From an uncultured virus (IMG/VR IMGVR_UViG_3300010391_001807) (taxonomy: Duplodnaviria > Heunggongvirae > Uroviricota > Caudoviricetes): DNA of 64,000 bases. Where the stretch lies: IMG/VR virus record IMGVR_UViG_3300010391_001807, one strand, 5' to 3'. This document shows, piece after piece, positions 1 to 64,000 of the stretch (within the stretch, counting starts at the first letter, position 1; each line of letters opens with the position of its first letter). The notes beneath the pieces were generated by a model. It saw nothing but the letters and a program-made list of their open reading frames with translations. It searched no databases and was not told the DNA's origin. The position numbers and the translations under genes were made by a program.

Positions 1-1614
1 TGTTCCCAAAACTCCACGGGTATTATTATATCCCCATGTCCAAATACTACCTGCAGAATTAACACCAGCAGCATATTGATAATGAGCAGATATTTGACTA
101 AATGATAAATTACCAGCAACTATTACTGGAGATGTGATAGATTGATTTAAATAACTACCCTCTCCTAAATAACGCCCCATACCCCATCCATAAACTTGAC
201 CATTACTATTTCTAATAAAATTACAAAAACGTGTCATGTATATATTGTCGCCATAAAAAGATTGGCTAGTAATACCATCATTATATATGCCACTAGCTGG
301 TGCCATAGCATTCTTTAACCTTTGTGTTTTATTAATAATTTTATTATTAGTGTTGTACCAATATTCAGTAGTATCAGGATTATATACTGTAATAACCCCA
401 CCCAATATCTTCAATCCAAAACCGATCCCACCGGCTTCAGGAACAACTGTAATTGTTCCTGTTAATGCTGCCCTGCCCAAAGCATGAACGTCTATTTCTC
501 CCATCAATGCTCTGATTCCATAATGAATTATGGCTCCAGGATCTATCTCAACTACTATTTCTCCATCTAATAAAGATCTTCGATAACCCAAAACCGAAAG
601 TTTGCCTTCTATGTCCTTTGTCTTAGCCTCAATGAGATAAACATTCAAATAACCCGTGCCGTCTACATATGCAGGAGACTGCTGTTTATTAATGGTGAAA
701 ACACCTTTATAAATGGGCAGCCCGCCCAAACTATCTACATATGATGCCTGTTGACTATATAAATCAATGGAACCAGGAAAAATGACATCAAAATATACCG
801 CAGTAGTACTAGGAATGAGCTTACTTGCAATAATTTGTAAATAGACCTCTCTACTTTGATTCCCCACTCCATCATACCATTGCTGAATGTCAGCGGCAGT
901 CAAATTATAGGTGTCGCCAATGGCATAAGGCACTGTACTACACACTGCCATACCATCATAATTAGGCTTTAAACGCCTAAATTGACTATCATCAAAGAAT
1001 AATACACTAAACTGCGTTGCAGAATAAGGCCGAGTATCACGATAAACAGCATCTGTTGATGATGCCGATACCGACGCCATCATAATCCCATTATCCATGG
1101 ACAATGGACTAAAACTCATGGTAAATTGAGCAATCAATGGATATATTCTAGAAGAATCATTTAACCATACTTCGGGAATGGTTAATGAGATGGTCCATTG
1201 GCCCCTACCTAAATCATCTATGTTAATAGTAGGAAGTAAGCCACTGCCACCTATCTCATCGACCACATTATGAATGATAAGGCTAGCGATGCCTATCTCA
1301 TCCTGTTTAACCGCAATCAAACTGTCCGACTCTTTCACTAAGGCGATATCATTATCAAACTGAAATGTAAAATTAAATTCATTTTTATTATTATCTATGA
1401 TTATTATTTTTGTATCTATTAATTGATTGCCAAATTCATTAATTATATTAACATTGTCATAGATATTAACAAATTTAATGCTGTTACCAGTAATAATGTC
1501 TTGGAAATTACTTCTTCCATCTGGGAACATGATAAAATAGTTCAGTCTGTCAGACAAAACCTGATACATTGCAGATTGGGGTTCGTGAATCACATTATAT
1601 AGACGGTCTGGCAT
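1..1614 (-). CDS. Partial large tail/baseplate protein with RCC1-like repeats (runs off window start; missing from ORF track)
   Basis: ATG at 1614 after RBS GAGG (MPDRLYNVIHEPQ...). The same frame at the left edge reads NSNGQVYGWG...SPVIVAGNLSFSQISA...NSAGSIWTWGYNNTRGVLGT, typical of RCC1/BLIP-II repeats. Both ends were translated; the middle was not checked codon by codon. Confidence 0.8.
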   Translation of the reverse strand, partial: MPDRLYNVIHEPQSAMYQVLSDRLNYFIMFPDGRSNFQDIITGNSIKFVNIYDNVNIINEFGNQLIDTKIIIIDNNKNEFNFTFQFDNDIALVKESDSLIAVKQDEIGIASLIIHNVVDEIGGSGLLPTINIDDLGRGQWTISLTIPEVWLNDSSRIYPLIAQFTMSFSPLSMDNGIMMASVSASSTDAVYRDTRPYSATQFSVLFFDDSQFRRLKPNYDGMAVCSTVPYAIGDTYNLTAADIQQWYDGVGNQSREVYLQIIASKLIPSTTAVYFDVIFPGSIDLYSQQASYVDSLGGLPIYKGVFTINKQQSPAYVDGTGYLNVYLIEAKTKDIEGKLSVLGYRRSLLDGEIVVEIDPGAIIHYGIRALMGEIDVHALGRAALTGTITVVPEAGGIGFGLKILGGVITVYNPDTTEYWYNTNNKIINKTQRLKNAMAPASGIYNDGITSQSFYGDNIYMTRFCNFIRNSNGQVYGWGMGRYLGEGSYLNQSITSPVIVAGNLSFSQISAHYQYAAGVNSAGSIWTWGYNNTRGVLGT

Positions 1615-1627
1615 TTCTTAACCTCAT

Positions 1628-4600
1628 CTAACTTGATATTAACCAATTGTTATTGCTTAGTACATACACGCCCGTGGGCGAACTTAACCTTCCCAAGCCC
1701 CATTCAGTAATTACATCTTGGGTAGTATCAATTTCAAAAACTCTACTATTCAAACTACTATTCGTTTCATCGTTTTCTACTACGATTATATTGCCACTGA
1801 CTAGAGGGAATGCATGCACGGGCGTAAACTTAGGTGTATAACTAAGCAAAACAGCCTGGGTCAAAGGCACAATCTGCATAACCTTCTTCATCTCTGGACT
1901 GGCACAAATCAGAGTATCATCAGCCTGTAAAACGGCATTGCCGCCTCTTGGATAATCAAATGAGACCAAAGTATTCAAGAGACTCCACGCCACGCTTTCA
2001 TCATTACCAAGATTAAGAACACTAAGACTATAATCCTGGGCAATGATATAATTATTATCCCCATCTTTTTGGGCTGATAATGGGTATTGGACATTGGCAT
2101 AAATAACATCAGCATCATCAACAATGACAGTGACAATCTCACTATTCCCATCCACATCAATGAGAGTTACGGAATCAATCGTACCATCGGCATCAAAATC
2201 AAAGGTATTTGTTTCGTCGGTAATGGCCGTTGAAGGAGCCTCCGAAATTACAACGGTTTTAATCTCTCCCGGCAATGATTGAGTCACTAATTCATCAATG
2301 GCCTCAGTAGTTGTGGCAGCAGCAGAAACAGGTGCGGCTGGAGTGATACTTCCAGTACCCCCACTAGGATTTACTCCTGGTGGCTGAGGAGACTGAGAAC
2401 TGGTAGAACCCGCTACGCCGGAAAGAGCCCCTTTACTGATTAATAAAATCTTCGCTGCAGCCCAACTATCCACCTGCTGTTTCCGTGCTGCCCCTAAGGT
2501 AATCATCAGAACGGCTGATTTCGCACTAGGATTAGGCACCGTCTCGAAAATACCATCATCATCAGTCAAGAATTGGATGGAATTACTACGGTCTACTGTG
2601 GTAAGAGTAAATTTATCTTTGACAAACGAGCTATTAATGTTTTGACTAAAAGCCACATATATTTTACCTAATCTGTCATTGTATATGGCCGATAAGGCCA
2701 CAAAATCTCTGGCTGCGGCTGGTAAATAAACATTCCCCTGTATTCCGAATACCAAATCACCATTGAAATCAATTTCCAAAACTCTATCGTTGTAAGTATC
2801 AGCAATCAAAAACCCTTCTTCCAAAATCGCTAGACAACGAGGATGTCTGAATCCTCCTCCTGATTTAGCGAAAACTTGACGAGGGCTAGTATAAACTGTT
2901 GAACCATCAAAATTCAAAGTAGGGACCACATGTTTATCTTCATCAATGACCTTCAAAGTATTACCCTCAAGGAAATACATGGCATTAACCAAATCAGAAC
3001 TAGTTAATTCAATGTTATCTGGGTTGGTTAGAATGGAGATATTGATTAACTTTAATGCTTTAGCAAATTCAACGGCTGTAGAAAAACTCTTAGAATTAGA
3101 AGTTGAAGCAATAGTATAATATAAAGTAAGATAATCTAAACTTGGAGTGTATCTTCGGTCTGAACTTGCCCCAAATTCTAATAGAATGTCTATATATTTA
3201 TTATCATCACTCTGAACTATATGGTCAATAGGAGAAACTAAATCTGGAGTAGTCTCGGGCAAAAATGCAGCAGCAGACGCAGTAATGGTTTTAACTGTCA
3301 AATAAGGCACCGTCACAATGTTTGGCACCGTAGGAATGGTCACGCCCCAGTATACATAATCAAACTGTGTCATTAAAACTTGTGAAAATCTAAAATAAAC
3401 TATTCCCTTGTTATAATGATATAAATCATTATAAACATATATTACAATTTTACCCTCATTAGGGACGCTATAAGGATCTTGGAGCATCAATAAATCTTTT
3501 ACTCGGGTATCCATATCCGCATATAACGGCTGATGCAAACTAAATTGATAGTCATTAATGACATCCCATCCTTCATCAGTCGTAATGAAAAAACCAAACC
3601 CTTGAACCGCATTTCTATTTACATACTGTAATAAATCTATGTTTACAACTTTAATGTCATCAACAATGCCACTAGTTTGTTCCACGGTGTCTAAAATTTG
3701 AACTGGATAAGAAATATCAATGGTGTAGGCACTATTATTGACAGATGCCGTGTAGTTAATTCTCTTGGTAGGATAGTTAGGATTATTATGTGATGCCCCA
3801 ATCAAAAAGAAATAAATCTTACCATGATTTAAAACATTTGGATCAACTAATTTAATTCCAAATTGTAATTTATTGACAAAGGTTAAATCTATAGATGTGG
3901 GTGTAGTCCCTGACCACAATCTATAAAACTTGTAATAATTAATGGTGGCTTGAATGTCAATCACGGCATCAGTAACTGGTTTAGTGGTAGTTATTTCAAT
4001 GTGTTCATCCCAATATTGGGTTGGTGAAGTTGTTCTGTTATATAAAGTAGAAAAAGACAATGGAATGCCTAGCTCCAATTTGCCACCGCTAGTGATTTGT
4101 AAATTGGAATTTTTGCCTTGATAATCGTTATTATAAACTGTTGTGAATTCATTGGTACCATTCCAAGTAATAAAATCAGAAGTAGATGGCGATGCTTGCA
4201 AACCAACAATTTGATGATGGGCGGTGTCTATCAAAGCGGTCGTTCCAACATGATCCACATAACTGTCATCAGTAACGCCTGGAATATAGAAGAATGAGTT
4301 CAGCAAATATTCATCAAAATTAAGATAAATGGCCTTATGAGCCAAAATATCTCTCAACCAGTTGCTCATTGCTACTTCAGACAAATGTTCGTCAACATTC
4401 AACTGTAGATTGGTGATGATAGTATCAATTTGGTCGTGAGTTAAAACTCCACGGTTAGCCAAGGTATTATGACTGATTTGTTCTATTCTATCTTTACTAA
4501 TCTTGCCAGTTGTAATTTGCGAGGCATCTAATGAGCTATCAATGAAAACCCCTGGTAATTTCCCTGAAGTATGCAACCTTAAGTTGATTTTAGGAGGGCT

Positions 4601-5146
4601 CGTCCCGCCAGTATGCACATGAGTATTAACCAAATTAGAAATAGAACCAAAGACATTAATAACATTCCTATTGGTTTCATTTCTAGAGGCAATGATATAT
4701 TTGCCACTAGAGTCAGTTTTCATGACAAATGATCCCATGTAAATGTAATCTAAATTACTCTGAGGGACTGTAAAGGCTTCAAAAGTAATGCTTTTATCAT
4801 AGGCTGTGGTATCAGTCTCATAACCATAGACAAAATACTGGGCTCCATCTACGGCCATATCTACGCCAGTAGGCAATATTAATGGCAATGGGTAAGCATC
4901 AGTTGTCTCGGCATATTTTAATCCCACAAAACCATGCCCAACAGTGATATAAACAATGGGATCTGTAGATGGGGCATGCCTATCATCAATTTGCCATCCG
5001 GTTATAGCCCCGTTATTGAACATGAGATAAATCGCAGCGAGCTGGGTCTCAAGAGATTCCCATCTTTCTCGATCTTTTTGAGGATATTTTGCTGTGCTGG
5101 TACCGGGGTCTGCGTACCAGTAATGATAAATAGGAGTATCAGACAT
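1628..5146 (-). CDS. Large virion/tail-associated protein with C-terminal NHL/beta-propeller repeats
   Basis: 1172-aa ORF with FRHPRCLAILEEGFLIADTYNDRVLEID and SRVFEID...LSSPTGVYVLSNNNWLIS propeller repeats; HVHTGG fibre-like motif near the N-terminus. Confidence 0.65.
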   Translation of the reverse strand: MSDTPIYHYWYADPGTSTAKYPQKDRERWESLETQLAAIYLMFNNGAITGWQIDDRHAPSTDPIVYITVGHGFVGLKYAETTDAYPLPLILPTGVDMAVDGAQYFVYGYETDTTAYDKSITFEAFTVPQSNLDYIYMGSFVMKTDSSGKYIIASRNETNRNVINVFGSISNLVNTHVHTGGTSPPKINLRLHTSGKLPGVFIDSSLDASQITTGKISKDRIEQISHNTLANRGVLTHDQIDTIITNLQLNVDEHLSEVAMSNWLRDILAHKAIYLNFDEYLLNSFFYIPGVTDDSYVDHVGTTALIDTAHHQIVGLQASPSTSDFITWNGTNEFTTVYNNDYQGKNSNLQITSGGKLELGIPLSFSTLYNRTTSPTQYWDEHIEITTTKPVTDAVIDIQATINYYKFYRLWSGTTPTSIDLTFVNKLQFGIKLVDPNVLNHGKIYFFLIGASHNNPNYPTKRINYTASVNNSAYTIDISYPVQILDTVEQTSGIVDDIKVVNIDLLQYVNRNAVQGFGFFITTDEGWDVINDYQFSLHQPLYADMDTRVKDLLMLQDPYSVPNEGKIVIYVYNDLYHYNKGIVYFRFSQVLMTQFDYVYWGVTIPTVPNIVTVPYLTVKTITASAAAFLPETTPDLVSPIDHIVQSDDNKYIDILLEFGASSDRRYTPSLDYLTLYYTIASTSNSKSFSTAVEFAKALKLINISILTNPDNIELTSSDLVNAMYFLEGNTLKVIDEDKHVVPTLNFDGSTVYTSPRQVFAKSGGGFRHPRCLAILEEGFLIADTYNDRVLEIDFNGDLVFGIQGNVYLPAAARDFVALSAIYNDRLGKIYVAFSQNINSSFVKDKFTLTTVDRSNSIQFLTDDDGIFETVPNPSAKSAVLMITLGAARKQQVDSWAAAKILLISKGALSGVAGSTSSQSPQPPGVNPSGGTGSITPAAPVSAAATTTEAIDELVTQSLPGEIKTVVISEAPSTAITDETNTFDFDADGTIDSVTLIDVDGNSEIVTVIVDDADVIYANVQYPLSAQKDGDNNYIIAQDYSLSVLNLGNDESVAWSLLNTLVSFDYPRGGNAVLQADDTLICASPEMKKVMQIVPLTQAVLLSYTPKFTPVHAFPLVSGNIIVVENDETNSSLNSRVFEIDTTQDVITEWGLGRLSSPTGVYVLSNNNWLISS

Positions 5147-5199
5147 TATTCACCACTTTTTGTGATGGCATTATACATTCTATTAACGGTTAATTCCCC

Positions 5200-5560
5200 T
5201 GACATACTCCCTATGCTAAAGCAACGAGGGTTCTTGCGGCTTAGAAGCCGCTGAGACCTGTCCGGCCTCATATTTTCTAAAACCAAACATCTTGATATTT
5301 TTAGCAGCCAATGTGTCTCTGTCATGTATTTCTCCACACGCTTTACATACCCATTCTCTATCTTATAGTGTCAATCCTTCATTTTTCATGCCACAAATAC
5401 TACTATAATTTTGGTTCTCAACGATATTAGTCGTCAGCTTATGAAGAAAATCTCTCCTTGTATTTTTAACCTTTCTATAAATATTTCCTACTATTTGCTT
5501 TTGTTTTTGATAATTTTTAGAATCTTTGTTTTGTTTTCTACTCGGTTTTCTTGCAGCAAC
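5200..5560 (-). pseudogene. tnpB: Decayed IS200/IS605-family tnpB remnant with transposon right end
   Basis: Minus frame reads [83 protein letters not shown], with in-frame TAA at 5363-5365 and the central RuvC segment missing. It ends GAACCCTCGTTGCTTTAGCATAGGGAGTATGTCA, resembling IS605-type right ends. Confidence 0.8.
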
Positions 5561-5562
5561 AT

Positions 5563-5799
5563 CTATAAACCATAACTTTTACCTATTTCGGAAGTTTCGG
5601 TCCCAAAAACCCCCACCCCCCAGGTATCTCTACCAAAAACGAAACCATCCATCTGTAAGGCAGCGGTCCCTGGTGTCGGACGCAATTCCCTAAACATATC
5701 ATAAGTAATGGCACCATGTTGAGGCCTTAAAAATGATTGCTGTGCAAAATTTCTTGATTCTCTGGCAACAATTAAATCAGCTATATTTGTAATCGGCAT
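5563..5799 (-). CDS. Small hypothetical virion protein
   Basis: 78-aa ORF translationally coupled to the upstream gene. Confidence 0.6.
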   Translation of the reverse strand: MPITNIADLIVARESRNFAQQSFLRPQHGAITYDMFRELRPTPGTAALQMDGFVFGRDTWGVGVFGTETSEIGKSYGL

Positions 5800-8700
5800 T
5801 ATGATCCTCCTGTCATTGTAAATGGTGGAAATAATAAAACATCAAATTGCGAAATCAAAGCCCCATCCGCAGCCTTATAAGAAATGGTTGATTTTTTTAG
5901 TAATGTTTGAGAATATACTATCCCGCCTAGATTTACATTAATTATACCATCAACACCTACATCAATTATTCCATAAACCGTCATTCCCTCAATGGAAACA
6001 TCAGGCCTCATCAACCACCATAGACGTGATGAGGTATAACCTTGCAGAGAGGCAATATCTGGCAACATGGTTGGAAGTGATCCCAATAATCTCTTCTTAT
6101 ATCCCACATGACCATATTCAGTCGAGATTCCCATCCCTTTTCTTTGAATTCCTATGATGGAAGGATCAAGGCCAGTATTATCAGTTAATAAATCAGCACT
6201 ATATTTCTTCAAACTATTCCATCTCGGATTCGTCCCAGTATATTTCATTGCCACACCATCAACTCGGTTGGAACCAATGGAAGTTAGATGTGAGACCAAG
6301 GCTGAAGTGTTCGAAATTTGCGTATAGGCAGGGGCATTACCAACGCACAATAACGGTAACCCTGCCTCTAGTTCACTTTGATCCGTAATTTCAGATCTAA
6401 CTATTGGTCTCCTATCTGAAACTAAACTACTTCCTTTCCTAACTCTAAGAATGAATGTCCCGTTGTCTCCAATGGTCGGATCAAAATAAAATAAAGGTAA
6501 TGCTCTAGGATTATGCATGACATCTAAAATATCACTCAACCCTTGATATAAATTAGAACCAGACTTCACTTCAAAGGCGGTCCCTGATAATGGTAAAAAT
6601 CCGAAAAACATTTCACCATAACCACCAAATTCAGCGTAACCATCCCAAGTGATTTTATCGGGATTATCCAAAACACTAGTTGATGGGTCTATCCATTTGG
6701 GTTTAAATTGCCCTATCCAGTTATTTAGATCATCAACGACCACGAACATATTCCCATAATCAGAGGCTTGCATTAACATACAAAGGGCAGTATAATAACT
6801 TACTCCATCAAATCTTAAGTTTGTTTCCAATAAGAAATCTTTTAATAATCTCATGAAATCTTCGCAGTGTATCTTAAAATAAACATTTCCGCCTGGGCCG
6901 AAGGTAAGTTCAGTTTTAATAGTGAGTCCAGTAAATACTACCCCTGGCCTAAAAACATAAGGTTTCAAGGTATCTGATACGGCCTGACCATATGATATAT
7001 ATCCAGCGGATTTAATTTGAATGACCATCCTATTTTTAGAAACAACATCAATCAGCCATCCTGGAGGATTCACTAATGTAACAACCGCTGAAGCTTGTAA
7101 GATTTTATAGTCCTTTTCTGTAGCCCAATTGACAGTCCATTCAGTAACATATGGAGAGATAAGTTTTTCAGGAGAAAATTTCAGTTTGTTTTGATTATTC
7201 CCCTTGGCCTTAAAGCCAAATAATATCGGTGTAGTAAAGGTAGTGAATACCTGCCAAAGAATACTCAAACTAGATGATGGGTCCCCTTGATTTAATATTC
7301 CCATATCCCCCGTTAAAGTACCATCAGCCCCTTGTAAACCCGCTCCTATATTATACTTTACAACAATTGGTAAGACCGTATGAGTACCAACCAGGTTTCT
7401 ATTATCTAAAATACATTGCGGCCAGCCAGAATCCTCTTTCCACTGTTTGTCAGGATTATTTAGTCCCACATTAGATAATGAATCTTTTAGTTGTCTAGGG
7501 TGATAAGTCTGAGCTTGGAAAGAACTTACTACGTCTTCCAATAATTCTGTTAAGTGATTAGGTGAATATGTCGAAAAATTTGCCACCCCATTTATTTTTA
7601 CAAAACCAGTAATAGGCCAGTTAGGATCAAATCGAATATTATTGATGTCAGGGTATAAAGTAGAAGTATCCAATATAGGATTCGAATTCACTATATTCTT
7701 GACTGCAGTAGCGGGGAGGTCAGTTGTTCCCAAATTTAATTCTTGTTGGGCGGGGTCCCAAGAATTATAATATACTGGCATGAATGAGAAATCAGCAACA
7801 CAATTCATCACAAACATACTAATATTAGGATTATCAGTCCAAACCCCATGAGGACTAGAACCTGTTCTTTTTAAATTAGCTTCAGTATCATAAGCCCGAA
7901 TAAATTTAGCTTCTTGATCATTCAATTGTACCATCATGGTTAGTCCAATATATTCTACCTTCAATCTAATATGTGAACCTTGTTGAAAATTAATAGCAGA
8001 ATTGGCCAAATAAACTTTAACATTTCTATTACCATTATAATAAACTAAATATGGTATTTTATTACCAGCACAATGAACTGAGAAAGCCGAAAGAAAATTT
8101 TGCGTACTTTTAGCCGCATAAACTTCTTGTTGGGGGCCTCCCCACATGATGCGAATGGTAGGACTACCGCCGCCGCCTTGGAAAAAGGCTCCTCTGGGTG
8201 TCTCGGCAGAAATGTCAATCTCCATTAAAAATCCCACATTGGCCCTCTCATCTTTATTAGTATTATTAATATTAGTATTAGTATTATTAATATTATTTAT
8301 ATTTCTATTTTCATTACCAAAAAGACCATCCCATTTGTCTTTTTGGCCTGCATAAAAATGTCTTACGTTTGAATTATGATCAATAAATGGAAATATCCAA
8401 GGATAGGCACTATCTACACCAATATCTTTGTCCATGGGGGCCACTCGGTACATCAATGCCGCCGCTCTATTCGCATTAACCTTCACCTTCATGCTTCCCA
8501 CTCCTCCGCTTTGTGTGGCTGTGGCTCCTGCATAACGACTATCACCCCACCAAGGACCATAATTACGAATATATTTAACATTTGAGATGGCAGATGACAT
8601 CTTCCAAATATTATGTACCCGAATACCCATATCTTTAATATATTGTTTATAGTTAATATCATCCCCGATAGTATCTGCGATAGTTAACACGCTTGAAGAT

Positions 8701-9248
8701 GATGGTATGAATGGAGTATCATTAAATAACTCTTGTTGAACAACATTCTGTGCGGTTTGTTGTGTAGTATCAATGGGCGGCAAAAATGAAAAACTTCCAG
8801 TCCCAGTATCTGTACCAGCCGTTGGTTGAGATGGGGCTACGCCCCCACCAGATAAACCAGACAATGAAATATATTCACTACTAGCCGGAGCATAAGTCTC
8901 ATCGGCAATCGTCAAATCTGGGGCTGATGATTCTGGTCCCAAATAACCAAAAATTAAAGTCTGTTGAGGGGCATCTGGTAATTGATTAATATGTAATTTA
9001 TAAGCACCAAGGGGTAGCAATGGTTCCCATTTCACAGTATTCGCCTCAAAACCCGAACTCCAATGGTCGGCAGGATACACTCTAGCCGCTTCGGAGTTTT
9101 GTTGTGATGAAAGATTATTTATCCAAGCTTCTTGATAATTATTTTGGATTGTTCCGTCATTATCGTAATACATAAACTTAAGAACCACTTCAGATTTGGC
9201 TCTACCTATGTCTCTTAAGGCCCAAGATTTGCTTGTGTCAGCAGGCAT
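5799..9248 (-). CDS. Large virion protein, possibly baseplate hub-like
   Basis: 1149-aa ORF in the tail module; C-terminal half (VFTGL...IHCEDFMRLLKD) is reminiscent of hub proteins; upstream promoter motif. Confidence 0.5.
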   Translation of the reverse strand: MPADTSKSWALRDIGRAKSEVVLKFMYYDNDGTIQNNYQEAWINNLSSQQNSEAARVYPADHWSSGFEANTVKWEPLLPLGAYKLHINQLPDAPQQTLIFGYLGPESSAPDLTIADETYAPASSEYISLSGLSGGGVAPSQPTAGTDTGTGSFSFLPPIDTTQQTAQNVVQQELFNDTPFIPSSSSVLTIADTIGDDINYKQYIKDMGIRVHNIWKMSSAISNVKYIRNYGPWWGDSRYAGATATQSGGVGSMKVKVNANRAAALMYRVAPMDKDIGVDSAYPWIFPFIDHNSNVRHFYAGQKDKWDGLFGNENRNINNINNTNTNINNTNKDERANVGFLMEIDISAETPRGAFFQGGGGSPTIRIMWGGPQQEVYAAKSTQNFLSAFSVHCAGNKIPYLVYYNGNRNVKVYLANSAINFQQGSHIRLKVEYIGLTMMVQLNDQEAKFIRAYDTEANLKRTGSSPHGVWTDNPNISMFVMNCVADFSFMPVYYNSWDPAQQELNLGTTDLPATAVKNIVNSNPILDTSTLYPDINNIRFDPNWPITGFVKINGVANFSTYSPNHLTELLEDVVSSFQAQTYHPRQLKDSLSNVGLNNPDKQWKEDSGWPQCILDNRNLVGTHTVLPIVVKYNIGAGLQGADGTLTGDMGILNQGDPSSSLSILWQVFTTFTTPILFGFKAKGNNQNKLKFSPEKLISPYVTEWTVNWATEKDYKILQASAVVTLVNPPGWLIDVVSKNRMVIQIKSAGYISYGQAVSDTLKPYVFRPGVVFTGLTIKTELTFGPGGNVYFKIHCEDFMRLLKDFLLETNLRFDGVSYYTALCMLMQASDYGNMFVVVDDLNNWIGQFKPKWIDPSTSVLDNPDKITWDGYAEFGGYGEMFFGFLPLSGTAFEVKSGSNLYQGLSDILDVMHNPRALPLFYFDPTIGDNGTFILRVRKGSSLVSDRRPIVRSEITDQSELEAGLPLLCVGNAPAYTQISNTSALVSHLTSIGSNRVDGVAMKYTGTNPRWNSLKKYSADLLTDNTGLDPSIIGIQRKGMGISTEYGHVGYKKRLLGSLPTMLPDIASLQGYTSSRLWWLMRPDVSIEGMTVYGIIDVGVDGIINVNLGGIVYSQTLLKKSTISYKAADGALISQFDVLLFPPFTMTGGS

Positions 9249-9285
9249 AATAAATCAATTCCTTTAATAGTTGTTACTATATACA

Positions 9286-9313
9286 ATTATTGTTTTCGCA
9301 AGATTCTACCTGC
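9286..9313 (-). promoter_or_regulatory. Conserved phage promoter motif GCAGG-N19-TAAT
   Basis: GCAGG tagaatcttgcgaaaacaa TAAT upstream of the 9248 start; one of 11 copies. Confidence 0.7.
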
Positions 9314-9314
9314 A

Positions 9315-12300
9315 TTAAGGAGTGCTGGTATCCACGACTAGAGTTGGGGTGAACAAAGGGTAAGTACCATATATTCTGATTCTTTTATAACACAAATTGC
9401 CAATGGCGTTGATAAAGTATAAAGTTATCTCTCCTTCAGAAGTAATGAAAGCACCAATTCTTTGCTGTGGTACATCACTAGAATTATTATATTTTAAAAT
9501 TCTAATAGCAGCATAAACATTAGAACCAGCAGTTTTTGCTCCCCAGTTATTTGACTTCCCAGATACAGAATAAGAATCATATGTATCTTCAGTAAAACTA
9601 GGTGTAGTATCTGAAGCATCACTACCTTCAGACCATTGTTTAGCAAGCCATTGTTCCAAACCACTAGTAACTTTTCTATCAGTGAAGGCAGTATCTCCCT
9701 CAACCATATATAAAAAGTTTAAACTATTATGATAAGGTTCTAAATTCTCAAATTTCTTACTAGCATCCACCATTTTGAATCTCTCTAAAGTAGTCCCCGG
9801 ATGTGGCAATAAACGCATGAATATCTTCCCTCCAGCCCAGAAAAACAACATGTAAATTTTAGTATGATCATTATATAACACGACCATATGTTTTGTCTGG
9901 AATGAAGTATCATTAGGGGCTAAATTTATTACCCCTCCAGCACGGTTATAACCCAAATCAGCCACTGGGAAAGGTTCTCCAAACCAATAACCACTATTAT
10001 GACTTTCTCGACAAAATACTTTCCCTAAAGCATTTTTGGCCTCGTCATGATTAGTAGTCAATAAACTATAGAATACATATATATAACCCCGAGGGTCAAC
10101 AAATAAATCAGGGAAAGATTCATCGGCGGCTAATGGCTTCCCGCCAGAACCCAAATTATTAAATCGACCAGGATTTACTGTTTTATTCAATGTGTCTTGA
10201 GTTGGAGAAAATACTTGTGCGGCAGTAGGCATGGATGTGATCCAACTATCCTCAGTAACTTGTCCATCAACAAAAAATAGAGGCCCCACGGCAGCAGAAT
10301 CAGTCCCAAAAACCAATCCTGGATTCATTCTCTTTAATACAATCATTCCACCCTGAGATGTATTTTTAAAATTATTGGCTCTATAACCAGCAAAATAAAG
10401 TGAATAATCCGTCAAATCAACAGCCCCTCCTATCATTTTCATGTCAGAATTGAATACTACTTTACCAGTTGAACCATAAAAATTATTACCAAAAGGATTT
10501 TGCCAATTCTGAGACGTGCCATCATAATTTACTAGCATAACAATGTTAGACTGTTGATTATCAGAATCAAATTGATCATCTTCATAGAAAAGATAACGGG
10601 GTTGAGCATTACCTCCATAAAACCTTCTGGCCAGTTGTACATCTGGGGACGCTGTTATAATCAAGGGGTTTTTCCCTGAAACAATATTTGTGCCACCAGT
10701 CCTGACAATAAACTCCGGCATACCTCTATCTGGAGTATTATAGGCAGGATTTTGGAATACAGATAAGAAATTTGTAGCTGAGGCAGCCCCACCGACCTCT
10801 ATCCTTTGACGAGCTAACAAACTTTCGTTGCCCAACAACTCAGATTGGCGATTCGCACTAACACTTGCTACAGATTGAGTACCAACGGCAGTTCTGACTC
10901 GCATTGCTTTCTGGGATGTTTCATCGGCACTAAAATTACTGCCACTATTAGGGTTGGCTTGTAAAAGACCAGCCTGATCTATAATTTCAAAACAAGCCCC
11001 TTGAGGCATTTCAATGAACCAAAATGGGGAAAACATCCAGCCATATAAATACCAAAAACTAGTTTTCATTAATGAGGTAGGGACTAATGAATATAAAACC
11101 AAACTGGCAGCATCAGGCACAAAATAATAATCTGCACTCCCAAAAGTCCTACTAGTTGTCAATGGTAATCCTTCATACCAATCAGCATTACCACGAGAGA
11201 ATCCTGGTTTGGGGCCACCAGTAATGTCTAAAGTAGCTCCATTAAATGATATTCTAAAACCATCAAAATCTATGCATGTAAACCCTGAATGAAAATTTTG
11301 AGGATTCCGAGATGAAACATTAGTCGAGATGGTTCTATTTTTAAAAGCATAAACATGAACTCTAAGCATCAGTCTTGAATTGGGGTCTGTGATGACTGTT
11401 GCTGCTGTCGTGCTAGCCTCCAAGGTAAGATTACCAGTAAACTCAGCATTGCCATCATTCCCCGAAGTATCAATTAAGAACCAGTTTGTTCTGACCAAAC
11501 TATAAGAAGTTAAATCGTCACTCCCTGCGGCCAATAATTCAAAATACACCCAGGCATTAAATAATGAGTTATTAGTGAAGAAATTAGCATCAACTTTAAA
11601 TATTGTGGTCGGGTTGATGACTGATCCACCTACTAAAGTTGATGTTTGGTCCGAAGTAAAAACCGCCATGTCTCCATATTGAAATTTACTAGCATCCAGG
11701 ACTCCAACATTATTTCTCGTAGCGGCAACGCTCAGTCTGCCTCCATTAATAATGGTGTCTGTGTCATGGGCTAATAAACCATAAGCATTTAATCCATTGT
11801 AACCACCGGCCCCACTGCTAGGTGGGGTGAAACGAGTATATGCATTGTTTTTGGTGGGCGTAGTCAAATCCAAAAAATTACCCCATAATTCATAATCTCT
11901 AAATGGTGGCGGAGCATATGTCTCTCCATTTGCCGCCGCCCGAGATTGAGAATCTGAGGCTGCATTATCTGCGTTTATGGAAGCCTGCGATACACCACAA
12001 GATTGAGTAGTTAAGTAATTATACGATAGCACTGTATAAGCTAACACATAAGGGTCTTGTTGAGGCAAAATCACCCCTGACCTAACCTCAGTTATCATGG
12101 TTTGGAAATTAGCCTCGGTTTCACCAGACCAAGATAATTCGACTGCAGGATAATTCAAATCTGTCGATGGATTATATTTTGCACCTGTAGCCACAGGAAC
12201 ATTGGCTGCCCATACTTGGACTACTAATCGTACCAAACCAACCCCAGGCATCTTTTTAGCTAGATCAAAAAGTATTTGTTTATTGAATGGGTCATTTGGC

Positions 12301-14741
12301 TTAATGACAGTTATAGCAGGATCACTGTCAGCCCCATATAAAACATTCCAAGTAGTATCATAAGCAATAGATGTCTCAGTTAAAAATGGTGTCGCAATGA
12401 CCTGAGATGTAGTAGGCGGTGGGCCTGCCATGAAAACCATCCCGGTATCCCCATCCCGAGATTGATGTTCAAAATGAAATTCAACTGCATGGCCCCACAA
12501 ATCAGTACCATTAATGATGGATGGATCAATATCTGTTGGTACAAAGCCAAATCTAAAGAATAATTGGGTTTGTATTTTTAAAGAACTATCTGTTTTGGCA
12601 ACTAATCTTAATCTCCAATTTCCCACATACATGTGAATTAATGGCCCAATGGCCCGTTCATCAGAAATAAAAGTGGATAGATGATTATTGTTGTCATTAC
12701 AAATTTGACTCAAAGGAACTGCATTCCCTGGTAAAATATTATTGGTTTTCGGTTTAGCAAATACTGAAATTTTTTCAGGGCCTTGGAAAGATGATGACTG
12801 ATTCACCGCCATGTCAAATGCCCCAATCCCTGACTGATTAGTTTTCGGAGCACCATGAATAAATGGTGTCAACCCACCTGTATACGTCTTCGAGAAGCTA
12901 TCTTGATTAAAATTAGTGACTCCGAAGGCATCTATGGTTGCAAATGTATAATTATCATTCTCAGTCCCCGTTTCATCATAACATAGTACCTTAGTGCCAT
13001 TCGTTGGACCAACAGGAAATGTTGAAAGAATCAAAATCATATCTGGCGATGCCTGTTTTAAACAAGCAACACCAACAGTCTGTTTGGCGAAACCAAATTG
13101 GCCTGAATAAATAGCTTTGCCAGGGTCTCCATGCTGATTAGACAAAAATTGGAATGTTAAGGTTTGTTGTCCTACCAATGGGCTTATATATTGCATATAA
13201 ACCATATCAGTATCAGTCCCTATCCCAGCCACGATGCCCACCAAACTCAATGCTGCCAAAACAAACGGGCTTGTTCCAGGCTGGGCCGCTACTGCCAAAC
13301 CATAATAAAATCTCACCCCATGAGCTACCCCTAACCCTACTATATCTGGATGATATATCTTAAAATAGAAAGTAGATACCCTATCGCCAAACCCTTCTCC
13401 GGGATTAGATGACAACACCTTGCCCCGGCTTGGTTGAACCATAGGAGTATAAGCACTAACCATTACAGCCTGACTAATACGCCAAGCATAACCAAAAATT
13501 TGACAAGGCAATTGAGACTCAACTGTGACAGGAACCGGCTCTCCCCCTATGGTCTTCGTTTCCAAATGTTGAGGAACAGCATTACATTGTAAAGCATCAT
13601 AAACCCTCAGGCCAGTAACCATCGCATTCCAACTACCATATTTCCCATTATTAAAAGGTTGGGCATATAAGGCATCGGGGCGAGGAACAATTTTCCCCGT
13701 TGAATCTTGTTGCACATTCATTACTCTCCAACTGGGACAAATCAAAAACCCTAATAGTTCTGGGAAATAATCACTTAAAGTCCAGTATTGGCCACTTAAT
13801 CTAATATTAACCCTTCTTCTAGAAGTAATTTCCCATGCTTGCTCACTGGGGTTTCTAGGATTAAAAGATTCCTTTTCATTAGTAATTCCTAATTCAGCAA
13901 AGGTAGTAGTATTTGCAGTATCAGTACCAGAATGAACATACAATGGTAGAAAAACTCCTGTCAACTGACCAGTTCCTAATGTTAATTCAATGGCAGACAA
14001 AGCAGATAATGTGGCAGCATCAGTGACCTGTTGGACAGGATTAGATGGAGGTCCCCAATACATATCACCCCCTTGAGGGCGAGATGTGTCCCACCATAAA
14101 CCACTACTAATGGTATTTTGGTTAGCCACGCCAATCAATGCGAAAGGAGGATTTTCAGCACCACTTAATTGGGTGTCTCCTTGTTCGGGGTACCAATCGG
14201 TTCCAGTAGCTAAGGTATACTCTATCTCAATTGATGCTATCTTACCATTCCCCATCCCATCAGTATTAAAAAAGAAAAAAGGATTAGTAGCTAAATCAAA
14301 AGAACTAAAACCAAAACCATCAGCCACTGGAGGATGATATATGTCTTGAGCAATAGCCCTAGAATTTCTTCTTACTCCAAGTCTCATAAATGGGGACGCC
14401 AAATAATAAGGGGCTACAGAACCAGGATCGGCTGAATACAATTGAATATTACTATTCGGCGAAGCCCCTCCTTTATCAACTGTCCCATCAGCCTTGCGTA
14501 ATCCTCGACAAACTATTTCAAAAGCTTGCCTGCCAACATAACTTGTACCATTAACAATCTGAGTATCCTCAGGATTATTATAGAAAAGCTCAGGAAGGAT
14601 GTTTTGCTGACGCCCATAATCAATGACTGGTATGTCATACGCCTGAGTGACACCAAAATTTGCCGCTGAGGTAGAGGCATAATCGTCAGGTATCCATTTA
14701 TAGGATCCTCTATTTAAATAAGGAAAATACTCATCGGCCAT
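9315..14741 (-). CDS. Very large virion structural (baseplate/tail) protein
   Basis: 1808-aa beta-rich ORF with a BNR/Asp-box-like motif (CRESHNSGYWF) near the C-terminus. Confidence 0.55.
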   Translation of the reverse strand: MADEYFPYLNRGSYKWIPDDYASTSAANFGVTQAYDIPVIDYGRQQNILPELFYNNPEDTQIVNGTSYVGRQAFEIVCRGLRKADGTVDKGGASPNSNIQLYSADPGSVAPYYLASPFMRLGVRRNSRAIAQDIYHPPVADGFGFSSFDLATNPFFFFNTDGMGNGKIASIEIEYTLATGTDWYPEQGDTQLSGAENPPFALIGVANQNTISSGLWWDTSRPQGGDMYWGPPSNPVQQVTDAATLSALSAIELTLGTGQLTGVFLPLYVHSGTDTANTTTFAELGITNEKESFNPRNPSEQAWEITSRRRVNIRLSGQYWTLSDYFPELLGFLICPSWRVMNVQQDSTGKIVPRPDALYAQPFNNGKYGSWNAMVTGLRVYDALQCNAVPQHLETKTIGGEPVPVTVESQLPCQIFGYAWRISQAVMVSAYTPMVQPSRGKVLSSNPGEGFGDRVSTFYFKIYHPDIVGLGVAHGVRFYYGLAVAAQPGTSPFVLAALSLVGIVAGIGTDTDMVYMQYISPLVGQQTLTFQFLSNQHGDPGKAIYSGQFGFAKQTVGVACLKQASPDMILILSTFPVGPTNGTKVLCYDETGTENDNYTFATIDAFGVTNFNQDSFSKTYTGGLTPFIHGAPKTNQSGIGAFDMAVNQSSSFQGPEKISVFAKPKTNNILPGNAVPLSQICNDNNNHLSTFISDERAIGPLIHMYVGNWRLRLVAKTDSSLKIQTQLFFRFGFVPTDIDPSIINGTDLWGHAVEFHFEHQSRDGDTGMVFMAGPPPTTSQVIATPFLTETSIAYDTTWNVLYGADSDPAITVIKPNDPFNKQILFDLAKKMPGVGLVRLVVQVWAANVPVATGAKYNPSTDLNYPAVELSWSGETEANFQTMITEVRSGVILPQQDPYVLAYTVLSYNYLTTQSCGVSQASINADNAASDSQSRAAANGETYAPPPFRDYELWGNFLDLTTPTKNNAYTRFTPPSSGAGGYNGLNAYGLLAHDTDTIINGGRLSVAATRNNVGVLDASKFQYGDMAVFTSDQTSTLVGGSVINPTTIFKVDANFFTNNSLFNAWVYFELLAAGSDDLTSYSLVRTNWFLIDTSGNDGNAEFTGNLTLEASTTAATVITDPNSRLMLRVHVYAFKNRTISTNVSSRNPQNFHSGFTCIDFDGFRISFNGATLDITGGPKPGFSRGNADWYEGLPLTTSRTFGSADYYFVPDAASLVLYSLVPTSLMKTSFWYLYGWMFSPFWFIEMPQGACFEIIDQAGLLQANPNSGSNFSADETSQKAMRVRTAVGTQSVASVSANRQSELLGNESLLARQRIEVGGAASATNFLSVFQNPAYNTPDRGMPEFIVRTGGTNIVSGKNPLIITASPDVQLARRFYGGNAQPRYLFYEDDQFDSDNQQSNIVMLVNYDGTSQNWQNPFGNNFYGSTGKVVFNSDMKMIGGAVDLTDYSLYFAGYRANNFKNTSQGGMIVLKRMNPGLVFGTDSAAVGPLFFVDGQVTEDSWITSMPTAAQVFSPTQDTLNKTVNPGRFNNLGSGGKPLAADESFPDLFVDPRGYIYVFYSLLTTNHDEAKNALGKVFCRESHNSGYWFGEPFPVADLGYNRAGGVINLAPNDTSFQTKHMVVLYNDHTKIYMLFFWAGGKIFMRLLPHPGTTLERFKMVDASKKFENLEPYHNSLNFLYMVEGDTAFTDRKVTSGLEQWLAKQWSEGSDASDTTPSFTEDTYDSYSVSGKSNNWGAKTAGSNVYAAIRILKYNNSSDVPQQRIGAFITSEGEITLYFINAIGNLCYKRIRIYGTYPLFTPTLVVDTSTP

Positions 14742-16432
14742 TAAATTCCCTCGCAGGCTTTCTTCAGCGTTGCCTCACTTGTGTTTTGAGCGAGATCAGT
14801 CATTTGACTGAGTAGATCAACAGTTAAACCATCTATATATTTATCCAATTGTTCCCCAACATAACCTTTAATATCGTCATTAACCATATTTTGGACTACA
14901 AGTTGCTTGATTTCCTTGGCGTCAGTTTCACTTACTATATTCCCAGATGAAGTCATAATTTGATCAGGTGAAAAATTTTGAGTAGGATTTTCAACAGATT
15001 CTGGAAGATTATTAAAAGTTTGATTAATTTCTTTTGAATCACTAGATGTCATTGGAAAATTATTGAGACTTTCTTGTAATTGAGGTCTTTGTGCATCATA
15101 AAAAATATTTGACTGTTCTACCTTATTATTAAAACTATTATCAACATACTCCACATTGCTCATCCCATTACTTTCTAATGGTTCTTGCATAGAAACATCA
15201 TTAGTGACTGGTGGAGGTGGAGCAACATATGGTTGCGATGCAATGGGGGCCTGGGTTGCTGGTTGTATCACATCACCGATAGTAGCTTCAGCAGACGCCT
15301 GCGAGATAGGAGCCGTAAAATTCGATTGTATGTCTGGGGCAGTTTCACTTGTTGGAATGGATGGTTCAATGTTAGCTAGGATGGGAGCGTCACGAGTTAT
15401 TTCAGATAACGGTGGCTGCATATCAACAGTTGGTGGCTGAGGCTCTGGAGTGGCTAATATATTACTATCTATAGCAACTTCTGGTTCTGGGATATCTGGG
15501 GCAACATTTGGTAAAATACCTTGCTCCAAAGGAGCGGCTGGAGAAGTAACTCTTTCGGGCGTTTCCAAAGATGCAGTAATGGCTGGCTGTGTTGCCACTG
15601 TTTCAGGAGCCATTGCACCCGCTGGAGTATTATCCATAGTTGGAATGTTTTCACTCAAATCTAACTGAGCAGATTGATTAGCAAGATTCTCCGGGATATC
15701 TAAAGATGGAGCAATGTCTGGCTGCATTGCGTCTGGGATTAATGGAGCCACTTGTGATTGGACTACCTGTTCATTCATAGTTGGAATGTTTTCACTCAAA
15801 TCTAACTGAGCAGGTTGATTAGCAAGATTTTCCGGGATTTCTAAAGATAGAGCAATGTCTGGCTGCATTGTGTATGGGATTAATGGAGCCGCTTGTAATG
15901 GAGCTATCGCTTGTTCATTAATCATTGGAGTTGGAACAGCAATTTCTGGTACATTCTCTGTTGAAACATCTTGTGAAGTGAGATTCTCAAGTGACAAAAG
16001 ATTTTCGGGATTATCAGCATTAAAATCGGGGATTTCACCCGTGTCGTTCGTGGTGGCAATATTGGAACGAGTATTATCAGGAATGTTATTAACTATTCCA
16101 TCAACATACTCTCTATTAATACCCATACTTTCAAAATCAGTTGTTTGTTCCAAAGAGGATGGAGTAGAACCACTTAAATGTGGAAAATTGGTATCCGAAG
16201 ACCCTTCTTTCTTGTAAGGTAAAGTAGATGATAAAAATGATATGGCATCACCCGAAAGGGCTCCAGTCAAAGGTAGGTCTTTCGGGCCTTGTTGTAATTC
16301 ATAGTTATTTTCATTATCTAAAAAAGCACCATTAATGGATGAATCGTCTATGGATTGATAGGGGACCATAAGTGAGACATCATCAAACGATGATACCATG
16401 GAATTATCCCTATTATCAGGTCCTTGTGGCAT
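14741..16432 (-). CDS. Acidic Pro/Gln-rich, probably disordered protein with internal 47-aa repeat
   Basis: 563-aa ORF, very low in basic residues, coupled to the downstream gene. Confidence 0.6.
   Translation of the reverse strand: MPQGPDNRDNSMVSSFDDVSLMVPYQSIDDSSINGAFLDNENNYELQQGPKDLPLTGALSGDAISFLSSTLPYKKEGSSDTNFPHLSGSTPSSLEQTTDFESMGINREYVDGIVNNIPDNTRSNIATTNDTGEIPDFNADNPENLLSLENLTSQDVSTENVPEIAVPTPMINEQAIAPLQAAPLIPYTMQPDIALSLEIPENLANQPAQLDLSENIPTMNEQVVQSQVAPLIPDAMQPDIAPSLDIPENLANQSAQLDLSENIPTMDNTPAGAMAPETVATQPAITASLETPERVTSPAAPLEQGILPNVAPDIPEPEVAIDSNILATPEPQPPTVDMQPPLSEITRDAPILANIEPSIPTSETAPDIQSNFTAPISQASAEATIGDVIQPATQAPIASQPYVAPPPPVTNDVSMQEPLESNGMSNVEYVDNSFNNKVEQSNIFYDAQRPQLQESLNNFPMTSSDSKEINQTFNNLPESVENPTQNFSPDQIMTSSGNIVSETDAKEIKQLVVQNMVNDDIKGYVGEQLDKYIDGLTVDLLSQMTDLAQNTSEATLKKACEGI
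15635..15890. repeat. 141-bp intragenic tandem duplication
   Basis: catagttggaatgttttcactcaaatctaactgagcag at 15635 and 15776; encodes MQPDIA.SL.IPENLANQ.AQLDLSENIPTM twice. Confidence 0.85.
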
Positions 16433-16447
16433 ATCTGCATTCCTTTT

Positions 16448-18583
16448 TTATACGCCCAAAAATTCTTGGGCTTCCCCTTGCAATTGTGGTTTTGCTGACC
16501 TTTCTATCTGAGAAAGAGCATCTGAGGCTCTATCTAATGCCTGCATTCTTAATTTAGCTTGCATCGCAGCAGTTTGTTGTGGATTAGCCCCCTGTAATTT
16601 ATCCGCAGCCTGCATCAAAAAATAAGCCTCTTGGGCCTGGGATGCACCTAATGGAAGTCTGCCAATTGTAGAACCAAAATTTCTTTCTAAGAAATTACTT
16701 TGACTTTCTAAAACATCGGTAACAGTAGCCTTCTGGAACTGTTGCATTAATTGATCTTTAACAGTCAAAGATCTTAAAACATTGCGATCACGATCATATT
16801 GAAACTCTTGGATAGTTAATAAAACTGACTGAATAGCATTATCAAATGTTTTAATAACACCGCTAGTTCTGAAATCACCTCCAGTTGCTTCAATAGCAAC
16901 TTGACGACGTTTTGCCAATATGTTTAGTCCTGTTTCACAAATATTTAAAATCTCATCATATTTTCCAGCAATTTCAGAAATTTTACCATTAACAGAATCT
17001 ATGACTCTGACATCGGCAACTCCCAAACTTCTAGGGTCCACACCCTCCAACCCTTTAGCAAATTCATCTAAATCTTTCTGAATGTTTTTCGCCTCTTGTT
17101 CAATTTCATTGATCCTTTGTATTCTTTCTTGATTAAAAACTAAACTCAAAGCTTCTGTTCTAGCAGCAATATTAGTATTAGATTCTATTTCTTGTTGCAT
17201 ATTATCTTTTTCCCAGGCAGCTTGGTGAGCCCCAGGACCAATGAATCCCTGCTGTGCCATAGGCCCACTCGGAGGAGCAACAGGATAAAATCTAGGTTGA
17301 CCTCCAACAACTGTTGGTCCTCCCATCGGCCCCATATATCCAGATAATCCGCCCACCTGTGCTATTTTTGTGAATTTACTTTTTTTATCTATTTTTGCAA
17401 TTTTTGTAAATCTTGAAGTAGATGATGTTTTAGGGACACCTATTCCCGGCGTGATAGCAGATGGTCCTCCTTTCCCAGTCAAAAACGAAGCGGCACTACT
17501 TCCAGAAGGGATGGCTTCGACTGCCGTTCCACGAGGGTTTAAACCTATCTCTAAGGGTGTTATCGCAACATAATGAGGGATAGCCAATGTTTCGCCAGCA
17601 ACAGATATTGCAGCCATCGCCGTAGGATTATCGAGCATATTATAAATGCCACCTAATGTAGTTCTGCCTTTTTCTAAAGCCATTAAAATACCAGGAGCAA
17701 GATCTTGATTGAATCGCAACCATGTTCTAAATCTCTGCTGTTGATAAGACATCATTTCCCGACCCTTCAAAGCAGTGGCCTTTTGCGACATGTCTGGTCT
17801 TTCCACCAAGCTATCGAGAACTCCCTTCAAACCAGTCATACTATCATTTGCTTGCATCAACTCTGGCGAAGCTATTAACTTCCAAGGATCTGTTTCATTT
17901 CCCATCAATGTTGTAGACATTGTAGCCATCCGAGCCGGAATGGTATTACTCAAACCAACGGACTGAATAAATCTTAACGGTTCTCCGGTTATTCTATTAA
18001 TCATTTGCCCCGAAGGACCCTGTACCGCATATTGAGGATCTACTGGCTGCCCTCTCATGTCTAAATATTCGGCTTGCCCTTTTTCCACGTTTCCTGCCAA
18101 AGTATCATTCAATAACCCAATCATCTGCATCATGGCCCCAGGTTTTTCTCGATTAGTATTATAGAATTGAATAATACCATTCATAACCCTGGTCATTTCG
18201 GCAGGACCGCCGTTTTCTATTCCCCGGTCCATAACCCCCATAATGGCTGCAACAACATTGGGATTCCCCCAATCCAAACGCATCTGAGAAACTTTAGAAA
18301 CAGTTTCTATGGCCCCTGGACTATCCGTCCCTCCTTTGCTTACTAATAATTTTATCATAGCACGATAAACTTCATCGTTTAAACCAGCGGCAGAAGTCTG
18401 CACGTCTTTCGCTCGTTCATATTCACCATATTGCTGCCCTTTTTGCAAAGCCTCAGGGAGTGTACTAGCTACACCACCTACAATCCCCGCCATATCTTTC
18501 ACAGTCCCCCATATTGACCCCGCCTCTGCAGCAGCGGCAGGGACCGCTTGGGCCGTTTTTTTCATATGTTTTTTATCATACAT
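16448..18583 (-). CDS. Helical Gly/Ala/Gln-rich virion protein (tape-measure-like or ejection protein)
   Basis: ~711 aa from the RBS-supported ATG at 18583; follows tube/chaperone genes; KKTAQ, TKIAK and TKIAQ motifs. Confidence 0.5.
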   Translation of the reverse strand: MYDKKHMKKTAQAVPAAAAEAGSIWGTVKDMAGIVGGVASTLPEALQKGQQYGEYERAKDVQTSAAGLNDEVYRAMIKLLVSKGGTDSPGAIETVSKVSQMRLDWGNPNVVAAIMGVMDRGIENGGPAEMTRVMNGIIQFYNTNREKPGAMMQMIGLLNDTLAGNVEKGQAEYLDMRGQPVDPQYAVQGPSGQMINRITGEPLRFIQSVGLSNTIPARMATMSTTLMGNETDPWKLIASPELMQANDSMTGLKGVLDSLVERPDMSQKATALKGREMMSYQQQRFRTWLRFNQDLAPGILMALEKGRTTLGGIYNMLDNPTAMAAISVAGETLAIPHYVAITPLEIGLNPRGTAVEAIPSGSSAASFLTGKGGPSAITPGIGVPKTSSTSRFTKIAKIDKKSKFTKIAQVGGLSGYMGPMGGPTVVGGQPRFYPVAPPSGPMAQQGFIGPGAHQAAWEKDNMQQEIESNTNIAARTEALSLVFNQERIQRINEIEQEAKNIQKDLDEFAKGLEGVDPRSLGVADVRVIDSVNGKISEIAGKYDEILNICETGLNILAKRRQVAIEATGGDFRTSGVIKTFDNAIQSVLLTIQEFQYDRDRNVLRSLTVKDQLMQQFQKATVTDVLESQSNFLERNFGSTIGRLPLGASQAQEAYFLMQAADKLQGANPQQTAAMQAKLRMQALDRASDALSQIERSAKPQLQGEAQEFLGV

Positions 18584-18615
18584 AAAAATCACCTATTTAA
18601 CTAATCACTTATATA

Positions 18616-18643
18616 TTTGCCTTAAAATAGACTTCTCACCTGC
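18616..18643 (-). promoter_or_regulatory. Conserved phage promoter motif GCAGG-N19-CAAA
   Basis: GCAGG tgagaagtctattttaagg CAAAT. Confidence 0.6.
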
Positions 18644-19323
18644 TATGACATCACCACGTCTGGAAAATGTTTTTTAGCCATGTCATGAGCATCCGTAAAA
18701 TTAGGGTCCAAACCATAGGTCCCAGCCGGTATCCCATTAGAACTCGGCTGTTCCTGAGTCTTTTGAGCAATATGCTTTGAATCTATTTCTTTAATTATTT
18801 GATATCTCAATATCTCACAATAACTCATTTTATATAGATCTTCTCTGGTTAAGGTGCCATTATATTTCATTAAATTAAACTCAATGGCTTCTGGCGGTAA
18901 AGGATAATCATCAATGGCGTCTGTTCTTAAACTAGGATCATAAACTGCTAATATCTTTCTTCTAAAATTCTTTATTTTGACAGCAGAAGATTCAGATACC
19001 TCTAAATAAGCATTATATAAAGGGACTATACTAGAAAAATGTAAAATATCAGTCCAATGAACTTCAACACCAGATGCTAAAGATTTTTTTATCAAATCTT
19101 CTTGGGTCATTTTCTTCTCACCGGATTCCATGGATAGCAAAAATTTATTGACTATTTGACCATATATCTGAGATTGATCATAAGTTAACTTATTATCCTG
19201 GTCTTCATGGATTGCATTGCTCTTTATTTCTTGTTCTTCCCACCAATAAAGAACTCTACCATGGGCGATGACATCATCCCCGTCGATATTTATTTCAATT
19301 ATAAATAAATCATTAGCTCTCAT
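18643..19323 (-). CDS. Hypothetical protein, possibly tail assembly chaperone
   Basis: 226-aa ORF directly after a tube-like gene. Confidence 0.45.
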   Translation of the reverse strand: MRANDLFIIEINIDGDDVIAHGRVLYWWEEQEIKSNAIHEDQDNKLTYDQSQIYGQIVNKFLLSMESGEKKMTQEDLIKKSLASGVEVHWTDILHFSSIVPLYNAYLEVSESSAVKIKNFRRKILAVYDPSLRTDAIDDYPLPPEAIEFNLMKYNGTLTREDLYKMSYCEILRYQIIKEIDSKHIAQKTQEQPSSNGIPAGTYGLDPNFTDAHDMAKKHFPDVVMS

Positions 19324-19338
19324 GTTATCACCATTTCA

Positions 19339-20544
19339 TTATAGCGGAGTTATACTCCCTAGCCCCTCGTCAAATTCAGATATACCTTTAACATTGGATC
19401 TAGCAATAAACTTAACCGTAACTAAAGGAGACCCAGTTGATAATTCCTCTACATGTGGCTGCCAATAAACAGCTTGCATTTCAAAAACCATTTTATCACT
19501 AAATTTCATGACTAATGGAGTTGCCCATTGTTTCTGTTGGGCCAAACCATATTTTTCTGTAAAATTAACATTGGGTGTTCCCCCTGGATTTACTCCCCAT
19601 TGATGTGTCACTGAAGATGCCAAAAATGTAAAACTGCCTGTCACTTTTCTTTCTACCACATATAATCTATCAGCCAATAGTTTGATGGGCGGATCTGATA
19701 CATAATCAGCACTATTGCCCGCAGTAGCAACGGGTTCAATGTCTTGTGTTATGTCTAAACTCATTTTAATGATCTGTGAATAGTTTAGCCCGTCAAAACT
19801 TAACCGGCAGTCTTTGATATTGGCAAAACGGCCAGCATATTGACTGGTAGTAGTGCCCACAGTAAATAAATCACCAGCATCACCTAAACCACTAGTGTTC
19901 TCATAAGCCTGTCCCTTATCTCTCAAATCAGGGGTAGTCCCAGAATAAGATAAAATAGATCTGGTAAAACCACTCCATCTATTGATTTTTTCTGTCTGAC
20001 CAGTAATCCCCCAGGTTTCCAAAGTACAATTGATTGGATTAGCACCCCCATATCCATCAGCCGAAATACTAAAATTCTTTAAAACAGAATTAAACATGTC
20101 CGCTTGCATGGAGGTATTGGTTGAAAGCATTTCAATGGCACTTTTTAGAAAAATAGATAGTTCTGGATACGCATCATTAGCCTGTTTGTTATCACTCAAA
20201 ATAATTGGAAATTCCAAATTCAAAACGAAATAATCGCTCCGTTTGGGTTTTACTCTCATTGTCCCAGGAACTGCGTCATCTGCACCAGTATATAAATCTT
20301 TGCCCAGAGTGAATTTAGCACTATCACAGGGTAAAATATGTAAGGGAGTAATAACTGGTTTATCAAAATCCGCAGCTATCCACCACGTCCTATCTTGGTT
20401 CTGTGGGTCCCCAGCTTGTAATCCAGGCACAGACATGGATACCGCTGAAAAACGGGGATGCGGCGTGTAATGTGCTATGCGAACATAGCCCCGAGTACCA
20501 GTTGCACTATGAAATACACTAGTGTTGGGTATAGGATTGGCCAT
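19339..20544 (-). CDS. Tail tube-like protein (paralog 2)
   Basis: C-terminal IIKMSLDITQDIEPV...ERKVTGSFTF...LVTVKFIA pattern typical of tube folds; similar to 21111-22289. Confidence 0.55.
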   Translation of the reverse strand: MANPIPNTSVFHSATGTRGYVRIAHYTPHPRFSAVSMSVPGLQAGDPQNQDRTWWIAADFDKPVITPLHILPCDSAKFTLGKDLYTGADDAVPGTMRVKPKRSDYFVLNLEFPIILSDNKQANDAYPELSIFLKSAIEMLSTNTSMQADMFNSVLKNFSISADGYGGANPINCTLETWGITGQTEKINRWSGFTRSILSYSGTTPDLRDKGQAYENTSGLGDAGDLFTVGTTTSQYAGRFANIKDCRLSFDGLNYSQIIKMSLDITQDIEPVATAGNSADYVSDPPIKLLADRLYVVERKVTGSFTFLASSVTHQWGVNPGGTPNVNFTEKYGLAQQKQWATPLVMKFSDKMVFEMQAVYWQPHVEELSTGSPLVTVKFIARSNVKGISEFDEGLGSITPL

Positions 20545-20547
20545 TAT

Positions 20548-20988
20548 TTACATTCCTCTAGTTTCAAATTTCTCTTCTCTGATGATGGCCTTCAAAACAG
20601 ATTCTAATTTAGTGTTCTTAATGTAAGAAATAAATAATAAATTAGCAACCTTAATTTCCATATTACTAATTGATTGTTCATTAATTGGCACTTCAAAGCC
20701 TTCTTTATTTAAAGCTGACCATTGCTTCATCAATCTGACAAGTATTAAATCCCTTAACACCCTAGTCCTTAAAACTGGCTTATGACTGAGACTATTAACA
20801 ACCGTTGCCTGCTCCAAAATATCACTGAATACCCCTGAACTCGGCTGGCAAAATTCAGTCTTTAAAATCTTCCAACCATCTTGAGGAATGTCGGAAACAT
20901 CAGTATATAACAGGGTGTCTCCATCAAAAACTTGTTGGTAATAAATGACAATCGGAAAGGTCTGGCTCTCATCAACAAAAATACTCAT
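20548..20988 (-). CDS. Putative tail assembly chaperone
   Basis: LILVRLMKQWSALNKEGFEVPINEQSISNM resembles TAC proteins; RBS-supported start MSIFVD at 20988 (track start 21042 lies within the repeat). Confidence 0.5.
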   Translation of the reverse strand: MSIFVDESQTFPIVIYYQQVFDGDTLLYTDVSDIPQDGWKILKTEFCQPSSGVFSDILEQATVVNSLSHKPVLRTRVLRDLILVRLMKQWSALNKEGFEVPINEQSISNMEIKVANLLFISYIKNTKLESVLKAIIREEKFETRGM

Positions 20989-20991
20989 TTT

Positions 20992-21143
20992 ATCATCTCC
21001 TTTTATACCCAGGTCTCGGCTGGCAATAATATCAATTTTCATTCAATCATCTCCTTTTATACCCAAGGCTCGGTAGGCAATAATATCAATTTTCATTCAA
21101 TCATCTCCTTTTATACCCAAGACTCGGTAGGCAATAATATCAA
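20992..21143. repeat. 54-bp tandem repeat (~2.8 copies) spanning a stop codon and RBS
   Basis: Units begin atcatctccttttataccca at 20992, 21046 and 21100. Confidence 0.9.
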
Positions 21144-22289
21144 CTCTCCATCTGTAGCAGCCAAGATTTTCAAACTAATCTTAAACATTTTGTCTGGCAA
21201 TAACTCTGACTGGCCCAATGACCATATCGGATTGCGAATAAAAATGACCATGGGACCAAATGAAAACCACATTGATTCTCCTAAAACAACTCCAGATGGT
21301 GTGATGATTTGATTAGATGAACCACCGGCAATCCTTTGTTGTATGTCTTGGGGTACAGTGTCGGTTATCCAAACCACTTCTCCTGATATTTGTCTCGGTT
21401 TCTCGGGGTAAAAATTCCTAGCCCACAAATTCTCTTGTACTCTTTCCTGAACATGAGCGTCTCTGTCAATTCGATTTGCCCATCTTTCATGACTTTGCAT
21501 TGCAAAATTAGGCTTCAAAAAATTCTCAATCTTAAATTTTAAACTTACTAATTTTTCTTTTCCTGAAGTATCTGGGAAATTATATCCTTTCAGTAAATCA
21601 CTACTACCACCACTAACTAAAGCAAACTGCCCATTTACTGGCGTTCCTTCGGCATTAGCTACTGCCATTCCACAATCCGTTGAATATACTTGTCTCATAG
21701 GGGCATTAGCCCCTACGCCAGTTGACAAAGTTACCATTAAGTTCCTTACGTTGGGAGCATCTTCAGTCCATAGTTTTTTAGCAACAATGCCATAATTTAC
21801 TACAACTTGTTCATTGGAATTAGCAACAAACTCAATGGAATCCGCCATACATTCAGAAAATACACCATAGATGTCAGAAAAAATGGAAAATTGTGGAGCA
21901 AAAACACTTCCTGGGATTCCAGGAACACCACTCCCATCATTCGGTGCTGTATAAGCATAACCAGACCATGCATGACGACAACCTTCATATATTCGAGCCC
22001 CAGTATAATCTGGAGAACCATCAATTCTTGCTAACATTTTTTGTTGAATATTACCAGAAATTATGATAGGTTTAATACCAAAAATGTTTCTGTCTGGTAA
22101 ACCGTTAATGTATTCTCCGGTTTCGGTTTCATATCTCGGGTATAAATTAAAATCTGAACAATAAAAGAAATTAGCTGGAACAGCATCTCCACTCACAACT
22201 GTAGGATGATCATCGGTTTTAGGGCTATATAAAACTATAGCCGAATTACCCCAATAGCCTTCATCATATATTGCTGGTACATATGTCAT
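21111..22289 (-). CDS. Tail tube-like protein (paralog 1)
   Basis: LVSLKFKIENFLKPNF...PRQISGEVVW...FKISLKILA; RBS-supported ATG at 22289. Confidence 0.55.
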   Translation of the reverse strand: MTYVPAIYDEGYWGNSAIVLYSPKTDDHPTVVSGDAVPANFFYCSDFNLYPRYETETGEYINGLPDRNIFGIKPIIISGNIQQKMLARIDGSPDYTGARIYEGCRHAWSGYAYTAPNDGSGVPGIPGSVFAPQFSIFSDIYGVFSECMADSIEFVANSNEQVVVNYGIVAKKLWTEDAPNVRNLMVTLSTGVGANAPMRQVYSTDCGMAVANAEGTPVNGQFALVSGGSSDLLKGYNFPDTSGKEKLVSLKFKIENFLKPNFAMQSHERWANRIDRDAHVQERVQENLWARNFYPEKPRQISGEVVWITDTVPQDIQQRIAGGSSNQIITPSGVVLGESMWFSFGPMVIFIRNPIWSLGQSELLPDKMFKISLKILAATDGELILLPTESWV

Positions 22290-22321
22290 GATATTCCTTC
22301 CAATCACTCTTATTAGAAGAA

Positions 22322-22349
22322 ATTATGCGAAATCGTTTAAAATACCTGC
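22322..22349 (-). promoter_or_regulatory. Conserved phage promoter motif GCAGG-N19-TAAT
   Basis: GCAGG tattttaaacgatttcgca TAAT. Confidence 0.7.
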
Positions 22350-22352
22350 CTG

Positions 22353-24227
22353 CTACACATTTTGCACGGTAATCAAATCGTAGGGACTCCACATGATAGC
22401 CCCGGCCTGCATATTCAAATCAACCCCTGGGGCTATGGTAACGTCATATACTCCAATATATAAATCATTTAGTGTTCCAACAGCAAATTTCGTGCTTCTT
22501 GCTGTTCCACGAGGAACAGTCACGGTCTGAGCAGTCCCAATGGTATTATCACTTTTAATCCCATAAATAGTTAGAACAACCTCATTTTGAATAGTCGTGT
22601 CTTGGGTAAATGATGGGTTCAACCCCTGCCCCGCAATGAACAAATTTAAATTACCACTAGTTGGAGGTACATATACTTGTAGCTGAACTGGATTAACCAC
22701 TCGATTACCAGTAAACCAAACCCCTCTATTAACTGTCAGCCCACTAGTGTTTCCAAAATCAGAATAAGAATTAGTAATTAGAGCACCAGCCGTAGTCAAA
22801 CGATGTTCTAAGAAATTAACACCAGACATCCCCATCCGATAAACATGATAATATAACGCTCCAACCACTGCAGTCCATGTCAAATCAACCCTATTCAATG
22901 GCCCAGATGAAGCTGGAATGACTACCGACACAGCCTGACTAGGTGATGTTTCCCCAGAAACAGTTACTGCTGTCACTCGATAAATCCAAGTCCCGTAAGA
23001 AAGATTCCCTTGCAAATATGATACCACAGATGCATAAGTCCCACTTAAACCAGCGGGAGGGCTCCCAAAAGTAGCAGTACCCCCAAAAATGTCTCCTCTA
23101 AAAATGGAAAAAGTGTTGAGTAATTCTTGCCCATATAATCTGTAGTGAGCATCTTTAAAATCATCAGAAAACTCAAACCTAGTTATCCCATTGAAGGATT
23201 CTCCCCTCAAAAAATTAGATTGAGAAACAAATGGTCTATTGTTCCAATAAGTTGCAAAATCAGCACCAGTTTCTACCGAGGAAAACTCTCTGAGGGCATT
23301 GATTACAGCCACGGAAGAACCACTGGTAGAGATGGAGGTCAAAGTATATAAAACACTATTGGCAGCAGTTTGAATGCTGACCTTCTCCGTAGAAGTAAAC
23401 AAATCAACCGCTGGAACATCAATGAATGTTCTCATGTCTTCAATGTTAACGATGCTTGGGGTTCTTGGTACATCAACAGTGTTAGGATTGGTCACCAGAC
23501 CTCTGGAAATTATTATGTAATCAACTTCAGAGATTGGAGGGTAATACTGAAATGTACTAGGATCTCCCCCGCTTTGATAAGTTGCTGAAACTGGCAAACC
23601 AAAAATGATTTGAGGAACTAATGGTTTGCTGACAAAAGTAATGGCTCCCGCACTATGACTACTAACTACAGCCCCATTATTATAGTTTGGAGCAATTAAA
23701 GCTCTACTATTCACCGTGTCAATGGACCAAATTAAAATATCCTCGCTACCAATGGTAATATGAAATGGTGGGGTATAAGATGATAATAGAGTAACATCAT
23801 CTAATTCGAGATAAATATCGGTATTAGCTACTACCGAGGTAGTCAATTTAGTTCTATAGGATAACGCCGTGGCAGCTAAATCGGCTCGATTAAACACAAC
23901 GACGAAGCCATATTGGTAAGAACCATCGAATGGATATTGAAATGTCTTAGAAATCGAAACAACATATGATAAGAAATTATATTGATTATAATCATATACC
24001 ACCACTCCATCAGCGACAGTAATCGTATTAGTCCCTGCGGTAGCTGCACACCCTGACAGAATGCCATTCTCTGCCGCTTCACCATTAGTGTAGTTAATTA
24101 ACTTTTGATTTTCATACATCATACTTCCAGGTGTATTTAAATCACCAATGGCATCTTGTTCCTGGATATAAGCCCGTCCAACAATGTCTGATAATTCCTT
24201 CATTTGTTCGTCTGTTATAATTGCCAT
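22353..24227 (-). CDS. Virion structural protein with fibronectin-III-like domain
   Basis: RBS-supported start MAIITDEQ at 24227; YRVTAVTVSGETSPS...LTWTAVVGALYYHVYR motif. Confidence 0.6.
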   Translation of the reverse strand: MAIITDEQMKELSDIVGRAYIQEQDAIGDLNTPGSMMYENQKLINYTNGEAAENGILSGCAATAGTNTITVADGVVVYDYNQYNFLSYVVSISKTFQYPFDGSYQYGFVVVFNRADLAATALSYRTKLTTSVVANTDIYLELDDVTLLSSYTPPFHITIGSEDILIWSIDTVNSRALIAPNYNNGAVVSSHSAGAITFVSKPLVPQIIFGLPVSATYQSGGDPSTFQYYPPISEVDYIIISRGLVTNPNTVDVPRTPSIVNIEDMRTFIDVPAVDLFTSTEKVSIQTAANSVLYTLTSISTSGSSVAVINALREFSSVETGADFATYWNNRPFVSQSNFLRGESFNGITRFEFSDDFKDAHYRLYGQELLNTFSIFRGDIFGGTATFGSPPAGLSGTYASVVSYLQGNLSYGTWIYRVTAVTVSGETSPSQAVSVVIPASSGPLNRVDLTWTAVVGALYYHVYRMGMSGVNFLEHRLTTAGALITNSYSDFGNTSGLTVNRGVWFTGNRVVNPVQLQVYVPPTSGNLNLFIAGQGLNPSFTQDTTIQNEVVLTIYGIKSDNTIGTAQTVTVPRGTARSTKFAVGTLNDLYIGVYDVTIAPGVDLNMQAGAIMWSPYDLITVQNV

Positions 24228-24237
24228 ATTTTTACCT

Positions 24238-25167
24238 CTATGGTATAGTTGGGGTGAATAAAAGGTTATAGTAATACTTAACGTTACTAGGCAAGCTTCT
24301 GCCACCAGTAGTCCAATAAGTATAAAATGGGGTTGCACCCATTCCCCACACCGCAGCATTAACTATATTATACATTAGTAAATTAACCAAACTAGAGTCA
24401 TACCCCTGTACCAATATGTTTTTAATATTTTTATAAACGTTCATGGCAAAAAACATGAAGTTATAATATGGTTGGCCTTCAGAGAAAGGATACAAGTCCT
24501 TCTTATTAACTGAATAAAATTCATAATCGTTCTTATTATTGACATCAAGGATAAATCTAGAAACTAAAATCCGGTTAGTAGGCGTTGCAACCCAAAAATC
24601 ACTGTTGTAATATTTATCACTCAAAGCGGCCTGGATTATGCTGGTAGTATCAACCCCTTCTTTATTTATGGCCCTAACTGGATATGAAGTTGTCAGTTGC
24701 CCCAATAAAGTAGTCTCAAAAGCATCAGAAGCAACATTATAGAATATCGCACCAGGGATTAACAAATCCACCATGTCGTCAGTCAAATAAGGGGCTACTT
24801 TATAAGCATACAATTGGCCACCGAGAGGCTCTATGTTAATAATCTTGGTCCCATCAAAAATATTACCTCTGGTCACCACCCAATCATGGGCAACAGTATT
24901 AGCAAATAAACTCTGAGGAGGTCCAACCGGCCCATAGAATAGTCCCCAAGTATCACCCAACTGCCCTATCTGACAAACATCTAAACCAAAAATGATACCC
25001 TGAGTAAAAACAGTTCTCTCCATTCCAACGATGGTAGATTCTATCATATTAAGCAATTCAATTACTGTTGTATGATCAGTATTATCTATCTTCTCTCGCA
25101 TGGAAGCAAAGAAATCATCTAAACTGTTAACAAAATTTAATAAGGCTGTATCCTGACTAATTGCCAT
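24238..25167 (-). CDS. Hypothetical virion protein
   Basis: 309-aa ORF in the structural operon. Confidence 0.6.
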   Translation of the reverse strand: MAISQDTALLNFVNSLDDFFASMREKIDNTDHTTVIELLNMIESTIVGMERTVFTQGIIFGLDVCQIGQLGDTWGLFYGPVGPPQSLFANTVAHDWVVTRGNIFDGTKIINIEPLGGQLYAYKVAPYLTDDMVDLLIPGAIFYNVASDAFETTLLGQLTTSYPVRAINKEGVDTTSIIQAALSDKYYNSDFWVATPTNRILVSRFILDVNNKNDYEFYSVNKKDLYPFSEGQPYYNFMFFAMNVYKNIKNILVQGYDSSLVNLLMYNIVNAAVWGMGATPFYTYWTTGGRSLPSNVKYYYNLLFTPTIP

Positions 25168-25168
25168 A

Positions 25169-28100
25169 TTAAGAACTCCTCACCACAAATGCTTCGGCTG
25201 GTCCATATCCGTAAAATGGGTCCGTTTTGAATGCATAACGATCAACCCACAATAAATCAATTCCGATGAATACCTCTGTATCTAATAAGACTGGAGCCGC
25301 AGTTCCAGCAGGTAATAACAAGTTTACAACTTTTTTACTATTATCCCACTTCACACATACGGCTGTGATATACATGTCGTGTTCTGTAGGTAGATATTGT
25401 ACCCCACTATTATCTATTGCTAATGGAAATATCTTGAATTGTTTTGGAGTATCAACTCTTCTGGAGGTCCAGCCGATGTAACCATCAACCAAATTAGCAT
25501 AACCAGATCTCCAAGTATTGACTGCAGGGAAATCATAAGAATTAGCAACATTAAATCCAGCAAATGGTTGTAACCCCGACAAGAAACCATAAAATCTAAA
25601 CATTGATCCAGAATTACTCAAAATATAACTATCACTAGCCCCAGCAATATAGAACGCATCAACCGTTGTCTCAGCAGCTACTAAATCAGACCCTGCCAAT
25701 TCTTCCGTTGGAACGGCTGTTACTAATCCGATTACATCCACGAAACGATATAACTGATAGGTTGCATCATAAGTAGGATTAGTTGAAACCGCCCATTCAT
25801 ACCCACCCGCTCCATCACTCTGATACATCCATCTCACCTCAGCATCAGTAGGAATATAAGTGACTTGATAAACAGCCTCATTTACTGGGTAAGCATAACT
25901 TAAAGCAGATGATAAAGATAAAGTGTTACCACTCATCGTCAAAACTTGCTTTATTTCATCCCCGATTTTAATGTAGAACGGAGCAGCACTAAAAATGGTT
26001 GAGGCATCAGCCGCATAAATTGTGGTATCGCCTACAACAGCAGCCGTCGTCAAGAAACTACTAATATCAGTAATTCCATATGAATGAATACTATTGTCAG
26101 CATAAGCCCATTCAACATAGTTATTAGCATCTACTCCTACATCCACCGAGAACGGATTTTCCACTACTAAAACCAATGCATATCTATCGTTCTTGGTCAA
26201 ACTATTAGGAGTCTTGAAGATAAATTCAACCCACTCAAAATCTCCACTTAATTTATCATAATTTACAATATCTGAACTTTGCATGATACTTAACGGTTTT
26301 TTGGTCATGGAGTCCGTAACATTGATAGTTAACATCATTCTCGCTGTTGGGACGCCATTCAATTTTAATTTTAGTTTGACCGAATAAATCTTATCATAAG
26401 CACCGGCAAAGTCAGCGATGAAAGTCGTGGCTAATGAAAAATTGGCGTTGTTCAAAGAAAATTGAGCAGTTGATCCTGCATCATTTTCTTGCTTCTGTAA
26501 GATGTAAACAGATTCTGGATGGGTGTTAATATAATCAAAACGATCAACTGTCACGTCATTTTGAACAAAACTCTGATAATGCCAATCATCATTGACTTTA
26601 AAACCCCATCGAGGAATAACTCCCGTTGATGGATCAAAATAAGCAGGATCCCCACCCCAAAAACTAATAGTTGTTTTCCAATCAGGTACACCAGAAGTAT
26701 TATATAAACTAACCGCCATAATTAACTCATCCATGCTATAAATCAAATTACTCAACGTGCGAGTATCTGGTTCATCAAACCCACCATACACATATTCCTG
26801 GTTAGTAATGGCATCAGCAATGGCTTGATTAGCACGGTTGACTCTTACCGGGTCCCCTGAATTTAAATCATCATAATATTGGATATTCAAAGCCGCCACA
26901 AACTCGTCATATAAAGGTAATGCCTGGTTTCTTGGTTTAAATTGTTTCATTTGGATGGGATGATTCTCCCCAGACATGGCGTCAGGGATTAAAACGGTAC
27001 GCCCATACATGACCCATTGGTCCATGGTATCCAACTTAGCTGGCCATAAATATACATCGGGACTTAATCCACGGGCTACTAAAGTTGATGCCTCATCATC
27101 TGTAATCCAAAATTTACTAGCTGATAAGAAAAGGTCTTTTCTGATACTGTCGTTTTTAATACTTCTAAATTTAAATCTTAATGAATAATCATAATTTAAC
27201 TTAGGAACTATCATATATTCGTGGCAACTATTAGCAATTGGAAAATTAAGTTCTAACTGCGTAGGAATATAAACCTTCTTACTATCATAACAGGTTATTC
27301 CAAAATTAGAATTAGTATCATCGGCATAAAAGGTAGCTAAAATAGTTGAAAGCTGACCACTAACATAGGTGGCCATAACATTCCTTAAGCCTTCAACAAA
27401 TTCTAATTGTTGATAATCTGAAATCATATTATTAGTAATATATTGATATAAATTATTTACTGGTGTAAAAACAGGGGCTGGTGTCACCGGGTGTAATGTT
27501 GGACTCTTCCAATACATATTCAACTTAGCAAAATTATCAACATTATTAAGCAATGATGTGGCATTATACATCATCCCCCCAGTAGCATCTGCTACCACTG
27601 GAGTCAAGGTTAATATTGGTAGAATAAGAGTGGGAGCGATGAAAGGAATAAAATTTTGCATGTCTTTATTATCATAAATATAGTTATACATAAAACTAAT
27701 GAATGATTCATTTTTAATTAGTTCATCGCCATATGACGCTGTATACTCCATGTATTCTATGAAACTATCTGGTCTATAAGCCACTTGATGCACATCAGAC
27801 ATAACTTTAACAATTAACTTAGCAAACAAAATATAACCATCTAACACTGGCGGATACCATGTAAAATCTGACCACTTGTCAGGTTGAAATTCAGACGGTA
27901 CAACTGGCCCCAATACGACTTTCATGTCTGTGATGGAACCTGCAGAAGACTGATAACAAATGATAACGCCTTGGACATCATCCTTTGGAGGGTTGAAAAT
28001 TCCTCTATCAATGCTATATCCATATGCCCACACATTACCAATCATAGGTAAATTATAAGTAAATAATGGGTCTAGTGATCCTTGCATGGCTGGTAAGCGA

Positions 28101-29056
28101 TAAAAAATAGGATTAGGATCATCATAATGTTGAGGGCTTCCATCAACCATTTCATAGCGAGTCGTCAAATAATTCTTGACATATTGTGGCCCCAAATTCT
28201 TAAAATTAACTAAATCATATCTATTAACATCAAACAATTCTCTAGCTAATGGAGGATCTCCATCGTTAAAAGTTAAAAATGAAGTAATATCATCAATCGA
28301 GAATGTATCATCGGGAGGAGACGTTCCTGCCAAAGCATCAGGAGACATCCAATAGATCATGTAATAACAGGAATCAGTATTGTTTAAATCATGGCCACTA
28401 TTCAATCCAACTTGGATGATGATATTATTCCCACTAATCTGTCTAGGAACTTCAAAAACAATTCCCGCTGGATCATTACTACCATCAACCGTTGTGAAGC
28501 GATAAACTCTGATGTCATATTTATCAGTAGGTCTTAAGGTTTCAGAAATGATTTGGGCATTAGTAAATTGAAAAGTCTTGGTGTAGACTGCACTAATGGA
28601 AGAATCTACTTTAAGACAGACCCCTTTTAAAAAGACTACCATTTGAGCCGCATTATAAATGGGATAATCAGGTAATAAAGAATTTGCCACAGGCCAACCA
28701 TCCCATGCCGGATATATAGAGGTCCCGTTAGGACATGGGCACCAATCAACATCAAATGTTCCAGTGGGATATAAATGAGCATCTCTTCGTTCATTAGTCA
28801 AATCACAGTTAATGTATCCGAATACTACATTATCATTAAAACCATTCAAAAACAAAGGGTGAGGATAATTTACCAATCCAGACAGAGGAAATGAAACCAG
28901 ATGGAAATAATCCAGAGAACCAAAAGTGCGAGTATAAAGAATAAACCTATCGTTATTTATGCCAACAAAAGGTTCATAACTATAATAATCTAATAAAGAC
29001 TGGAAACTATTTCCTATGGTTTGCTGGACAAAATCCACTCCAGTTCGCTCTGCCAT
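25169..29056 (-). CDS. Large virion structural protein
   Basis: ~1295-aa ORF with RBS AAGGAG; Tyr/Asp-rich beta-type composition. Confidence 0.6.
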   Translation of the reverse strand: MAERTGVDFVQQTIGNSFQSLLDYYSYEPFVGINNDRFILYTRTFGSLDYFHLVSFPLSGLVNYPHPLFLNGFNDNVVFGYINCDLTNERRDAHLYPTGTFDVDWCPCPNGTSIYPAWDGWPVANSLLPDYPIYNAAQMVVFLKGVCLKVDSSISAVYTKTFQFTNAQIISETLRPTDKYDIRVYRFTTVDGSNDPAGIVFEVPRQISGNNIIIQVGLNSGHDLNNTDSCYYMIYWMSPDALAGTSPPDDTFSIDDITSFLTFNDGDPPLARELFDVNRYDLVNFKNLGPQYVKNYLTTRYEMVDGSPQHYDDPNPIFYRLPAMQGSLDPLFTYNLPMIGNVWAYGYSIDRGIFNPPKDDVQGVIICYQSSAGSITDMKVVLGPVVPSEFQPDKWSDFTWYPPVLDGYILFAKLIVKVMSDVHQVAYRPDSFIEYMEYTASYGDELIKNESFISFMYNYIYDNKDMQNFIPFIAPTLILPILTLTPVVADATGGMMYNATSLLNNVDNFAKLNMYWKSPTLHPVTPAPVFTPVNNLYQYITNNMISDYQQLEFVEGLRNVMATYVSGQLSTILATFYADDTNSNFGITCYDSKKVYIPTQLELNFPIANSCHEYMIVPKLNYDYSLRFKFRSIKNDSIRKDLFLSASKFWITDDEASTLVARGLSPDVYLWPAKLDTMDQWVMYGRTVLIPDAMSGENHPIQMKQFKPRNQALPLYDEFVAALNIQYYDDLNSGDPVRVNRANQAIADAITNQEYVYGGFDEPDTRTLSNLIYSMDELIMAVSLYNTSGVPDWKTTISFWGGDPAYFDPSTGVIPRWGFKVNDDWHYQSFVQNDVTVDRFDYINTHPESVYILQKQENDAGSTAQFSLNNANFSLATTFIADFAGAYDKIYSVKLKLKLNGVPTARMMLTINVTDSMTKKPLSIMQSSDIVNYDKLSGDFEWVEFIFKTPNSLTKNDRYALVLVVENPFSVDVGVDANNYVEWAYADNSIHSYGITDISSFLTTAAVVGDTTIYAADASTIFSAAPFYIKIGDEIKQVLTMSGNTLSLSSALSYAYPVNEAVYQVTYIPTDAEVRWMYQSDGAGGYEWAVSTNPTYDATYQLYRFVDVIGLVTAVPTEELAGSDLVAAETTVDAFYIAGASDSYILSNSGSMFRFYGFLSGLQPFAGFNVANSYDFPAVNTWRSGYANLVDGYIGWTSRRVDTPKQFKIFPLAIDNSGVQYLPTEHDMYITAVCVKWDNSKKVVNLLLPAGTAAPVLLDTEVFIGIDLLWVDRYAFKTDPFYGYGPAEAFVVRSS

Positions 29057-29071
29057 AATCAAAACTCCTTT

Positions 29072-29878
29072 TTAATAAGTTGTAACATTGTTGGGTCCAA
29101 ATATGTGGATTGGATCTATCTCTTTGGCAGAGACTTTAATCTGAGAACCTCTTAAATATTGATTGTTAAGTTTAGCAACAAAACCATATGAGACATTATC
29201 TGTTTTAACAAAAGATAAAAATCTAACTGGTTGTATGTATGTGTTCCGATATTCAGCTAATAAATCTTGGTCAGAGGTCGTAAAAGAATGCCCATGACGA
29301 GTAAAAGTGATAGGGGTGGGAGAGCCAATGGTGCCTGATTCAAAAAACCGATAATAAGCAGCAGCATACTTTTCTGGGTCATTCAATGTTGGGGGTGTGG
29401 GAGTAACACCACCGCCTTGAGCAGTGTGGGTCACATTCCAACGCTGTTGCCATTCAGTATCAATGGTTGTCGCATAACTATTAAGAACCGAATGGGTCAT
29501 CAAATGTGTGGGATTCAAAAAATCTGCCCCACATAAAAAACATGGCTCAAACACCCACATCTTGGTATGTTGTCTAAAAATCCTTTCAATCATGGTGGTT
29601 AGTCTATACAACATAACTGCAGCATCATCCCCTTCATCCATTTGGGTATATCCTAAAATACTAAACTGCCAATCCTTTTGATAGGCATGGAAGGTCACAA
29701 ATTCATTCCCCATCTCTTCACCATCAAAAGCAACAGCAGGAAGTTTATTCTCAGCTATGACTGCCCTATCTCCAATATACCAAGAAAGGGGTTTCCCGAA
29801 AATAGACGCTAAACCGGCAGTATTGGTGGGACAATTAGTTCTGACAATCTCTCTTGAGGTTATTAAAATTCTTTGCAT
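29072..29878 (-). CDS. Putative tail terminator/neck protein
   Basis: WYIGDRAVIAENKLPAVAFDG...WQFSILGY pattern; located after the adaptor gene. Confidence 0.45.
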   Translation of the reverse strand: MQRILITSREIVRTNCPTNTAGLASIFGKPLSWYIGDRAVIAENKLPAVAFDGEEMGNEFVTFHAYQKDWQFSILGYTQMDEGDDAAVMLYRLTTMIERIFRQHTKMWVFEPCFLCGADFLNPTHLMTHSVLNSYATTIDTEWQQRWNVTHTAQGGGVTPTPPTLNDPEKYAAAYYRFFESGTIGSPTPITFTRHGHSFTTSDQDLLAEYRNTYIQPVRFLSFVKTDNVSYGFVAKLNNQYLRGSQIKVSAKEIDPIHIFGPNNVTTY

Positions 29879-29887
29879 TATTTACAC

Positions 29888-30142
29888 CTATTTTATCTTT
29901 TTACTAATAGCTTCTATCTTAGATCTTTCATCAGCAGTAGCATCAGATAAAGGATAATATCCCAACTGCTCCGCATCTCCAGTTAGTGCTTTAGGATAAG
30001 ACCCATTTAAATAACCTCTCAAAGATGCTAAAATTGTGGTTGCTAAGTCCGGTAAAATCCTAGCCCCTTTATGTATGAAATTTCGGGTTATTTTTGGTTC
30101 TTCTTGTTTATTCTTAAACTCATGGAAATTAAAGACTCCCAT
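29888..30142 (-). CDS. Small hypothetical protein
   Basis: 84-aa ORF coupled to the adaptor gene; FNF-type leader. Confidence 0.55.
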   Translation of the reverse strand: MGVFNFHEFKNKQEEPKITRNFIHKGARILPDLATTILASLRGYLNGSYPKALTGDAEQLGYYPLSDATADERSKIEAISKKIK

Positions 30143-30624
30143 TAAAATTGTCCTTGTTGCGGTGGTTCTTTAGCTGGATATGGTGGGACTTGGTGCCAAG
30201 GGGCTCTAGAGAAACGACTTCCCAATTGCCCGTTCTCACCAATAATTCGAATGTTTCCCCTGACTATCTCATTCAAAGTTGCTGTAGCTTGTTTATAATG
30301 ATTTTCAATGAAATCTCCACCAGCTTTGTCAGCACCAGTTAATCTCTCTTCCCAAATGAATTTCGCTGCTATACGAGCCGCAATGGATGGAACTGGAGGT
30401 GGATATGATACTAAACCGCCCTGGTTTAACTTCTTTAAAGGGACCATGTAGATAGAAGATAATTCACCATCTATATACTGTGATGCCTGTCCAATATAAC
30501 TATCTATATCTATTAGAGTGAGAGATTCGGGGTTAGGATCTAAAAAGCTAGGTGTAGGGTTATCCCCCTCAACAGATAACGCTTGGGCTAAATACAATTT
30601 AACTTCTGCGACTGTACAATACAT
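30142..30624 (-). CDS. Head-tail adaptor, Mu gp36/DUF1320-like
   Basis: MYCTVAEV...IGQASQYIDGELSSIYMVPL...IAARIA...HYKQATATLNEIVRG. Confidence 0.75.
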   Translation of the reverse strand: MYCTVAEVKLYLAQALSVEGDNPTPSFLDPNPESLTLIDIDSYIGQASQYIDGELSSIYMVPLKKLNQGGLVSYPPPVPSIAARIAAKFIWEERLTGADKAGGDFIENHYKQATATLNEIVRGNIRIIGENGQLGSRFSRAPWHQVPPYPAKEPPQQGQF

Positions 30625-31352
30625 TATATTCCCCCTTGTTGCATAGGAAAGGCTAAATTATTAGGTTGTTGCAAATAAGGCGGTTTATAATCTACGCCTT
30701 GTTCTGGCTGTAAAATCCCTTTCTCAACCAAAAATTTACGAGGAACTCTTGTTGTCATCATGCTTTTGTCCAAATCTTTGGCGTTTCTCGCTGCACTATT
30801 CATAAGCAATTGGAACTCCGAATCAGCAGATGTGTCAACGAATGATTTATTATAACCACCCTGCGTCACATCATTAAAAATCTCAATGAAATCAGGAGCA
30901 CTATCAGTCCCTACCAGTTTATTCAGCCTTTGAATATTTCTGCGGTTGGGCTGAATAGCCATGACAAGACCCCCGTTTTTATGAGTAATCATACAAGTTT
31001 GTTCTATGGATAAACCACTAGGAGGCACTCTTTTTGAATCAAAAACTACCATGTGGACTCCTTCTTGAGTCTCGACTTCCACTCCTGACAAACAAAAAAC
31101 GTCATAATTCTTTTGTTGAATTAACTGTTTAGCAAGGTATCCTGGTTGCATGGAATTACGGCTGACAATACCAATGATGTCTAACCCTTTCAAAATAGCC
31201 GAACCAATGATGTCAGTCAAATGTCTAGTTTGAATATCAGTATCTGCATCCATCCCTGTAGACGGGTCCTCCAAAGCATGAATGTGCAAATCAGCATTCA
31301 AACTGTGTTTCCGCAACGCATATTTTAACATGGATTGACTAAACCAAGGCAT
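30624..31352 (-). CDS. PHP-domain protein with degenerate metal-binding motifs
   Basis: ADLHIH, GLDIIGIV, SGVEVET and DFIEIFN are present; canonical TDH, AHP and SDAH are replaced by SRN, IQP and SAAR. Confidence 0.75.
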   Translation of the reverse strand: MPWFSQSMLKYALRKHSLNADLHIHALEDPSTGMDADTDIQTRHLTDIIGSAILKGLDIIGIVSRNSMQPGYLAKQLIQQKNYDVFCLSGVEVETQEGVHMVVFDSKRVPPSGLSIEQTCMITHKNGGLVMAIQPNRRNIQRLNKLVGTDSAPDFIEIFNDVTQGGYNKSFVDTSADSEFQLLMNSAARNAKDLDKSMMTTRVPRKFLVEKGILQPEQGVDYKPPYLQQPNNLAFPMQQGGI

Positions 31353-31897
31353 TATTTGCCACCTTTTAATTTGAAAGTGTATGTCTTAAATCTTTTACCA
31401 TCACCAAACTGAACTGTTATTTCATCAATGGTCCATCTAAACTTTCTCAAATCTTTAATATCTGCAGTTTCCCCATCGCCATTTACTTTAACGGAGACAT
31501 GTGGAAGGAACCCATATGCCCTCTCAACCTCACGGCCCAGTTTCTCCTCAATGGCATTGACAATATTAGTGTATAACTCTGCTCCATCAATGACATTCAC
31601 ATTCGCCACCAGACTCTTTTCTTCATTCCCCATAATACTAATTGCTGTCAATTGGCATTTAATAGGTGCAGTTTTATCACAAACGGATGTCAAAGCATCC
31701 AGTATTTTCTGTCTATCCTCAGCCTTATCAATATCTGTGGGCACATAAAGAATGGTCATGTGTAAGTTTTCGTCCAAACCTTCAATGTGGTCAAATGCCT
31801 TACGGGCGGCATGAGGGAGCCATGCAGCCACAAAAGCCGTGCCATCGCCATTGATTTCTGAAGCACTTATTTTCGACATCGCGAAGTTGTACCACAT
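31352..31897 (-). CDS. 2H phosphoesterase (LigT/2'-5' RNA ligase/Acb1-like superfamily)
   Basis: Two HxT/S motifs, LHMTILY and FLPHVSV; RBS-supported start MWYNFA at 31897. Confidence 0.8.
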   Translation of the reverse strand: MWYNFAMSKISASEINGDGTAFVAAWLPHAARKAFDHIEGLDENLHMTILYVPTDIDKAEDRQKILDALTSVCDKTAPIKCQLTAISIMGNEEKSLVANVNVIDGAELYTNIVNAIEEKLGREVERAYGFLPHVSVKVNGDGETADIKDLRKFRWTIDEITVQFGDGKRFKTYTFKLKGGK

Positions 31898-31919
31898 ACT
31901 TTGCACCTGCTTCTAATAA

Positions 31920-31947
31920 ATTATTGAATCATAACTCATTTACCTGC
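31920..31947 (-). promoter_or_regulatory. Conserved phage promoter motif GCAGG-N19-TAAT
   Basis: GCAGG taaatgagttatgattcaa TAAT. Confidence 0.7.
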
Positions 31948-31951
31948 AAAG

Positions 31952-31984
31952 AAAAAGCCCAGAGATTTCTCTCTGAGCTTTTTT
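31952..31984 (-). terminator. Intrinsic terminator after the actin-like gene
   Basis: Minus strand AGCTCAGAGA-GAAA-TCTCTGGGCT followed by a T-tract. Confidence 0.75.
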
Positions 31985-32004
31985 AATAATAATTTTAATC
32001 AAAA

Positions 32005-33135
32005 CTAAGTCCCTTCATACCCGACTTCGGCTGCAATTAGGCAACCTTTTGTTACAACATATTTTGGATCAACAGCTTTCTTAATCTCTCCAACTCTAAA
32101 TGGTAATTTCTTTTTCTCAATTCTCTGCTTAAAAATATCCTCAAAACCATTAGGAATTGCCGTCCCGCCAGCCAAAATGATATCCAAAGCCCCATTCAAG
32201 GCTGGCTTCTTATCTTCAAATTCCTTGGAAATGCTGTCAATGACATAGTCCATAAGCCCTTCATAAAAAATTTGCAGGGCACTTAAAACTTGGAAATGCC
32301 AGTCTTCATCATCAGGAGCAATGTTAGACTTAGATGCTACCTCAGATGCATATCCAAAAATATCCTCTGAAATCTTAGTCAAATCTGCAAAATTTTCCTT
32401 GTATAAAACACATCGGGCTTCGGAGCCCATCTGTGCCCCATAAGCATCAAACAATCTCTTATCAATCCAATCACCAGAAGAGCCCTGTCCTAATCCAAGG
32501 GCATTAGCCAAAGAGAAAGACAGAGTGTCTAATCCTTTATAAGCAACACAAACATTTATCATGCCACCGCCACAACTAATTCCTATCCCAGTGAATTTAC
32601 ATTCTTGACCATCAATGACAGCCACTGGAGCCGTAGCATAAATGACTGCCAACCCTTCAATGATTGGTTCTGGCGTCCAACCCAATGTTTCTAAAGCCTT
32701 CTTAGCCATTCCCTTGTGATGCATAGTGTTCATGTTCTTATCAATGGGATTGGCTGGAATGGAATATACAACGGTCTCTCCAGCCTCTTTTGGCTCTCTC
32801 AAAACACTTTTAGCAATAGCCTGCATTATTCTCAAGGCTTTCAAGTCACCTTGTAAAACTCCCGCCGCCATTGGACGGACTATCTCGGTGCCCATACTAT
32901 TAGCAAGATTTATGGCATCTTCACCAATGGCATACACATAATCCTCTTTCCCCAAATCAACCACGTTGATTTTTGAGGATTCAATGATTCTCATGATGGC
33001 ATCTGTTTTTAAGATGGGAAGATAACAGTTTCTCTGTTCTCTGGTCCTAATCTCTAATTGCTCAGGTTCATCTTTTTTAGGAACTCTACGAGATGCGATT
33101 ACTGTTGAAGTTCCCCAGTCTAATCCAATACCCAT
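32005..33135 (-). CDS. Actin-superfamily ATPase, volactin-like
   Basis: Phosphate-1 GLDWGTS, connect-1 PIIEGLAVIY, phosphate-2 GISCGGGMINV, adenosine ILAGGT; also QRN, IGEDA, RPM..G.L, YSIPANPID and GDWID blocks like haloarchaeal volactin. Confidence 0.88.
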   Translation of the reverse strand: MGIGLDWGTSTVIASRRVPKKDEPEQLEIRTREQRNCYLPILKTDAIMRIIESSKINVVDLGKEDYVYAIGEDAINLANSMGTEIVRPMAAGVLQGDLKALRIMQAIAKSVLREPKEAGETVVYSIPANPIDKNMNTMHHKGMAKKALETLGWTPEPIIEGLAVIYATAPVAVIDGQECKFTGIGISCGGGMINVCVAYKGLDTLSFSLANALGLGQGSSGDWIDKRLFDAYGAQMGSEARCVLYKENFADLTKISEDIFGYASEVASKSNIAPDDEDWHFQVLSALQIFYEGLMDYVIDSISKEFEDKKPALNGALDIILAGGTAIPNGFEDIFKQRIEKKKLPFRVGEIKKAVDPKYVVTKGCLIAAEVGYEGT

Positions 33136-33161
33136 TTTAATCTCCTTCTTCCTTAAATATA

Positions 33162-33929
33162 TTATACAGTATTCCCAACTTTACAACCACAAAAAGCACA
33201 GAAATAGCTTCCTTCAGATACCGTCTTCTTACAAGATGGACACAAAAAAACAACCTGCTTTTTATGACCACAATTAGGACAGAAACTACCACCATCAGGG
33301 ATGGCAGTATCACAGAAATTACATTTTTCAACTTCAAGATTCTTAGAATTGTCTATTAATTCTAAAACTTCTTCTACACTTAGTTCCATATAATCTGCTA
33401 AATTTATGATAAATTGCTGCTCTTCCTCAGTATATTCAACCTTATTGGCCAAAGATAAAATAGTGATGTTAATTTCTGGTTCTTCTTGCTCCTCTGAATC
33501 ATCAATATCCTTATATTTTCGAAAAGCATCTAGTATTTTCTTGATGTTTTCTTTACCTTCTACATCCATATTAATTGTTCTGCCCTCAGTAGTTCCATCA
33601 GATAATTCTTTATAGACCCGGAAATTACCCACTTCTAACAGGTTAGATGATGTTTTGGCCAGAGTCTCAAGAAAAGCATCATCTAAAATACTGGCATCAT
33701 ATCTGCGATTGCCTTCCTTGTCATTACTCACATGTAAGTCATATTTTTTCTGGTAATCAAAATCAAACTCACGGCCATTGTCTTTGTCTTCTTTGGCTGC
33801 TAATACTTTATTACCAGCATTATCGGTCATGATTTCATTGCCGTATTTGTCCCGGTTATGGACAGTCCCAAAGTCTCGGCGAAAATAACGGTCGGTGCCA
33901 CTACTGGTAGATTCAATCTTATTTGGCAT
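33162..33929 (-). CDS. Protein with C-terminal double zinc ribbon
   Basis: CNFC...FCPNCG...CPSC...FCAFCG. Confidence 0.75.
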   Translation of the reverse strand: MPNKIESTSSGTDRYFRRDFGTVHNRDKYGNEIMTDNAGNKVLAAKEDKDNGREFDFDYQKKYDLHVSNDKEGNRRYDASILDDAFLETLAKTSSNLLEVGNFRVYKELSDGTTEGRTINMDVEGKENIKKILDAFRKYKDIDDSEEQEEPEINITILSLANKVEYTEEEQQFIINLADYMELSVEEVLELIDNSKNLEVEKCNFCDTAIPDGGSFCPNCGHKKQVVFLCPSCKKTVSEGSYFCAFCGCKVGNTV

Positions 33930-34554
33930 TTTGCTTACCTCCAGATTTATTGAGCAATCTTTTCAGTTCAGAGGGATCAACATCATCACTCTGAAATGTT
34001 TCTTCATTAGCAGGAGGGGACTCATTCACTTGAGGGAACTTCTGTTCTAAGGCACTTTGCATTCTATCAATGCTGGCAGCCACCATGTCTTTCTCATACT
34101 GATTTTCTGTTTTCACTGCAGCGTCAGTATTATCAAGAATATTACCAATTTTATCCACTAAATCCTGCTCTTTAGGTATATCCTCTTTACTATTGATGTT
34201 CTTGGATATTTCTTGACCAATGGTAGTCGCTATAGCAGTAATCATATCCATGTCAATGGGTTTATGCATCTTTTTACTAACCTCATCGGCAAGATGTTGA
34301 ATGAAATCTTCATCAACTTCATTATCTGCCGATGTATAACCCTGAGAAACAATCATGGTGGGAGATGAAACATGGTCTGGAACTAAATTATTTAAAGCAA
34401 TTTGTTCGATGATTCCTCGGGATTTTCTTAAGATGTCCTCAGAATATAAACTCAAATCAACAACGGCATTAATTCCTATTTCTAAATAATTCATGTCATT
34501 TATGACTAATATGGTTCCAGAAACATTCCGATATTTTCTAGCTAGGCCATTCAT
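33919..34554 (-). CDS. Hypothetical protein in the actin operon
   Basis: 211-aa coupled ORF; N-terminal domain resembles that of 43433-44425. Confidence 0.65.
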   Translation of the reverse strand: MNGLARKYRNVSGTILVINDMNYLEIGINAVVDLSLYSEDILRKSRGIIEQIALNNLVPDHVSSPTMIVSQGYTSADNEVDEDFIQHLADEVSKKMHKPIDMDMITAIATTIGQEISKNINSKEDIPKEQDLVDKIGNILDNTDAAVKTENQYEKDMVAASIDRMQSALEQKFPQVNESPPANEETFQSDDVDPSELKRLLNKSGGKQNAK

Positions 34555-34898
34555 TATTGTATTCCTTTCAACGCTTTGGTAAGATCCCCGATATCATCAT
34601 GGGAGCTAGACTCCTGAGAACTAACCTCTGACACGTCTACAGACCTGTCAAATATTTTACCATCCATCTGCGTCAAAGATTCTTCCAATTGGTTCTCATA
34701 ATCATTAATTGGTTGTTTTTTAACTTTAGGTGTTTGCTTGGTGGCATTTCCCCCGTCATAAACAAAAGAAGTGCTCAAAATGGCATTTTTAATATCACAA
34801 AGAGCACTTACTATTTTTTTATGAGATTCCCAAATGACTATAGCTAAAACCCCAACACCAATCAAATAAACCAAAAGTATGATAGTTGTAGTCCACAT
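34554..34898 (-). CDS. Small single-pass membrane protein
   Basis: N-terminal hydrophobic helix TIILLVYLIGVGVLAIVIW followed by HKK. Confidence 0.75.
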   Translation of the reverse strand: MWTTTIILLVYLIGVGVLAIVIWESHKKIVSALCDIKNAILSTSFVYDGGNATKQTPKVKKQPINDYENQLEESLTQMDGKIFDRSVDVSEVSSQESSSHDDIGDLTKALKGIQ

Positions 34899-35375
34899 TT
34901 AACTGGGTTTTTTCACACTCATCCCTTGAGCTTCACCAACATTATATTTGCCTTCAATATCAGGAATGCTCTCTAACAGTTTTGCAATTTTTTCTCTAGC
35001 CTCTAAATTTCCAGGAGCATTAATATATAAAAACTCAACATTAACTTTAAAATATTGTTCCATCGGCTGATCAAGACCAAATTTAGAAGGAACAGCCGTT
35101 TCCTTAGCATCTGGTGCAGCAGTAGGTAATGTCTCCCCACCACCACCAAGACCACCAGCATCTAATCCGCCGCCCATAGCACCTAAATCATTCACCCCAG
35201 GAGCCATAGTCATGTCTTCTCCGCCCCACTGGGCTGTCTTAGACATAGTGTCCAATTCATTCGCAATAACCAATAATTTATCTATTAATTTATCTATTTC
35301 GCCACCGAATTGCTCTGTGTCCAAATTCAAAGCAGCTACCCTTAATGAGGCACTAATTTCTCTTGTTTGATTCAT
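34899..35375 (-). CDS. Hypothetical (putative head-associated) protein
   Basis: 158 aa; helical leader ending SKTAQ, then a Gly-rich linker. Confidence 0.6.
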   Translation of the reverse strand: MNQTREISASLRVAALNLDTEQFGGEIDKLIDKLLVIANELDTMSKTAQWGGEDMTMAPGVNDLGAMGGGLDAGGLGGGGETLPTAAPDAKETAVPSKFGLDQPMEQYFKVNVEFLYINAPGNLEAREKIAKLLESIPDIEGKYNVGEAQGMSVKKPS

Positions 35376-35406
35376 AATTTAGAAAAACCTCCTTTCTAAT
35401 TATTAC

Positions 35407-35434
35407 ATTGTCTAAAACTTAACCATAGACCTGC
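35407..35434 (-). promoter_or_regulatory. Conserved phage promoter motif GCAGG-N19-CAAT
   Basis: GCAGG tctatggttaagttttaga CAAT, heading the actin operon. Confidence 0.7.
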
Positions 35435-35437
35435 AAA

Positions 35438-36328
35438 TTAGACATCTAATCTACCTTCATAATACAATCTATAGAAAAACATTTCTGACAGATCCACATT
35501 ATATGGCATCTCAATCATGTCATATACATATGTAACATCTGTCATTTTAGTCTCCTTAATATTGAATTCTATATTTCCAAATTTAAAATTAACTTTTCGC
35601 TCATTATCATCAATTATAATTCCTCCACTACGAGAGTTCATTTTCTTATTCCCAAAAAATTTGACCCTATTTTTGAAGTTTAATAATAATTTGGTATCGC
35701 CTGGGTCCTTGATGAAAGCGGTCTTAGGGAAGTGAATTAGCTGTTTCACCTTCACCGTTCCATCCCTATGCGTATTTACATTCAGACTAATGGTATTGCT
35801 ATTAAAATTTTCAGTAACATTTCTCCATTCTTGCATGATACCAATCCCAGTAACATCCACGGCCCCATGACCAATGATTTTAACTGTCTCCCCATTCATT
35901 AACCCCTGATATTTAGGGTCAATATTAAAAGCATCTAACTCCAAAGAATCATCATTCCAATAATCTATCTGCCCCACATTAGTATGAATTTTTAGAATGG
36001 GAGCTTCCAAAAAGTTATAACTGAAGTTAATCTCCTGAGTATGACAATCCCTTAAAACACCATGCATCGTATCCACAATGTTCAGAGGCACATTCTTGGA
36101 CAAATTTTCTACAAATGGTAAAATCCCCTCCTCAGCATATTCCACGTTTTCAATATGAGACACAATGTCAAGTTCTTTTGTGTCAGTATCTAAATAATAA
36201 TATAAAAATGCCCGACTCATGATATTCTCTTTTATTATTAAATGATCAAAAGGAGTCATTTCATCATCATCTGGGTCGGAAACGTAACAGGCTAAATCAT
36301 TCTCAGTCATTACCATAATATTCACCAA
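35438..36328 (-). CDS. Hypothetical protein
   Basis: 296-aa ORF divergent from 36362. Confidence 0.6.
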   Translation of the reverse strand: MVNIMVMTENDLACYVSDPDDDEMTPFDHLIIKENIMSRAFLYYYLDTDTKELDIVSHIENVEYAEEGILPFVENLSKNVPLNIVDTMHGVLRDCHTQEINFSYNFLEAPILKIHTNVGQIDYWNDDSLELDAFNIDPKYQGLMNGETVKIIGHGAVDVTGIGIMQEWRNVTENFNSNTISLNVNTHRDGTVKVKQLIHFPKTAFIKDPGDTKLLLNFKNRVKFFGNKKMNSRSGGIIIDDNERKVNFKFGNIEFNIKETKMTDVTYVYDMIEMPYNVDLSEMFFYRLYYEGRLDV

Positions 36329-36361
36329 TTTTGTATAATATGTCCAAAGGAGTTAACAACC

Positions 36362-37042
36362 ATGTGGTTTTCTAAAATCTTAGACCAAAATAATTTAATG
36401 TTAGAAATAGACATGCCTTATATTAAAACATCTGACATTGAATTTATTATACAGGATTCGAATTACAGCATCAAAGAGTATCGGAACAATGTCATCAAGG
36501 CCGTGGAATGGAAAAGGGCTATCCCATTGATTAATATATCTTTTCATTATCATCTTTTCAGGGATGAGAACGTGCCCACACCAGAAGAATTCCTACAAGA
36601 CTATGAAAGAGATAATAAAAGTTTCCTCTCCCTAATATCACAGGATTTGATTCCAGGCATTCAATATCGAGTCATGAGAGCCTACCCTTCATTGATTCGG
36701 GATACCCATTTTGTCTCGAAATCCCGAGAGATGGGTTATGAGACCATTCGTACCCTACAATTGGATTTACACGGCATTGACGCTATGATTCTGTTGGAAT
36801 TTAAAACACTCTTAATCCGTTTATACTATGATTCCAAGAGATCTAACCAGTATAAAAATGCGAAGGCTAATTCTCACCAACTGCAAAATTGCATTGACCT
36901 GGGATTGAACAAACGGAATAGCACCCCAGTGGGAAACATATTACTATATTCTGATGAAACAATTAAAAATATGATTGACGAAAACAAGGTGAATGAAGAA
37001 GAAAATGTTAAAATAGATGAAAAGTTAGAGGAAAATCACTAA
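36362..37042 (+). CDS. Putative PD-(D/E)XK nuclease, TaqI-like restriction endonuclease fold
   Basis: RBS AAGGAG; RVMRAYPSLIRDTHF...LDLHGIDAMI resembles TaqI-like families; no methyltransferase adjacent. Confidence 0.4.
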   Translation: MWFSKILDQNNLMLEIDMPYIKTSDIEFIIQDSNYSIKEYRNNVIKAVEWKRAIPLINISFHYHLFRDENVPTPEEFLQDYERDNKSFLSLISQDLIPGIQYRVMRAYPSLIRDTHFVSKSREMGYETIRTLQLDLHGIDAMILLEFKTLLIRLYYDSKRSNQYKNAKANSHQLQNCIDLGLNKRNSTPVGNILLYSDETIKNMIDENKVNEEENVKIDEKLEENH

Positions 37043-37043
37043 T

Positions 37044-37424
37044 ATGAAAACTATTTTGGCACAACTCAATGAAATATCAACTAAACTGGACGAGTTAGAC
37101 TTGATCAAATTTGCAGACATAGTGGATGAAGTCATGCAGAAGGTCGCTACTACTCCAGAACAACAACTTCTTGATTTAAATACACTAATTGGTGAAACAG
37201 AAAAAGACGAAGGCTATTATGAAGAGGAGGCGGAAAAAACACAAAACATAAGGCTCCCCAAAATGCAACAGACAGTCCTGGAAAAGCAAAAAGCATTGCA
37301 AGATATGAGAAAACAACAGAAAGAATTCAAAAACAAAGCACCAGAACAAGAACCACAGCAACAAACACTCCAAACCACACCGACTGCACCGGCTGGCCTT
37401 GGGGGAAATAGGCTTATGGTTTAA
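37044..37424 (+). CDS. Coiled-coil hypothetical protein with helical leader
   Basis: 126 aa; LAQLNEISTKLDELDLIKFADIVDEVMQKVA. Confidence 0.65.
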   Translation: MKTILAQLNEISTKLDELDLIKFADIVDEVMQKVATTPEQQLLDLNTLIGETEKDEGYYEEEAEKTQNIRLPKMQQTVLEKQKALQDMRKQQKEFKNKAPEQEPQQQTLQTTPTAPAGLGGNRLMV

Positions 37425-37606
37425 CCCGCAGATTCATCTGTTCCAAAATGTTCTCTGATTTCAATTTGCCGTCAGTATAAAGGAGATTTCTTTATAGCTC
37501 CTAATTCTATAGAACTAGTTTAAAAATGTGAAACTTCCACACTTTCGGGATAACTACCAACCCCTCACCAAATGTTTCGGGGAATACTTTCCGCATTATA
37601 CTGCAA

Positions 37607-38143
37607 TTAGGAAGCCTGGGTAAGTATTTTTCTCTGTTTTTCCAAATCATACTTCTCGTACTCAGCCCCACACACATCTACAATTTTCCCCACCAAATGA
37701 GTCGTAGACATGTTGTCAAACTGAGAAATGAGTTTTAATTCCACCCCATACTTACGAATAGTTTCAATCTCAGGACATTTTTCTCCCCACTCTGCTCCGG
37801 TCGTATGAATATGAGGCTTGGCAAGAGAAATCAAACGACTCCCTATCTCCACCTCATCAAATAAACAGACATAATCAACAAACATCAAAGAAGATAACAT
37901 ATAAACTCTTTCTTTCTCTGATATGATAGGTCTTTGAGGCCCCTTGTAGGTTCTAATGGACTCGTCTGAGTTAACACCTACTATTAAAACATCTCCATAG
38001 GATTTAGACAACTCTAAACCACGAATGTGTCCTGTATGAAGTAAATCATAGGATCCATTTGTAGTTACGATGATTTTTTGGGATCTTTTCAAATTTAAGG
38101 AAATTGATTCTAAATCTTCAATTTTAAGGATCTTTTCTGACAA
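37607..38143 (-). CDS. Cytidylyltransferase-family nucleotidyltransferase (RfaE/HldE domain II-like)
   Basis: TTNGSYDLLHTGH (HxGH), GDVLIVGVNSDESIRTYKGPQRPII, STTHLV. Confidence 0.88.
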   Translation of the reverse strand: MSEKILKIEDLESISLNLKRSQKIIVTTNGSYDLLHTGHIRGLELSKSYGDVLIVGVNSDESIRTYKGPQRPIISEKERVYMLSSLMFVDYVCLFDEVEIGSRLISLAKPHIHTTGAEWGEKCPEIETIRKYGVELKLISQFDNMSTTHLVGKIVDVCGAEYEKYDLEKQRKILTQAS

Positions 38144-38158
38144 AATTTTTGACTCCTT

Positions 38159-38238
38159 CCTATAGGTCCTTATAAGGCTCCTAGAAGGCCCCTATAAGGT
38201 CCTAGTATAGATCTGTTTAATAAGAATTCCTTTAAAGG
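38159..38238. repeat. Cluster of short CCT-N-AGG palindromes
   Basis: cctatagg, ccttataagg, cctagaagg, cctataagg and cctttaaagg within ~80 bp. Confidence 0.5.
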
Positions 38239-38306
38239 TGTTTATTAGATATTGCCATATCTAGGGGTGCAAAATCTGCACACTTTTTCGCCCAAAGGCC
38301 CTATTT

Positions 38307-39155
38307 TTACTGCAAAATACTATATTTCTGAGCAATTATTTTTTGTAAATTAGATAAAATCTCTTCTTTCGATGCTCCCGAAGCCCCTAATTCATTTGCG
38401 GCTCTAACTAACTCCCCAATCAGTTGGGGTGGATATGGCTTATTCCTAAAAATAAGTTGAACCATCTGAATGATAATATCACCAGAAATTACATTGGGTT
38501 TCTGCTCTCTTATGGGTTGATTAGCCACTTCTTGTATTCTTTCAAATAACTGAGCATTTTCTGGTGGAAATTCTCGCCCTTGGCGTTTGACATCAGCTTC
38601 GTGCAAATATCTTAGCATTGATGGGTTTAATCCCACTTCTGATAATCTTTTGATTAATCTTCTAAATGATGAATTAGAAACAGTTGAAGAATTATTTATT
38701 ATTTCACCAGGATACATATGAACCAATACTAAAGTTTTTATTTGCTGTTGTGTGGTTGGATCAACATTCATTCTGGACAATACATTGTCTATGTCATTAA
38801 TTCCAGCCTCATCATGCCCATGGGCTATGATTTGAGCAGGCCCGTGTTGAGTTTCATCATAATCTCGATAATGCACCGTCGAAGCATCTGGGAGTTGCAT
38901 TTTGGTAGCTACAGCCTTGCCCACGTCATGAAGCATGGCAGCCAGCATTAATACTTGCCGATCCTTGGGGTCCAGGTTCTCCCTGGTGGCGATTTCAGAG
39001 GCATTGTTGACCACTTCCATAGTATGTGCATAAACATCGCCTTCTGGATGATATTTGGGGTCCTGAGGAACGCCTTTCAAGGTATTAACAAGATTTAGTA
39101 AATTATCAGAATTATTAGGAGGAAGTTCTTGGTTAAAAGCAGTTGTGTACCACAT
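38307..39155 (-). CDS. Stand-alone HD-domain phosphohydrolase (type found in multifunctional CCA enzymes)
   Basis: PQDPKYHPEGDVYAHT, AAMLHDVGK, HGHD, HM and EAD motifs. Confidence 0.88.
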   Translation of the reverse strand: MWYTTAFNQELPPNNSDNLLNLVNTLKGVPQDPKYHPEGDVYAHTMEVVNNASEIATRENLDPKDRQVLMLAAMLHDVGKAVATKMQLPDASTVHYRDYDETQHGPAQIIAHGHDEAGINDIDNVLSRMNVDPTTQQQIKTLVLVHMYPGEIINNSSTVSNSSFRRLIKRLSEVGLNPSMLRYLHEADVKRQGREFPPENAQLFERIQEVANQPIREQKPNVISGDIIIQMVQLIFRNKPYPPQLIGELVRAANELGASGASKEEILSNLQKIIAQKYSILQ

Positions 39156-39424
39156 TATGCAGTTTCCTTCACCACATCATGGAACAGTTTAATAGCCCCC
39201 TTTAAAGTAGGAGCTTCTTGATAAACTCTATGAGTATTAGTAACATAATATATTTTACCATTAATTTTTGATTTCCAAACTGCAGGACTTTCTTTCCCAC
39301 CGGGGCCATGATGCCAAACAGCCTTGGCTTTCATAACCTCGGTTCTTTCTTCTTCCGTTAGAGGAATTTTGTTCTCTTTTAAGACTTCCATATGAGATTT
39401 TCTTTCGGCGGCTGTGTACCACAT
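39155..39424 (-). CDS. Small basic hypothetical protein with MWY leader
   Basis: 89 aa; [18 protein letters not shown]...YVTNTHR. Confidence 0.7.
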
Positions 39425-39444
39425 TATTATGTCACCAAATTATA

Positions 39445-39472
39445 ATTCGTGATGGAGAGAGGTGATTCCTGC
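39445..39472 (-). promoter_or_regulatory. Conserved phage promoter motif GCAGG-N19-GAAT
   Basis: GCAGG aatcacctctctccatcac GAAT. Confidence 0.7.
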
Positions 39473-39610
39473 CTGAATGGTATTTATATTACATCAGTCC
39501 ACCAATGTAATTACTAAAAGTGGAGATGATGTTCTAAAAATTAATGATTTATTTATGAAATATCCAATAGGATTAATGAGAAAAAGATGTCATGGATACA
39601 AAATAAAAGA

Positions 39611-40705
39611 CTAATATCCCTTAAAGGACATTCTAAAGAAACGACTGCGTTGCCCAGGAAGTTGGTAGGACGGTGTAACATTTATCCCGATAAGAGGGAA
39701 TGACTCAATAGGTATGACCTTAGCGGCATCGGCGAACTGTGTTTTATAACTTTCCATCAAATTGCTAAGATCAGGAACTTTGCCATCAGGGTCTAAGAAA
39801 ACCAATCTTCTTTCACGTTGTAGAAGCATTAAAGACAATCTTCGGAGCAACCAAAAAGAAGCTCCGGCGACTAAGGCATAATCCCATCTGCGAGGCATAT
39901 TACCAATTGTACCATAACTTTCGGCTCGGCCACCCTTACCAATGCCAGGGCGTGAAATTAAATCACCCGCAGCTAAGAACAATGCATCATTTAATTCTTT
40001 GGGGCTAAATACCTGGAACTGATAATCAACCAAAATGTTATCATACCAATCAATACTAACCGGCTGCCCTGAAGAATCTACAAAATAAATATTCCCATTA
40101 TAATCTGGATACCATTCTAAACTGGAATAGGTCTTACTAGCCGCATAGGTAGGAGGGTTGCCTACGGATGTGACCTGAGTTACTAAATTAGTTGTGCCCC
40201 TTTGTGGTAAAACCATGTAGGCATCTTTAGAGCCTGCCGCAAAAGTGGTGTAGTTACTCCCTGACATCGGGGCTCTGGAAATGTAAAGCCTTGGTCTTTG
40301 GAAATAATCCCAGGCACCCCAAGATGCTACATAACCTTTATTTCTCTCATCATTAGTGAAGTATAATTCTTCCATGTAAACCGGGAGCCTCATGAAAGGA
40401 TCCATCTCATAGGCGAGGCTGGCTCTTAAAAGTAAGTCCTCTCCCCACATTGGTTGGCTGGTAGCTAAAACGGTGTCATTAACATCTTCTTCTTGGATCT
40501 TGTAAAAATTGCTGATACCATAACCTAGAACCTGATCTATGTATTCATTATCAGGCCAATTAACTGTGTCAATTGAGGTATAACTGGCATCAAGGTGTGT
40601 CCCCCTCATAATGCGATAGTGGTCAACACCAGTTAAAACTTGGCGTTCCCATGTTAAATAAATGCCCTGGCCTTCATAGGCGGCAAGTAGCGGCTGCTGT
40701 GCCAT
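39611..40705 (-). CDS. Putative head completion/neck protein with N-terminal FN3-like domain
   Basis: IYLTW...HYRIMRG; C-terminal FSPKELNDAL...WDYALVAGA adaptor-like helices; RBS GGAGG. Confidence 0.5.
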   Translation of the reverse strand: MAQQPLLAAYEGQGIYLTWERQVLTGVDHYRIMRGTHLDASYTSIDTVNWPDNEYIDQVLGYGISNFYKIQEEDVNDTVLATSQPMWGEDLLLRASLAYEMDPFMRLPVYMEELYFTNDERNKGYVASWGAWDYFQRPRLYISRAPMSGSNYTTFAAGSKDAYMVLPQRGTTNLVTQVTSVGNPPTYAASKTYSSLEWYPDYNGNIYFVDSSGQPVSIDWYDNILVDYQFQVFSPKELNDALFLAAGDLISRPGIGKGGRAESYGTIGNMPRRWDYALVAGASFWLLRRLSLMLLQRERRLVFLDPDGKVPDLSNLMESYKTQFADAAKVIPIESFPLIGINVTPSYQLPGQRSRFFRMSFKGY

Positions 40706-40737
40706 TATGGATCCCTCCAATTAAAATGCACTTTAAT

Positions 40738-40765
40738 TTTAGGCATTTGCCTCAGAATCACCTTC
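40738..40765 (-). promoter_or_regulatory. Conserved phage promoter motif GAAGG-N19-TAAA
   Basis: GAAGG tgattctgaggcaaatgcc TAAA. Confidence 0.55.
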
Positions 40766-40776
40766 ATAAAGCAGGA

Positions 40777-41946
40777 CTATATAAATCTTGCCTCAATTTG
40801 TCTATTATAGGCATCAGATTGACCTGTCTTATAGGCTTGTTCTCTCTCTAGATCTATAGATTTTTGGTCTAAGGTAGGATTGACTTTGCACGAAGGTAAT
40901 TGTATCATTAAGATACGATTGTCATAAAAACTTTGTTCATATAATTCAAAAAATTTCCCATCTCGGCTTATTGGCGTAGATGTACAAATAATTTTACCAT
41001 TTTTATCAAATTTATAATTATATTTTTTAAATTTATTATATAATTCATTATTAATTGATGAAGCCATTTCATCAATAATAACAATACATAATCCATGCAT
41101 AGTAGAATCACTTAAATTTTCGTTAGGGTATGTTGATAAAAGACAAATAGAACCTTCTTTTTGGGGTAATATTTCAAAATCTAGTTTTTGGTTTATAGAT
41201 AGATCTTGTGCGGTCCAAAATTTTACACTCCTATTCCGAGAATTACTATGGTCAATACTATTAGGACTCATTTTATTTTTAAAATAAGGACTATTTAAAA
41301 TTATAGTTTTAATTCTATCAAAGGAATATTTTGCCTGCTGTTCTGAAAAAGAAACATATAAAATAGTAATATCATCATCTTGTTTTAGATCACCTAAAAA
41401 GCCTTGTGGACTTCCCATTTCTATTAATCTATAAGTTTCATATAGAGATATAATTATTTCTATAGTAGATTTAGATGATCTTCTACCCATAACTAACAAT
41501 AATTCATTGAATTCAGCCCCAATTTTATTAATGACTTGATCTTTAACAGAATTATCAATAATTGAATCAGAATCTGAAGATAAATCATTATTAATCATTT
41601 CCCACTCATTTTGAGTTAATTCTAGATGCCTATTACCATCTAAACCCATATAGAATATTTTTAAAATTAATTTTTGCCAGGGCCAGAGTTTTATATTTAA
41701 ATAATAAGGGGATTCACAAAATTCAAATATATCTACATAACTAAATGGATTTTTATCATTTATTTTTTTATTATAAATATTAATTGAACTTATTGTTTCT
41801 TTCTGAATTTTTTCTTCAATTAATTCTCTGATTATGTCAGTTATATTAGCAGAAATTAAATCTGACTTTTGTTTATCTGCAGCAATTTTTAATAAATCCT
41901 TATAAATACCATCATCAATCCTAAAACTCACCGTCTTATCTAACAT
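40777..41946 (-). CDS. RHH-domain fusion to terminase large-subunit ATPase domain (no nuclease domain)
   Basis: N-term KTVSFRIDDGIYKDL...ITDIIRELI (RHH); LWPWQKLIL, LVMGRRSSKST (Walker A-like), IIIDEMA (Walker B), CTSTP, LPSCKVNP; ends at QIEARFI. Confidence 0.8.
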   Translation of the reverse strand: MLDKTVSFRIDDGIYKDLLKIAADKQKSDLISANITDIIRELIEEKIQKETISSINIYNKKINDKNPFSYVDIFEFCESPYYLNIKLWPWQKLILKIFYMGLDGNRHLELTQNEWEMINNDLSSDSDSIIDNSVKDQVINKIGAEFNELLLVMGRRSSKSTIEIIISLYETYRLIEMGSPQGFLGDLKQDDDITILYVSFSEQQAKYSFDRIKTIILNSPYFKNKMSPNSIDHSNSRNRSVKFWTAQDLSINQKLDFEILPQKEGSICLLSTYPNENLSDSTMHGLCIVIIDEMASSINNELYNKFKKYNYKFDKNGKIICTSTPISRDGKFFELYEQSFYDNRILMIQLPSCKVNPTLDQKSIDLEREQAYKTGQSDAYNRQIEARFI

Positions 41947-41958
41947 ATAAATCACCTC

Positions 41959-41979
41959 TTTGTATTACTGTAATACAAA
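41959..41979. promoter_or_regulatory. Perfect palindromic operator, copy 1
   Basis: TTTGTATTAC-T-GTAATACAAA. Confidence 0.75.
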
Positions 41980-41980
41980 G

Positions 41981-42008
41981 ATTATTAATATAAACAGAAA
42001 ACACCTGC
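41981..42008 (-). promoter_or_regulatory. Conserved phage promoter motif GCAGG-N19-TAAT
   Basis: GCAGG tgttttctgtttatattaa TAAT, lying between the two palindromes. Confidence 0.7.
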
Positions 42009-42042
42009 AAAACCACTGATTTTTATTTATATTTTTAAAAAC

Positions 42043-42061
42043 TTGTATTACTGTAATACAA
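42043..42061. promoter_or_regulatory. Perfect palindromic operator, copy 2
   Basis: TTGTATTAC-T-GTAATACAA. Confidence 0.75.
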
Positions 42062-42062
42062 A

Positions 42063-42099
42063 ATGAAAATACACCAGAAATTTTCTGGTGTATTTTCAT
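42063..42099 (-). terminator. Long hairpin, probable intrinsic terminator
   Basis: ATGAAAATACACCAGAA-att-TTCTGGTGTATTTTCAT. Confidence 0.7.
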
Positions 42100-42129
42100 C
42101 GGTTCAGTAGGAGCCCCCTCCTATGAAAT

Positions 42130-43419
42130 CTATTCTTTTGCCTTGGTAGCAGCAATTTGTTTTTGAATTTGTTCCTTCATCTCATGAATGTTTTTCCAGG
42201 CTATTTTTTCTTGTAATCCATCCTGTTGTTCATATAAATCTGCCAATATTTTTCTTGAACCCACACCCTCTATATACATCCGATTTTCCATATTATCCAT
42301 AAGAATTTCTTTTAATGCATCATTCATATTATCATCCCAAATAGTATATTTAACATTGTATTCTTCATCCACCACCGGGCAAGTGAAACCAATTTTTATG
42401 ACATCATTATTCTCTTGTTGAACCATTAGTGTTTTTTTTACATCCAATTCTTCTACAGCCAATGGTTCTTTGGTAGGATAAATGGCAGTGGCAAAAATTT
42501 CTGTGCTGCAATTAGTCGCAATAGGTTCCTCTTCTTGGCCAGAAACTTGAACAAAGTCATACCCATTATCAGCTAATTCTTTGATTAATACATCTTCTTC
42601 GAAACCACTTTTATATTCATCTAGAGCTAACTCTATGACTTCTACTCCATTATCATCATACACCCGAGTATCGTCATTGCCAGTTTCATAATTAACAGTA
42701 GTTACTATGTTAATCGGTCCCTCACTATAACTCTCTGTTTCTTGACAATCACACCCTAAGTTCTCTTCTGTCTGACAGTCTGCACATAAATACTGAGGCT
42801 TATAACAATTAGGACACTCAAAGTAGTTGACATCATTACTATCACACTTATTACATTTTGCCACTATCATCTTCGGCCCTGCGGCCACTTCTTCTAAAGC
42901 ACCATCAATTCTATCAGATAAATCAGAGAACGCACTGATCAAATTATTTTGAATTTTGCCCAGTTCCTGTTGGAAAGTTTTGAGTTTCTTCTCAACAATT
43001 TTTTGAGTTTCATTGTCTAACCTAACAATGTTAGACCTAAAAATACTTTTGAGGGATTTTTTCAACGAAGATTCCATAATCGGAAGATTTAGGTGGTGAG
43101 TAAGAACCTTCAAGAATTCCTGGGAATCCATATCCTCCAAATCATCCCCTCCCATAATATTATCATATATGGCCTTAAATCTCTGTTCATGTGTTAAAGC
43201 CCCAGGATGTTGTAGTTGATAATCAAAATTGGTGTCAGTCTTTCGATGTCTATTCCCAAAATGATCCACAGTAATATAATCTGAATCATCCCTAGTATCT
43301 TTATTCTTAATTTTGAAAGTCCCCCTTGCAGGAAATCTTTTTGGCCTATCCTCTCTTGCCGCTGCAACATCTCCGAACTCAAACGTCTTATATTCATGTT
43401 CATGGCTATGCTCTGACAT
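42130..43419 (-). CDS. Acidic hypothetical protein with coiled coil and zinc-finger region
   Basis: 429 aa; CNKC...CPNC...CADC...CDC. Confidence 0.65.
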   Translation of the reverse strand: MSEHSHEHEYKTFEFGDVAAAREDRPKRFPARGTFKIKNKDTRDDSDYITVDHFGNRHRKTDTNFDYQLQHPGALTHEQRFKAIYDNIMGGDDLEDMDSQEFLKVLTHHLNLPIMESSLKKSLKSIFRSNIVRLDNETQKIVEKKLKTFQQELGKIQNNLISAFSDLSDRIDGALEEVAAGPKMIVAKCNKCDSNDVNYFECPNCYKPQYLCADCQTEENLGCDCQETESYSEGPINIVTTVNYETGNDDTRVYDDNGVEVIELALDEYKSGFEEDVLIKELADNGYDFVQVSGQEEEPIATNCSTEIFATAIYPTKEPLAVEELDVKKTLMVQQENNDVIKIGFTCPVVDEEYNVKYTIWDDNMNDALKEILMDNMENRMYIEGVGSRKILADLYEQQDGLQEKIAWKNIHEMKEQIQKQIAATKAKE

Positions 43420-43432
43420 TTTAGACCTCCTC

Positions 43433-44425
43433 TTAGCGTCTAACTAATGGTTTGTTTGGCGCATTCTTCAAATATGGGGACTGAGGAGCATATTTCTGAG
43501 CAACCTCACTTTCCATACTTCTCTTTTGCTGTGCATAAGCATTATCATCAGTTTCTAAATCAACCTCTTCAACCAATGATTCGTCATGCCCGGGATGTGG
43601 AAGATTACCAGGATTTCTTGGAGCCCTACTTGCATAAACGCCCTCTGGAGCATCATCTACATATTGATTGGTTCCACCAACAATTTGACCAGTCGCATTA
43701 AAATTAGTTAATTCACGCTTCTGAGTGTAAACGCCGCCTCGCTCTTCATCACCTTGCTGATAACTTCCTGGCATGGCAATTGTAGCTTTAGTAGCAGTCA
43801 TTTGTACTTGGTCCTGATTCCCAAAATCATGCATCTGGGCAACAGAAACTCTGCGGCCACGATTAGACATTTGAGTATGAATACGTCCACTTTCAACTAA
43901 TTCTTTGAACTGTATAGGGTCATTAACAATGCCATCGGCTAAAGCCTTGTGATATTCAGCAACCCAGTTGTCAGAATCCTTTGCAGATCCCTTCTGAGAT
44001 AACAACGCCTCAGATGAATAATCACCATGAGGATTTCCAGCCGTTGCAAGATTAATCTGCTCGGCCTCAAAAGTAGTTCCGGCAGCCTCTGCAGCAACCA
44101 TCTGCCTCTGAATTTCTTGGGCGTCTCGCTCCTGCCTCTGATCATTCAAATAACACTGTTGTTCATATTCCTGAGGACTGAGACGCATGGCATAGCCATG
44201 TCTTAAAGCATTATTTAAAGCCATTGAACGAGACAATGCCTGTGGGTCGTAATAACTCAAATCAGCAATTTCTCCTGGCTGAATTGGGTCAAGATATAAA
44301 CCAGTCTGTCTCAAATTAGGGGGATCACAAATTACCAGCGGCCCTGGTAAAATATTCTGAATGTAAAATCCCTCACTCGTGTCGTACATGTCTACTCTGC
44401 CCTGCTTATTTCCTTGTTGTAACAT
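43433..44425 (-). CDS. Hypothetical protein
   Basis: 330 aa, RBS GGAGG; N-domain like 33919-34554. Confidence 0.65.
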   Translation of the reverse strand: MLQQGNKQGRVDMYDTSEGFYIQNILPGPLVICDPPNLRQTGLYLDPIQPGEIADLSYYDPQALSRSMALNNALRHGYAMRLSPQEYEQQCYLNDQRQERDAQEIQRQMVAAEAAGTTFEAEQINLATAGNPHGDYSSEALLSQKGSAKDSDNWVAEYHKALADGIVNDPIQFKELVESGRIHTQMSNRGRRVSVAQMHDFGNQDQVQMTATKATIAMPGSYQQGDEERGGVYTQKRELTNFNATGQIVGGTNQYVDDAPEGVYASRAPRNPGNLPHPGHDESLVEEVDLETDDNAYAQQKRSMESEVAQKYAPQSPYLKNAPNKPLVRR

Positions 44426-44466
44426 TTTAACAACCTCCTTTGAAATCTTTTAATTCTTTTTTAGGA

Positions 44467-44778
44467 CTATCGTTTATCTTTATTTTTCTTATTTGGATGA
44501 AACGAATTATCTAAAGCTTCCCTTTCGGTTTTAGCATTCGTTTTTCTTACTGCTCGTTCTTCCCTAACTTTATCCATATTCTCAAGCCTAGATTTTGGAG
44601 CATTATTTTTAGCCATCATATAAGAAGGACTTCTTACTATCACCCCAGGAGTGCTAAATACCCTCTGTGTTTTACTCCCTTTACATACTGGACAATCTGC
44701 TATGTGTTCCGATCCCATCGGCTGCCTAATTTCAAAAATATCCTTGCATTTCAAACATTTAAATTCATAAACTGCCAT
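44467..44778 (-). CDS. FmdB-family zinc ribbon protein
   Basis: MAVYEFKCLKCKDIFE...CPVCKGSKTQRVFS. Confidence 0.85.
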   Translation of the reverse strand: MAVYEFKCLKCKDIFEIRQPMGSEHIADCPVCKGSKTQRVFSTPGVIVRSPSYMMAKNNAPKSRLENMDKVREERAVRKTNAKTEREALDNSFHPNKKNKDKR

Positions 44779-44811
44779 TTAAACACCAGCCTTTCAAATT
44801 ACTATTCTATA

Positions 44812-44839
44812 TTTAATAGTATTTGTAGAAAATACCTGC
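44812..44839 (-). promoter_or_regulatory. Conserved phage promoter motif GCAGG-N19-TAAA
   Basis: GCAGG tattttctacaaatactat TAAAT. Confidence 0.65.
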
Positions 44840-44865
44840 ATAATTTTTCACTTTTTGCAAGTTTT

Positions 44866-45369
44866 TTAAAATATTTCTTGGAGGGTACAGGCTGAGGTCA
44901 CATTTAACAAGTATCTGAACTCTAATGATAATGCAGGAGGGGCTAATCTGGCGTCAATGACTGCATTAACGACCGGGAGCATGTCTCGGGAGGTAAAATC
45001 ATAGTGCTGATTGATCAAAGACCATTCATATATGGGGTCATTCTTATCAGTCAAAACCAAATAATTCATTTTTACAACAAGAGGAGGAGGCAAATTCCAG
45101 GTTATCGAAGGCCAATTGATATCTTTAACTTGACTTCCTTCTAAAAATGGAGTATAAATAGTGTTGTCGTTGTCTTGTAAGTCATACAGGGCCTCAGTGT
45201 CATGGCCGTAAAATACCACCAGCACCTTATTATTATCACTGAAATATCTTAAGACGTGTTGGGACATAATGTCATCTTCAATCTTGACATTATTATCTAA
45301 AAAATCTTCTTTAACATATTTGGATTTAAGTGATTCTATGAGAGTTTGCTTCCAAGAGTTTGTGCTCAT
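44866..45369 (-). CDS. Hypothetical protein
   Basis: 167-aa ORF. Confidence 0.55.
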   Translation of the reverse strand: MSTNSWKQTLIESLKSKYVKEDFLDNNVKIEDDIMSQHVLRYFSDNNKVLVVFYGHDTEALYDLQDNDNTIYTPFLEGSQVKDINWPSITWNLPPPLVVKMNYLVLTDKNDPIYEWSLINQHYDFTSRDMLPVVNAVIDARLAPPALSLEFRYLLNVTSACTLQEIF

Positions 45370-45372
45370 AAC

Positions 45373-46152
45373 CTAACCTTTATCTATCACGCCCCGTTGA
45401 ATACCCTGTTCGTTGAAAATGCCCATACCTATCGTCTCTGTAAAAATGGCCTGATTATCTACCCTCCAACATTTAATCCCGTCTCTTAACTGTAAAGGCC
45501 CTATCATGTCTGTGCAGATGCAAAAATTAGATATTACATCATTGCCTAACTGCTGATTAGTAATTAACTTATAAATCTTACCATTTAAGGCGATGTCTGC
45601 TACATAAGGCATTAAATCATGAGCAACTGCCCGAAATGATGAGTGCTTGCTGAAAACTTTAACTAGAGAATAATTGTCACACACGATGTACTGGGGCAGA
45701 AATCCTTTTTGCACCATGGTATTAATACTTTTCTCTACAGCCGGAATTATCTGATCAAATTTGGATTTTGAAAAGATACCCATGGTTTTAGTAGTATAAC
45801 ATAATAACTTGGAAAAATAAACATTCTCCAACTCAGCCAGTTGAATTCCAGCCCATTCAATCGCATCCTCATCATCTAAATCAATGATATCAGAGCTTAT
45901 GTTAAAATTATCTAATGTTACGTTTGGATAATTATGATGTTTTTTAGGGAATATGGAAGGAACACCATATTTATTTAATCTCCATTTTTCATTGGGATTG
46001 TCCAAACGATAATTTTTTACTTCATCATTACTGAGAATTTCGTGTGTCAATACCATACGGGCCGACGAAATTGTATCCAAGTTTTCTGTAATGATATTCA
46101 TGTCTACGGGACCGTTGGTTTGATAACGATGTTTTATGCCATTCACTTTCAT
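45373..46152 (-). CDS. Highly diverged paralog of the major capsid protein
   Basis: Collinear matches to MCP: NLDTISSARMVLTHEIL~SLEYQAIGRKLLMVDEL; NYPNVTLDNF~TNPSIKLNEI; DMIGPLQLRDGI~EFVGAIPVRQDI; TETIGMGIFN~YEELGMAVIN. Confidence 0.7.
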   Translation of the reverse strand: MKVNGIKHRYQTNGPVDMNIITENLDTISSARMVLTHEILSNDEVKNYRLDNPNEKWRLNKYGVPSIFPKKHHNYPNVTLDNFNISSDIIDLDDEDAIEWAGIQLAELENVYFSKLLCYTTKTMGIFSKSKFDQIIPAVEKSINTMVQKGFLPQYIVCDNYSLVKVFSKHSSFRAVAHDLMPYVADIALNGKIYKLITNQQLGNDVISNFCICTDMIGPLQLRDGIKCWRVDNQAIFTETIGMGIFNEQGIQRGVIDKG

Positions 46153-46289
46153 AATATTGTCCTCTCTTATTATTTTAGGTAGGAGAGAGGCTAAAACCTA
46201 CTTTTAATCTTATTTAAAATCTGTATCCTATCCCCGGTTTCATCAATCTCCAAATTTTTCCTGTATTTAATGCTGTCTATTTTTATTTT

Positions 46290-46577
46290 CTAACACTCCT
46301 TATCATCTATAGTCAGTAAAATTATATCATTATTTACTGATTCTGAAATATTAATATCTGTGAACCAAATATGGCCTTCTTTAGCCGTTATTTGTTTCCC
46401 TTCCCCATAATCATCAAAATTAGAAGACGCTAATTTATCATATGTTTTTTTATTCATTAATATTTCAGAGCAAACAGAACCATCTTGTTCAATTAACTTC
46501 ATCTCATTTTTAATCATATTCCAAATGGACACACCATAATTTTTATCTTTTGTCTTAATAATATAACTTTTCCTCAT
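46290..46577 (-). CDS. Small protein resembling an internal fragment of the major capsid protein
   Basis: KLIEQDGSVCSEILMNKKTYDKL...GHIWFTDINISESVNNDIILL vs MCP ALIEEHELVGAKVVCHPYRYKDI...GHIWTADIHVSTMVPRSTIYVL. Confidence 0.7.
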   Translation of the reverse strand: MRKSYIIKTKDKNYGVSIWNMIKNEMKLIEQDGSVCSEILMNKKTYDKLASSNFDDYGEGKQITAKEGHIWFTDINISESVNNDIILLTIDDKEC

Positions 46578-46597
46578 TTTAAAACAAATCCTTTCAA

Positions 46598-46735
46598 TTA
46601 ATAATATAACTCCGATCCCCTGTCTCGCTTAAAATCATAACGACAATATAACTTTTTGATGATCATTATAACTTTCTGAACTTCTTCCTCAGACATTCGC
46701 TGTTTTTTGGTTTTGGAGGAGCGGTTAGTTTTCAT
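46598..46735 (-). CDS. Small hypothetical protein (45 aa)
   Basis: ATG at 46735 after GGAGG, adjacent to the upstream stop; MKTNRSSKTKKQR... Confidence 0.4.
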   Translation of the reverse strand: MKTNRSSKTKKQRMSEEEVQKVIMIIKKLYCRYDFKRDRGSELYY

Positions 46736-46951
46736 TTAATAATCCCTCCATGAATATACAAGTTTCTGCATTGCATTTATCTCGTCCCAAGCAAAATAAT
46801 CATTGTTTTCATTTGAGTGGCCATCTATTGGTTTGCTTCTAACCCATAAAAAATCATCAGTTTGAGGCCCAATGATTATCTTGTATTTAATCTCTGAGAT
46901 GTTTTCTACTAGTTCTAGTAGAGAATGGTATGCTATGGAGTCTATTTTCAT
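46736..46951 (-). CDS. Small hypothetical protein
   Basis: 71-aa ORF tightly packed in the operon. Confidence 0.55.
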   Translation of the reverse strand: MKIDSIAYHSLLELVENISEIKYKIIIGPQTDDFLWVRSKPIDGHSNENNDYFAWDEINAMQKLVYSWRDY

Positions 46952-46952
46952 T

Positions 46953-47750
46953 TTATACCGCCTGAGATAATAATATGGTTCGCACTTTTTCTGCGTGTTC
47001 TGGGTTGGACATTATTTTAGAAATCTTGATTTGGACGGAAGGAAAGCCGCCTTGGGAATATATTCTATCAATATTTCTGTATTTACACCCTAAAATTTCA
47101 TTTAATTCATTTTCTCTAATAACTACCATATTATTAAATTTTTCTGCAGTTTGAATTGTTTTCCATTCTCCAGTTAGAGTTCTCGGCAAAGTACCTTTAA
47201 CTTCAATCCAATGATTAGGCTTTCCACTTGTATCAATTACAGTAAAATCTGGAATATAATATAGTATTTTGTCAGGGGAATCAGGATGAATGACAGGCAC
47301 TCTATCTATTTCTCTTCCATATTTTATCCCCAACGCATCCATTGACATTGCTATATATATTTCCCATCTTGAATGGAATCTCATCCCATTCCAGTCTATC
47401 ATATTAACGCAACCACAATTGGTCGAGCCACCACTAATTAAATTAGGGCGACTCACCCAATCTTGGTTACCGCAAGCACATATACACCACCAATAAGCAT
47501 GGCAATCATCTTTAATTTCGTATTTATCGGTGACAGTCCATTTATCGTGTATTTCTCCTGTCATATCAATGACTGGCTTGGGTTTTCTTGAACAGAGGCA
47601 TTGGGTTTTTCTCCATTCATCTTCTCGAATACTACCAGATCTTGGGCAACGTTGACATTTATAGTCCCATTTCCAGTGCCCACCAGATTTTTCATCTGAT
47701 TTCCCTGTTATTAATCTATTATTTATTATTTCCCCTGTTAAATCTTTCAT
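46953..47750 (-). CDS. Putative free-standing homing endonuclease (Cys-rich DLTG repeats plus PD-(D/E)XK domain)
   Basis: DMTG...WTV...YWWCICACGN...NLISGGSTNCGC, then FHSRWE, YIPDF and WIEVKG. Confidence 0.75.
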   Translation of the reverse strand: MKDLTGEIINNRLITGKSDEKSGGHWKWDYKCQRCPRSGSIREDEWRKTQCLCSRKPKPVIDMTGEIHDKWTVTDKYEIKDDCHAYWWCICACGNQDWVSRPNLISGGSTNCGCVNMIDWNGMRFHSRWEIYIAMSMDALGIKYGREIDRVPVIHPDSPDKILYYIPDFTVIDTSGKPNHWIEVKGTLPRTLTGEWKTIQTAEKFNNMVVIRENELNEILGCKYRNIDRIYSQGGFPSVQIKISKIMSNPEHAEKVRTILLSQAV

Positions 47751-48121
47751 ATTGTATTTTTCGTATTAGAGCAACCACAATTAGTTGAAGCATTATTGAT
47801 TAAATTGGGGCGACTCACCCATCGCTGGTTCCCGCATTCACAATTGCATAACCAATATGCATGAGTATCATCTCTTATTTCATATTTATCAGTGACTGTC
47901 CATTTGCCATATATTTTCCCCGACATATTTTTTACTCTCTGGGGTCTATGTTTGGACATAATACATTGACAACTATTTTTAATGGCATCGGATTCTCTTA
48001 CAGTACCAATTTTTCCACAATCAGTACACTGATAACTCCATAACCAATGACCACCAGATTTTTGATCCGACAGCCCTGTAATCAGCCGATTATTTAATGT
48101 TTGTCCCGTTAGGTCTTTCAT
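47747..48121 (-). CDS. Truncated paralog of the adjacent endonuclease (Cys-rich repeats only)
   Basis: MKDLTGQTLNNRLITG...YWLCNCECGNQRWVSRPNLINNASTNCGC; no nuclease domain. Confidence 0.75.
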   Translation of the reverse strand: MKDLTGQTLNNRLITGLSDQKSGGHWLWSYQCTDCGKIGTVRESDAIKNSCQCIMSKHRPQRVKNMSGKIYGKWTVTDKYEIRDDTHAYWLCNCECGNQRWVSRPNLINNASTNCGCSNTKNTI

Positions 48122-48128
48122 ATGATAT

Positions 48129-48157
48129 ATTATACAACAAAAGCCCCTTGGAGTCAA
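48129..48157 (-). promoter_or_regulatory. Sigma70-type promoter embedded in the capsid-gene terminator
   Basis: TTGACT-17 bp-TATAAT; ATG follows 7 nt after the -10 box. Confidence 0.75.
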
Positions 48158-48167
48158 GGGGCTTTTG
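48138..48167 (-). terminator. Intrinsic terminator after the major capsid gene
   Basis: CAAAAGCCCCTTG-gagt-CAAGGGGCTTTTG perfect hairpin. Confidence 0.85.
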
Positions 48168-48220
48168 ATTTATTCAATTTTTCTACTATTCAGTTTTTGT
48201 GTGAGGATAGTCCAGCAAAA

Positions 48221-49075
48221 CTAGACAATACTAATCTTCGCTGTGGCATAGTCGTTAATTACCGCCATGCCTAATTCCTCGTATACGACCCATCCTAGAC
48301 GTAAATTCTTAGGATCGTCTGCAGGTAATACTGTGATATCCTGACGTACAGGAATCGCACCGACAAACTCGCCTGGAGCTAAGACATAGATGGTGCTTCG
48401 AGGAACCATTGTGCTAACGTGAATATCTGCTGTCCAAATGTGACCGAACAGACCGGACATAATGACATCTCTCTGAGTTGCCTCATCGAAGAAATCTTTA
48501 CCCCAGTTTCTGATATCCTTGTAGCGGTAAGGGTGACAAACGACTTTGGCACCGACTAATTCGTGTTCTTCGATAAGAGCAAGAGCGACGTTAATGTTTG
48601 AAGGGTCCAATGCACCAGTGATGGTCAAGGTATGGACTGCAGGAACGGCGTTGGAGATAACCTTGAAAACTTCGGTATCTTCTTGTCGTTGCAGAGAATC
48701 CTTGGCACGGATCTGGGCACGGTCTACAATATAGTAACGACGGGCACGAATTTCGTTCAGCTTGATGGAAGGGTTAGTAGCAATTTCGAACGTAGGTACT
48801 AACAATTCTTCGGCTTCAACATACATGTCGGGCACACGCCCACGTTTAGGAATAACATAACTCTTAACAGCGATGTCTCTCTCGTAACGAGGAAGGGCAC
48901 CCTGAGGGAGTTCGTCAACCATAAGTAATTTACGACCGATAGCCTGATACTCTAAGCTAATTTTGATAGGTTCTACCATGGCCTGGGCCAAGGCAACTCT
49001 ACCTTCAGGAGAATCAAGTGCTTGGGCGACTACTTGCTCTTTCATCTCATTATCTTGTCTTTTCATCATACTCAT
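48221..49075 (-). CDS. Major capsid protein (HK97-type fold, short)
   Basis: ALAQAMVEPI...RKLLMVDELPQGALPRYERD...VPTFEIATNP...GWVVYEELGMAVIN; strong RBS; follows protease, scaffold and decoration genes; followed by a terminator. Confidence 0.9.
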   Translation of the reverse strand: MSMMKRQDNEMKEQVVAQALDSPEGRVALAQAMVEPIKISLEYQAIGRKLLMVDELPQGALPRYERDIAVKSYVIPKRGRVPDMYVEAEELLVPTFEIATNPSIKLNEIRARRYYIVDRAQIRAKDSLQRQEDTEVFKVISNAVPAVHTLTITGALDPSNINVALALIEEHELVGAKVVCHPYRYKDIRNWGKDFFDEATQRDVIMSGLFGHIWTADIHVSTMVPRSTIYVLAPGEFVGAIPVRQDITVLPADDPKNLRLGWVVYEELGMAVINDYATAKISIV

Positions 49076-49123
49076 AATTCTCTTTACCTCCTGGTAAAAT
49101 TTTAATCTAGCCTTTAATGGGCT

Positions 49124-49726
49124 TTATGCACCAGCGAACACCCATCGGAAGGGAAGTAAACTGTTGCTAACAGCACCAGTTAATCTTGCCATTACGGTAA
49201 GGGTAGTTAAAGCCTGTCCACCATCATCGACAAGCTTTCCAGCATTAGCGAGAATAGCGAAAGTCCAACCATCGTTGATTGCATAAGCAGGAGCAGCACC
49301 AGAGTCGGCATTGGCACCAGATGCAGATGCGGTTGTAACATATTGGTCGCTCATGAATTCTCCACCAACGGAGAAGACTGTTACGCCACGTTTTGCGATA
49401 CCAGAGTCAGTCCAGTTTGTAACGTTGCTGATGGTTTCGTCTTTGTAATCACCAAGTCTGCGGGCTGGCCTCATATAGGGTACCTGATAGACAGGATCGA
49501 TTGGAGCAATGGTATTGCCACTATTGGTTGCGTCGTCTCCGGCGAGACCAGCAATGAAAGCACCAAATTCCGTTCCTGCGGTTGTTCTGGATGCCTTGAT
49601 TAATTCAGGCTCTCCAGTTGTTGAGTTGGTCTGCAAGGCTACCACCATTCCGGCAAGAATGCCAGAAGATGCTGTAGCTAGATAACCACTATTGTAAAAC
49701 ACAGCATTTTTAACGAATAACGCCAT
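49124..49726 (-). CDS. Capsid decoration/cement protein
   Basis: 200-aa Ala/Gly/Thr-rich ORF directly upstream of MCP; AGMVVAL, GLAGDD and GGEFMSDQY motifs. Confidence 0.65.
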   Translation of the reverse strand: MALFVKNAVFYNSGYLATASSGILAGMVVALQTNSTTGEPELIKASRTTAGTEFGAFIAGLAGDDATNSGNTIAPIDPVYQVPYMRPARRLGDYKDETISNVTNWTDSGIAKRGVTVFSVGGEFMSDQYVTTASASGANADSGAAPAYAINDGWTFAILANAGKLVDDGGQALTTLTVMARLTGAVSNSLLPFRWVFAGA

Positions 49727-49757
49727 TTTAATACCTCCTAAGATATTTTATTTCTAA

Positions 49758-51857
49758 TTATTCTTCCTCTTTAGGATATGAGAAAATACCCTTCAAGGCC
49801 TCTTTCATATCAGTGATATGATCGAAAGGTCTTTCTTGGGATGGATTTGGGTTAAAACCAATTCCTGAGGAAGTGAAAGGTTTAGGTGAGGCGTTCCTTT
49901 CCATTCCTTTTCCGGTTTTTGCCACTCTTTCTTGATAGCGTTTCTTTGCCATTGAGGCAATTGTTTGTCGCAAGTGTTCAAGACCAGCGGCGTTTAACAT
50001 CTTGTCTGACATGAATTTCCCGATTGTCTCAGGGATGTCTGTGACTTCGATGTCTTCTGCATATGCCATGACTGCAGCAGTTTCGGCAGCTTTCGCATAT
50101 TTTGCCAAGGTTAATTGCAATTCTTGATTATCTTTTTCTAATTTTGCTACTTTCTTTTGGATGCTAGCATTAACTTCTAGATTATAATTACCATCGCCTT
50201 CGTCATCTTCCTCGGACTTCTTCACTCTAAAACCACCATCATTGTTCAAATCACCGTCGCCACGATTATCTTCTACAACTTCTGCACGATCTTGAGGAGT
50301 CTTGCAATAGGCTTCCCAGTTAGGGCCGCAAGCTTCCTTAATATTCTCTTCATCTGCTGACGCACAAACAGGACAGTAATTTTCTTCGACACATTTGTCG
50401 CATAGTGGAATGTTGTTACCGCAAGTGTCACAGGCAACAACGAATAAAGCTTCTTCTTCTGGGTTGGTACAACCAGCACATTCGACAGTCTTACTAGCCA
50501 AAACGTTGGTTCTGCGTTGGGTAGTTGTGTCTAACTGTGATGGAAGGTCGAAACCTTGGATTAGGTCTTTCTTGCCCCACAAGGCATCTATCTCACCCAT
50601 GGTAGGGAGTGGGTCTTTGGTTTCGTCGATCTTTCGGGTAAATAATCCACCCTCTTTGCCACCCTCGAATTTTTGGACATCGAAGGCTTCTGAATTATTA
50701 GCTAACAATTCAGGGTTCACGGTTGGAATTTTATTTTCAGTGAATTTAGGGTCCCATAATAGGCTGTTCCCTTCACTATTTTCTAAGGTCATTTTTTCGC
50801 CTTTTTGTCCTGGGTTGGCGACACCTCTAGTGGCATCCTCCATCACGAAGTCTTTGCCTTGGGATGATGTATCATTGCCAAGTTTCTTTTCGGTAGATGG
50901 TTTCACATCCTCAGGCATCTGTTGTTCAGCTTCCTTGATGATGCTTGCTAATAGTTCTCTACGAGCGGCTTGTCGCTCTTGGGTACTGCTTTTATCTGTT
51001 TTAGCCATTATGTCATTAACCTCCTTTCTTGGTTTTAATCCTTCTGGCTTTAGTATGGGTGGTCCAAGTCTTTCTGATCCTAACCCTTTTGGTTCTAGTC
51101 CTTCTGGCTCTAATCCTCCAGATTCTAATCCTTCAGATCCTAGTCCTAGTCCTTCTGGTTCTAATCCTTCTAACTCTAACCCTTGTGATTCTAGTCCTTG
51201 TGATAGATTTTCAAGAAGTTTTAGACTTAATGTATATCCTCCTGGTAATTCGATTTGCGTCTCCTCTCCAGGTGATAAGGCCTCTTCGGCAGCACCAATT
51301 TCTGGGCCTCCGAATGCATCGGCGACTTCCGGCTCTTCCTCTTCGGATGGGAACCCAAACTCTTGTGTAAGAGAGCCATCACTGATTTCATCTTCCAGCT
51401 TGCCCATGCCCAACCCTTCGGCTGGAGTTTCCTCTTCTGTTGCTTCAATCACAGAGGCTGGGAATTTTTCTTCTTCATCAGTAATGGGTTCCTTCATAAA
51501 TGGGGGTTTCTTTCCTTGAGGCTTGTCCTCGGGTTCATCGCCCTGGTCTTCATCTTCTTCTGAATGTCCAGGTATTGAAAATTCAGAGCCTTCTTTATCT
51601 TCTTCACGATAATCGTCGTCTTCGTCGTCGTCATCAGCATCAGCATATTTGGCCATAATGTCATTTACATAAGCTTTTCGCAATTTTTCACTAACTAACT
51701 CAGCATGTTGTTTTGATAAACCAACTGTTGATGGGTCCGTTAGATGTTTGATTGCCCGCTCATGTTCAAATTCATCGGTGGCATCTAGCTCTGCCAATTT
51801 GACTGCACGAAGTTTTCTTGCATCTTCTTTACTTCTAGTATTTTCCTGCTTTGTCAT
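49758..51857 (-). CDS. Scaffolding-like acidic protein with zinc finger and coiled coil
   Basis: 699 aa between protease and decoration/MCP; GLEPE repeats; CxxC clusters. Confidence 0.55.
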   Translation of the reverse strand: MTKQENTRSKEDARKLRAVKLAELDATDEFEHERAIKHLTDPSTVGLSKQHAELVSEKLRKAYVNDIMAKYADADDDDEDDDYREEDKEGSEFSIPGHSEEDEDQGDEPEDKPQGKKPPFMKEPITDEEEKFPASVIEATEEETPAEGLGMGKLEDEISDGSLTQEFGFPSEEEEPEVADAFGGPEIGAAEEALSPGEETQIELPGGYTLSLKLLENLSQGLESQGLELEGLEPEGLGLGSEGLESGGLEPEGLEPKGLGSERLGPPILKPEGLKPRKEVNDIMAKTDKSSTQERQAARRELLASIIKEAEQQMPEDVKPSTEKKLGNDTSSQGKDFVMEDATRGVANPGQKGEKMTLENSEGNSLLWDPKFTENKIPTVNPELLANNSEAFDVQKFEGGKEGGLFTRKIDETKDPLPTMGEIDALWGKKDLIQGFDLPSQLDTTTQRRTNVLASKTVECAGCTNPEEEALFVVACDTCGNNIPLCDKCVEENYCPVCASADEENIKEACGPNWEAYCKTPQDRAEVVEDNRGDGDLNNDGGFRVKKSEEDDEGDGNYNLEVNASIQKKVAKLEKDNQELQLTLAKYAKAAETAAVMAYAEDIEVTDIPETIGKFMSDKMLNAAGLEHLRQTIASMAKKRYQERVAKTGKGMERNASPKPFTSSGIGFNPNPSQERPFDHITDMKEALKGIFSYPKEEE
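51040..51200. repeat. Degenerate 15-bp coding repeats (GLEPE/GLESQ)
   Basis: Repeated (t)ctaatccttc(tgg) units. Confidence 0.65.
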
Positions 51858-51903
51858 ATCAGGGCTTTCCTCCTTTTTACAAAAATATAACCATCATACT
51901 TTG

Positions 51904-51931
51904 ATTAAATATACTTATGTATTTAACCTGC
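51904..51931 (-). promoter_or_regulatory. Conserved phage promoter motif GCAGG-N19-TAAT
   Basis: GCAGG ttaaatacataagtatatt TAAT, heading the scaffold-decoration-MCP operon. Confidence 0.7.
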
Positions 51932-51953
51932 AAAATGATTTAAAATATTTAAC

Positions 51954-51985
51954 ATGAGGGAGAAATTATTAAATTTCTCCCTCAT
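51954..51985 (-). terminator. Hairpin after the protease gene
   Basis: ATGAGGGAGAAATT-atta-AATTTCTCCCTCAT. Confidence 0.65.
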
Positions 51986-51996
51986 TATATTCTTTG

Positions 51997-54900
51997 CTAT
52001 TCACTTAAAGGCGGCAATAAATAAGAAACGGTAAAGATCAACTTGTCATCATGTTTCTTACTAGCGGTTACGTTGATTTTCCCTATCGTCCCACACTTGT
52101 CACAATAGTAATCACTCTTGGCCCGGTGGACTTGCTTGTTGCCACAGGCAATACAAACAGTTCCCGGTGGTTTAGGGCCAGCAATCTGTTCATCGGTCAA
52201 ACCTTCGATCTTATGCTTGGCCAACTTCACAAATTGCTCAGGAGTTCCATACCAACTAACTGAGGCAGCCATTGGCATTCCTCCGCCCATTGGAGCCCCG
52301 CCCATTGGAGCGGCAGGGCCAGCAGGTGGAGCCCCACCAGCAGGACCAGCAGCAGGAGGGCCAGGAGGTGCTAATGCAGCCCCCAAGCCCTCAGGAGCAG
52401 TTTCTTCTCCAGGCTGATCGGCTGTTTCATCAGGGGTTACGATATTATCAAGAGAAATCTTGATGTCGAACTTGGTATGACAATCTCCACATTCGCCTCT
52501 TCCGACTGCTAAGTCAACATTGGTTGAACCACAAGCAGGACAGATGGAACCGATTGGTTTGATGTCACCAGGGGCAGCCATTGAATCTAGATTAGTATCT
52601 TCATCTTCGGCTCCCTCAGGACCAAGTAATGCGGAAAGACCAGGGCCTCCCATTGCGTCTGATGGAGGAGCACCTGGGGCACCGGCCCCACCAACATCTC
52701 CCATTCCTCCGCCGCCAGCAGGAGGTGGAGCGGCCTGGGCTTCTCTAATTAACGCTTCTCGGCGTTCCTTACGATTAGCTTTGGCCATTGGAGTCATGAA
52801 TGTTTCATCTATTCCACCGCCCTCTACTCCACTCTCAACTCCGGCATGAAATTCTGGAGTTTCAGGAGTATTCATTTCAATAGGTTCGTCACCAAATTCT
52901 TTGACGATTGTGCTTTGAATGGTTGCGACAACCTCTCGGGTATCATTATTAACACTGAGTCTCGTAAAATTAAAAGTCTCAGGGTCTACTCTATAACCTT
53001 TGTTCTGTAAAAAAGCGATGGAATAATCTCTCACAGTGTCTGCAAATTCATCACTTGAAGGATCTGCGTTGGGGATTTCGTCCATGCTCATGCGGATTTC
53101 GCGAACTGTGTCAGTTCGGTCGCTCATTGAGGCAGCTTCTTTGACATTATCATTTCGGGCTTGGATTGCAGCATTAACCAAGATTTTGCCATTCTCTCCA
53201 CTGGCCGCTAATTTCTTAGCAACTTGCCAAATGAGATGACTAGGCATTTCTTTCTTATCATTGCTTTCTAAGGCCTCAGCATAATCTGCCAAAGAGGCAA
53301 ATAATGAGGTTTTAATATCTTCTAAACCAATATCTTCCGTACTGGCTTGTTTGCCCCAATACTCTTTTCGCTCTTTGTTACGGATTCTAGACGCTACTGA
53401 ATTTGGTAATCTTTCGGTCTCAATGGACATTAAAGCTTCTTGATTGTCTTCAATGCCGTCAATGACCTCAAATATCTCTTCTGGCGTTGCCCCAGTTTCA
53501 CTAGCGGTTTCGGCTACTGCGAAAAGAGCCACTTTTAAATGTGAGCGGTCCAATGGTTGGTCAGATACTTCAGAAATTGATGCATAAACCGCACCTCTAA
53601 TTAAATCTTCCTGACTCTTTTCATCATCAGAAGATAATATAATATTTTGAGGGTTATTGTTAGCAATTTTAGTAATTACTCTCTTCATATCCCCTCTAGG
53701 TGCTTCTGCAATAATCTTCAAAGCATCTTTGATATTCTTAGGCGAAATATCTTCGTTTTCGATGAAGATGTCAGCGATTCTCTCATTAAAGGAAACATCA
53801 ATAGCCTTTAGTGCTGGCTTGTCCAGCCCTAACTCTGCTCTTTCTCTAGTAGCCAATCTCTTTTTATAATCTTTTTCATTCATGAACGCAGCTACATCAG
53901 TAAGTTTGTGGTCAGTTGCAAATTTTTCTGCAAATTCGATGGCTTCAGATGGAGATACTCTAGCTTCAACAACCATATGAGCCAAGGCGGTTTGAGCGGC
54001 TCCGGCAACATGTACTGGATTAGCAGATTTGGACCTACGGCTTTCTAGACGATGCTCATGAACACGAACATCTTCTCCTTTGCGAACGTCACCCAGTTGT
54101 TCTTCTTGCACATCTTCTGGATTACCCTTGCGGCCCCAGACTGTAGCACTGTCTTCGGAAAGCTGTACTTCTCGAACATCAGTTGGGTTGCCCGTGCGGA
54201 CTGCAGAAATCTGTTCTTCTTGAACATCTTCAGGATTTCCCTTTCGTTTGTCACCAATCTGTACCTCTTGGACATCTTCTGGGTTGCCAGAACGTTTCTT
54301 TGAGATCTGTTCTTCTTGAACGTCACTAGGGGTCTGAACGGAGACGGCGGCGGTCTTAATAAAACCAACAAATTCATTCATTAATTTGTCAGTAACAGAA
54401 GCAATGCGATTCTCACGAATGGCATCGGCATCATCACTGTTTAATGTAGTTGGCTCCCAATCTGTTTTCTGGTCATTGTAATAACCAAGAATTTCTTCAT
54501 CTGTTTTGTCACTAATGATAACCTTATATCGGCCATTATCACGACTGGCGATGATTGGTTGTTCTACAACAGTAGCCATTTTGTTCATAATTGCACTGGC
54601 TACTCTTTCATTTAAACTTTTCATTGATACTCCTCCTTCTTGAATAGTTGATTCAAATGTTTCTTCAGATTTTATATCCAAAGAATCTAAAATAGAGCCT
54701 AGCCTGACATTGGCATTATTCAGATTTTGAGAAAACTTATTCCATTTTTTCTCAATGCCAGTAGATACTGTTTGTAAGAATCCAGGAGGCTCCAACGCCG
54801 GACTCACTTGGAATGGGACATTATTAACTGCATTCCCAAGTACATTTGCAACGGGTTGTGTCTGTAGGGGTTGAGCAGGAGCTTCTTGCCCCATTGCTCT

Positions 54901-56199
54901 TCCAACATCCCCCGCAGCCGTATAATCATTAGGAGCCGCAATCTGTTGAGACTGATCTGGCTGTCCTAACCCTCCTTCGTTGCCAGGAGGTAGAGTGGCA
55001 GCTTCTGATAAAGTTCCGATACCATCATCGATCATGTCGGATACTTCTTGCTGGATGTCAGCCATGGCTTTAGATAGTTTGGCAACATGAGTTAAATCAA
55101 TGTTGTCTTTTCTGCTTAATAGATTAATGATGACAGATTCAACTTTATTCAATACATCGTTTAATGTATCTAAAATGCTAAACGCCGTCTTCTCCATTCC
55201 AGCAGTCTTGTGCATGTTCTGAATGACCGCCCCAGAAAAGACATCAATTTTTTCCAAAATCCCCTTAGACTCGTCCAGGTAATGAGTTAATTCAAGGCTG
55301 GCCGATGTTGCCCGCCTTTGCATGATCCCTTGGATATTTTGGTCTACCAAACTACTAATGTTACTGGCCGTTCTGCGTAATTTATCAGCATATGTGATAA
55401 CTTCTTGATGTGGTAACACTTTGTCAATCTCACAATTCGCGAAAGCTCCATCGGAAACTATTGATAACTCAATAAATTTCAAATCATGGTTTTCTTCATA
55501 AACAACTTCATCTGTTACCTTTTGGCCTTTTCTCTTCCCTTTATCAATGACGCCACTAAATTTCTTTCCCTTCCTAGTTTTTAAATGGTCACACCATTCT
55601 GATTCCTTCTCTGCTTTATGCCCGCAAAGTGAACACTCAGAAAATTCAACCTGTGCTCCCATTGATACGTCACTTATGGTGCCAATCTGAATGGAACGGG
55701 CAATGTCGCCATAAGCAGCCATATCTACATAAAAAGTACACCAGACGCACTTGTTTTCCTCATCTAATTCAGCAAATATAACCTTGCCCTTTGCTTTACT
55801 TATATCTCCATTTTCATGGTTGGTATAAACCGGAACGCCTTCGAAAGATTTATATGCTGCAATTTTTTTCTTATCACGATCACTTTGTATTTCTCTCTCT
55901 TTAGTTATTTCTTCCCAAGAGAAATAATCGCCATTTTCATTGACTACATTAGCATCAATGGCCCTGGCCCTGACCCATAATAAGTCAGTATCTCTTTTCT
56001 TCATCTCGTCTACAATGTCAAACCCAACGCTCTTGTAATGTTCAATGACATCCTCGGGCTCTTCATATAAATTCTGTTTTCCAATTCTACCTGTGGTATC
56101 AGCCGTGCGAAGCATCTGTGAACGAACCAAATTCCCATCTGGATGTAAAATTTCCATACTATTAATAGGGATTCTTATTTCCCTACGTTCAAATGCCAT
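51997..56199 (-). CDS. Prohead (capsid maturation) protease with very long multidomain extension
   Basis: NENGDYF, KSFEGVPVYTNH, GKVI, DVSMG...CSLCG...CDH and FIELSIVSDGA; located between portal and MCP. Confidence 0.85.
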   Translation of the reverse strand: MAFERREIRIPINSMEILHPDGNLVRSQMLRTADTTGRIGKQNLYEEPEDVIEHYKSVGFDIVDEMKKRDTDLLWVRARAIDANVVNENGDYFSWEEITKEREIQSDRDKKKIAAYKSFEGVPVYTNHENGDISKAKGKVIFAELDEENKCVWCTFYVDMAAYGDIARSIQIGTISDVSMGAQVEFSECSLCGHKAEKESEWCDHLKTRKGKKFSGVIDKGKRKGQKVTDEVVYEENHDLKFIELSIVSDGAFANCEIDKVLPHQEVITYADKLRRTASNISSLVDQNIQGIMQRRATSASLELTHYLDESKGILEKIDVFSGAVIQNMHKTAGMEKTAFSILDTLNDVLNKVESVIINLLSRKDNIDLTHVAKLSKAMADIQQEVSDMIDDGIGTLSEAATLPPGNEGGLGQPDQSQQIAAPNDYTAAGDVGRAMGQEAPAQPLQTQPVANVLGNAVNNVPFQVSPALEPPGFLQTVSTGIEKKWNKFSQNLNNANVRLGSILDSLDIKSEETFESTIQEGGVSMKSLNERVASAIMNKMATVVEQPIIASRDNGRYKVIISDKTDEEILGYYNDQKTDWEPTTLNSDDADAIRENRIASVTDKLMNEFVGFIKTAAVSVQTPSDVQEEQISKKRSGNPEDVQEVQIGDKRKGNPEDVQEEQISAVRTGNPTDVREVQLSEDSATVWGRKGNPEDVQEEQLGDVRKGEDVRVHEHRLESRRSKSANPVHVAGAAQTALAHMVVEARVSPSEAIEFAEKFATDHKLTDVAAFMNEKDYKKRLATRERAELGLDKPALKAIDVSFNERIADIFIENEDISPKNIKDALKIIAEAPRGDMKRVITKIANNNPQNIILSSDDEKSQEDLIRGAVYASISEVSDQPLDRSHLKVALFAVAETASETGATPEEIFEVIDGIEDNQEALMSIETERLPNSVASRIRNKERKEYWGKQASTEDIGLEDIKTSLFASLADYAEALESNDKKEMPSHLIWQVAKKLAASGENGKILVNAAIQARNDNVKEAASMSDRTDTVREIRMSMDEIPNADPSSDEFADTVRDYSIAFLQNKGYRVDPETFNFTRLSVNNDTREVVATIQSTIVKEFGDEPIEMNTPETPEFHAGVESGVEGGGIDETFMTPMAKANRKERREALIREAQAAPPPAGGGGMGDVGGAGAPGAPPSDAMGGPGLSALLGPEGAEDEDTNLDSMAAPGDIKPIGSICPACGSTNVDLAVGRGECGDCHTKFDIKISLDNIVTPDETADQPGEETAPEGLGAALAPPGPPAAGPAGGAPPAGPAAPMGGAPMGGGMPMAASVSWYGTPEQFVKLAKHKIEGLTDEQIAGPKPPGTVCIACGNKQVHRAKSDYYCDKCGTIGKINVTASKKHDDKLIFTVSYLLPPLSE

Positions 56200-56245
56200 A
56201 GTCTCAAACCTCCAAAATAGGAGTCGTTAAAATAGTAATATGTAT

Positions 56246-56273
56246 TTTAACACTAGCATGATATTAAACCTGC
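56246..56273 (-). promoter_or_regulatory. Conserved phage promoter motif GCAGG-N19-TAAA
   Basis: GCAGG tttaatatcatgctagtgt TAAA. Confidence 0.65.
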
Positions 56274-56280
56274 AAACAAC

Positions 56281-56306
56281 AGAAAAAACATCACTACGGT
56301 GATGTT
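56281..56306 (-). terminator. Intrinsic terminator after the portal gene
   Basis: Minus strand AACATCAC-cgta-GTGATGTT followed by TTTT. Confidence 0.6.
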
Positions 56307-56468
56307 CCTCTCTTACTAATAATCTTATTTATTTTCTCTTTTGACTAGAATAGACATATATTATGTTCGGACTCTAACTTTTTGTCTATTGATGCTATAA
56401 TTCTCATTAAATAAAATGTTGAATATTTTTCTAAATATTCTTCCATGTTACATGATGATTTCTCCATT

Positions 56469-59400
56469 CTATTGTGCCTGCTTGGGGGAAGTGGCCCCCT
56501 GCTTAGTCATTTCGGGTTCCTCTTGAGCAATTGTCCGATTAATTGGTTGACTCTTCTGGTTAATTGCATTTGTAATGACTTTTACTACATCCTGCATTTT
56601 TTCTTCGATTTCGCCCTCAGTAAATCTTAAAACCAACCACCCCTGTGAGGCAAGCTGGGTGTCACGATAACGATCTTTTTGAACCTTGTCATCATCTATG
56701 TGCCAAGTTTCACCATCGGCTTCGACCGCAACTTTAATGTCTGGGAAAGCACCATCCACTCTAAATTGATGATTACCATTAACTAAATACTGCATGAAGA
56801 ATTTCAACGGATAATTCTGTGACATAACCGCTTGATATAATTTAGCTTCAATAGAGGTCACTGGTGGTTTGTAGCCAATATTTTTATCTTTTTGTTTAGG
56901 ATCTGGAGTTCCCATCAATCCTGCAGTTTTATAATGTTTTGTGATGATTTTGTCATAAACATTTGCATTAGAAGCATACAAGTATGATAATGGATAGCCT
57001 GGGGCTCCCCAGGTTGGAGTAATATCTAATAGAGCAATGGCATCTGCTTCTTCTGGCAATTCACCTCTGGCCCCATTTCCATCAACGATTCTATTCATGT
57101 CTGGCAAAAAGACATTCATGGTTTCAGTTGTTCCTGCAGTGCGAACCATGTTCCCAATATGTTGAGAGGCAGCTACTACTGTTCTATAATTCTCACTTAG
57201 AGCATTAGCTGTTGCTGCGGCAGGAGCCCCACCGGGAGCCCCACCTGGAGCCCCGCCCATGGCTCCTCCAGGCATTCCGCCCTCTGCAACAGGAGGCATT
57301 CCTCCCATATCCCCACCCTCAGGCATGCCACCGCCCATCGCCGGAGGCATTACTGGCCCTCCGCCACCATAACCCCCTCCCGCTACATCTCCCGTGCCTA
57401 CTCCTAATCCAAGATTTGGACTGGCAAACATTTCTGACATTTCCTCTAACCTCATATTCTCAATTTCATTGTCCATATCTAAACCAAGGCCCTCTTCAAT
57501 GAATGTTCTGGCCGATAAATCACCATTAGTCCTGGCCTGCCACATGAATTGTAATTTTTGAGAATTGTCTCTTAATTTTAAGTCATCCCAACGAACTGTT
57601 GGATAAATATACTCTGTTTCTCCTCTTCTATTCTTATGAGTGAACCCATTAAATTCTGCAACTGGCTTGAATACTTTTTCCTCTAACCAGTTAGCAATTA
57701 AATTTCTTACGCTTTCTAAACGCTTGATGACAATTTCTACGGCAACCTGGGCATTAGAATAAGTAGGACCTTCGCCAGATAAAATGGCCTTCGTCAAACC
57801 TAAACCATCAACCATCTCATTTTCAATCTGTTCAACTTCATTAGTTAATTGTAGGACCTTCCCAGAATTACCATGAATACCTATTTTACCATTTCTTTTA
57901 GTAATAAACAATCCAGTTGGTACTTGTAGACACCAAACAATATCATTATATGATTCTTTTGATATGTTTCTAGATCTAATTTCTCTAGTTTCCTGTTTAG
58001 TTTCAGGCCAATAAATTCTATAAATAGGTAATGGCGTATCTGTTTTATTAGTTTTTCTAATAGTTTCCATAGATACTTTAGGATTATATCCAAGTTTAAT
58101 TAAAATTTCTTGAACATTATCTGCTAATTCTTTAGATGTTGTAGAATATCTATTTTTACTTTTATTATTACAAGTGACAATATCTCCGTCACCATCCATT
58201 AAAGCATCTAATAATATGGATAATTGTGATTGTGGCAAGTTTAACATCCATTGTGGGATTTTTTTACCATACGATTTAATACCAAATTCATTCACCAAAT
58301 ATCTAGACAATTTAATATCATGTATTTTAAAATTTCTAACCTTTTCATTATTAATAGATGTTTTATATTTATTCTTAAAACACTTCTCTATATTTGATAA
58401 TATTTTATAATATGAATTATTATTTTCTTTTTGGTATATATATGTAGTTCCATTTAATTTATTTTCTTTGCTTGATCTTTGTTGGCTTCCTTCTGCAATA
58501 TAATATCCAATAAATCTAATAAAATCATTTAACTGTATATCTTTTAATATATCTATATTAGTATATGGATAATGATCTAAAAGAGAGCCAGCCCAATCTA
58601 CAGATGATAAAACTTTATCAAACTCTTGTATTTCATCAGCCCTAACTTTCATCCATTTAAAATCATATCTATTTTCTTCTTTATTCCATTTTCTCTTTTT
58701 TATCCATAACATATGGTTAGGAGTAACTAAAGAATCATAATGCTTACCATGAATATTAATCATCGGCCCATAAGTTTCAGAATTGTAATCATAAATATAT
58801 TTTTCTTCATATTTATAATATTCTAACTTATTATTTTCTGGATTATAGCAAGCAATATTATCATCTTCTAATACATCTGTATATTTTTTGAATCCATTTT
58901 TAGTTAATACTTCTGTATCTGAAGAATAACAAGCTCCAACATAGTCATATTCAAAATCATGGTAAGTGACCAAAGTTGCAATTGGGTCATTAGCGATCTC
59001 TGCTAGTCTGGCTTGCAAATCATCAATATCTTGTTGGCTTGCAGGGCGATTATCACTGCCAATTTTGACAATTTTGATAGGGACAATGTGTCTTTCGGCG
59101 ACGATCCACTGAGCCTGTCGGAGTTTATCCTTGTAGGCTAGAGTAGGAAATAGACGGCGAATTAATGGGACCCCATAGGTTGCATACGGCGGAGCCCCAT
59201 GTTTAAAATGATGGATAGTTAAAGGATCTAGAGGAATTTTCTGGTTGGACCGCACTAATTTCTTAAGATGCTCTGGAATTCTAGCAACCACATCTTTCGG
59301 CTTATTATCCTGAACCAACTTCTTCAATTCATTATTTGGGGTTAAATAGATTCTAGCTGCCTCAGGAGACAATGGCACGGGAATAACTTCCACTGTCAAC

Positions 59401-59999
59401 GGGTCTAAAATGCTAATTCCTGACCAAGATGCTCCAGCATGGTCGCATTCCTCACCACCCTCTGTCATTCCCTGTCCTTTACATTTTGGACAGTCAATTT
59501 CCATCATGACAAAAGCATCACCCATACCGAAATATTCTCTCAAAATCTTGGGCAAAGAAGATTCTAAGTCAATTTTTCTGATCATGTTCTCAAAATATTC
59601 TTTGACCGCTGCATTAGGACAATCTAATTCGAAATGATTCATAGGAAAGTCCGAGAAAAAATCTATGGCCATGGCAATGCGTCCTTCATTTGCTATCCAG
59701 TAACTGCACCACTTGTAGACTTCAGTGCGGTTAGTAGGGATTTGCCATGCAGACGGGGTGTGTTGTGGCTGATAAAAACCTGGAGGGGTTTGAGTAATCC
59801 CCTGTGATTGACTCGTGACTGTTCTACCCCTAGATGCTCTACGGGTATTATCGTAAAAAGACGAATTAACAAAAACAGGAGTTCCTCCTGCCGTGTTCAT
59901 AGCTGGTATGTCGGGTTCTGTGTAAGAAGAGGCAAAATAACTTGCTCCCCTAATATTATTCCCCAATAATCTTCTTGGGGTTCCGGTGCGTTGCAGCAT
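56469..59999 (-). CDS. Portal protein with intein and C-terminal DUF559/Vsr-like domain
   Basis: AIDFFSDFP, REYFGMGDAF, HHFKH...YGVPLIRRLF...PIKIVKIG and ILSGEGPTYSNAQV portal motifs; located upstream of the protease. Confidence 0.85.
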   Translation of the reverse strand: MLQRTGTPRRLLGNNIRGASYFASSYTEPDIPAMNTAGGTPVFVNSSFYDNTRRASRGRTVTSQSQGITQTPPGFYQPQHTPSAWQIPTNRTEVYKWCSYWIANEGRIAMAIDFFSDFPMNHFELDCPNAAVKEYFENMIRKIDLESSLPKILREYFGMGDAFVMMEIDCPKCKGQGMTEGGEECDHAGASWSGISILDPLTVEVIPVPLSPEAARIYLTPNNELKKLVQDNKPKDVVARIPEHLKKLVRSNQKIPLDPLTIHHFKHGAPPYATYGVPLIRRLFPTLAYKDKLRQAQWIVAERHIVPIKIVKIGSDNRPASQQDIDDLQARLAEIANDPIATLVTYHDFEYDYVGACYSSDTEVLTKNGFKKYTDVLEDDNIACYNPENNKLEYYKYEEKYIYDYNSETYGPMINIHGKHYDSLVTPNHMLWIKKRKWNKEENRYDFKWMKVRADEIQEFDKVLSSVDWAGSLLDHYPYTNIDILKDIQLNDFIRFIGYYIAEGSQQRSSKENKLNGTTYIYQKENNNSYYKILSNIEKCFKNKYKTSINNEKVRNFKIHDIKLSRYLVNEFGIKSYGKKIPQWMLNLPQSQLSILLDALMDGDGDIVTCNNKSKNRYSTTSKELADNVQEILIKLGYNPKVSMETIRKTNKTDTPLPIYRIYWPETKQETREIRSRNISKESYNDIVWCLQVPTGLFITKRNGKIGIHGNSGKVLQLTNEVEQIENEMVDGLGLTKAILSGEGPTYSNAQVAVEIVIKRLESVRNLIANWLEEKVFKPVAEFNGFTHKNRRGETEYIYPTVRWDDLKLRDNSQKLQFMWQARTNGDLSARTFIEEGLGLDMDNEIENMRLEEMSEMFASPNLGLGVGTGDVAGGGYGGGGPVMPPAMGGGMPEGGDMGGMPPVAEGGMPGGAMGGAPGGAPGGAPAAATANALSENYRTVVAASQHIGNMVRTAGTTETMNVFLPDMNRIVDGNGARGELPEEADAIALLDITPTWGAPGYPLSYLYASNANVYDKIITKHYKTAGLMGTPDPKQKDKNIGYKPPVTSIEAKLYQAVMSQNYPLKFFMQYLVNGNHQFRVDGAFPDIKVAVEADGETWHIDDDKVQKDRYRDTQLASQGWLVLRFTEGEIEEKMQDVVKVITNAINQKSQPINRTIAQEEPEMTKQGATSPKQAQ
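57867..58931 (-). mobile_element. Intein with LAGLIDADG homing endonuclease (355 aa)
   Basis: Begins A|CYSSDTEVLT; block B VTPNH; FIGYYIAEGS and LLDALMDGDG; ends GIHGN|S; much more AT-rich than the exteins. Confidence 0.93.
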
Positions 60000-60028
60000 T
60001 GTGAAATCTCCCTCTTAGAATTAAATGC

Positions 60029-60379
60029 CTAAACAGAGACCCCTGCCCCCGGATTTTGAATTCGGTAATCTTCATATCTATTTGGATTATCTAATCCTCC
60101 TGGACCAGAAGGGTGTTGATCTAAAATAGCACTTGGAGTATTTCTGCCGATATTCTGTGACATAGGGAAGCCGAAGTATCCATTGGTATGTAAGTTTCTT
60201 AATTTCATTTCCAAAGTTGTTTTCTCTGGAGGAGGGGACATCTTACTTTTCTGTGTTACTTCAGCGATCTGTTGTTCTGCTTCAGGCTCAGTCGCAATCT
60301 CATTGTTAGTTTTTACCAATGGAGGTAGTATGCCTCCACCGATACCTATAATTTTATTAAAAGCAGAAGTATACCACAT
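60029..60379 (-). CDS. Small hypothetical protein with MWY leader
   Basis: 116 aa starting MWYTSAFNK. Confidence 0.65.
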   Translation of the reverse strand: MWYTSAFNKIIGIGGGILPPLVKTNNEIATEPEAEQQIAEVTQKSKMSPPPEKTTLEMKLRNLHTNGYFGFPMSQNIGRNTPSAILDQHPSGPGGLDNPNRYEDYRIQNPGAGVSV

Positions 60380-60381
60380 TA

Positions 60382-62169
60382 TTATTCCCCTGTAGGTCTA
60401 ATAGAATCTTTTCTAGGATAAGCTTGTTCCAATAATTCATCCATCAACTTATCTGTGTCAAACTTGAAGCTTTCCCTGAATTCTAATAATCTTTTTTCTA
60501 CATTGGCATCTACTTCTTTGCCTTTATCTTTTTTATTATACAGTCTAGCTTCAGTATTTGAATCTACTTCATCTTTTTTATTAATTCCTCTCAATTTTGC
60601 CTCGGTGTTCTGGTCATAGCCAGTTTCGTGGCGATGAATGTCCTTAGAAGTTAAAACTTCATCTAATAATGATTCATAATTCAGCATTTTGCCAGGAGCC
60701 CCAGAGGTTGTTTTCTTGGAGGTTTTTAAATTATCCCACTCTCTGCCTCGAATATCAGCCTCTTCCATTCTTAGTTCGGTGCCCTTCATATATCCTCGTG
60801 GTGCCCACGCTCGTTTCCCATCGGGTAATCTTAAATTCATGTCTTCATTATTAGGATTTTTCTGTACATCCAGTTTATCCATTACCTTGGCATGACTATC
60901 GGCCACGTTTTCTAACCAATAAGCATATCGACAGAGAACACTACCATCTGTTTCAGTTTTCCCTTCGATGCAGTCTCTGCCACAAAAGGTCCAGGAAACA
61001 GGGATATCTGTTCTGTTAAATGTTTTATATTTTGGACACATGTTATACCCGTGATTTACCCCACCGTCTCCTCTCGTCTCATAGAAAGCTTTCTTTAACA
61101 TGGTTTTTTGTGGTAATAAACTATGATAAGCATATTTTAATCTTTCTGAAAGGTTCTCAAAGAATTCTGCGGTTTCGCTATAACAAGTTAGGTCTGAAAT
61201 TAAACCACTAATCACTTTTTTGGTCTTTTTATCTAAGGTAGTGGCATATTTCTCTGGGTTAAGATAACGAATTACTTCAGACACAACTAATTCATTAACA
61301 TGGTTTGGATTATCAGCACATTTGACTAGTAAGTCAAAAGCCTCTTTGGTATTATAAATATATGTATCGCTGCTAGCAGAAGCAAATCTCTTCTGGATTT
61401 GGCTCATGGCTGCAATGGTTTCACCAACATCATGGGAAACATCTTCTAAATTCTCTTCACAACCATTACATCCTTCTGGCAAAGCATTATGTGGTTTATC
61501 ACCCAGATTGATGACTTTCTCATCAACGTGCATTGGGCCGTCTCCCTCTTTCTTTCCAGTCATCATTGTAATTTTGCCCCTGATACCATCTAATTTCCCT
61601 TTATGCTCAGGGGATAGGACCACACCAGACAGTGGAAGACTATCTAAAATATTAGAATTCATCATTTTATTCATTAAGGACATTACACCAGAATTACCTT
61701 CTTCATGAGAAGATGTAAGATCAGCGACTAGAAGACTCAGGATGTCCTGAATTTTCTTGAGATGATCAGCAATATTGAACCCAAATGTGTCTTCAGATTC
61801 CTCTAGCCCCTCTGGTTCCTCATCTCTGCCCTCATCACCCTCATCACCCTCATCACCCTCATCACCCTCGTCACCCTCGTCACCCTCATCATCCTCGTCA
61901 TCCTCGTCGTAATCCTCTTCGAATTCACCTTCTGGTTCTTCGAGTTCTTCAACTTCCTCAGATTCATCATGAGGCCCTTCTAATTCTTCCGATCCAGATT
62001 CTTCATCATGAGACTCCATGCTCTTTTGAAGGTTAAACTTAGGAGTTTCTTCCTCCAATTTATGTTTAGGAGCAAAACTTTTCATTTCTTCTGATGTATA
62101 AAATCTTGGATTTGTTTTTTTCTCAAGATGTTCTACTCTTTCTAACTGTGGTTTGCTAAACAATGGCAT
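60382..62169 (-). CDS. Acidic head-associated hypothetical protein with Cys cluster
   Basis: ~595 aa; GDE repeats; CPK...FCGRDCIE...CRY; NTEAKL/NTEARL repeats. Confidence 0.6.
   Translation of the reverse strand: MPLFSKPQLERVEHLEKKTNPRFYTSEEMKSFAPKHKLEEETPKFNLQKSMESHDEESGSEELEGPHDESEEVEELEEPEGEFEEDYDEDDEDDEGDEGDEGDEGDEGDEGDEGRDEEPEGLEESEDTFGFNIADHLKKIQDILSLLVADLTSSHEEGNSGVMSLMNKMMNSNILDSLPLSGVVLSPEHKGKLDGIRGKITMMTGKKEGDGPMHVDEKVINLGDKPHNALPEGCNGCEENLEDVSHDVGETIAAMSQIQKRFASASSDTYIYNTKEAFDLLVKCADNPNHVNELVVSEVIRYLNPEKYATTLDKKTKKVISGLISDLTCYSETAEFFENLSERLKYAYHSLLPQKTMLKKAFYETRGDGGVNHGYNMCPKYKTFNRTDIPVSWTFCGRDCIEGKTETDGSVLCRYAYWLENVADSHAKVMDKLDVQKNPNNEDMNLRLPDGKRAWAPRGYMKGTELRMEEADIRGREWDNLKTSKKTTSGAPGKMLNYESLLDEVLTSKDIHRHETGYDQNTEAKLRGINKKDEVDSNTEARLYNKKDKGKEVDANVEKRLLEFRESFKFDTDKLMDELLEQAYPRKDSIRPTGE
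61828..61910. repeat. 9-bp coding tandem repeat (GDE)n
   Basis: (ccctcatca/ccctcgtca)n. Confidence 0.85.
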
Positions 62170-62183
62170 TTTTTGCACCTACC

Positions 62184-63383
62184 TTATACTTCAGAAGTTT
62201 TTACTGCTGAAGCCTTTCCCTGCACGGCCTTGGTTAAGAGATCTAAATACTCTTTGTTGTAATTTCTTCTTGTCAGTTCGGCCTTAACCATATTGAAATC
62301 TTTTTGTAATGTACCAGCCTCTATTGTTTTATTGCCAGGGTTATTTTCATTATATAATCCGGCCTCAAAGTCTTTGGAGCCAGTTAAATATGCAAGACGA
62401 CTGATTAATTCCATGGTAGACATTAATTTGATATCTCTGTCAATATCATAGATGGATTTCCGATTCTTAAAACCGTCAATTTTCATGGGTTTAGAAGTAT
62501 CTTTAGCCTGTGCATATTTAGCCAAGTTAAAACTAGATGATTTCTTATCCATTTTTTCTTCACTCCGTTTCTTTTCTTCTTTACGCCCCATGTTTTTCAC
62601 AATGGAAACTGCTTTCTCAATGGTTTCGGCCTTCCACTGGTTCTTTTCTTGACGCAAAATCTTTCTCACAATTTCTCGCCGACTCATTCCGTGGTCTGAC
62701 ATTTTCCGAGCGAGGCCTAGTAATACTTTAAAAGGGTTCCCTTTCTTTCGTTTTTTGGTGGGATCCTCTTTTGCTTTCTCGTTGAATTCCTCACTGGTAG
62801 TTGAGGGAACTGACGTTGCCTTGGCCGCAGTTGCGACTCCACGGGTCCCTGGTGCAACTGCAGGGGCTCCAGTGGCAACTGCAGGAACTCCAGTTGCTCC
62901 TTCACTATCTTGATGTCTGGCCTTTGCCTCATTAATCAATAATTCTGGGCTCCATTCCTCACCAGCCATTTGAGCAATTGATTCAGCCAATTCAATCAAA
63001 GACTGTTCTTTTTCGCCAGTTGCGGGGTTAACGGAAACCTTACGAGGATCTTCATCAGCCCTTCGGCTTAAAGCCATGACGCTTGTTACTAAACCATCAT
63101 TACTAGCAAATTCTGGAGGGATGTCAGCCGTAGCGGCCTGCTTGGCTAAACTGCGGATCAATTCTTCATCTCCAGAACCAACGGCAGATTCATATACAAT
63201 ATCACCAATTATATCTCTCAGTGGTATTTTAGCATTATTACTATCCATAGGTTGGCCAGTATTATCTGTTAATTGAACCCCTGGCCCCATATCACTCCCG
63301 GTTGGTAAATTAATGACTGTTTCTCCATTAGGCAAAGCGATAGCTACTTTTTTTTCATATTGACTAAGATTAAATTTTATCAT
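62184..63383 (-). CDS. Hypothetical head-associated protein
   Basis: 399 aa; FNLSQYEKKVA leader; KKRKKGNPFKVLLG. Confidence 0.6.
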   Translation of the reverse strand: MIKFNLSQYEKKVAIALPNGETVINLPTGSDMGPGVQLTDNTGQPMDSNNAKIPLRDIIGDIVYESAVGSGDEELIRSLAKQAATADIPPEFASNDGLVTSVMALSRRADEDPRKVSVNPATGEKEQSLIELAESIAQMAGEEWSPELLINEAKARHQDSEGATGVPAVATGAPAVAPGTRGVATAAKATSVPSTTSEEFNEKAKEDPTKKRKKGNPFKVLLGLARKMSDHGMSRREIVRKILRQEKNQWKAETIEKAVSIVKNMGRKEEKKRSEEKMDKKSSSFNLAKYAQAKDTSKPMKIDGFKNRKSIYDIDRDIKLMSTMELISRLAYLTGSKDFEAGLYNENNPGNKTIEAGTLQKDFNMVKAELTRRNYNKEYLDLLTKAVQGKASAVKTSEV

Positions 63384-63391
63384 TCTTTATC

Positions 63392-64000
63392 CTATTTATT
63401 TAACAAATCAGATAATTTGTTCATCAATTTACTACTTTCCATTTTCTTTTGCACAGATTGAGAGCGAATGGTTTCCTGATTAAACATTTGAGAGGTTCGC
63501 TCTTCTTTTGTTGCTGTGGGGCGACTAATTGACTTATGCCGTGTTTTCATAGCTTCTATCATTTCTTGTTTGCGTTGTTCTCGGGCAGCAGCATTGTCAT
63601 AATTCATCTGACCAAAGGCAGAATCGGTAACATTTTCAGTTGCTGTGCGGAAAATACTGCCACGAGACTGACTGGCAGAAATGGCTTCGTCATTGCGGCC
63701 TTTGAGGCGGGCCTGTGCCCAGGCATTGGCCTCTTCATCCCATCCTTGAGATGCTTCCATTTTCAAAACTTCTCGCCCTTTGGCAGCTTCTTCTGCCATG
63801 ACGTGTCCCTGCATGTCTTCCATTAACATTTCTTCAATAACTGCTGTAGGGTCATCATACATATGGAACCCCATTGCTGTTCGAGGATCATATGTGGATT
63901 CGTCGCCAGGCTCTGCATCCATGGCACGGCGAATTGACCGACCATGCATATCATAGCCAGTATATTTTTGTTCATTAAAATCATCTACATCAGTAGGTGA
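63392..64000 (-). CDS. Partial hypothetical protein (runs off window end)
   Basis: The frame of the 185-aa track ORF stays open up to position 64000. Confidence 0.6.
   Translation of the reverse strand, partial: SPTDVDDFNEQKYTGYDMHGRSIRRAMDAEPGDESTYDPRTAMGFHMYDDPTAVIEEMLMEDMQGHVMAEEAAKGREVLKMEASQGWDEEANAWAQARLKGRNDEAISASQSRGSIFRTATENVTDSAFGQMNYDNAAAREQRKQEMIEAMKTRHKSISRPTATKEERTSQMFNQETIRSQSVQKKMESSKLMNKLSDLLNK

Follow-up and report, generated by a model that had tools for sequence, protein, structure and literature searches.

A strongly diverged paralogue and an A-domain fragment of the major capsid protein behind the capsid gene in the head module of a giant phage

The stretch of uncultured-virus DNA analyzed here, 64,000 nucleotides in length and henceforth called the window, encodes behind its major capsid protein (MCP) a second protein, o259. 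This protein is a functional paralogue, specific to the lineage, of the HK97-fold MCP made by the same phage. A neighboring 95-codon frame, o95, is by its sequence a true but distant copy of the A-domain of the same protein. The explanation we prefer, by analogy with the vertex protein of phage T4 and with a probability of only about 0.38, is that o259 might be a minor subunit of the shell or of its vertices, comparable to T4 gp24, and that o95 might be a dispensable product of recombination. Both frames were proposed in the initial annotation, and both are present on the minus strand at exactly the coordinates given there:

45373..46152, minus strand: o259, a near full-length, strongly diverged HK97-fold MCP paralogue of 259 aa, on profile, language-model and fold evidence
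46290..46577, minus strand: o95, a 95-aa ORF whose residues 22-86 copy the A-domain region of the MCP (MCP residues 161-229), on BLASTP, hhalign, shuffling and HMM evidence

The description of the pair as two diverged copies of the MCP, one near full-length and the other a 95-aa fragment, is borne out by the evidence below.

The window corresponds to the head module in the genome of a giant phage related to Bacillus phage G. Portal, protease, scaffold-like, decoration and MCP genes lie around o259, and these include:

48221..49075, minus strand: MCP of the phage G gp27 type, 284 aa, matching phrog_2522 'major head protein' (E 1.4e-69)
49124..49726, minus strand: gene of 200 aa in the decoration-protein position upstream of the MCP, syntenic with phage G gp26 'capsid decoration'
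51997..56199, minus strand: 1400-aa protein with a prohead protease domain, the parent of the mini-copy o71 described below, matching phrog_18299 'head maturation protease' (E 1.6e-17)

The gene taken for the MCP in the initial annotation is genuine, as in addition to the phrog_2522 match its product is 51.1% identical to gp27 of Bacillus phage G, and its profile matches PDB entry 6wkk ('Gp27 major capsid protein') at E 1.4e-112. The gene in the decoration-protein position has homologues in 37 loci; a direct similarity to gp26 was not found.

In pairwise comparisons o259 and the MCP are not detectably similar, with a best BLASTP E-value of 4.7 and a Smith-Waterman score of 31 against a shuffle mean of 31.8. 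The pairing of TETIGMGIFN with YEELGMAVIN, on which a relationship of o259 to the MCP had been based, is accordingly no better than chance as a pairwise match; nevertheless, the homology drawn from it is right and rests on profile, language-model and fold evidence, and the motif itself falls within the aligned columns of the profile alignments. Comparison of the o259 family with MCP profiles using hhalign gave E-values of 0.0013 over 210 columns and 0.002 over 217, in a collinear alignment that equates o259 residues 28-257 with MCP residues 44-284. In a control, the same two profiles were compared with 60 clusters made up of 143 further ORFs that lie downstream of MCP genes, and a probability above 5% was obtained only for the o259 relative in locus L002 and for an MCP-like ORF in locus L037 (L037:10194-11150, E 0.0023). 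An HMM of the o259 family, built without any MCP sequence, recovered from 6,838 ORF rows its own 6 members, and of the 40 rows that followed, 38 were MCPs, which make up only 49 of the 6,838 (with the phage G MCP listed twice); its best outside match, nearly full length and with an E-value of 0.0011 in a smaller set, was phage G gp27. In a feature search of the ESM Atlas the clusters nearest to o259 were 'putative Major capsid protein' and PF25209 Phage_capsid_4, each with a score of 0.96, and PF25209 is also the precomputed Pfam label of some relatives in the gp27 family. The span of the alignment to the MCP (residues 44-284) indicates that o259 retains the spine-helix, the A-domain and the C-terminal core, the first ~43 residues of the MCP being replaced by a 27-residue leader.

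The o259 protein matched 0 Pfam families at E <= 10 and 0 PHROG families at E <= 0.01, and the genuine MCP of the window has no Pfam capsid match either. Neither o259 nor o95 had a tblastn match in 50,697 phage records, and a word-index protein search with o259 and then with its alignment returned close relatives only. Scans of viral contigs with o259, P0122, P0124 and o95 found none, while the scan with the L002 copy found only itself. A search of PDB sequences with the o259 profile gave only DiaA (E 0.52) and no capsid chain.

A predicted structure of o259 was obtained with AF2 from 7 family sequences and no templates, an earlier model from 6 sequences (pLDDT 38.5) being set aside. Confidence in the model is low (pLDDT 41.9, pTM 0.45) and reaches 65-80 only at residues ~130-200. 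Its predicted elements (H95-119, H132-148, E155-158, H160-165, E183-189, E192-198 and E210-213) follow the order of the HK97 fold, i.e. a long spine helix, then the helix, strand, helix and β-hairpin of the A-domain, with P-domain strands. Against 48,161 PDB chains the best-scoring proteins were T4 gp24 (Z 8.6, 153 residues aligned), the mycobacteriophage Douge capsid (8.5) and the λ MCP (8.0), and six other capsid proteins, from unrelated phages, lay within 1 Z unit of the gp24 match. Phage or virus capsid and encapsulin entries account for 47 of the best 50 rows, over model residues ~86-259, and among them at rank 48 is a procapsid entry of SaPIbov5 that includes Ccm (Z 5.5). A Foldseek search of the PDB gave no match at E <= 0.001, with capsids at the top of the list. 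Because Z-scores of 8-8.6 hardly exceed the background that the tool gives for best matches, the case for the fold rests on the uniformity of the match list rather than on any single score. The HK97-fold similarity that the initial annotation proposed to look for is thus present in the predicted structure.

The o259 gene is under purifying selection. Comparison with its counterparts in L043-L045, which are 90% identical, gives a dN/dS of 0.070 (70.5 synonymous against 29.5 non-synonymous differences), as compared to 0.044 for the MCP, and the neutral decay that had been named as a point against the proposal is not what is seen. The 90% cluster of o259 has 8 members, one of them on 10 contigs, and all four close metagenome loci keep the order in which o259 is followed by o167, a Zn-ribbon gene and o330. 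The first of these partners is:

44866..45369, minus strand: o167, a conserved partner whose start lies 3 nt beyond the stop of o259, with 90% identity in L042-L045

This protein is related to L002:12612-13100 (E 3e-5); it was itself considered as an MCP-like protein and rejected (hhalign against the MCP, E 0.86). At greater distance o259 diverges very rapidly. In L002, whose MCP is 85% identical to that of the window, a member of the o259 family directly follows the MCP, and the two loci are 21% identical in o259, 46% in the decoration protein and 37% in the scaffold-like protein. Phage G lacks the family, as do 39 of the 40 viral-contig loci in which a related MCP occurs, and several of these loci end soon after the MCP. 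Phage G gp28 was entertained as a counterpart of o259 and dismissed, similarity being absent. The MCP-like paralogue of L037, which occupies the same position behind the MCP, has an N-terminal RHH-like segment (Pfam RHH_3 at E 0.013, below the cut-off), and it shows no detectable kinship with o259 beyond that of both to the MCP (hhalign E 0.49).

The derivation of o95 can be traced by direct sequence comparison. BLASTP aligns its residues 26-86 with MCP residues 165-229 (17/65 identities, 26%, E 4e-5), and the pairing of GHIWFTDINIS with GHIWTADIHVS noticed in the initial annotation lies inside this significant alignment. It also matches phage G gp27 (E 1.35e-4) and a 30-sequence MCP profile (hhalign E 1.8e-4), and its Smith-Waterman score of 60 against the MCP was reached by 0 of 2000 shuffles (27.1 +/- 4.2). 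Among all six-frame ORFs of at least 25 aa in the window, an MCP HMM matched only the MCP itself and o95 (E 5.7e-4). For an Atlas model of o95 (pLDDT 0.67, pTM 0.61), 4 of the 8 rows listed are clusters of capsid proteins, with a TM of 0.61-0.64 normalized by the query. The frame is intact, and only 1 of 20,000 shuffles of its DNA remains open. Pfam and PHROGs gave nothing for o95 beyond a chance UDPGT row (E 0.11, Pfam). Derivation from the o259 family or from the L037 paralogue was rejected (E 0.78 and 1.7, respectively), there is no leftover MCP frame beyond the o95 stop, and three matches in Acidobacteria MAGs from a scan of genome contigs were set aside as pattern-selected chance, since they are due to the 8-mer NFDDYGEG in an unrelated protein of 429-476 aa without a match to the MCP HMM.

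This small frame belongs to a segment found in none of four close relatives:

46310..46664, minus strand: o95-bearing cassette of 355 bp and 27.0% GC, unique to this genome and without counterpart in L042-L045

At 90% identity o95 is a singleton, absent in all four close relatives, and a DNA contig of run X2 that lacks it joins position 46210 to 46639 with 29 other letters between them. Short relics of the MCP are found beside homing endonuclease genes in the relatives L029, L002 and L037; that of L029, for example, lies behind a LAGLIDADG gene and reproduces the C-terminus of the MCP over 22 aa at 68% identity. In comparison with such gene-end relics o95 is only 26% identical to its parent, comes from the middle of the gene, forms an intact frame of 95 codons, and is separated from the endonuclease-like gene o265 by o71 and o45. 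We read o95 as an A-domain derivative of an MCP from this lineage, which probably arose, as a dispensable product, from the recombination at work in the hypervariable and endonuclease-rich island between the MCP and o259; it is possibly expressed, and would not be needed for capsid assembly. Against its being a mere by-product stand its open frame in spite of only 26% identity, its origin in mid-gene, unlike the endonuclease-linked relics, and the prediction that it folds alone.

The rest of the island consists of endonuclease-like genes and of small ORFs, one of which, o71, is itself a partial copy of a head protein:

48138..48167: terminator-like palindromic hairpin after the MCP, with an embedded promoter-like site
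47747..48121, minus strand: o136, endonuclease-like, N-terminal (DNA-binding-like) part only, matching phrog_374 'HNH endonuclease' (E 1.5e-18)
46953..47750, minus strand: o265, a free-standing homing-endonuclease-like protein with an N-terminal phrog_374 part (E 1.5e-10) and a C-terminal nuclease part
46736..46951, minus strand: o71, a short copy of the front part of the prohead protease, preceded by an MKIDSI.Y leader (33% identity over 66 aa, E 4e-9)
46598..46735, minus strand: o45, a small basic ORF of which only the first ~24 codons are common to relatives
46194..46289, minus strand: remnant ORF with the shared leader and ATA for ATG (IKIDSIKYRKNLEIDETGDR...), with intact ATG-started versions in L043 and L044

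The o136 protein is 61% identical to the N-terminus of o265 over 119 aa and likely starts at the ATG at 48121 and not at the TTG at 48157. Further matches of o265 are to phrog_15137 'endonuclease' (E 2.2e-5) and phrog_9019 (E 5.6e-4), and in close relatives the gene is present, absent or replaced. The stretch copied in o71 is residues 45-109 of the 1400-aa protease protein, and o71 also matches phage G gp19 (E 5e-6); a viral scan with o71 gave only a 13-residue match, which was disregarded. In L043 and L045 there are ORFs that copy part of the portal protein (E 9e-8 and 4e-8) and differ from each other by in-frame indels. Diverged partial copies of three head proteins, namely the MCP (o95), the prohead protease (o71) and, in relatives, the portal, are found in a single island, and they are 26-37% identical to slowly evolving parents and still open. 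In an all-against-all comparison of 921 window ORFs at E < 1e-3, o71 and the protease are the only paralogy besides strand echoes of the two endonuclease-like genes and internal repeats of two other genes. A leader of the form MK[IV][DHN]x[IV][KAR][YH] begins o259, o71, the remnant (at 46286) and five types of ORF in L042-L045; o95 lacks it. This pattern, which was derived from these very sequences, occurs four times in the window, on each occasion at the start of an ORF, and never in the reversed translations. The content of the island is different in each of five close relatives.

The terminator after the MCP and the σ70-type promoter named in the initial annotation are both present as consensus matches, the former being the hairpin at 48138-48167 and the latter a TTGACT-17-TATAAT site at 48157-48129 (11/12 consensus), which ends 8 nt before the ATG at 48121. 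This site directly precedes an endonuclease-like gene and lies ~1.5 kb upstream of o95, and the region shows no excess of promoter-like sites (26 against an expected 20.6 +/- 4.6). Contigs of RNA library X4, a type of library that can also hold DNA, extend over the MCP, o167 and, at 93% identity, the 3'-terminal third of o259. None of the RNA contigs reaches o95, which is uninformative as to its expression.

The initial annotation offered three candidate roles, namely decoy, dominant-negative inhibitor and minor vertex capsomer, and its interpretation is supported in part. The place of o259 in the head module, its conserved synteny behind the MCP and the purifying selection on it favor a role in structure or assembly. 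If it is a minor shell subunit, o259 would take up particular sites in the large capsid, in the simplest case the pentameric vertices, and its production might be lower than that of the MCP, given that its gene lies beyond the MCP terminator. Most relatives presumably build their vertices from the MCP itself. Several observations sit poorly with a vertex role: the family is missing from phage G and from most loci with related MCPs; o259 diverges far faster than the MCP, its supposed partner in the lattice; the leader that it has in common with unrelated mini-ORFs is not explained by vertices; and the RHH-like N-terminus of the MCP-like paralogue in L037 points to a role outside the shell in that phage. 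Because of the 21% identity to the L002 copy, against 85% for the MCP, and the company of head-protein mini-copies, decoy or interference roles for o259 are also conceivable.

Such roles are the core of a doubtful but substantial alternative, namely that o259, o71, o95 and the portal-like ORFs of relatives are not shell subunits but exchangeable accessory mimics of head proteins, which might be packaged into the prohead by means of the leader, act as decoys or inhibitors of host sensors for capsid, portal and protease, or poison the assembly of competitors. The concentration of MCP, protease and portal copies in one variable island, the near-uniqueness of the o71/protease paralogy within the window, the persistence of open frames at 26-37% identity with in-frame indels in the portal-like ORFs, and the one leader on o259, o71, the remnant and ORFs of relatives all agree with it, as does the statement in a preprint that many bacterial sensors recognize MCP and portal folds (bioRxiv 10.64898/2026.01.04.697583). 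The leader could, however, simply mark a junction of recombination at which the opening codons of o259 are duplicated together with its ribosome-binding site, and its pattern was written from the same sequences; a singleton without the leader, such as o95, fits poorly; the dN/dS of 0.07 is low and carries no arms-race signature between close relatives; and a decoy resembling the trigger might activate a sensor rather than block it. A bolder and unlikely generalization would have the phage G-like giants maintain a shuffling 'self-mimic' locus behind the capsid gene, with whole or partial diverged copies of the capsid (o259, o95), the protease (o71) and, in relatives, the portal, most of them bearing a common leader that acts as a capsid-targeting tag or an expression cassette, such that the mimics blunt host sensors of the capsid, portal and protease folds or sabotage the assembly of competing phages. 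It is quite improbable that o259 is instead a capsid-fold regulator or assembly factor that is not incorporated, for example one that senses free MCP or proheads, or one that adjusts capsid size or scaffold release. The MCP-like body behind an RHH-like N-terminus in L037, the SaPIbov5 Ccm procapsid entry among the fold matches, and the loss in o259 of the region corresponding to the N-arm of the MCP are in its favor, but no DNA-binding domain was detected in o259, and the latter and the L037 protein are unrelated beyond the MCP. That the similarities are due to chance or composition, with neither ORF derived from a capsid protein, is suggested by the lack of pairwise, Pfam or PHROG matches for o259 and by the weak E-values of single profile matches (0.001 to 4). 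This is extremely improbable in view of the shuffles of o95, the run of MCPs in the HMM search and of capsids and encapsulins among the fold matches, and the language-model search, which independently names MCP clusters.

Second capsid-fold genes are known from T4 (gp24), and for phage G-like megaphages no description of one was found in the available portions of the sources from a literature search that included PMC12484599 and PMC7824862. A role of o259 at vertices or other special positions would have a bearing on the closure of shells of the T=52 class. More generally, capsid paralogues can pass beyond pairwise detection while under strong selection, and such genes are probably under-counted. 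The island also offers a lead on how giant phages derive new accessory proteins from structural folds, and on whether they answer the bacterial sensors of core virion proteins that have lately been described; were the self-mimic reading true, it would represent a new class of counter-defense or inter-phage weapon made from recycled structural folds.

Among the closest known systems is phage G, whose gp27 is a top match of both o95 and the o259-family HMM, and in both phages the decoration gene is followed by the MCP; the 7 kb after gp27 contain no detectable counterpart of o259 or o95. As with free-standing homing endonucleases beside capsid genes, the endonuclease-like genes immediately downstream of the MCP are gained and lost in this lineage, but unlike the relics associated with those elements o95 is an intact mid-gene piece of 26% identity and o259 is a conserved gene. 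Ccm of SaPIbov5 (PDB 7rwz) is an HK97-fold protein that redirects capsid size; it is encoded by a satellite and hijacks the capsid of the helper. By analogy, o259 might likewise be a capsid-fold protein, other than the main shell protein, that alters assembly, though it is located in the phage's own head module. The internal proteins of the T-even phages (IPI etc.) have a conserved capsid targeting sequence and a polymorphic locus (PMC3012670). The island parallels them in its location within or beside the head module and in its small, exchangeable ORFs, whose unrelated bodies follow one conserved leader at the N-terminus; however, its bodies are diverged copies of head proteins with no sequence relation to the internal proteins, and targeting by the leader or its cleavage by the prohead protease would be predicted by analogy.

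A further comparison is with T4 gp24, which is present in about 55 copies per virion. The same paper describes gp24 as a close relative of gp23 that forms pentamers at 11 of the 12 vertices, and as a recent addition that can be bypassed (PMC3012670). A specific sequence relation between o259 and gp24 was not found, and the fold score of gp24 is tied with those of many capsid proteins. Moreover, o259 differs from gp24 in that its relationship to its own MCP is undetectable pairwise, in its much faster evolution, and in having a leader that recurs on unrelated small ORFs. Like gp24, o259 is an HK97-fold paralogue of the phage's own MCP, lies downstream in the head module, is specific to its lineage, and was probably a late addition.

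The ORF o259, downstream of the gene for the major capsid protein (MCP), encodes a conserved HK97-fold paralogue of MCP that is under selection within the head module. The coordinates assigned to it and to the shorter o95 in the initial annotation are exact for both ORFs, and all long ORFs of the window lie on the minus strand. The principal features are:

56469-59999, minus strand: portal (PHROG scan)
51997-56199, minus strand: 1400-aa protein with a prohead-protease domain (PHROG scan)
48221-49075, minus strand: major head protein, MCP, 284 aa (phrog_2522, E 1.4e-69)
47747-48157 and 46953-47750, minus strand: tandem, paralogous endonuclease-like genes o136 and o265
46736-46951, minus strand: small ORF o71
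46310-46664: o95 cassette, 27% GC (window 38.5%, MCP 45.7%)
46290-46577, minus strand: o95, 95 aa
45373-46152, minus strand: o259, 259 aa
46152 (o259), 46286 (remnant ORF with ATA), 46951 (o71) and 21096 (a 17-aa ORF), minus strand: leader sites

A head-tail adaptor and a terminase fragment were also named by the PHROG scans. Identity between the MCP and gp27 of the 497-kb Bacillus phage G is 51.1%, and an MCP profile of 30 relatives matched PDB 6wkk ('Gp27 major capsid protein') at E 1.4e-112; metagenomes contain many members of this family, 1045 proteins at E <= 1e-5. The o259/o95 locus therefore belongs to the head module of a giant phage of the phage G kind. The large-terminase match is confined to a 392-aa ORF (40777-41955, minus strand; profile positions 279-454 of 807), adjoined by a 369-aa ORF (39611-40720, minus strand) that is kept in relatives, and a split or otherwise unusual arrangement of the terminase is possible. 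In a related locus (L020), two neighboring matches to the decoration-position protein lie upstream of MCP (6506-6913 and 7352-7759), possibly as a tandem duplication.

The initial annotation had recognized o259 as an MCP copy from collinear motif matches. These are not sufficient alone, as nothing is detectable pairwise (best BLASTP E 4.7; Smith-Waterman score 31, with shuffles averaging 31.8), but the conclusion itself holds. An exhaustive HMMER search recovered a small family comprising P0001 (90% identity), P0122 (44%), P0124 (27%) and two fragments, and an additional member was found in the viral contig L002 (E 1.8e-16). In hhalign comparisons the family matched the MCP profile at E 0.0013 and 0.002, collinearly over 210-217 columns that place o259 28-257 on MCP 44-284; as a control, among 60 clusters of other MCP-downstream ORFs, no more than one outside ORF attained 5% probability with either profile. 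An o259-family HMM containing no MCP, run against 6,838 ORF rows of which 49 were MCPs, ranked its own six members first and MCPs in 38 of the 40 next-best rows, and matched phage G gp27 across nearly its full length. The ESM Atlas neighbors of o259 were 'putative Major capsid protein' and a PF25209 cluster, each at 0.96. A template-free AF2 model from seven family sequences has low overall confidence (pLDDT 41.9, pTM 0.45), but contains a 25-residue helix that precedes a helix/strand/helix/hairpin unit at pLDDT 65-80. Against 48,161 PDB representatives this low-confidence model retrieved T4 gp24 (Z 8.6), the Douge capsid (8.5) and the lambda MCP (8.0), and capsid or encapsulin entries made up 47 of the 50 best rows; capsids also head the Foldseek list, yet at E 0.088 or worse. 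Since four independent lines of evidence (profile, HMM-rank, language-model and fold) all point to MCP, we accept that o259 is an MCP paralogue of the HK97 fold, almost complete in length and strongly diverged.

In four close metagenome loci (L042-L045) o259 is preserved at 90% identity and is followed in every case by o167, a Zn-ribbon gene and o330; MCP, where included, is 98-99% identical. Relative to these copies o259 has a dN/dS of 0.070 (70.5 synonymous and 29.5 non-synonymous differences), as compared to 0.044 for MCP, 0.083 for o330 and 0.164 for the decoration protein, and its 90% cluster has eight members from many contigs. In L002, whose MCP is 85% identical, a family member directly follows MCP, with homologues of o167, the Zn-ribbon gene and o330 farther on. 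As the same order recurs in L042-L045 and L002, the succession MCP, o259, o167, Zn-ribbon and o330 is a conserved core. Mobile DNA occupies the space between MCP and o259 in the window, in the form of the endonuclease-like genes, and in L002 lies behind o259 as an IS607-like recombinase with TnpB, an HNH gene being located further downstream. The inserted L002 element, an IS607-like serine recombinase plus TnpB (10329-12575), separates the o259-like from the o167-like gene, and in L042 (2-697) an endonuclease gene is broken by a TnpB fragment. Between more distant phages, o259 evolves very rapidly: window and L002 share 21% identity in o259, 46% in the decoration protein and 37% in the scaffold-like protein. 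Searches of phage G and of 40 viral-contig loci detected no family member in phage G or in 39 of the loci, although some of these loci stop soon past MCP.

DNA comparison showed that homology to the close relatives is broken from ~48128 to 46211, short junction pieces excepted, and that the content of this island differs in each of five genomes (the window and its relatives). In the window it holds o136 and o265, which are 61% identical in their N-terminal 119 residues, the nuclease part being present in o265 only and absent from the upstream o136; o71, o45 and a remnant ORF with ATA in place of ATG are also found here. L035 has the same endonuclease pair, L045 has one copy, and L044 carries another kind of endonuclease.

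That o95 genuinely copies a portion of MCP, as had been proposed, is agreed upon by BLASTP (o95 26-86 on MCP 165-229, 17/65 identities, E 4e-5; phage G gp27, E 1.35e-4), hhalign (MCP profile, E 1.8e-4), Smith-Waterman (score 60 against 27.1 +/- 4.2 for shuffles, reached in 0/2000), the MCP HMM, which matched only MCP and o95 among all six-frame window ORFs, and an ESM Atlas model (pLDDT 0.67, pTM 0.61; TM 0.61-0.64 to capsid-protein clusters in 4/8 rows listed). Coverage is limited to an A-domain stretch, and nothing resembling MCP comes after the o95 stop. The o95 cassette has no counterpart in L042-L045, a DNA contig from another study links 46210 to 46639 without it, and the 90% cluster of o95 is a singleton; sequence comparison thus identifies o95 as an A-domain-only MCP derivative in a unique cassette.

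Short MCP relics, far less diverged than o95, are present beside homing endonuclease genes just downstream of MCP in L029 (10650-10715; 22 C-terminal residues, 68% identical, behind a 500-aa LAGLIDADG gene), L002 (8929-9048; 44 residues, 43%) and L037 (9063-8953; 37 residues, 32%, opposite strand). The L029 relic looks like the footprint of an endonuclease insertion at the gene end. Pieces of the capsid gene are indeed scattered by recombination around these endonuclease genes. In contrast, o95 is taken from mid-gene, is 26% identical to MCP and retains an intact frame, although only 1 in 20,000 shuffled versions of the o95 DNA remains open. We tend to see o95 as a product of recombination that the phage can dispense with; that it is a functional mini-protein is still a serious alternative.

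Other head proteins have mini-copies as well. The o71 protein is a diverged version of residues 45-109 of the 1400-aa prohead-protease protein (33% over 66 residues, E 4e-9; phage G gp19, E 5e-6) without the remainder of the protease domain, and this is the sole paralogy at E < 1e-3 in an all-against-all comparison of 921 window ORFs once the strand echoes that come from the endonuclease-like pair, and the repeats inside two genes, are set aside. Island ORFs in L043 (1544-1801) and L045 (1910-2269) copy residues 300-356 of the window portal (E 9e-8 and 4e-8) and are 54% identical to each other, with in-frame indels. An N-terminal leader, MK[IV][DHN]x[IV][KAR][YH], is common to o259, o71, the ATA remnant and island ORFs of relatives, including five ORF types in L042-L045; this pattern, derived from the same sequences, has four matches in the window, each at an ORF start, and none in reversed translations. 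There is a 30-nt junction repeat as well. The leader may represent either a junction left by recombination or a tag for targeting.

Separate or earlier expression of o259 and o95 had been suggested from a terminator and a sigma70-type promoter behind MCP. Both are real sequence features. The region shows no enrichment of promoter-like sites. Within 48119-48167, the TTGACT-17-TATAAT site, the best sigma70-like site of the region, sits inside the terminator-like hairpin and ends 8 nt before the o136 ATG, which has no Shine-Dalgarno sequence; the o136 mRNA may be leaderless. One RNA library, of a kind in which DNA may be present, yielded contigs that cover MCP, o167 and a portion of a variant o259.

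Decoy, dominant-negative inhibitor and minor vertex capsomer had all been proposed as roles; the underlying observation is confirmed, and its interpretation stays partly open. The simplest role for o259, to which we give a probability of about 0.38, would be that of a minor shell subunit at special positions of the capsid. Against this, most relatives lack the family, it diverges at an extreme rate, and the leader of o259 recurs on other ORFs. The main rival, which we consider somewhat less probable, is that the island encodes exchangeable self-mimics, either packaged via the leader or aimed at host sensors or competing phages: T-even internal proteins are packaged via a capsid targeting sequence (PMC3012670), and many host sensors of capsid and portal folds are now known (bioRxiv 10.64898/2026.01.04.697583). 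A regulator or assembly factor appears unlikely; such a role is suggested by L037 (MCP 84%), where a LAGLIDADG gene (9077-10000) is followed by a 319-aa ORF (10194-11150) that combines an RHH-like N-terminus (Pfam RHH_3, E 0.013) with an MCP-like body (hhalign E 0.0023, 186 columns).

By its kind, o259 may be classed as a capsid paralogue of the gp24 type; it lies in an unusual neighborhood of head-protein mini-copies, which merits follow-up. As a minor shell subunit, o259 would be comparable to T4 gp24, which forms pentamers beside gp23 and is regarded as a recent, bypassable addition (PMC3012670).
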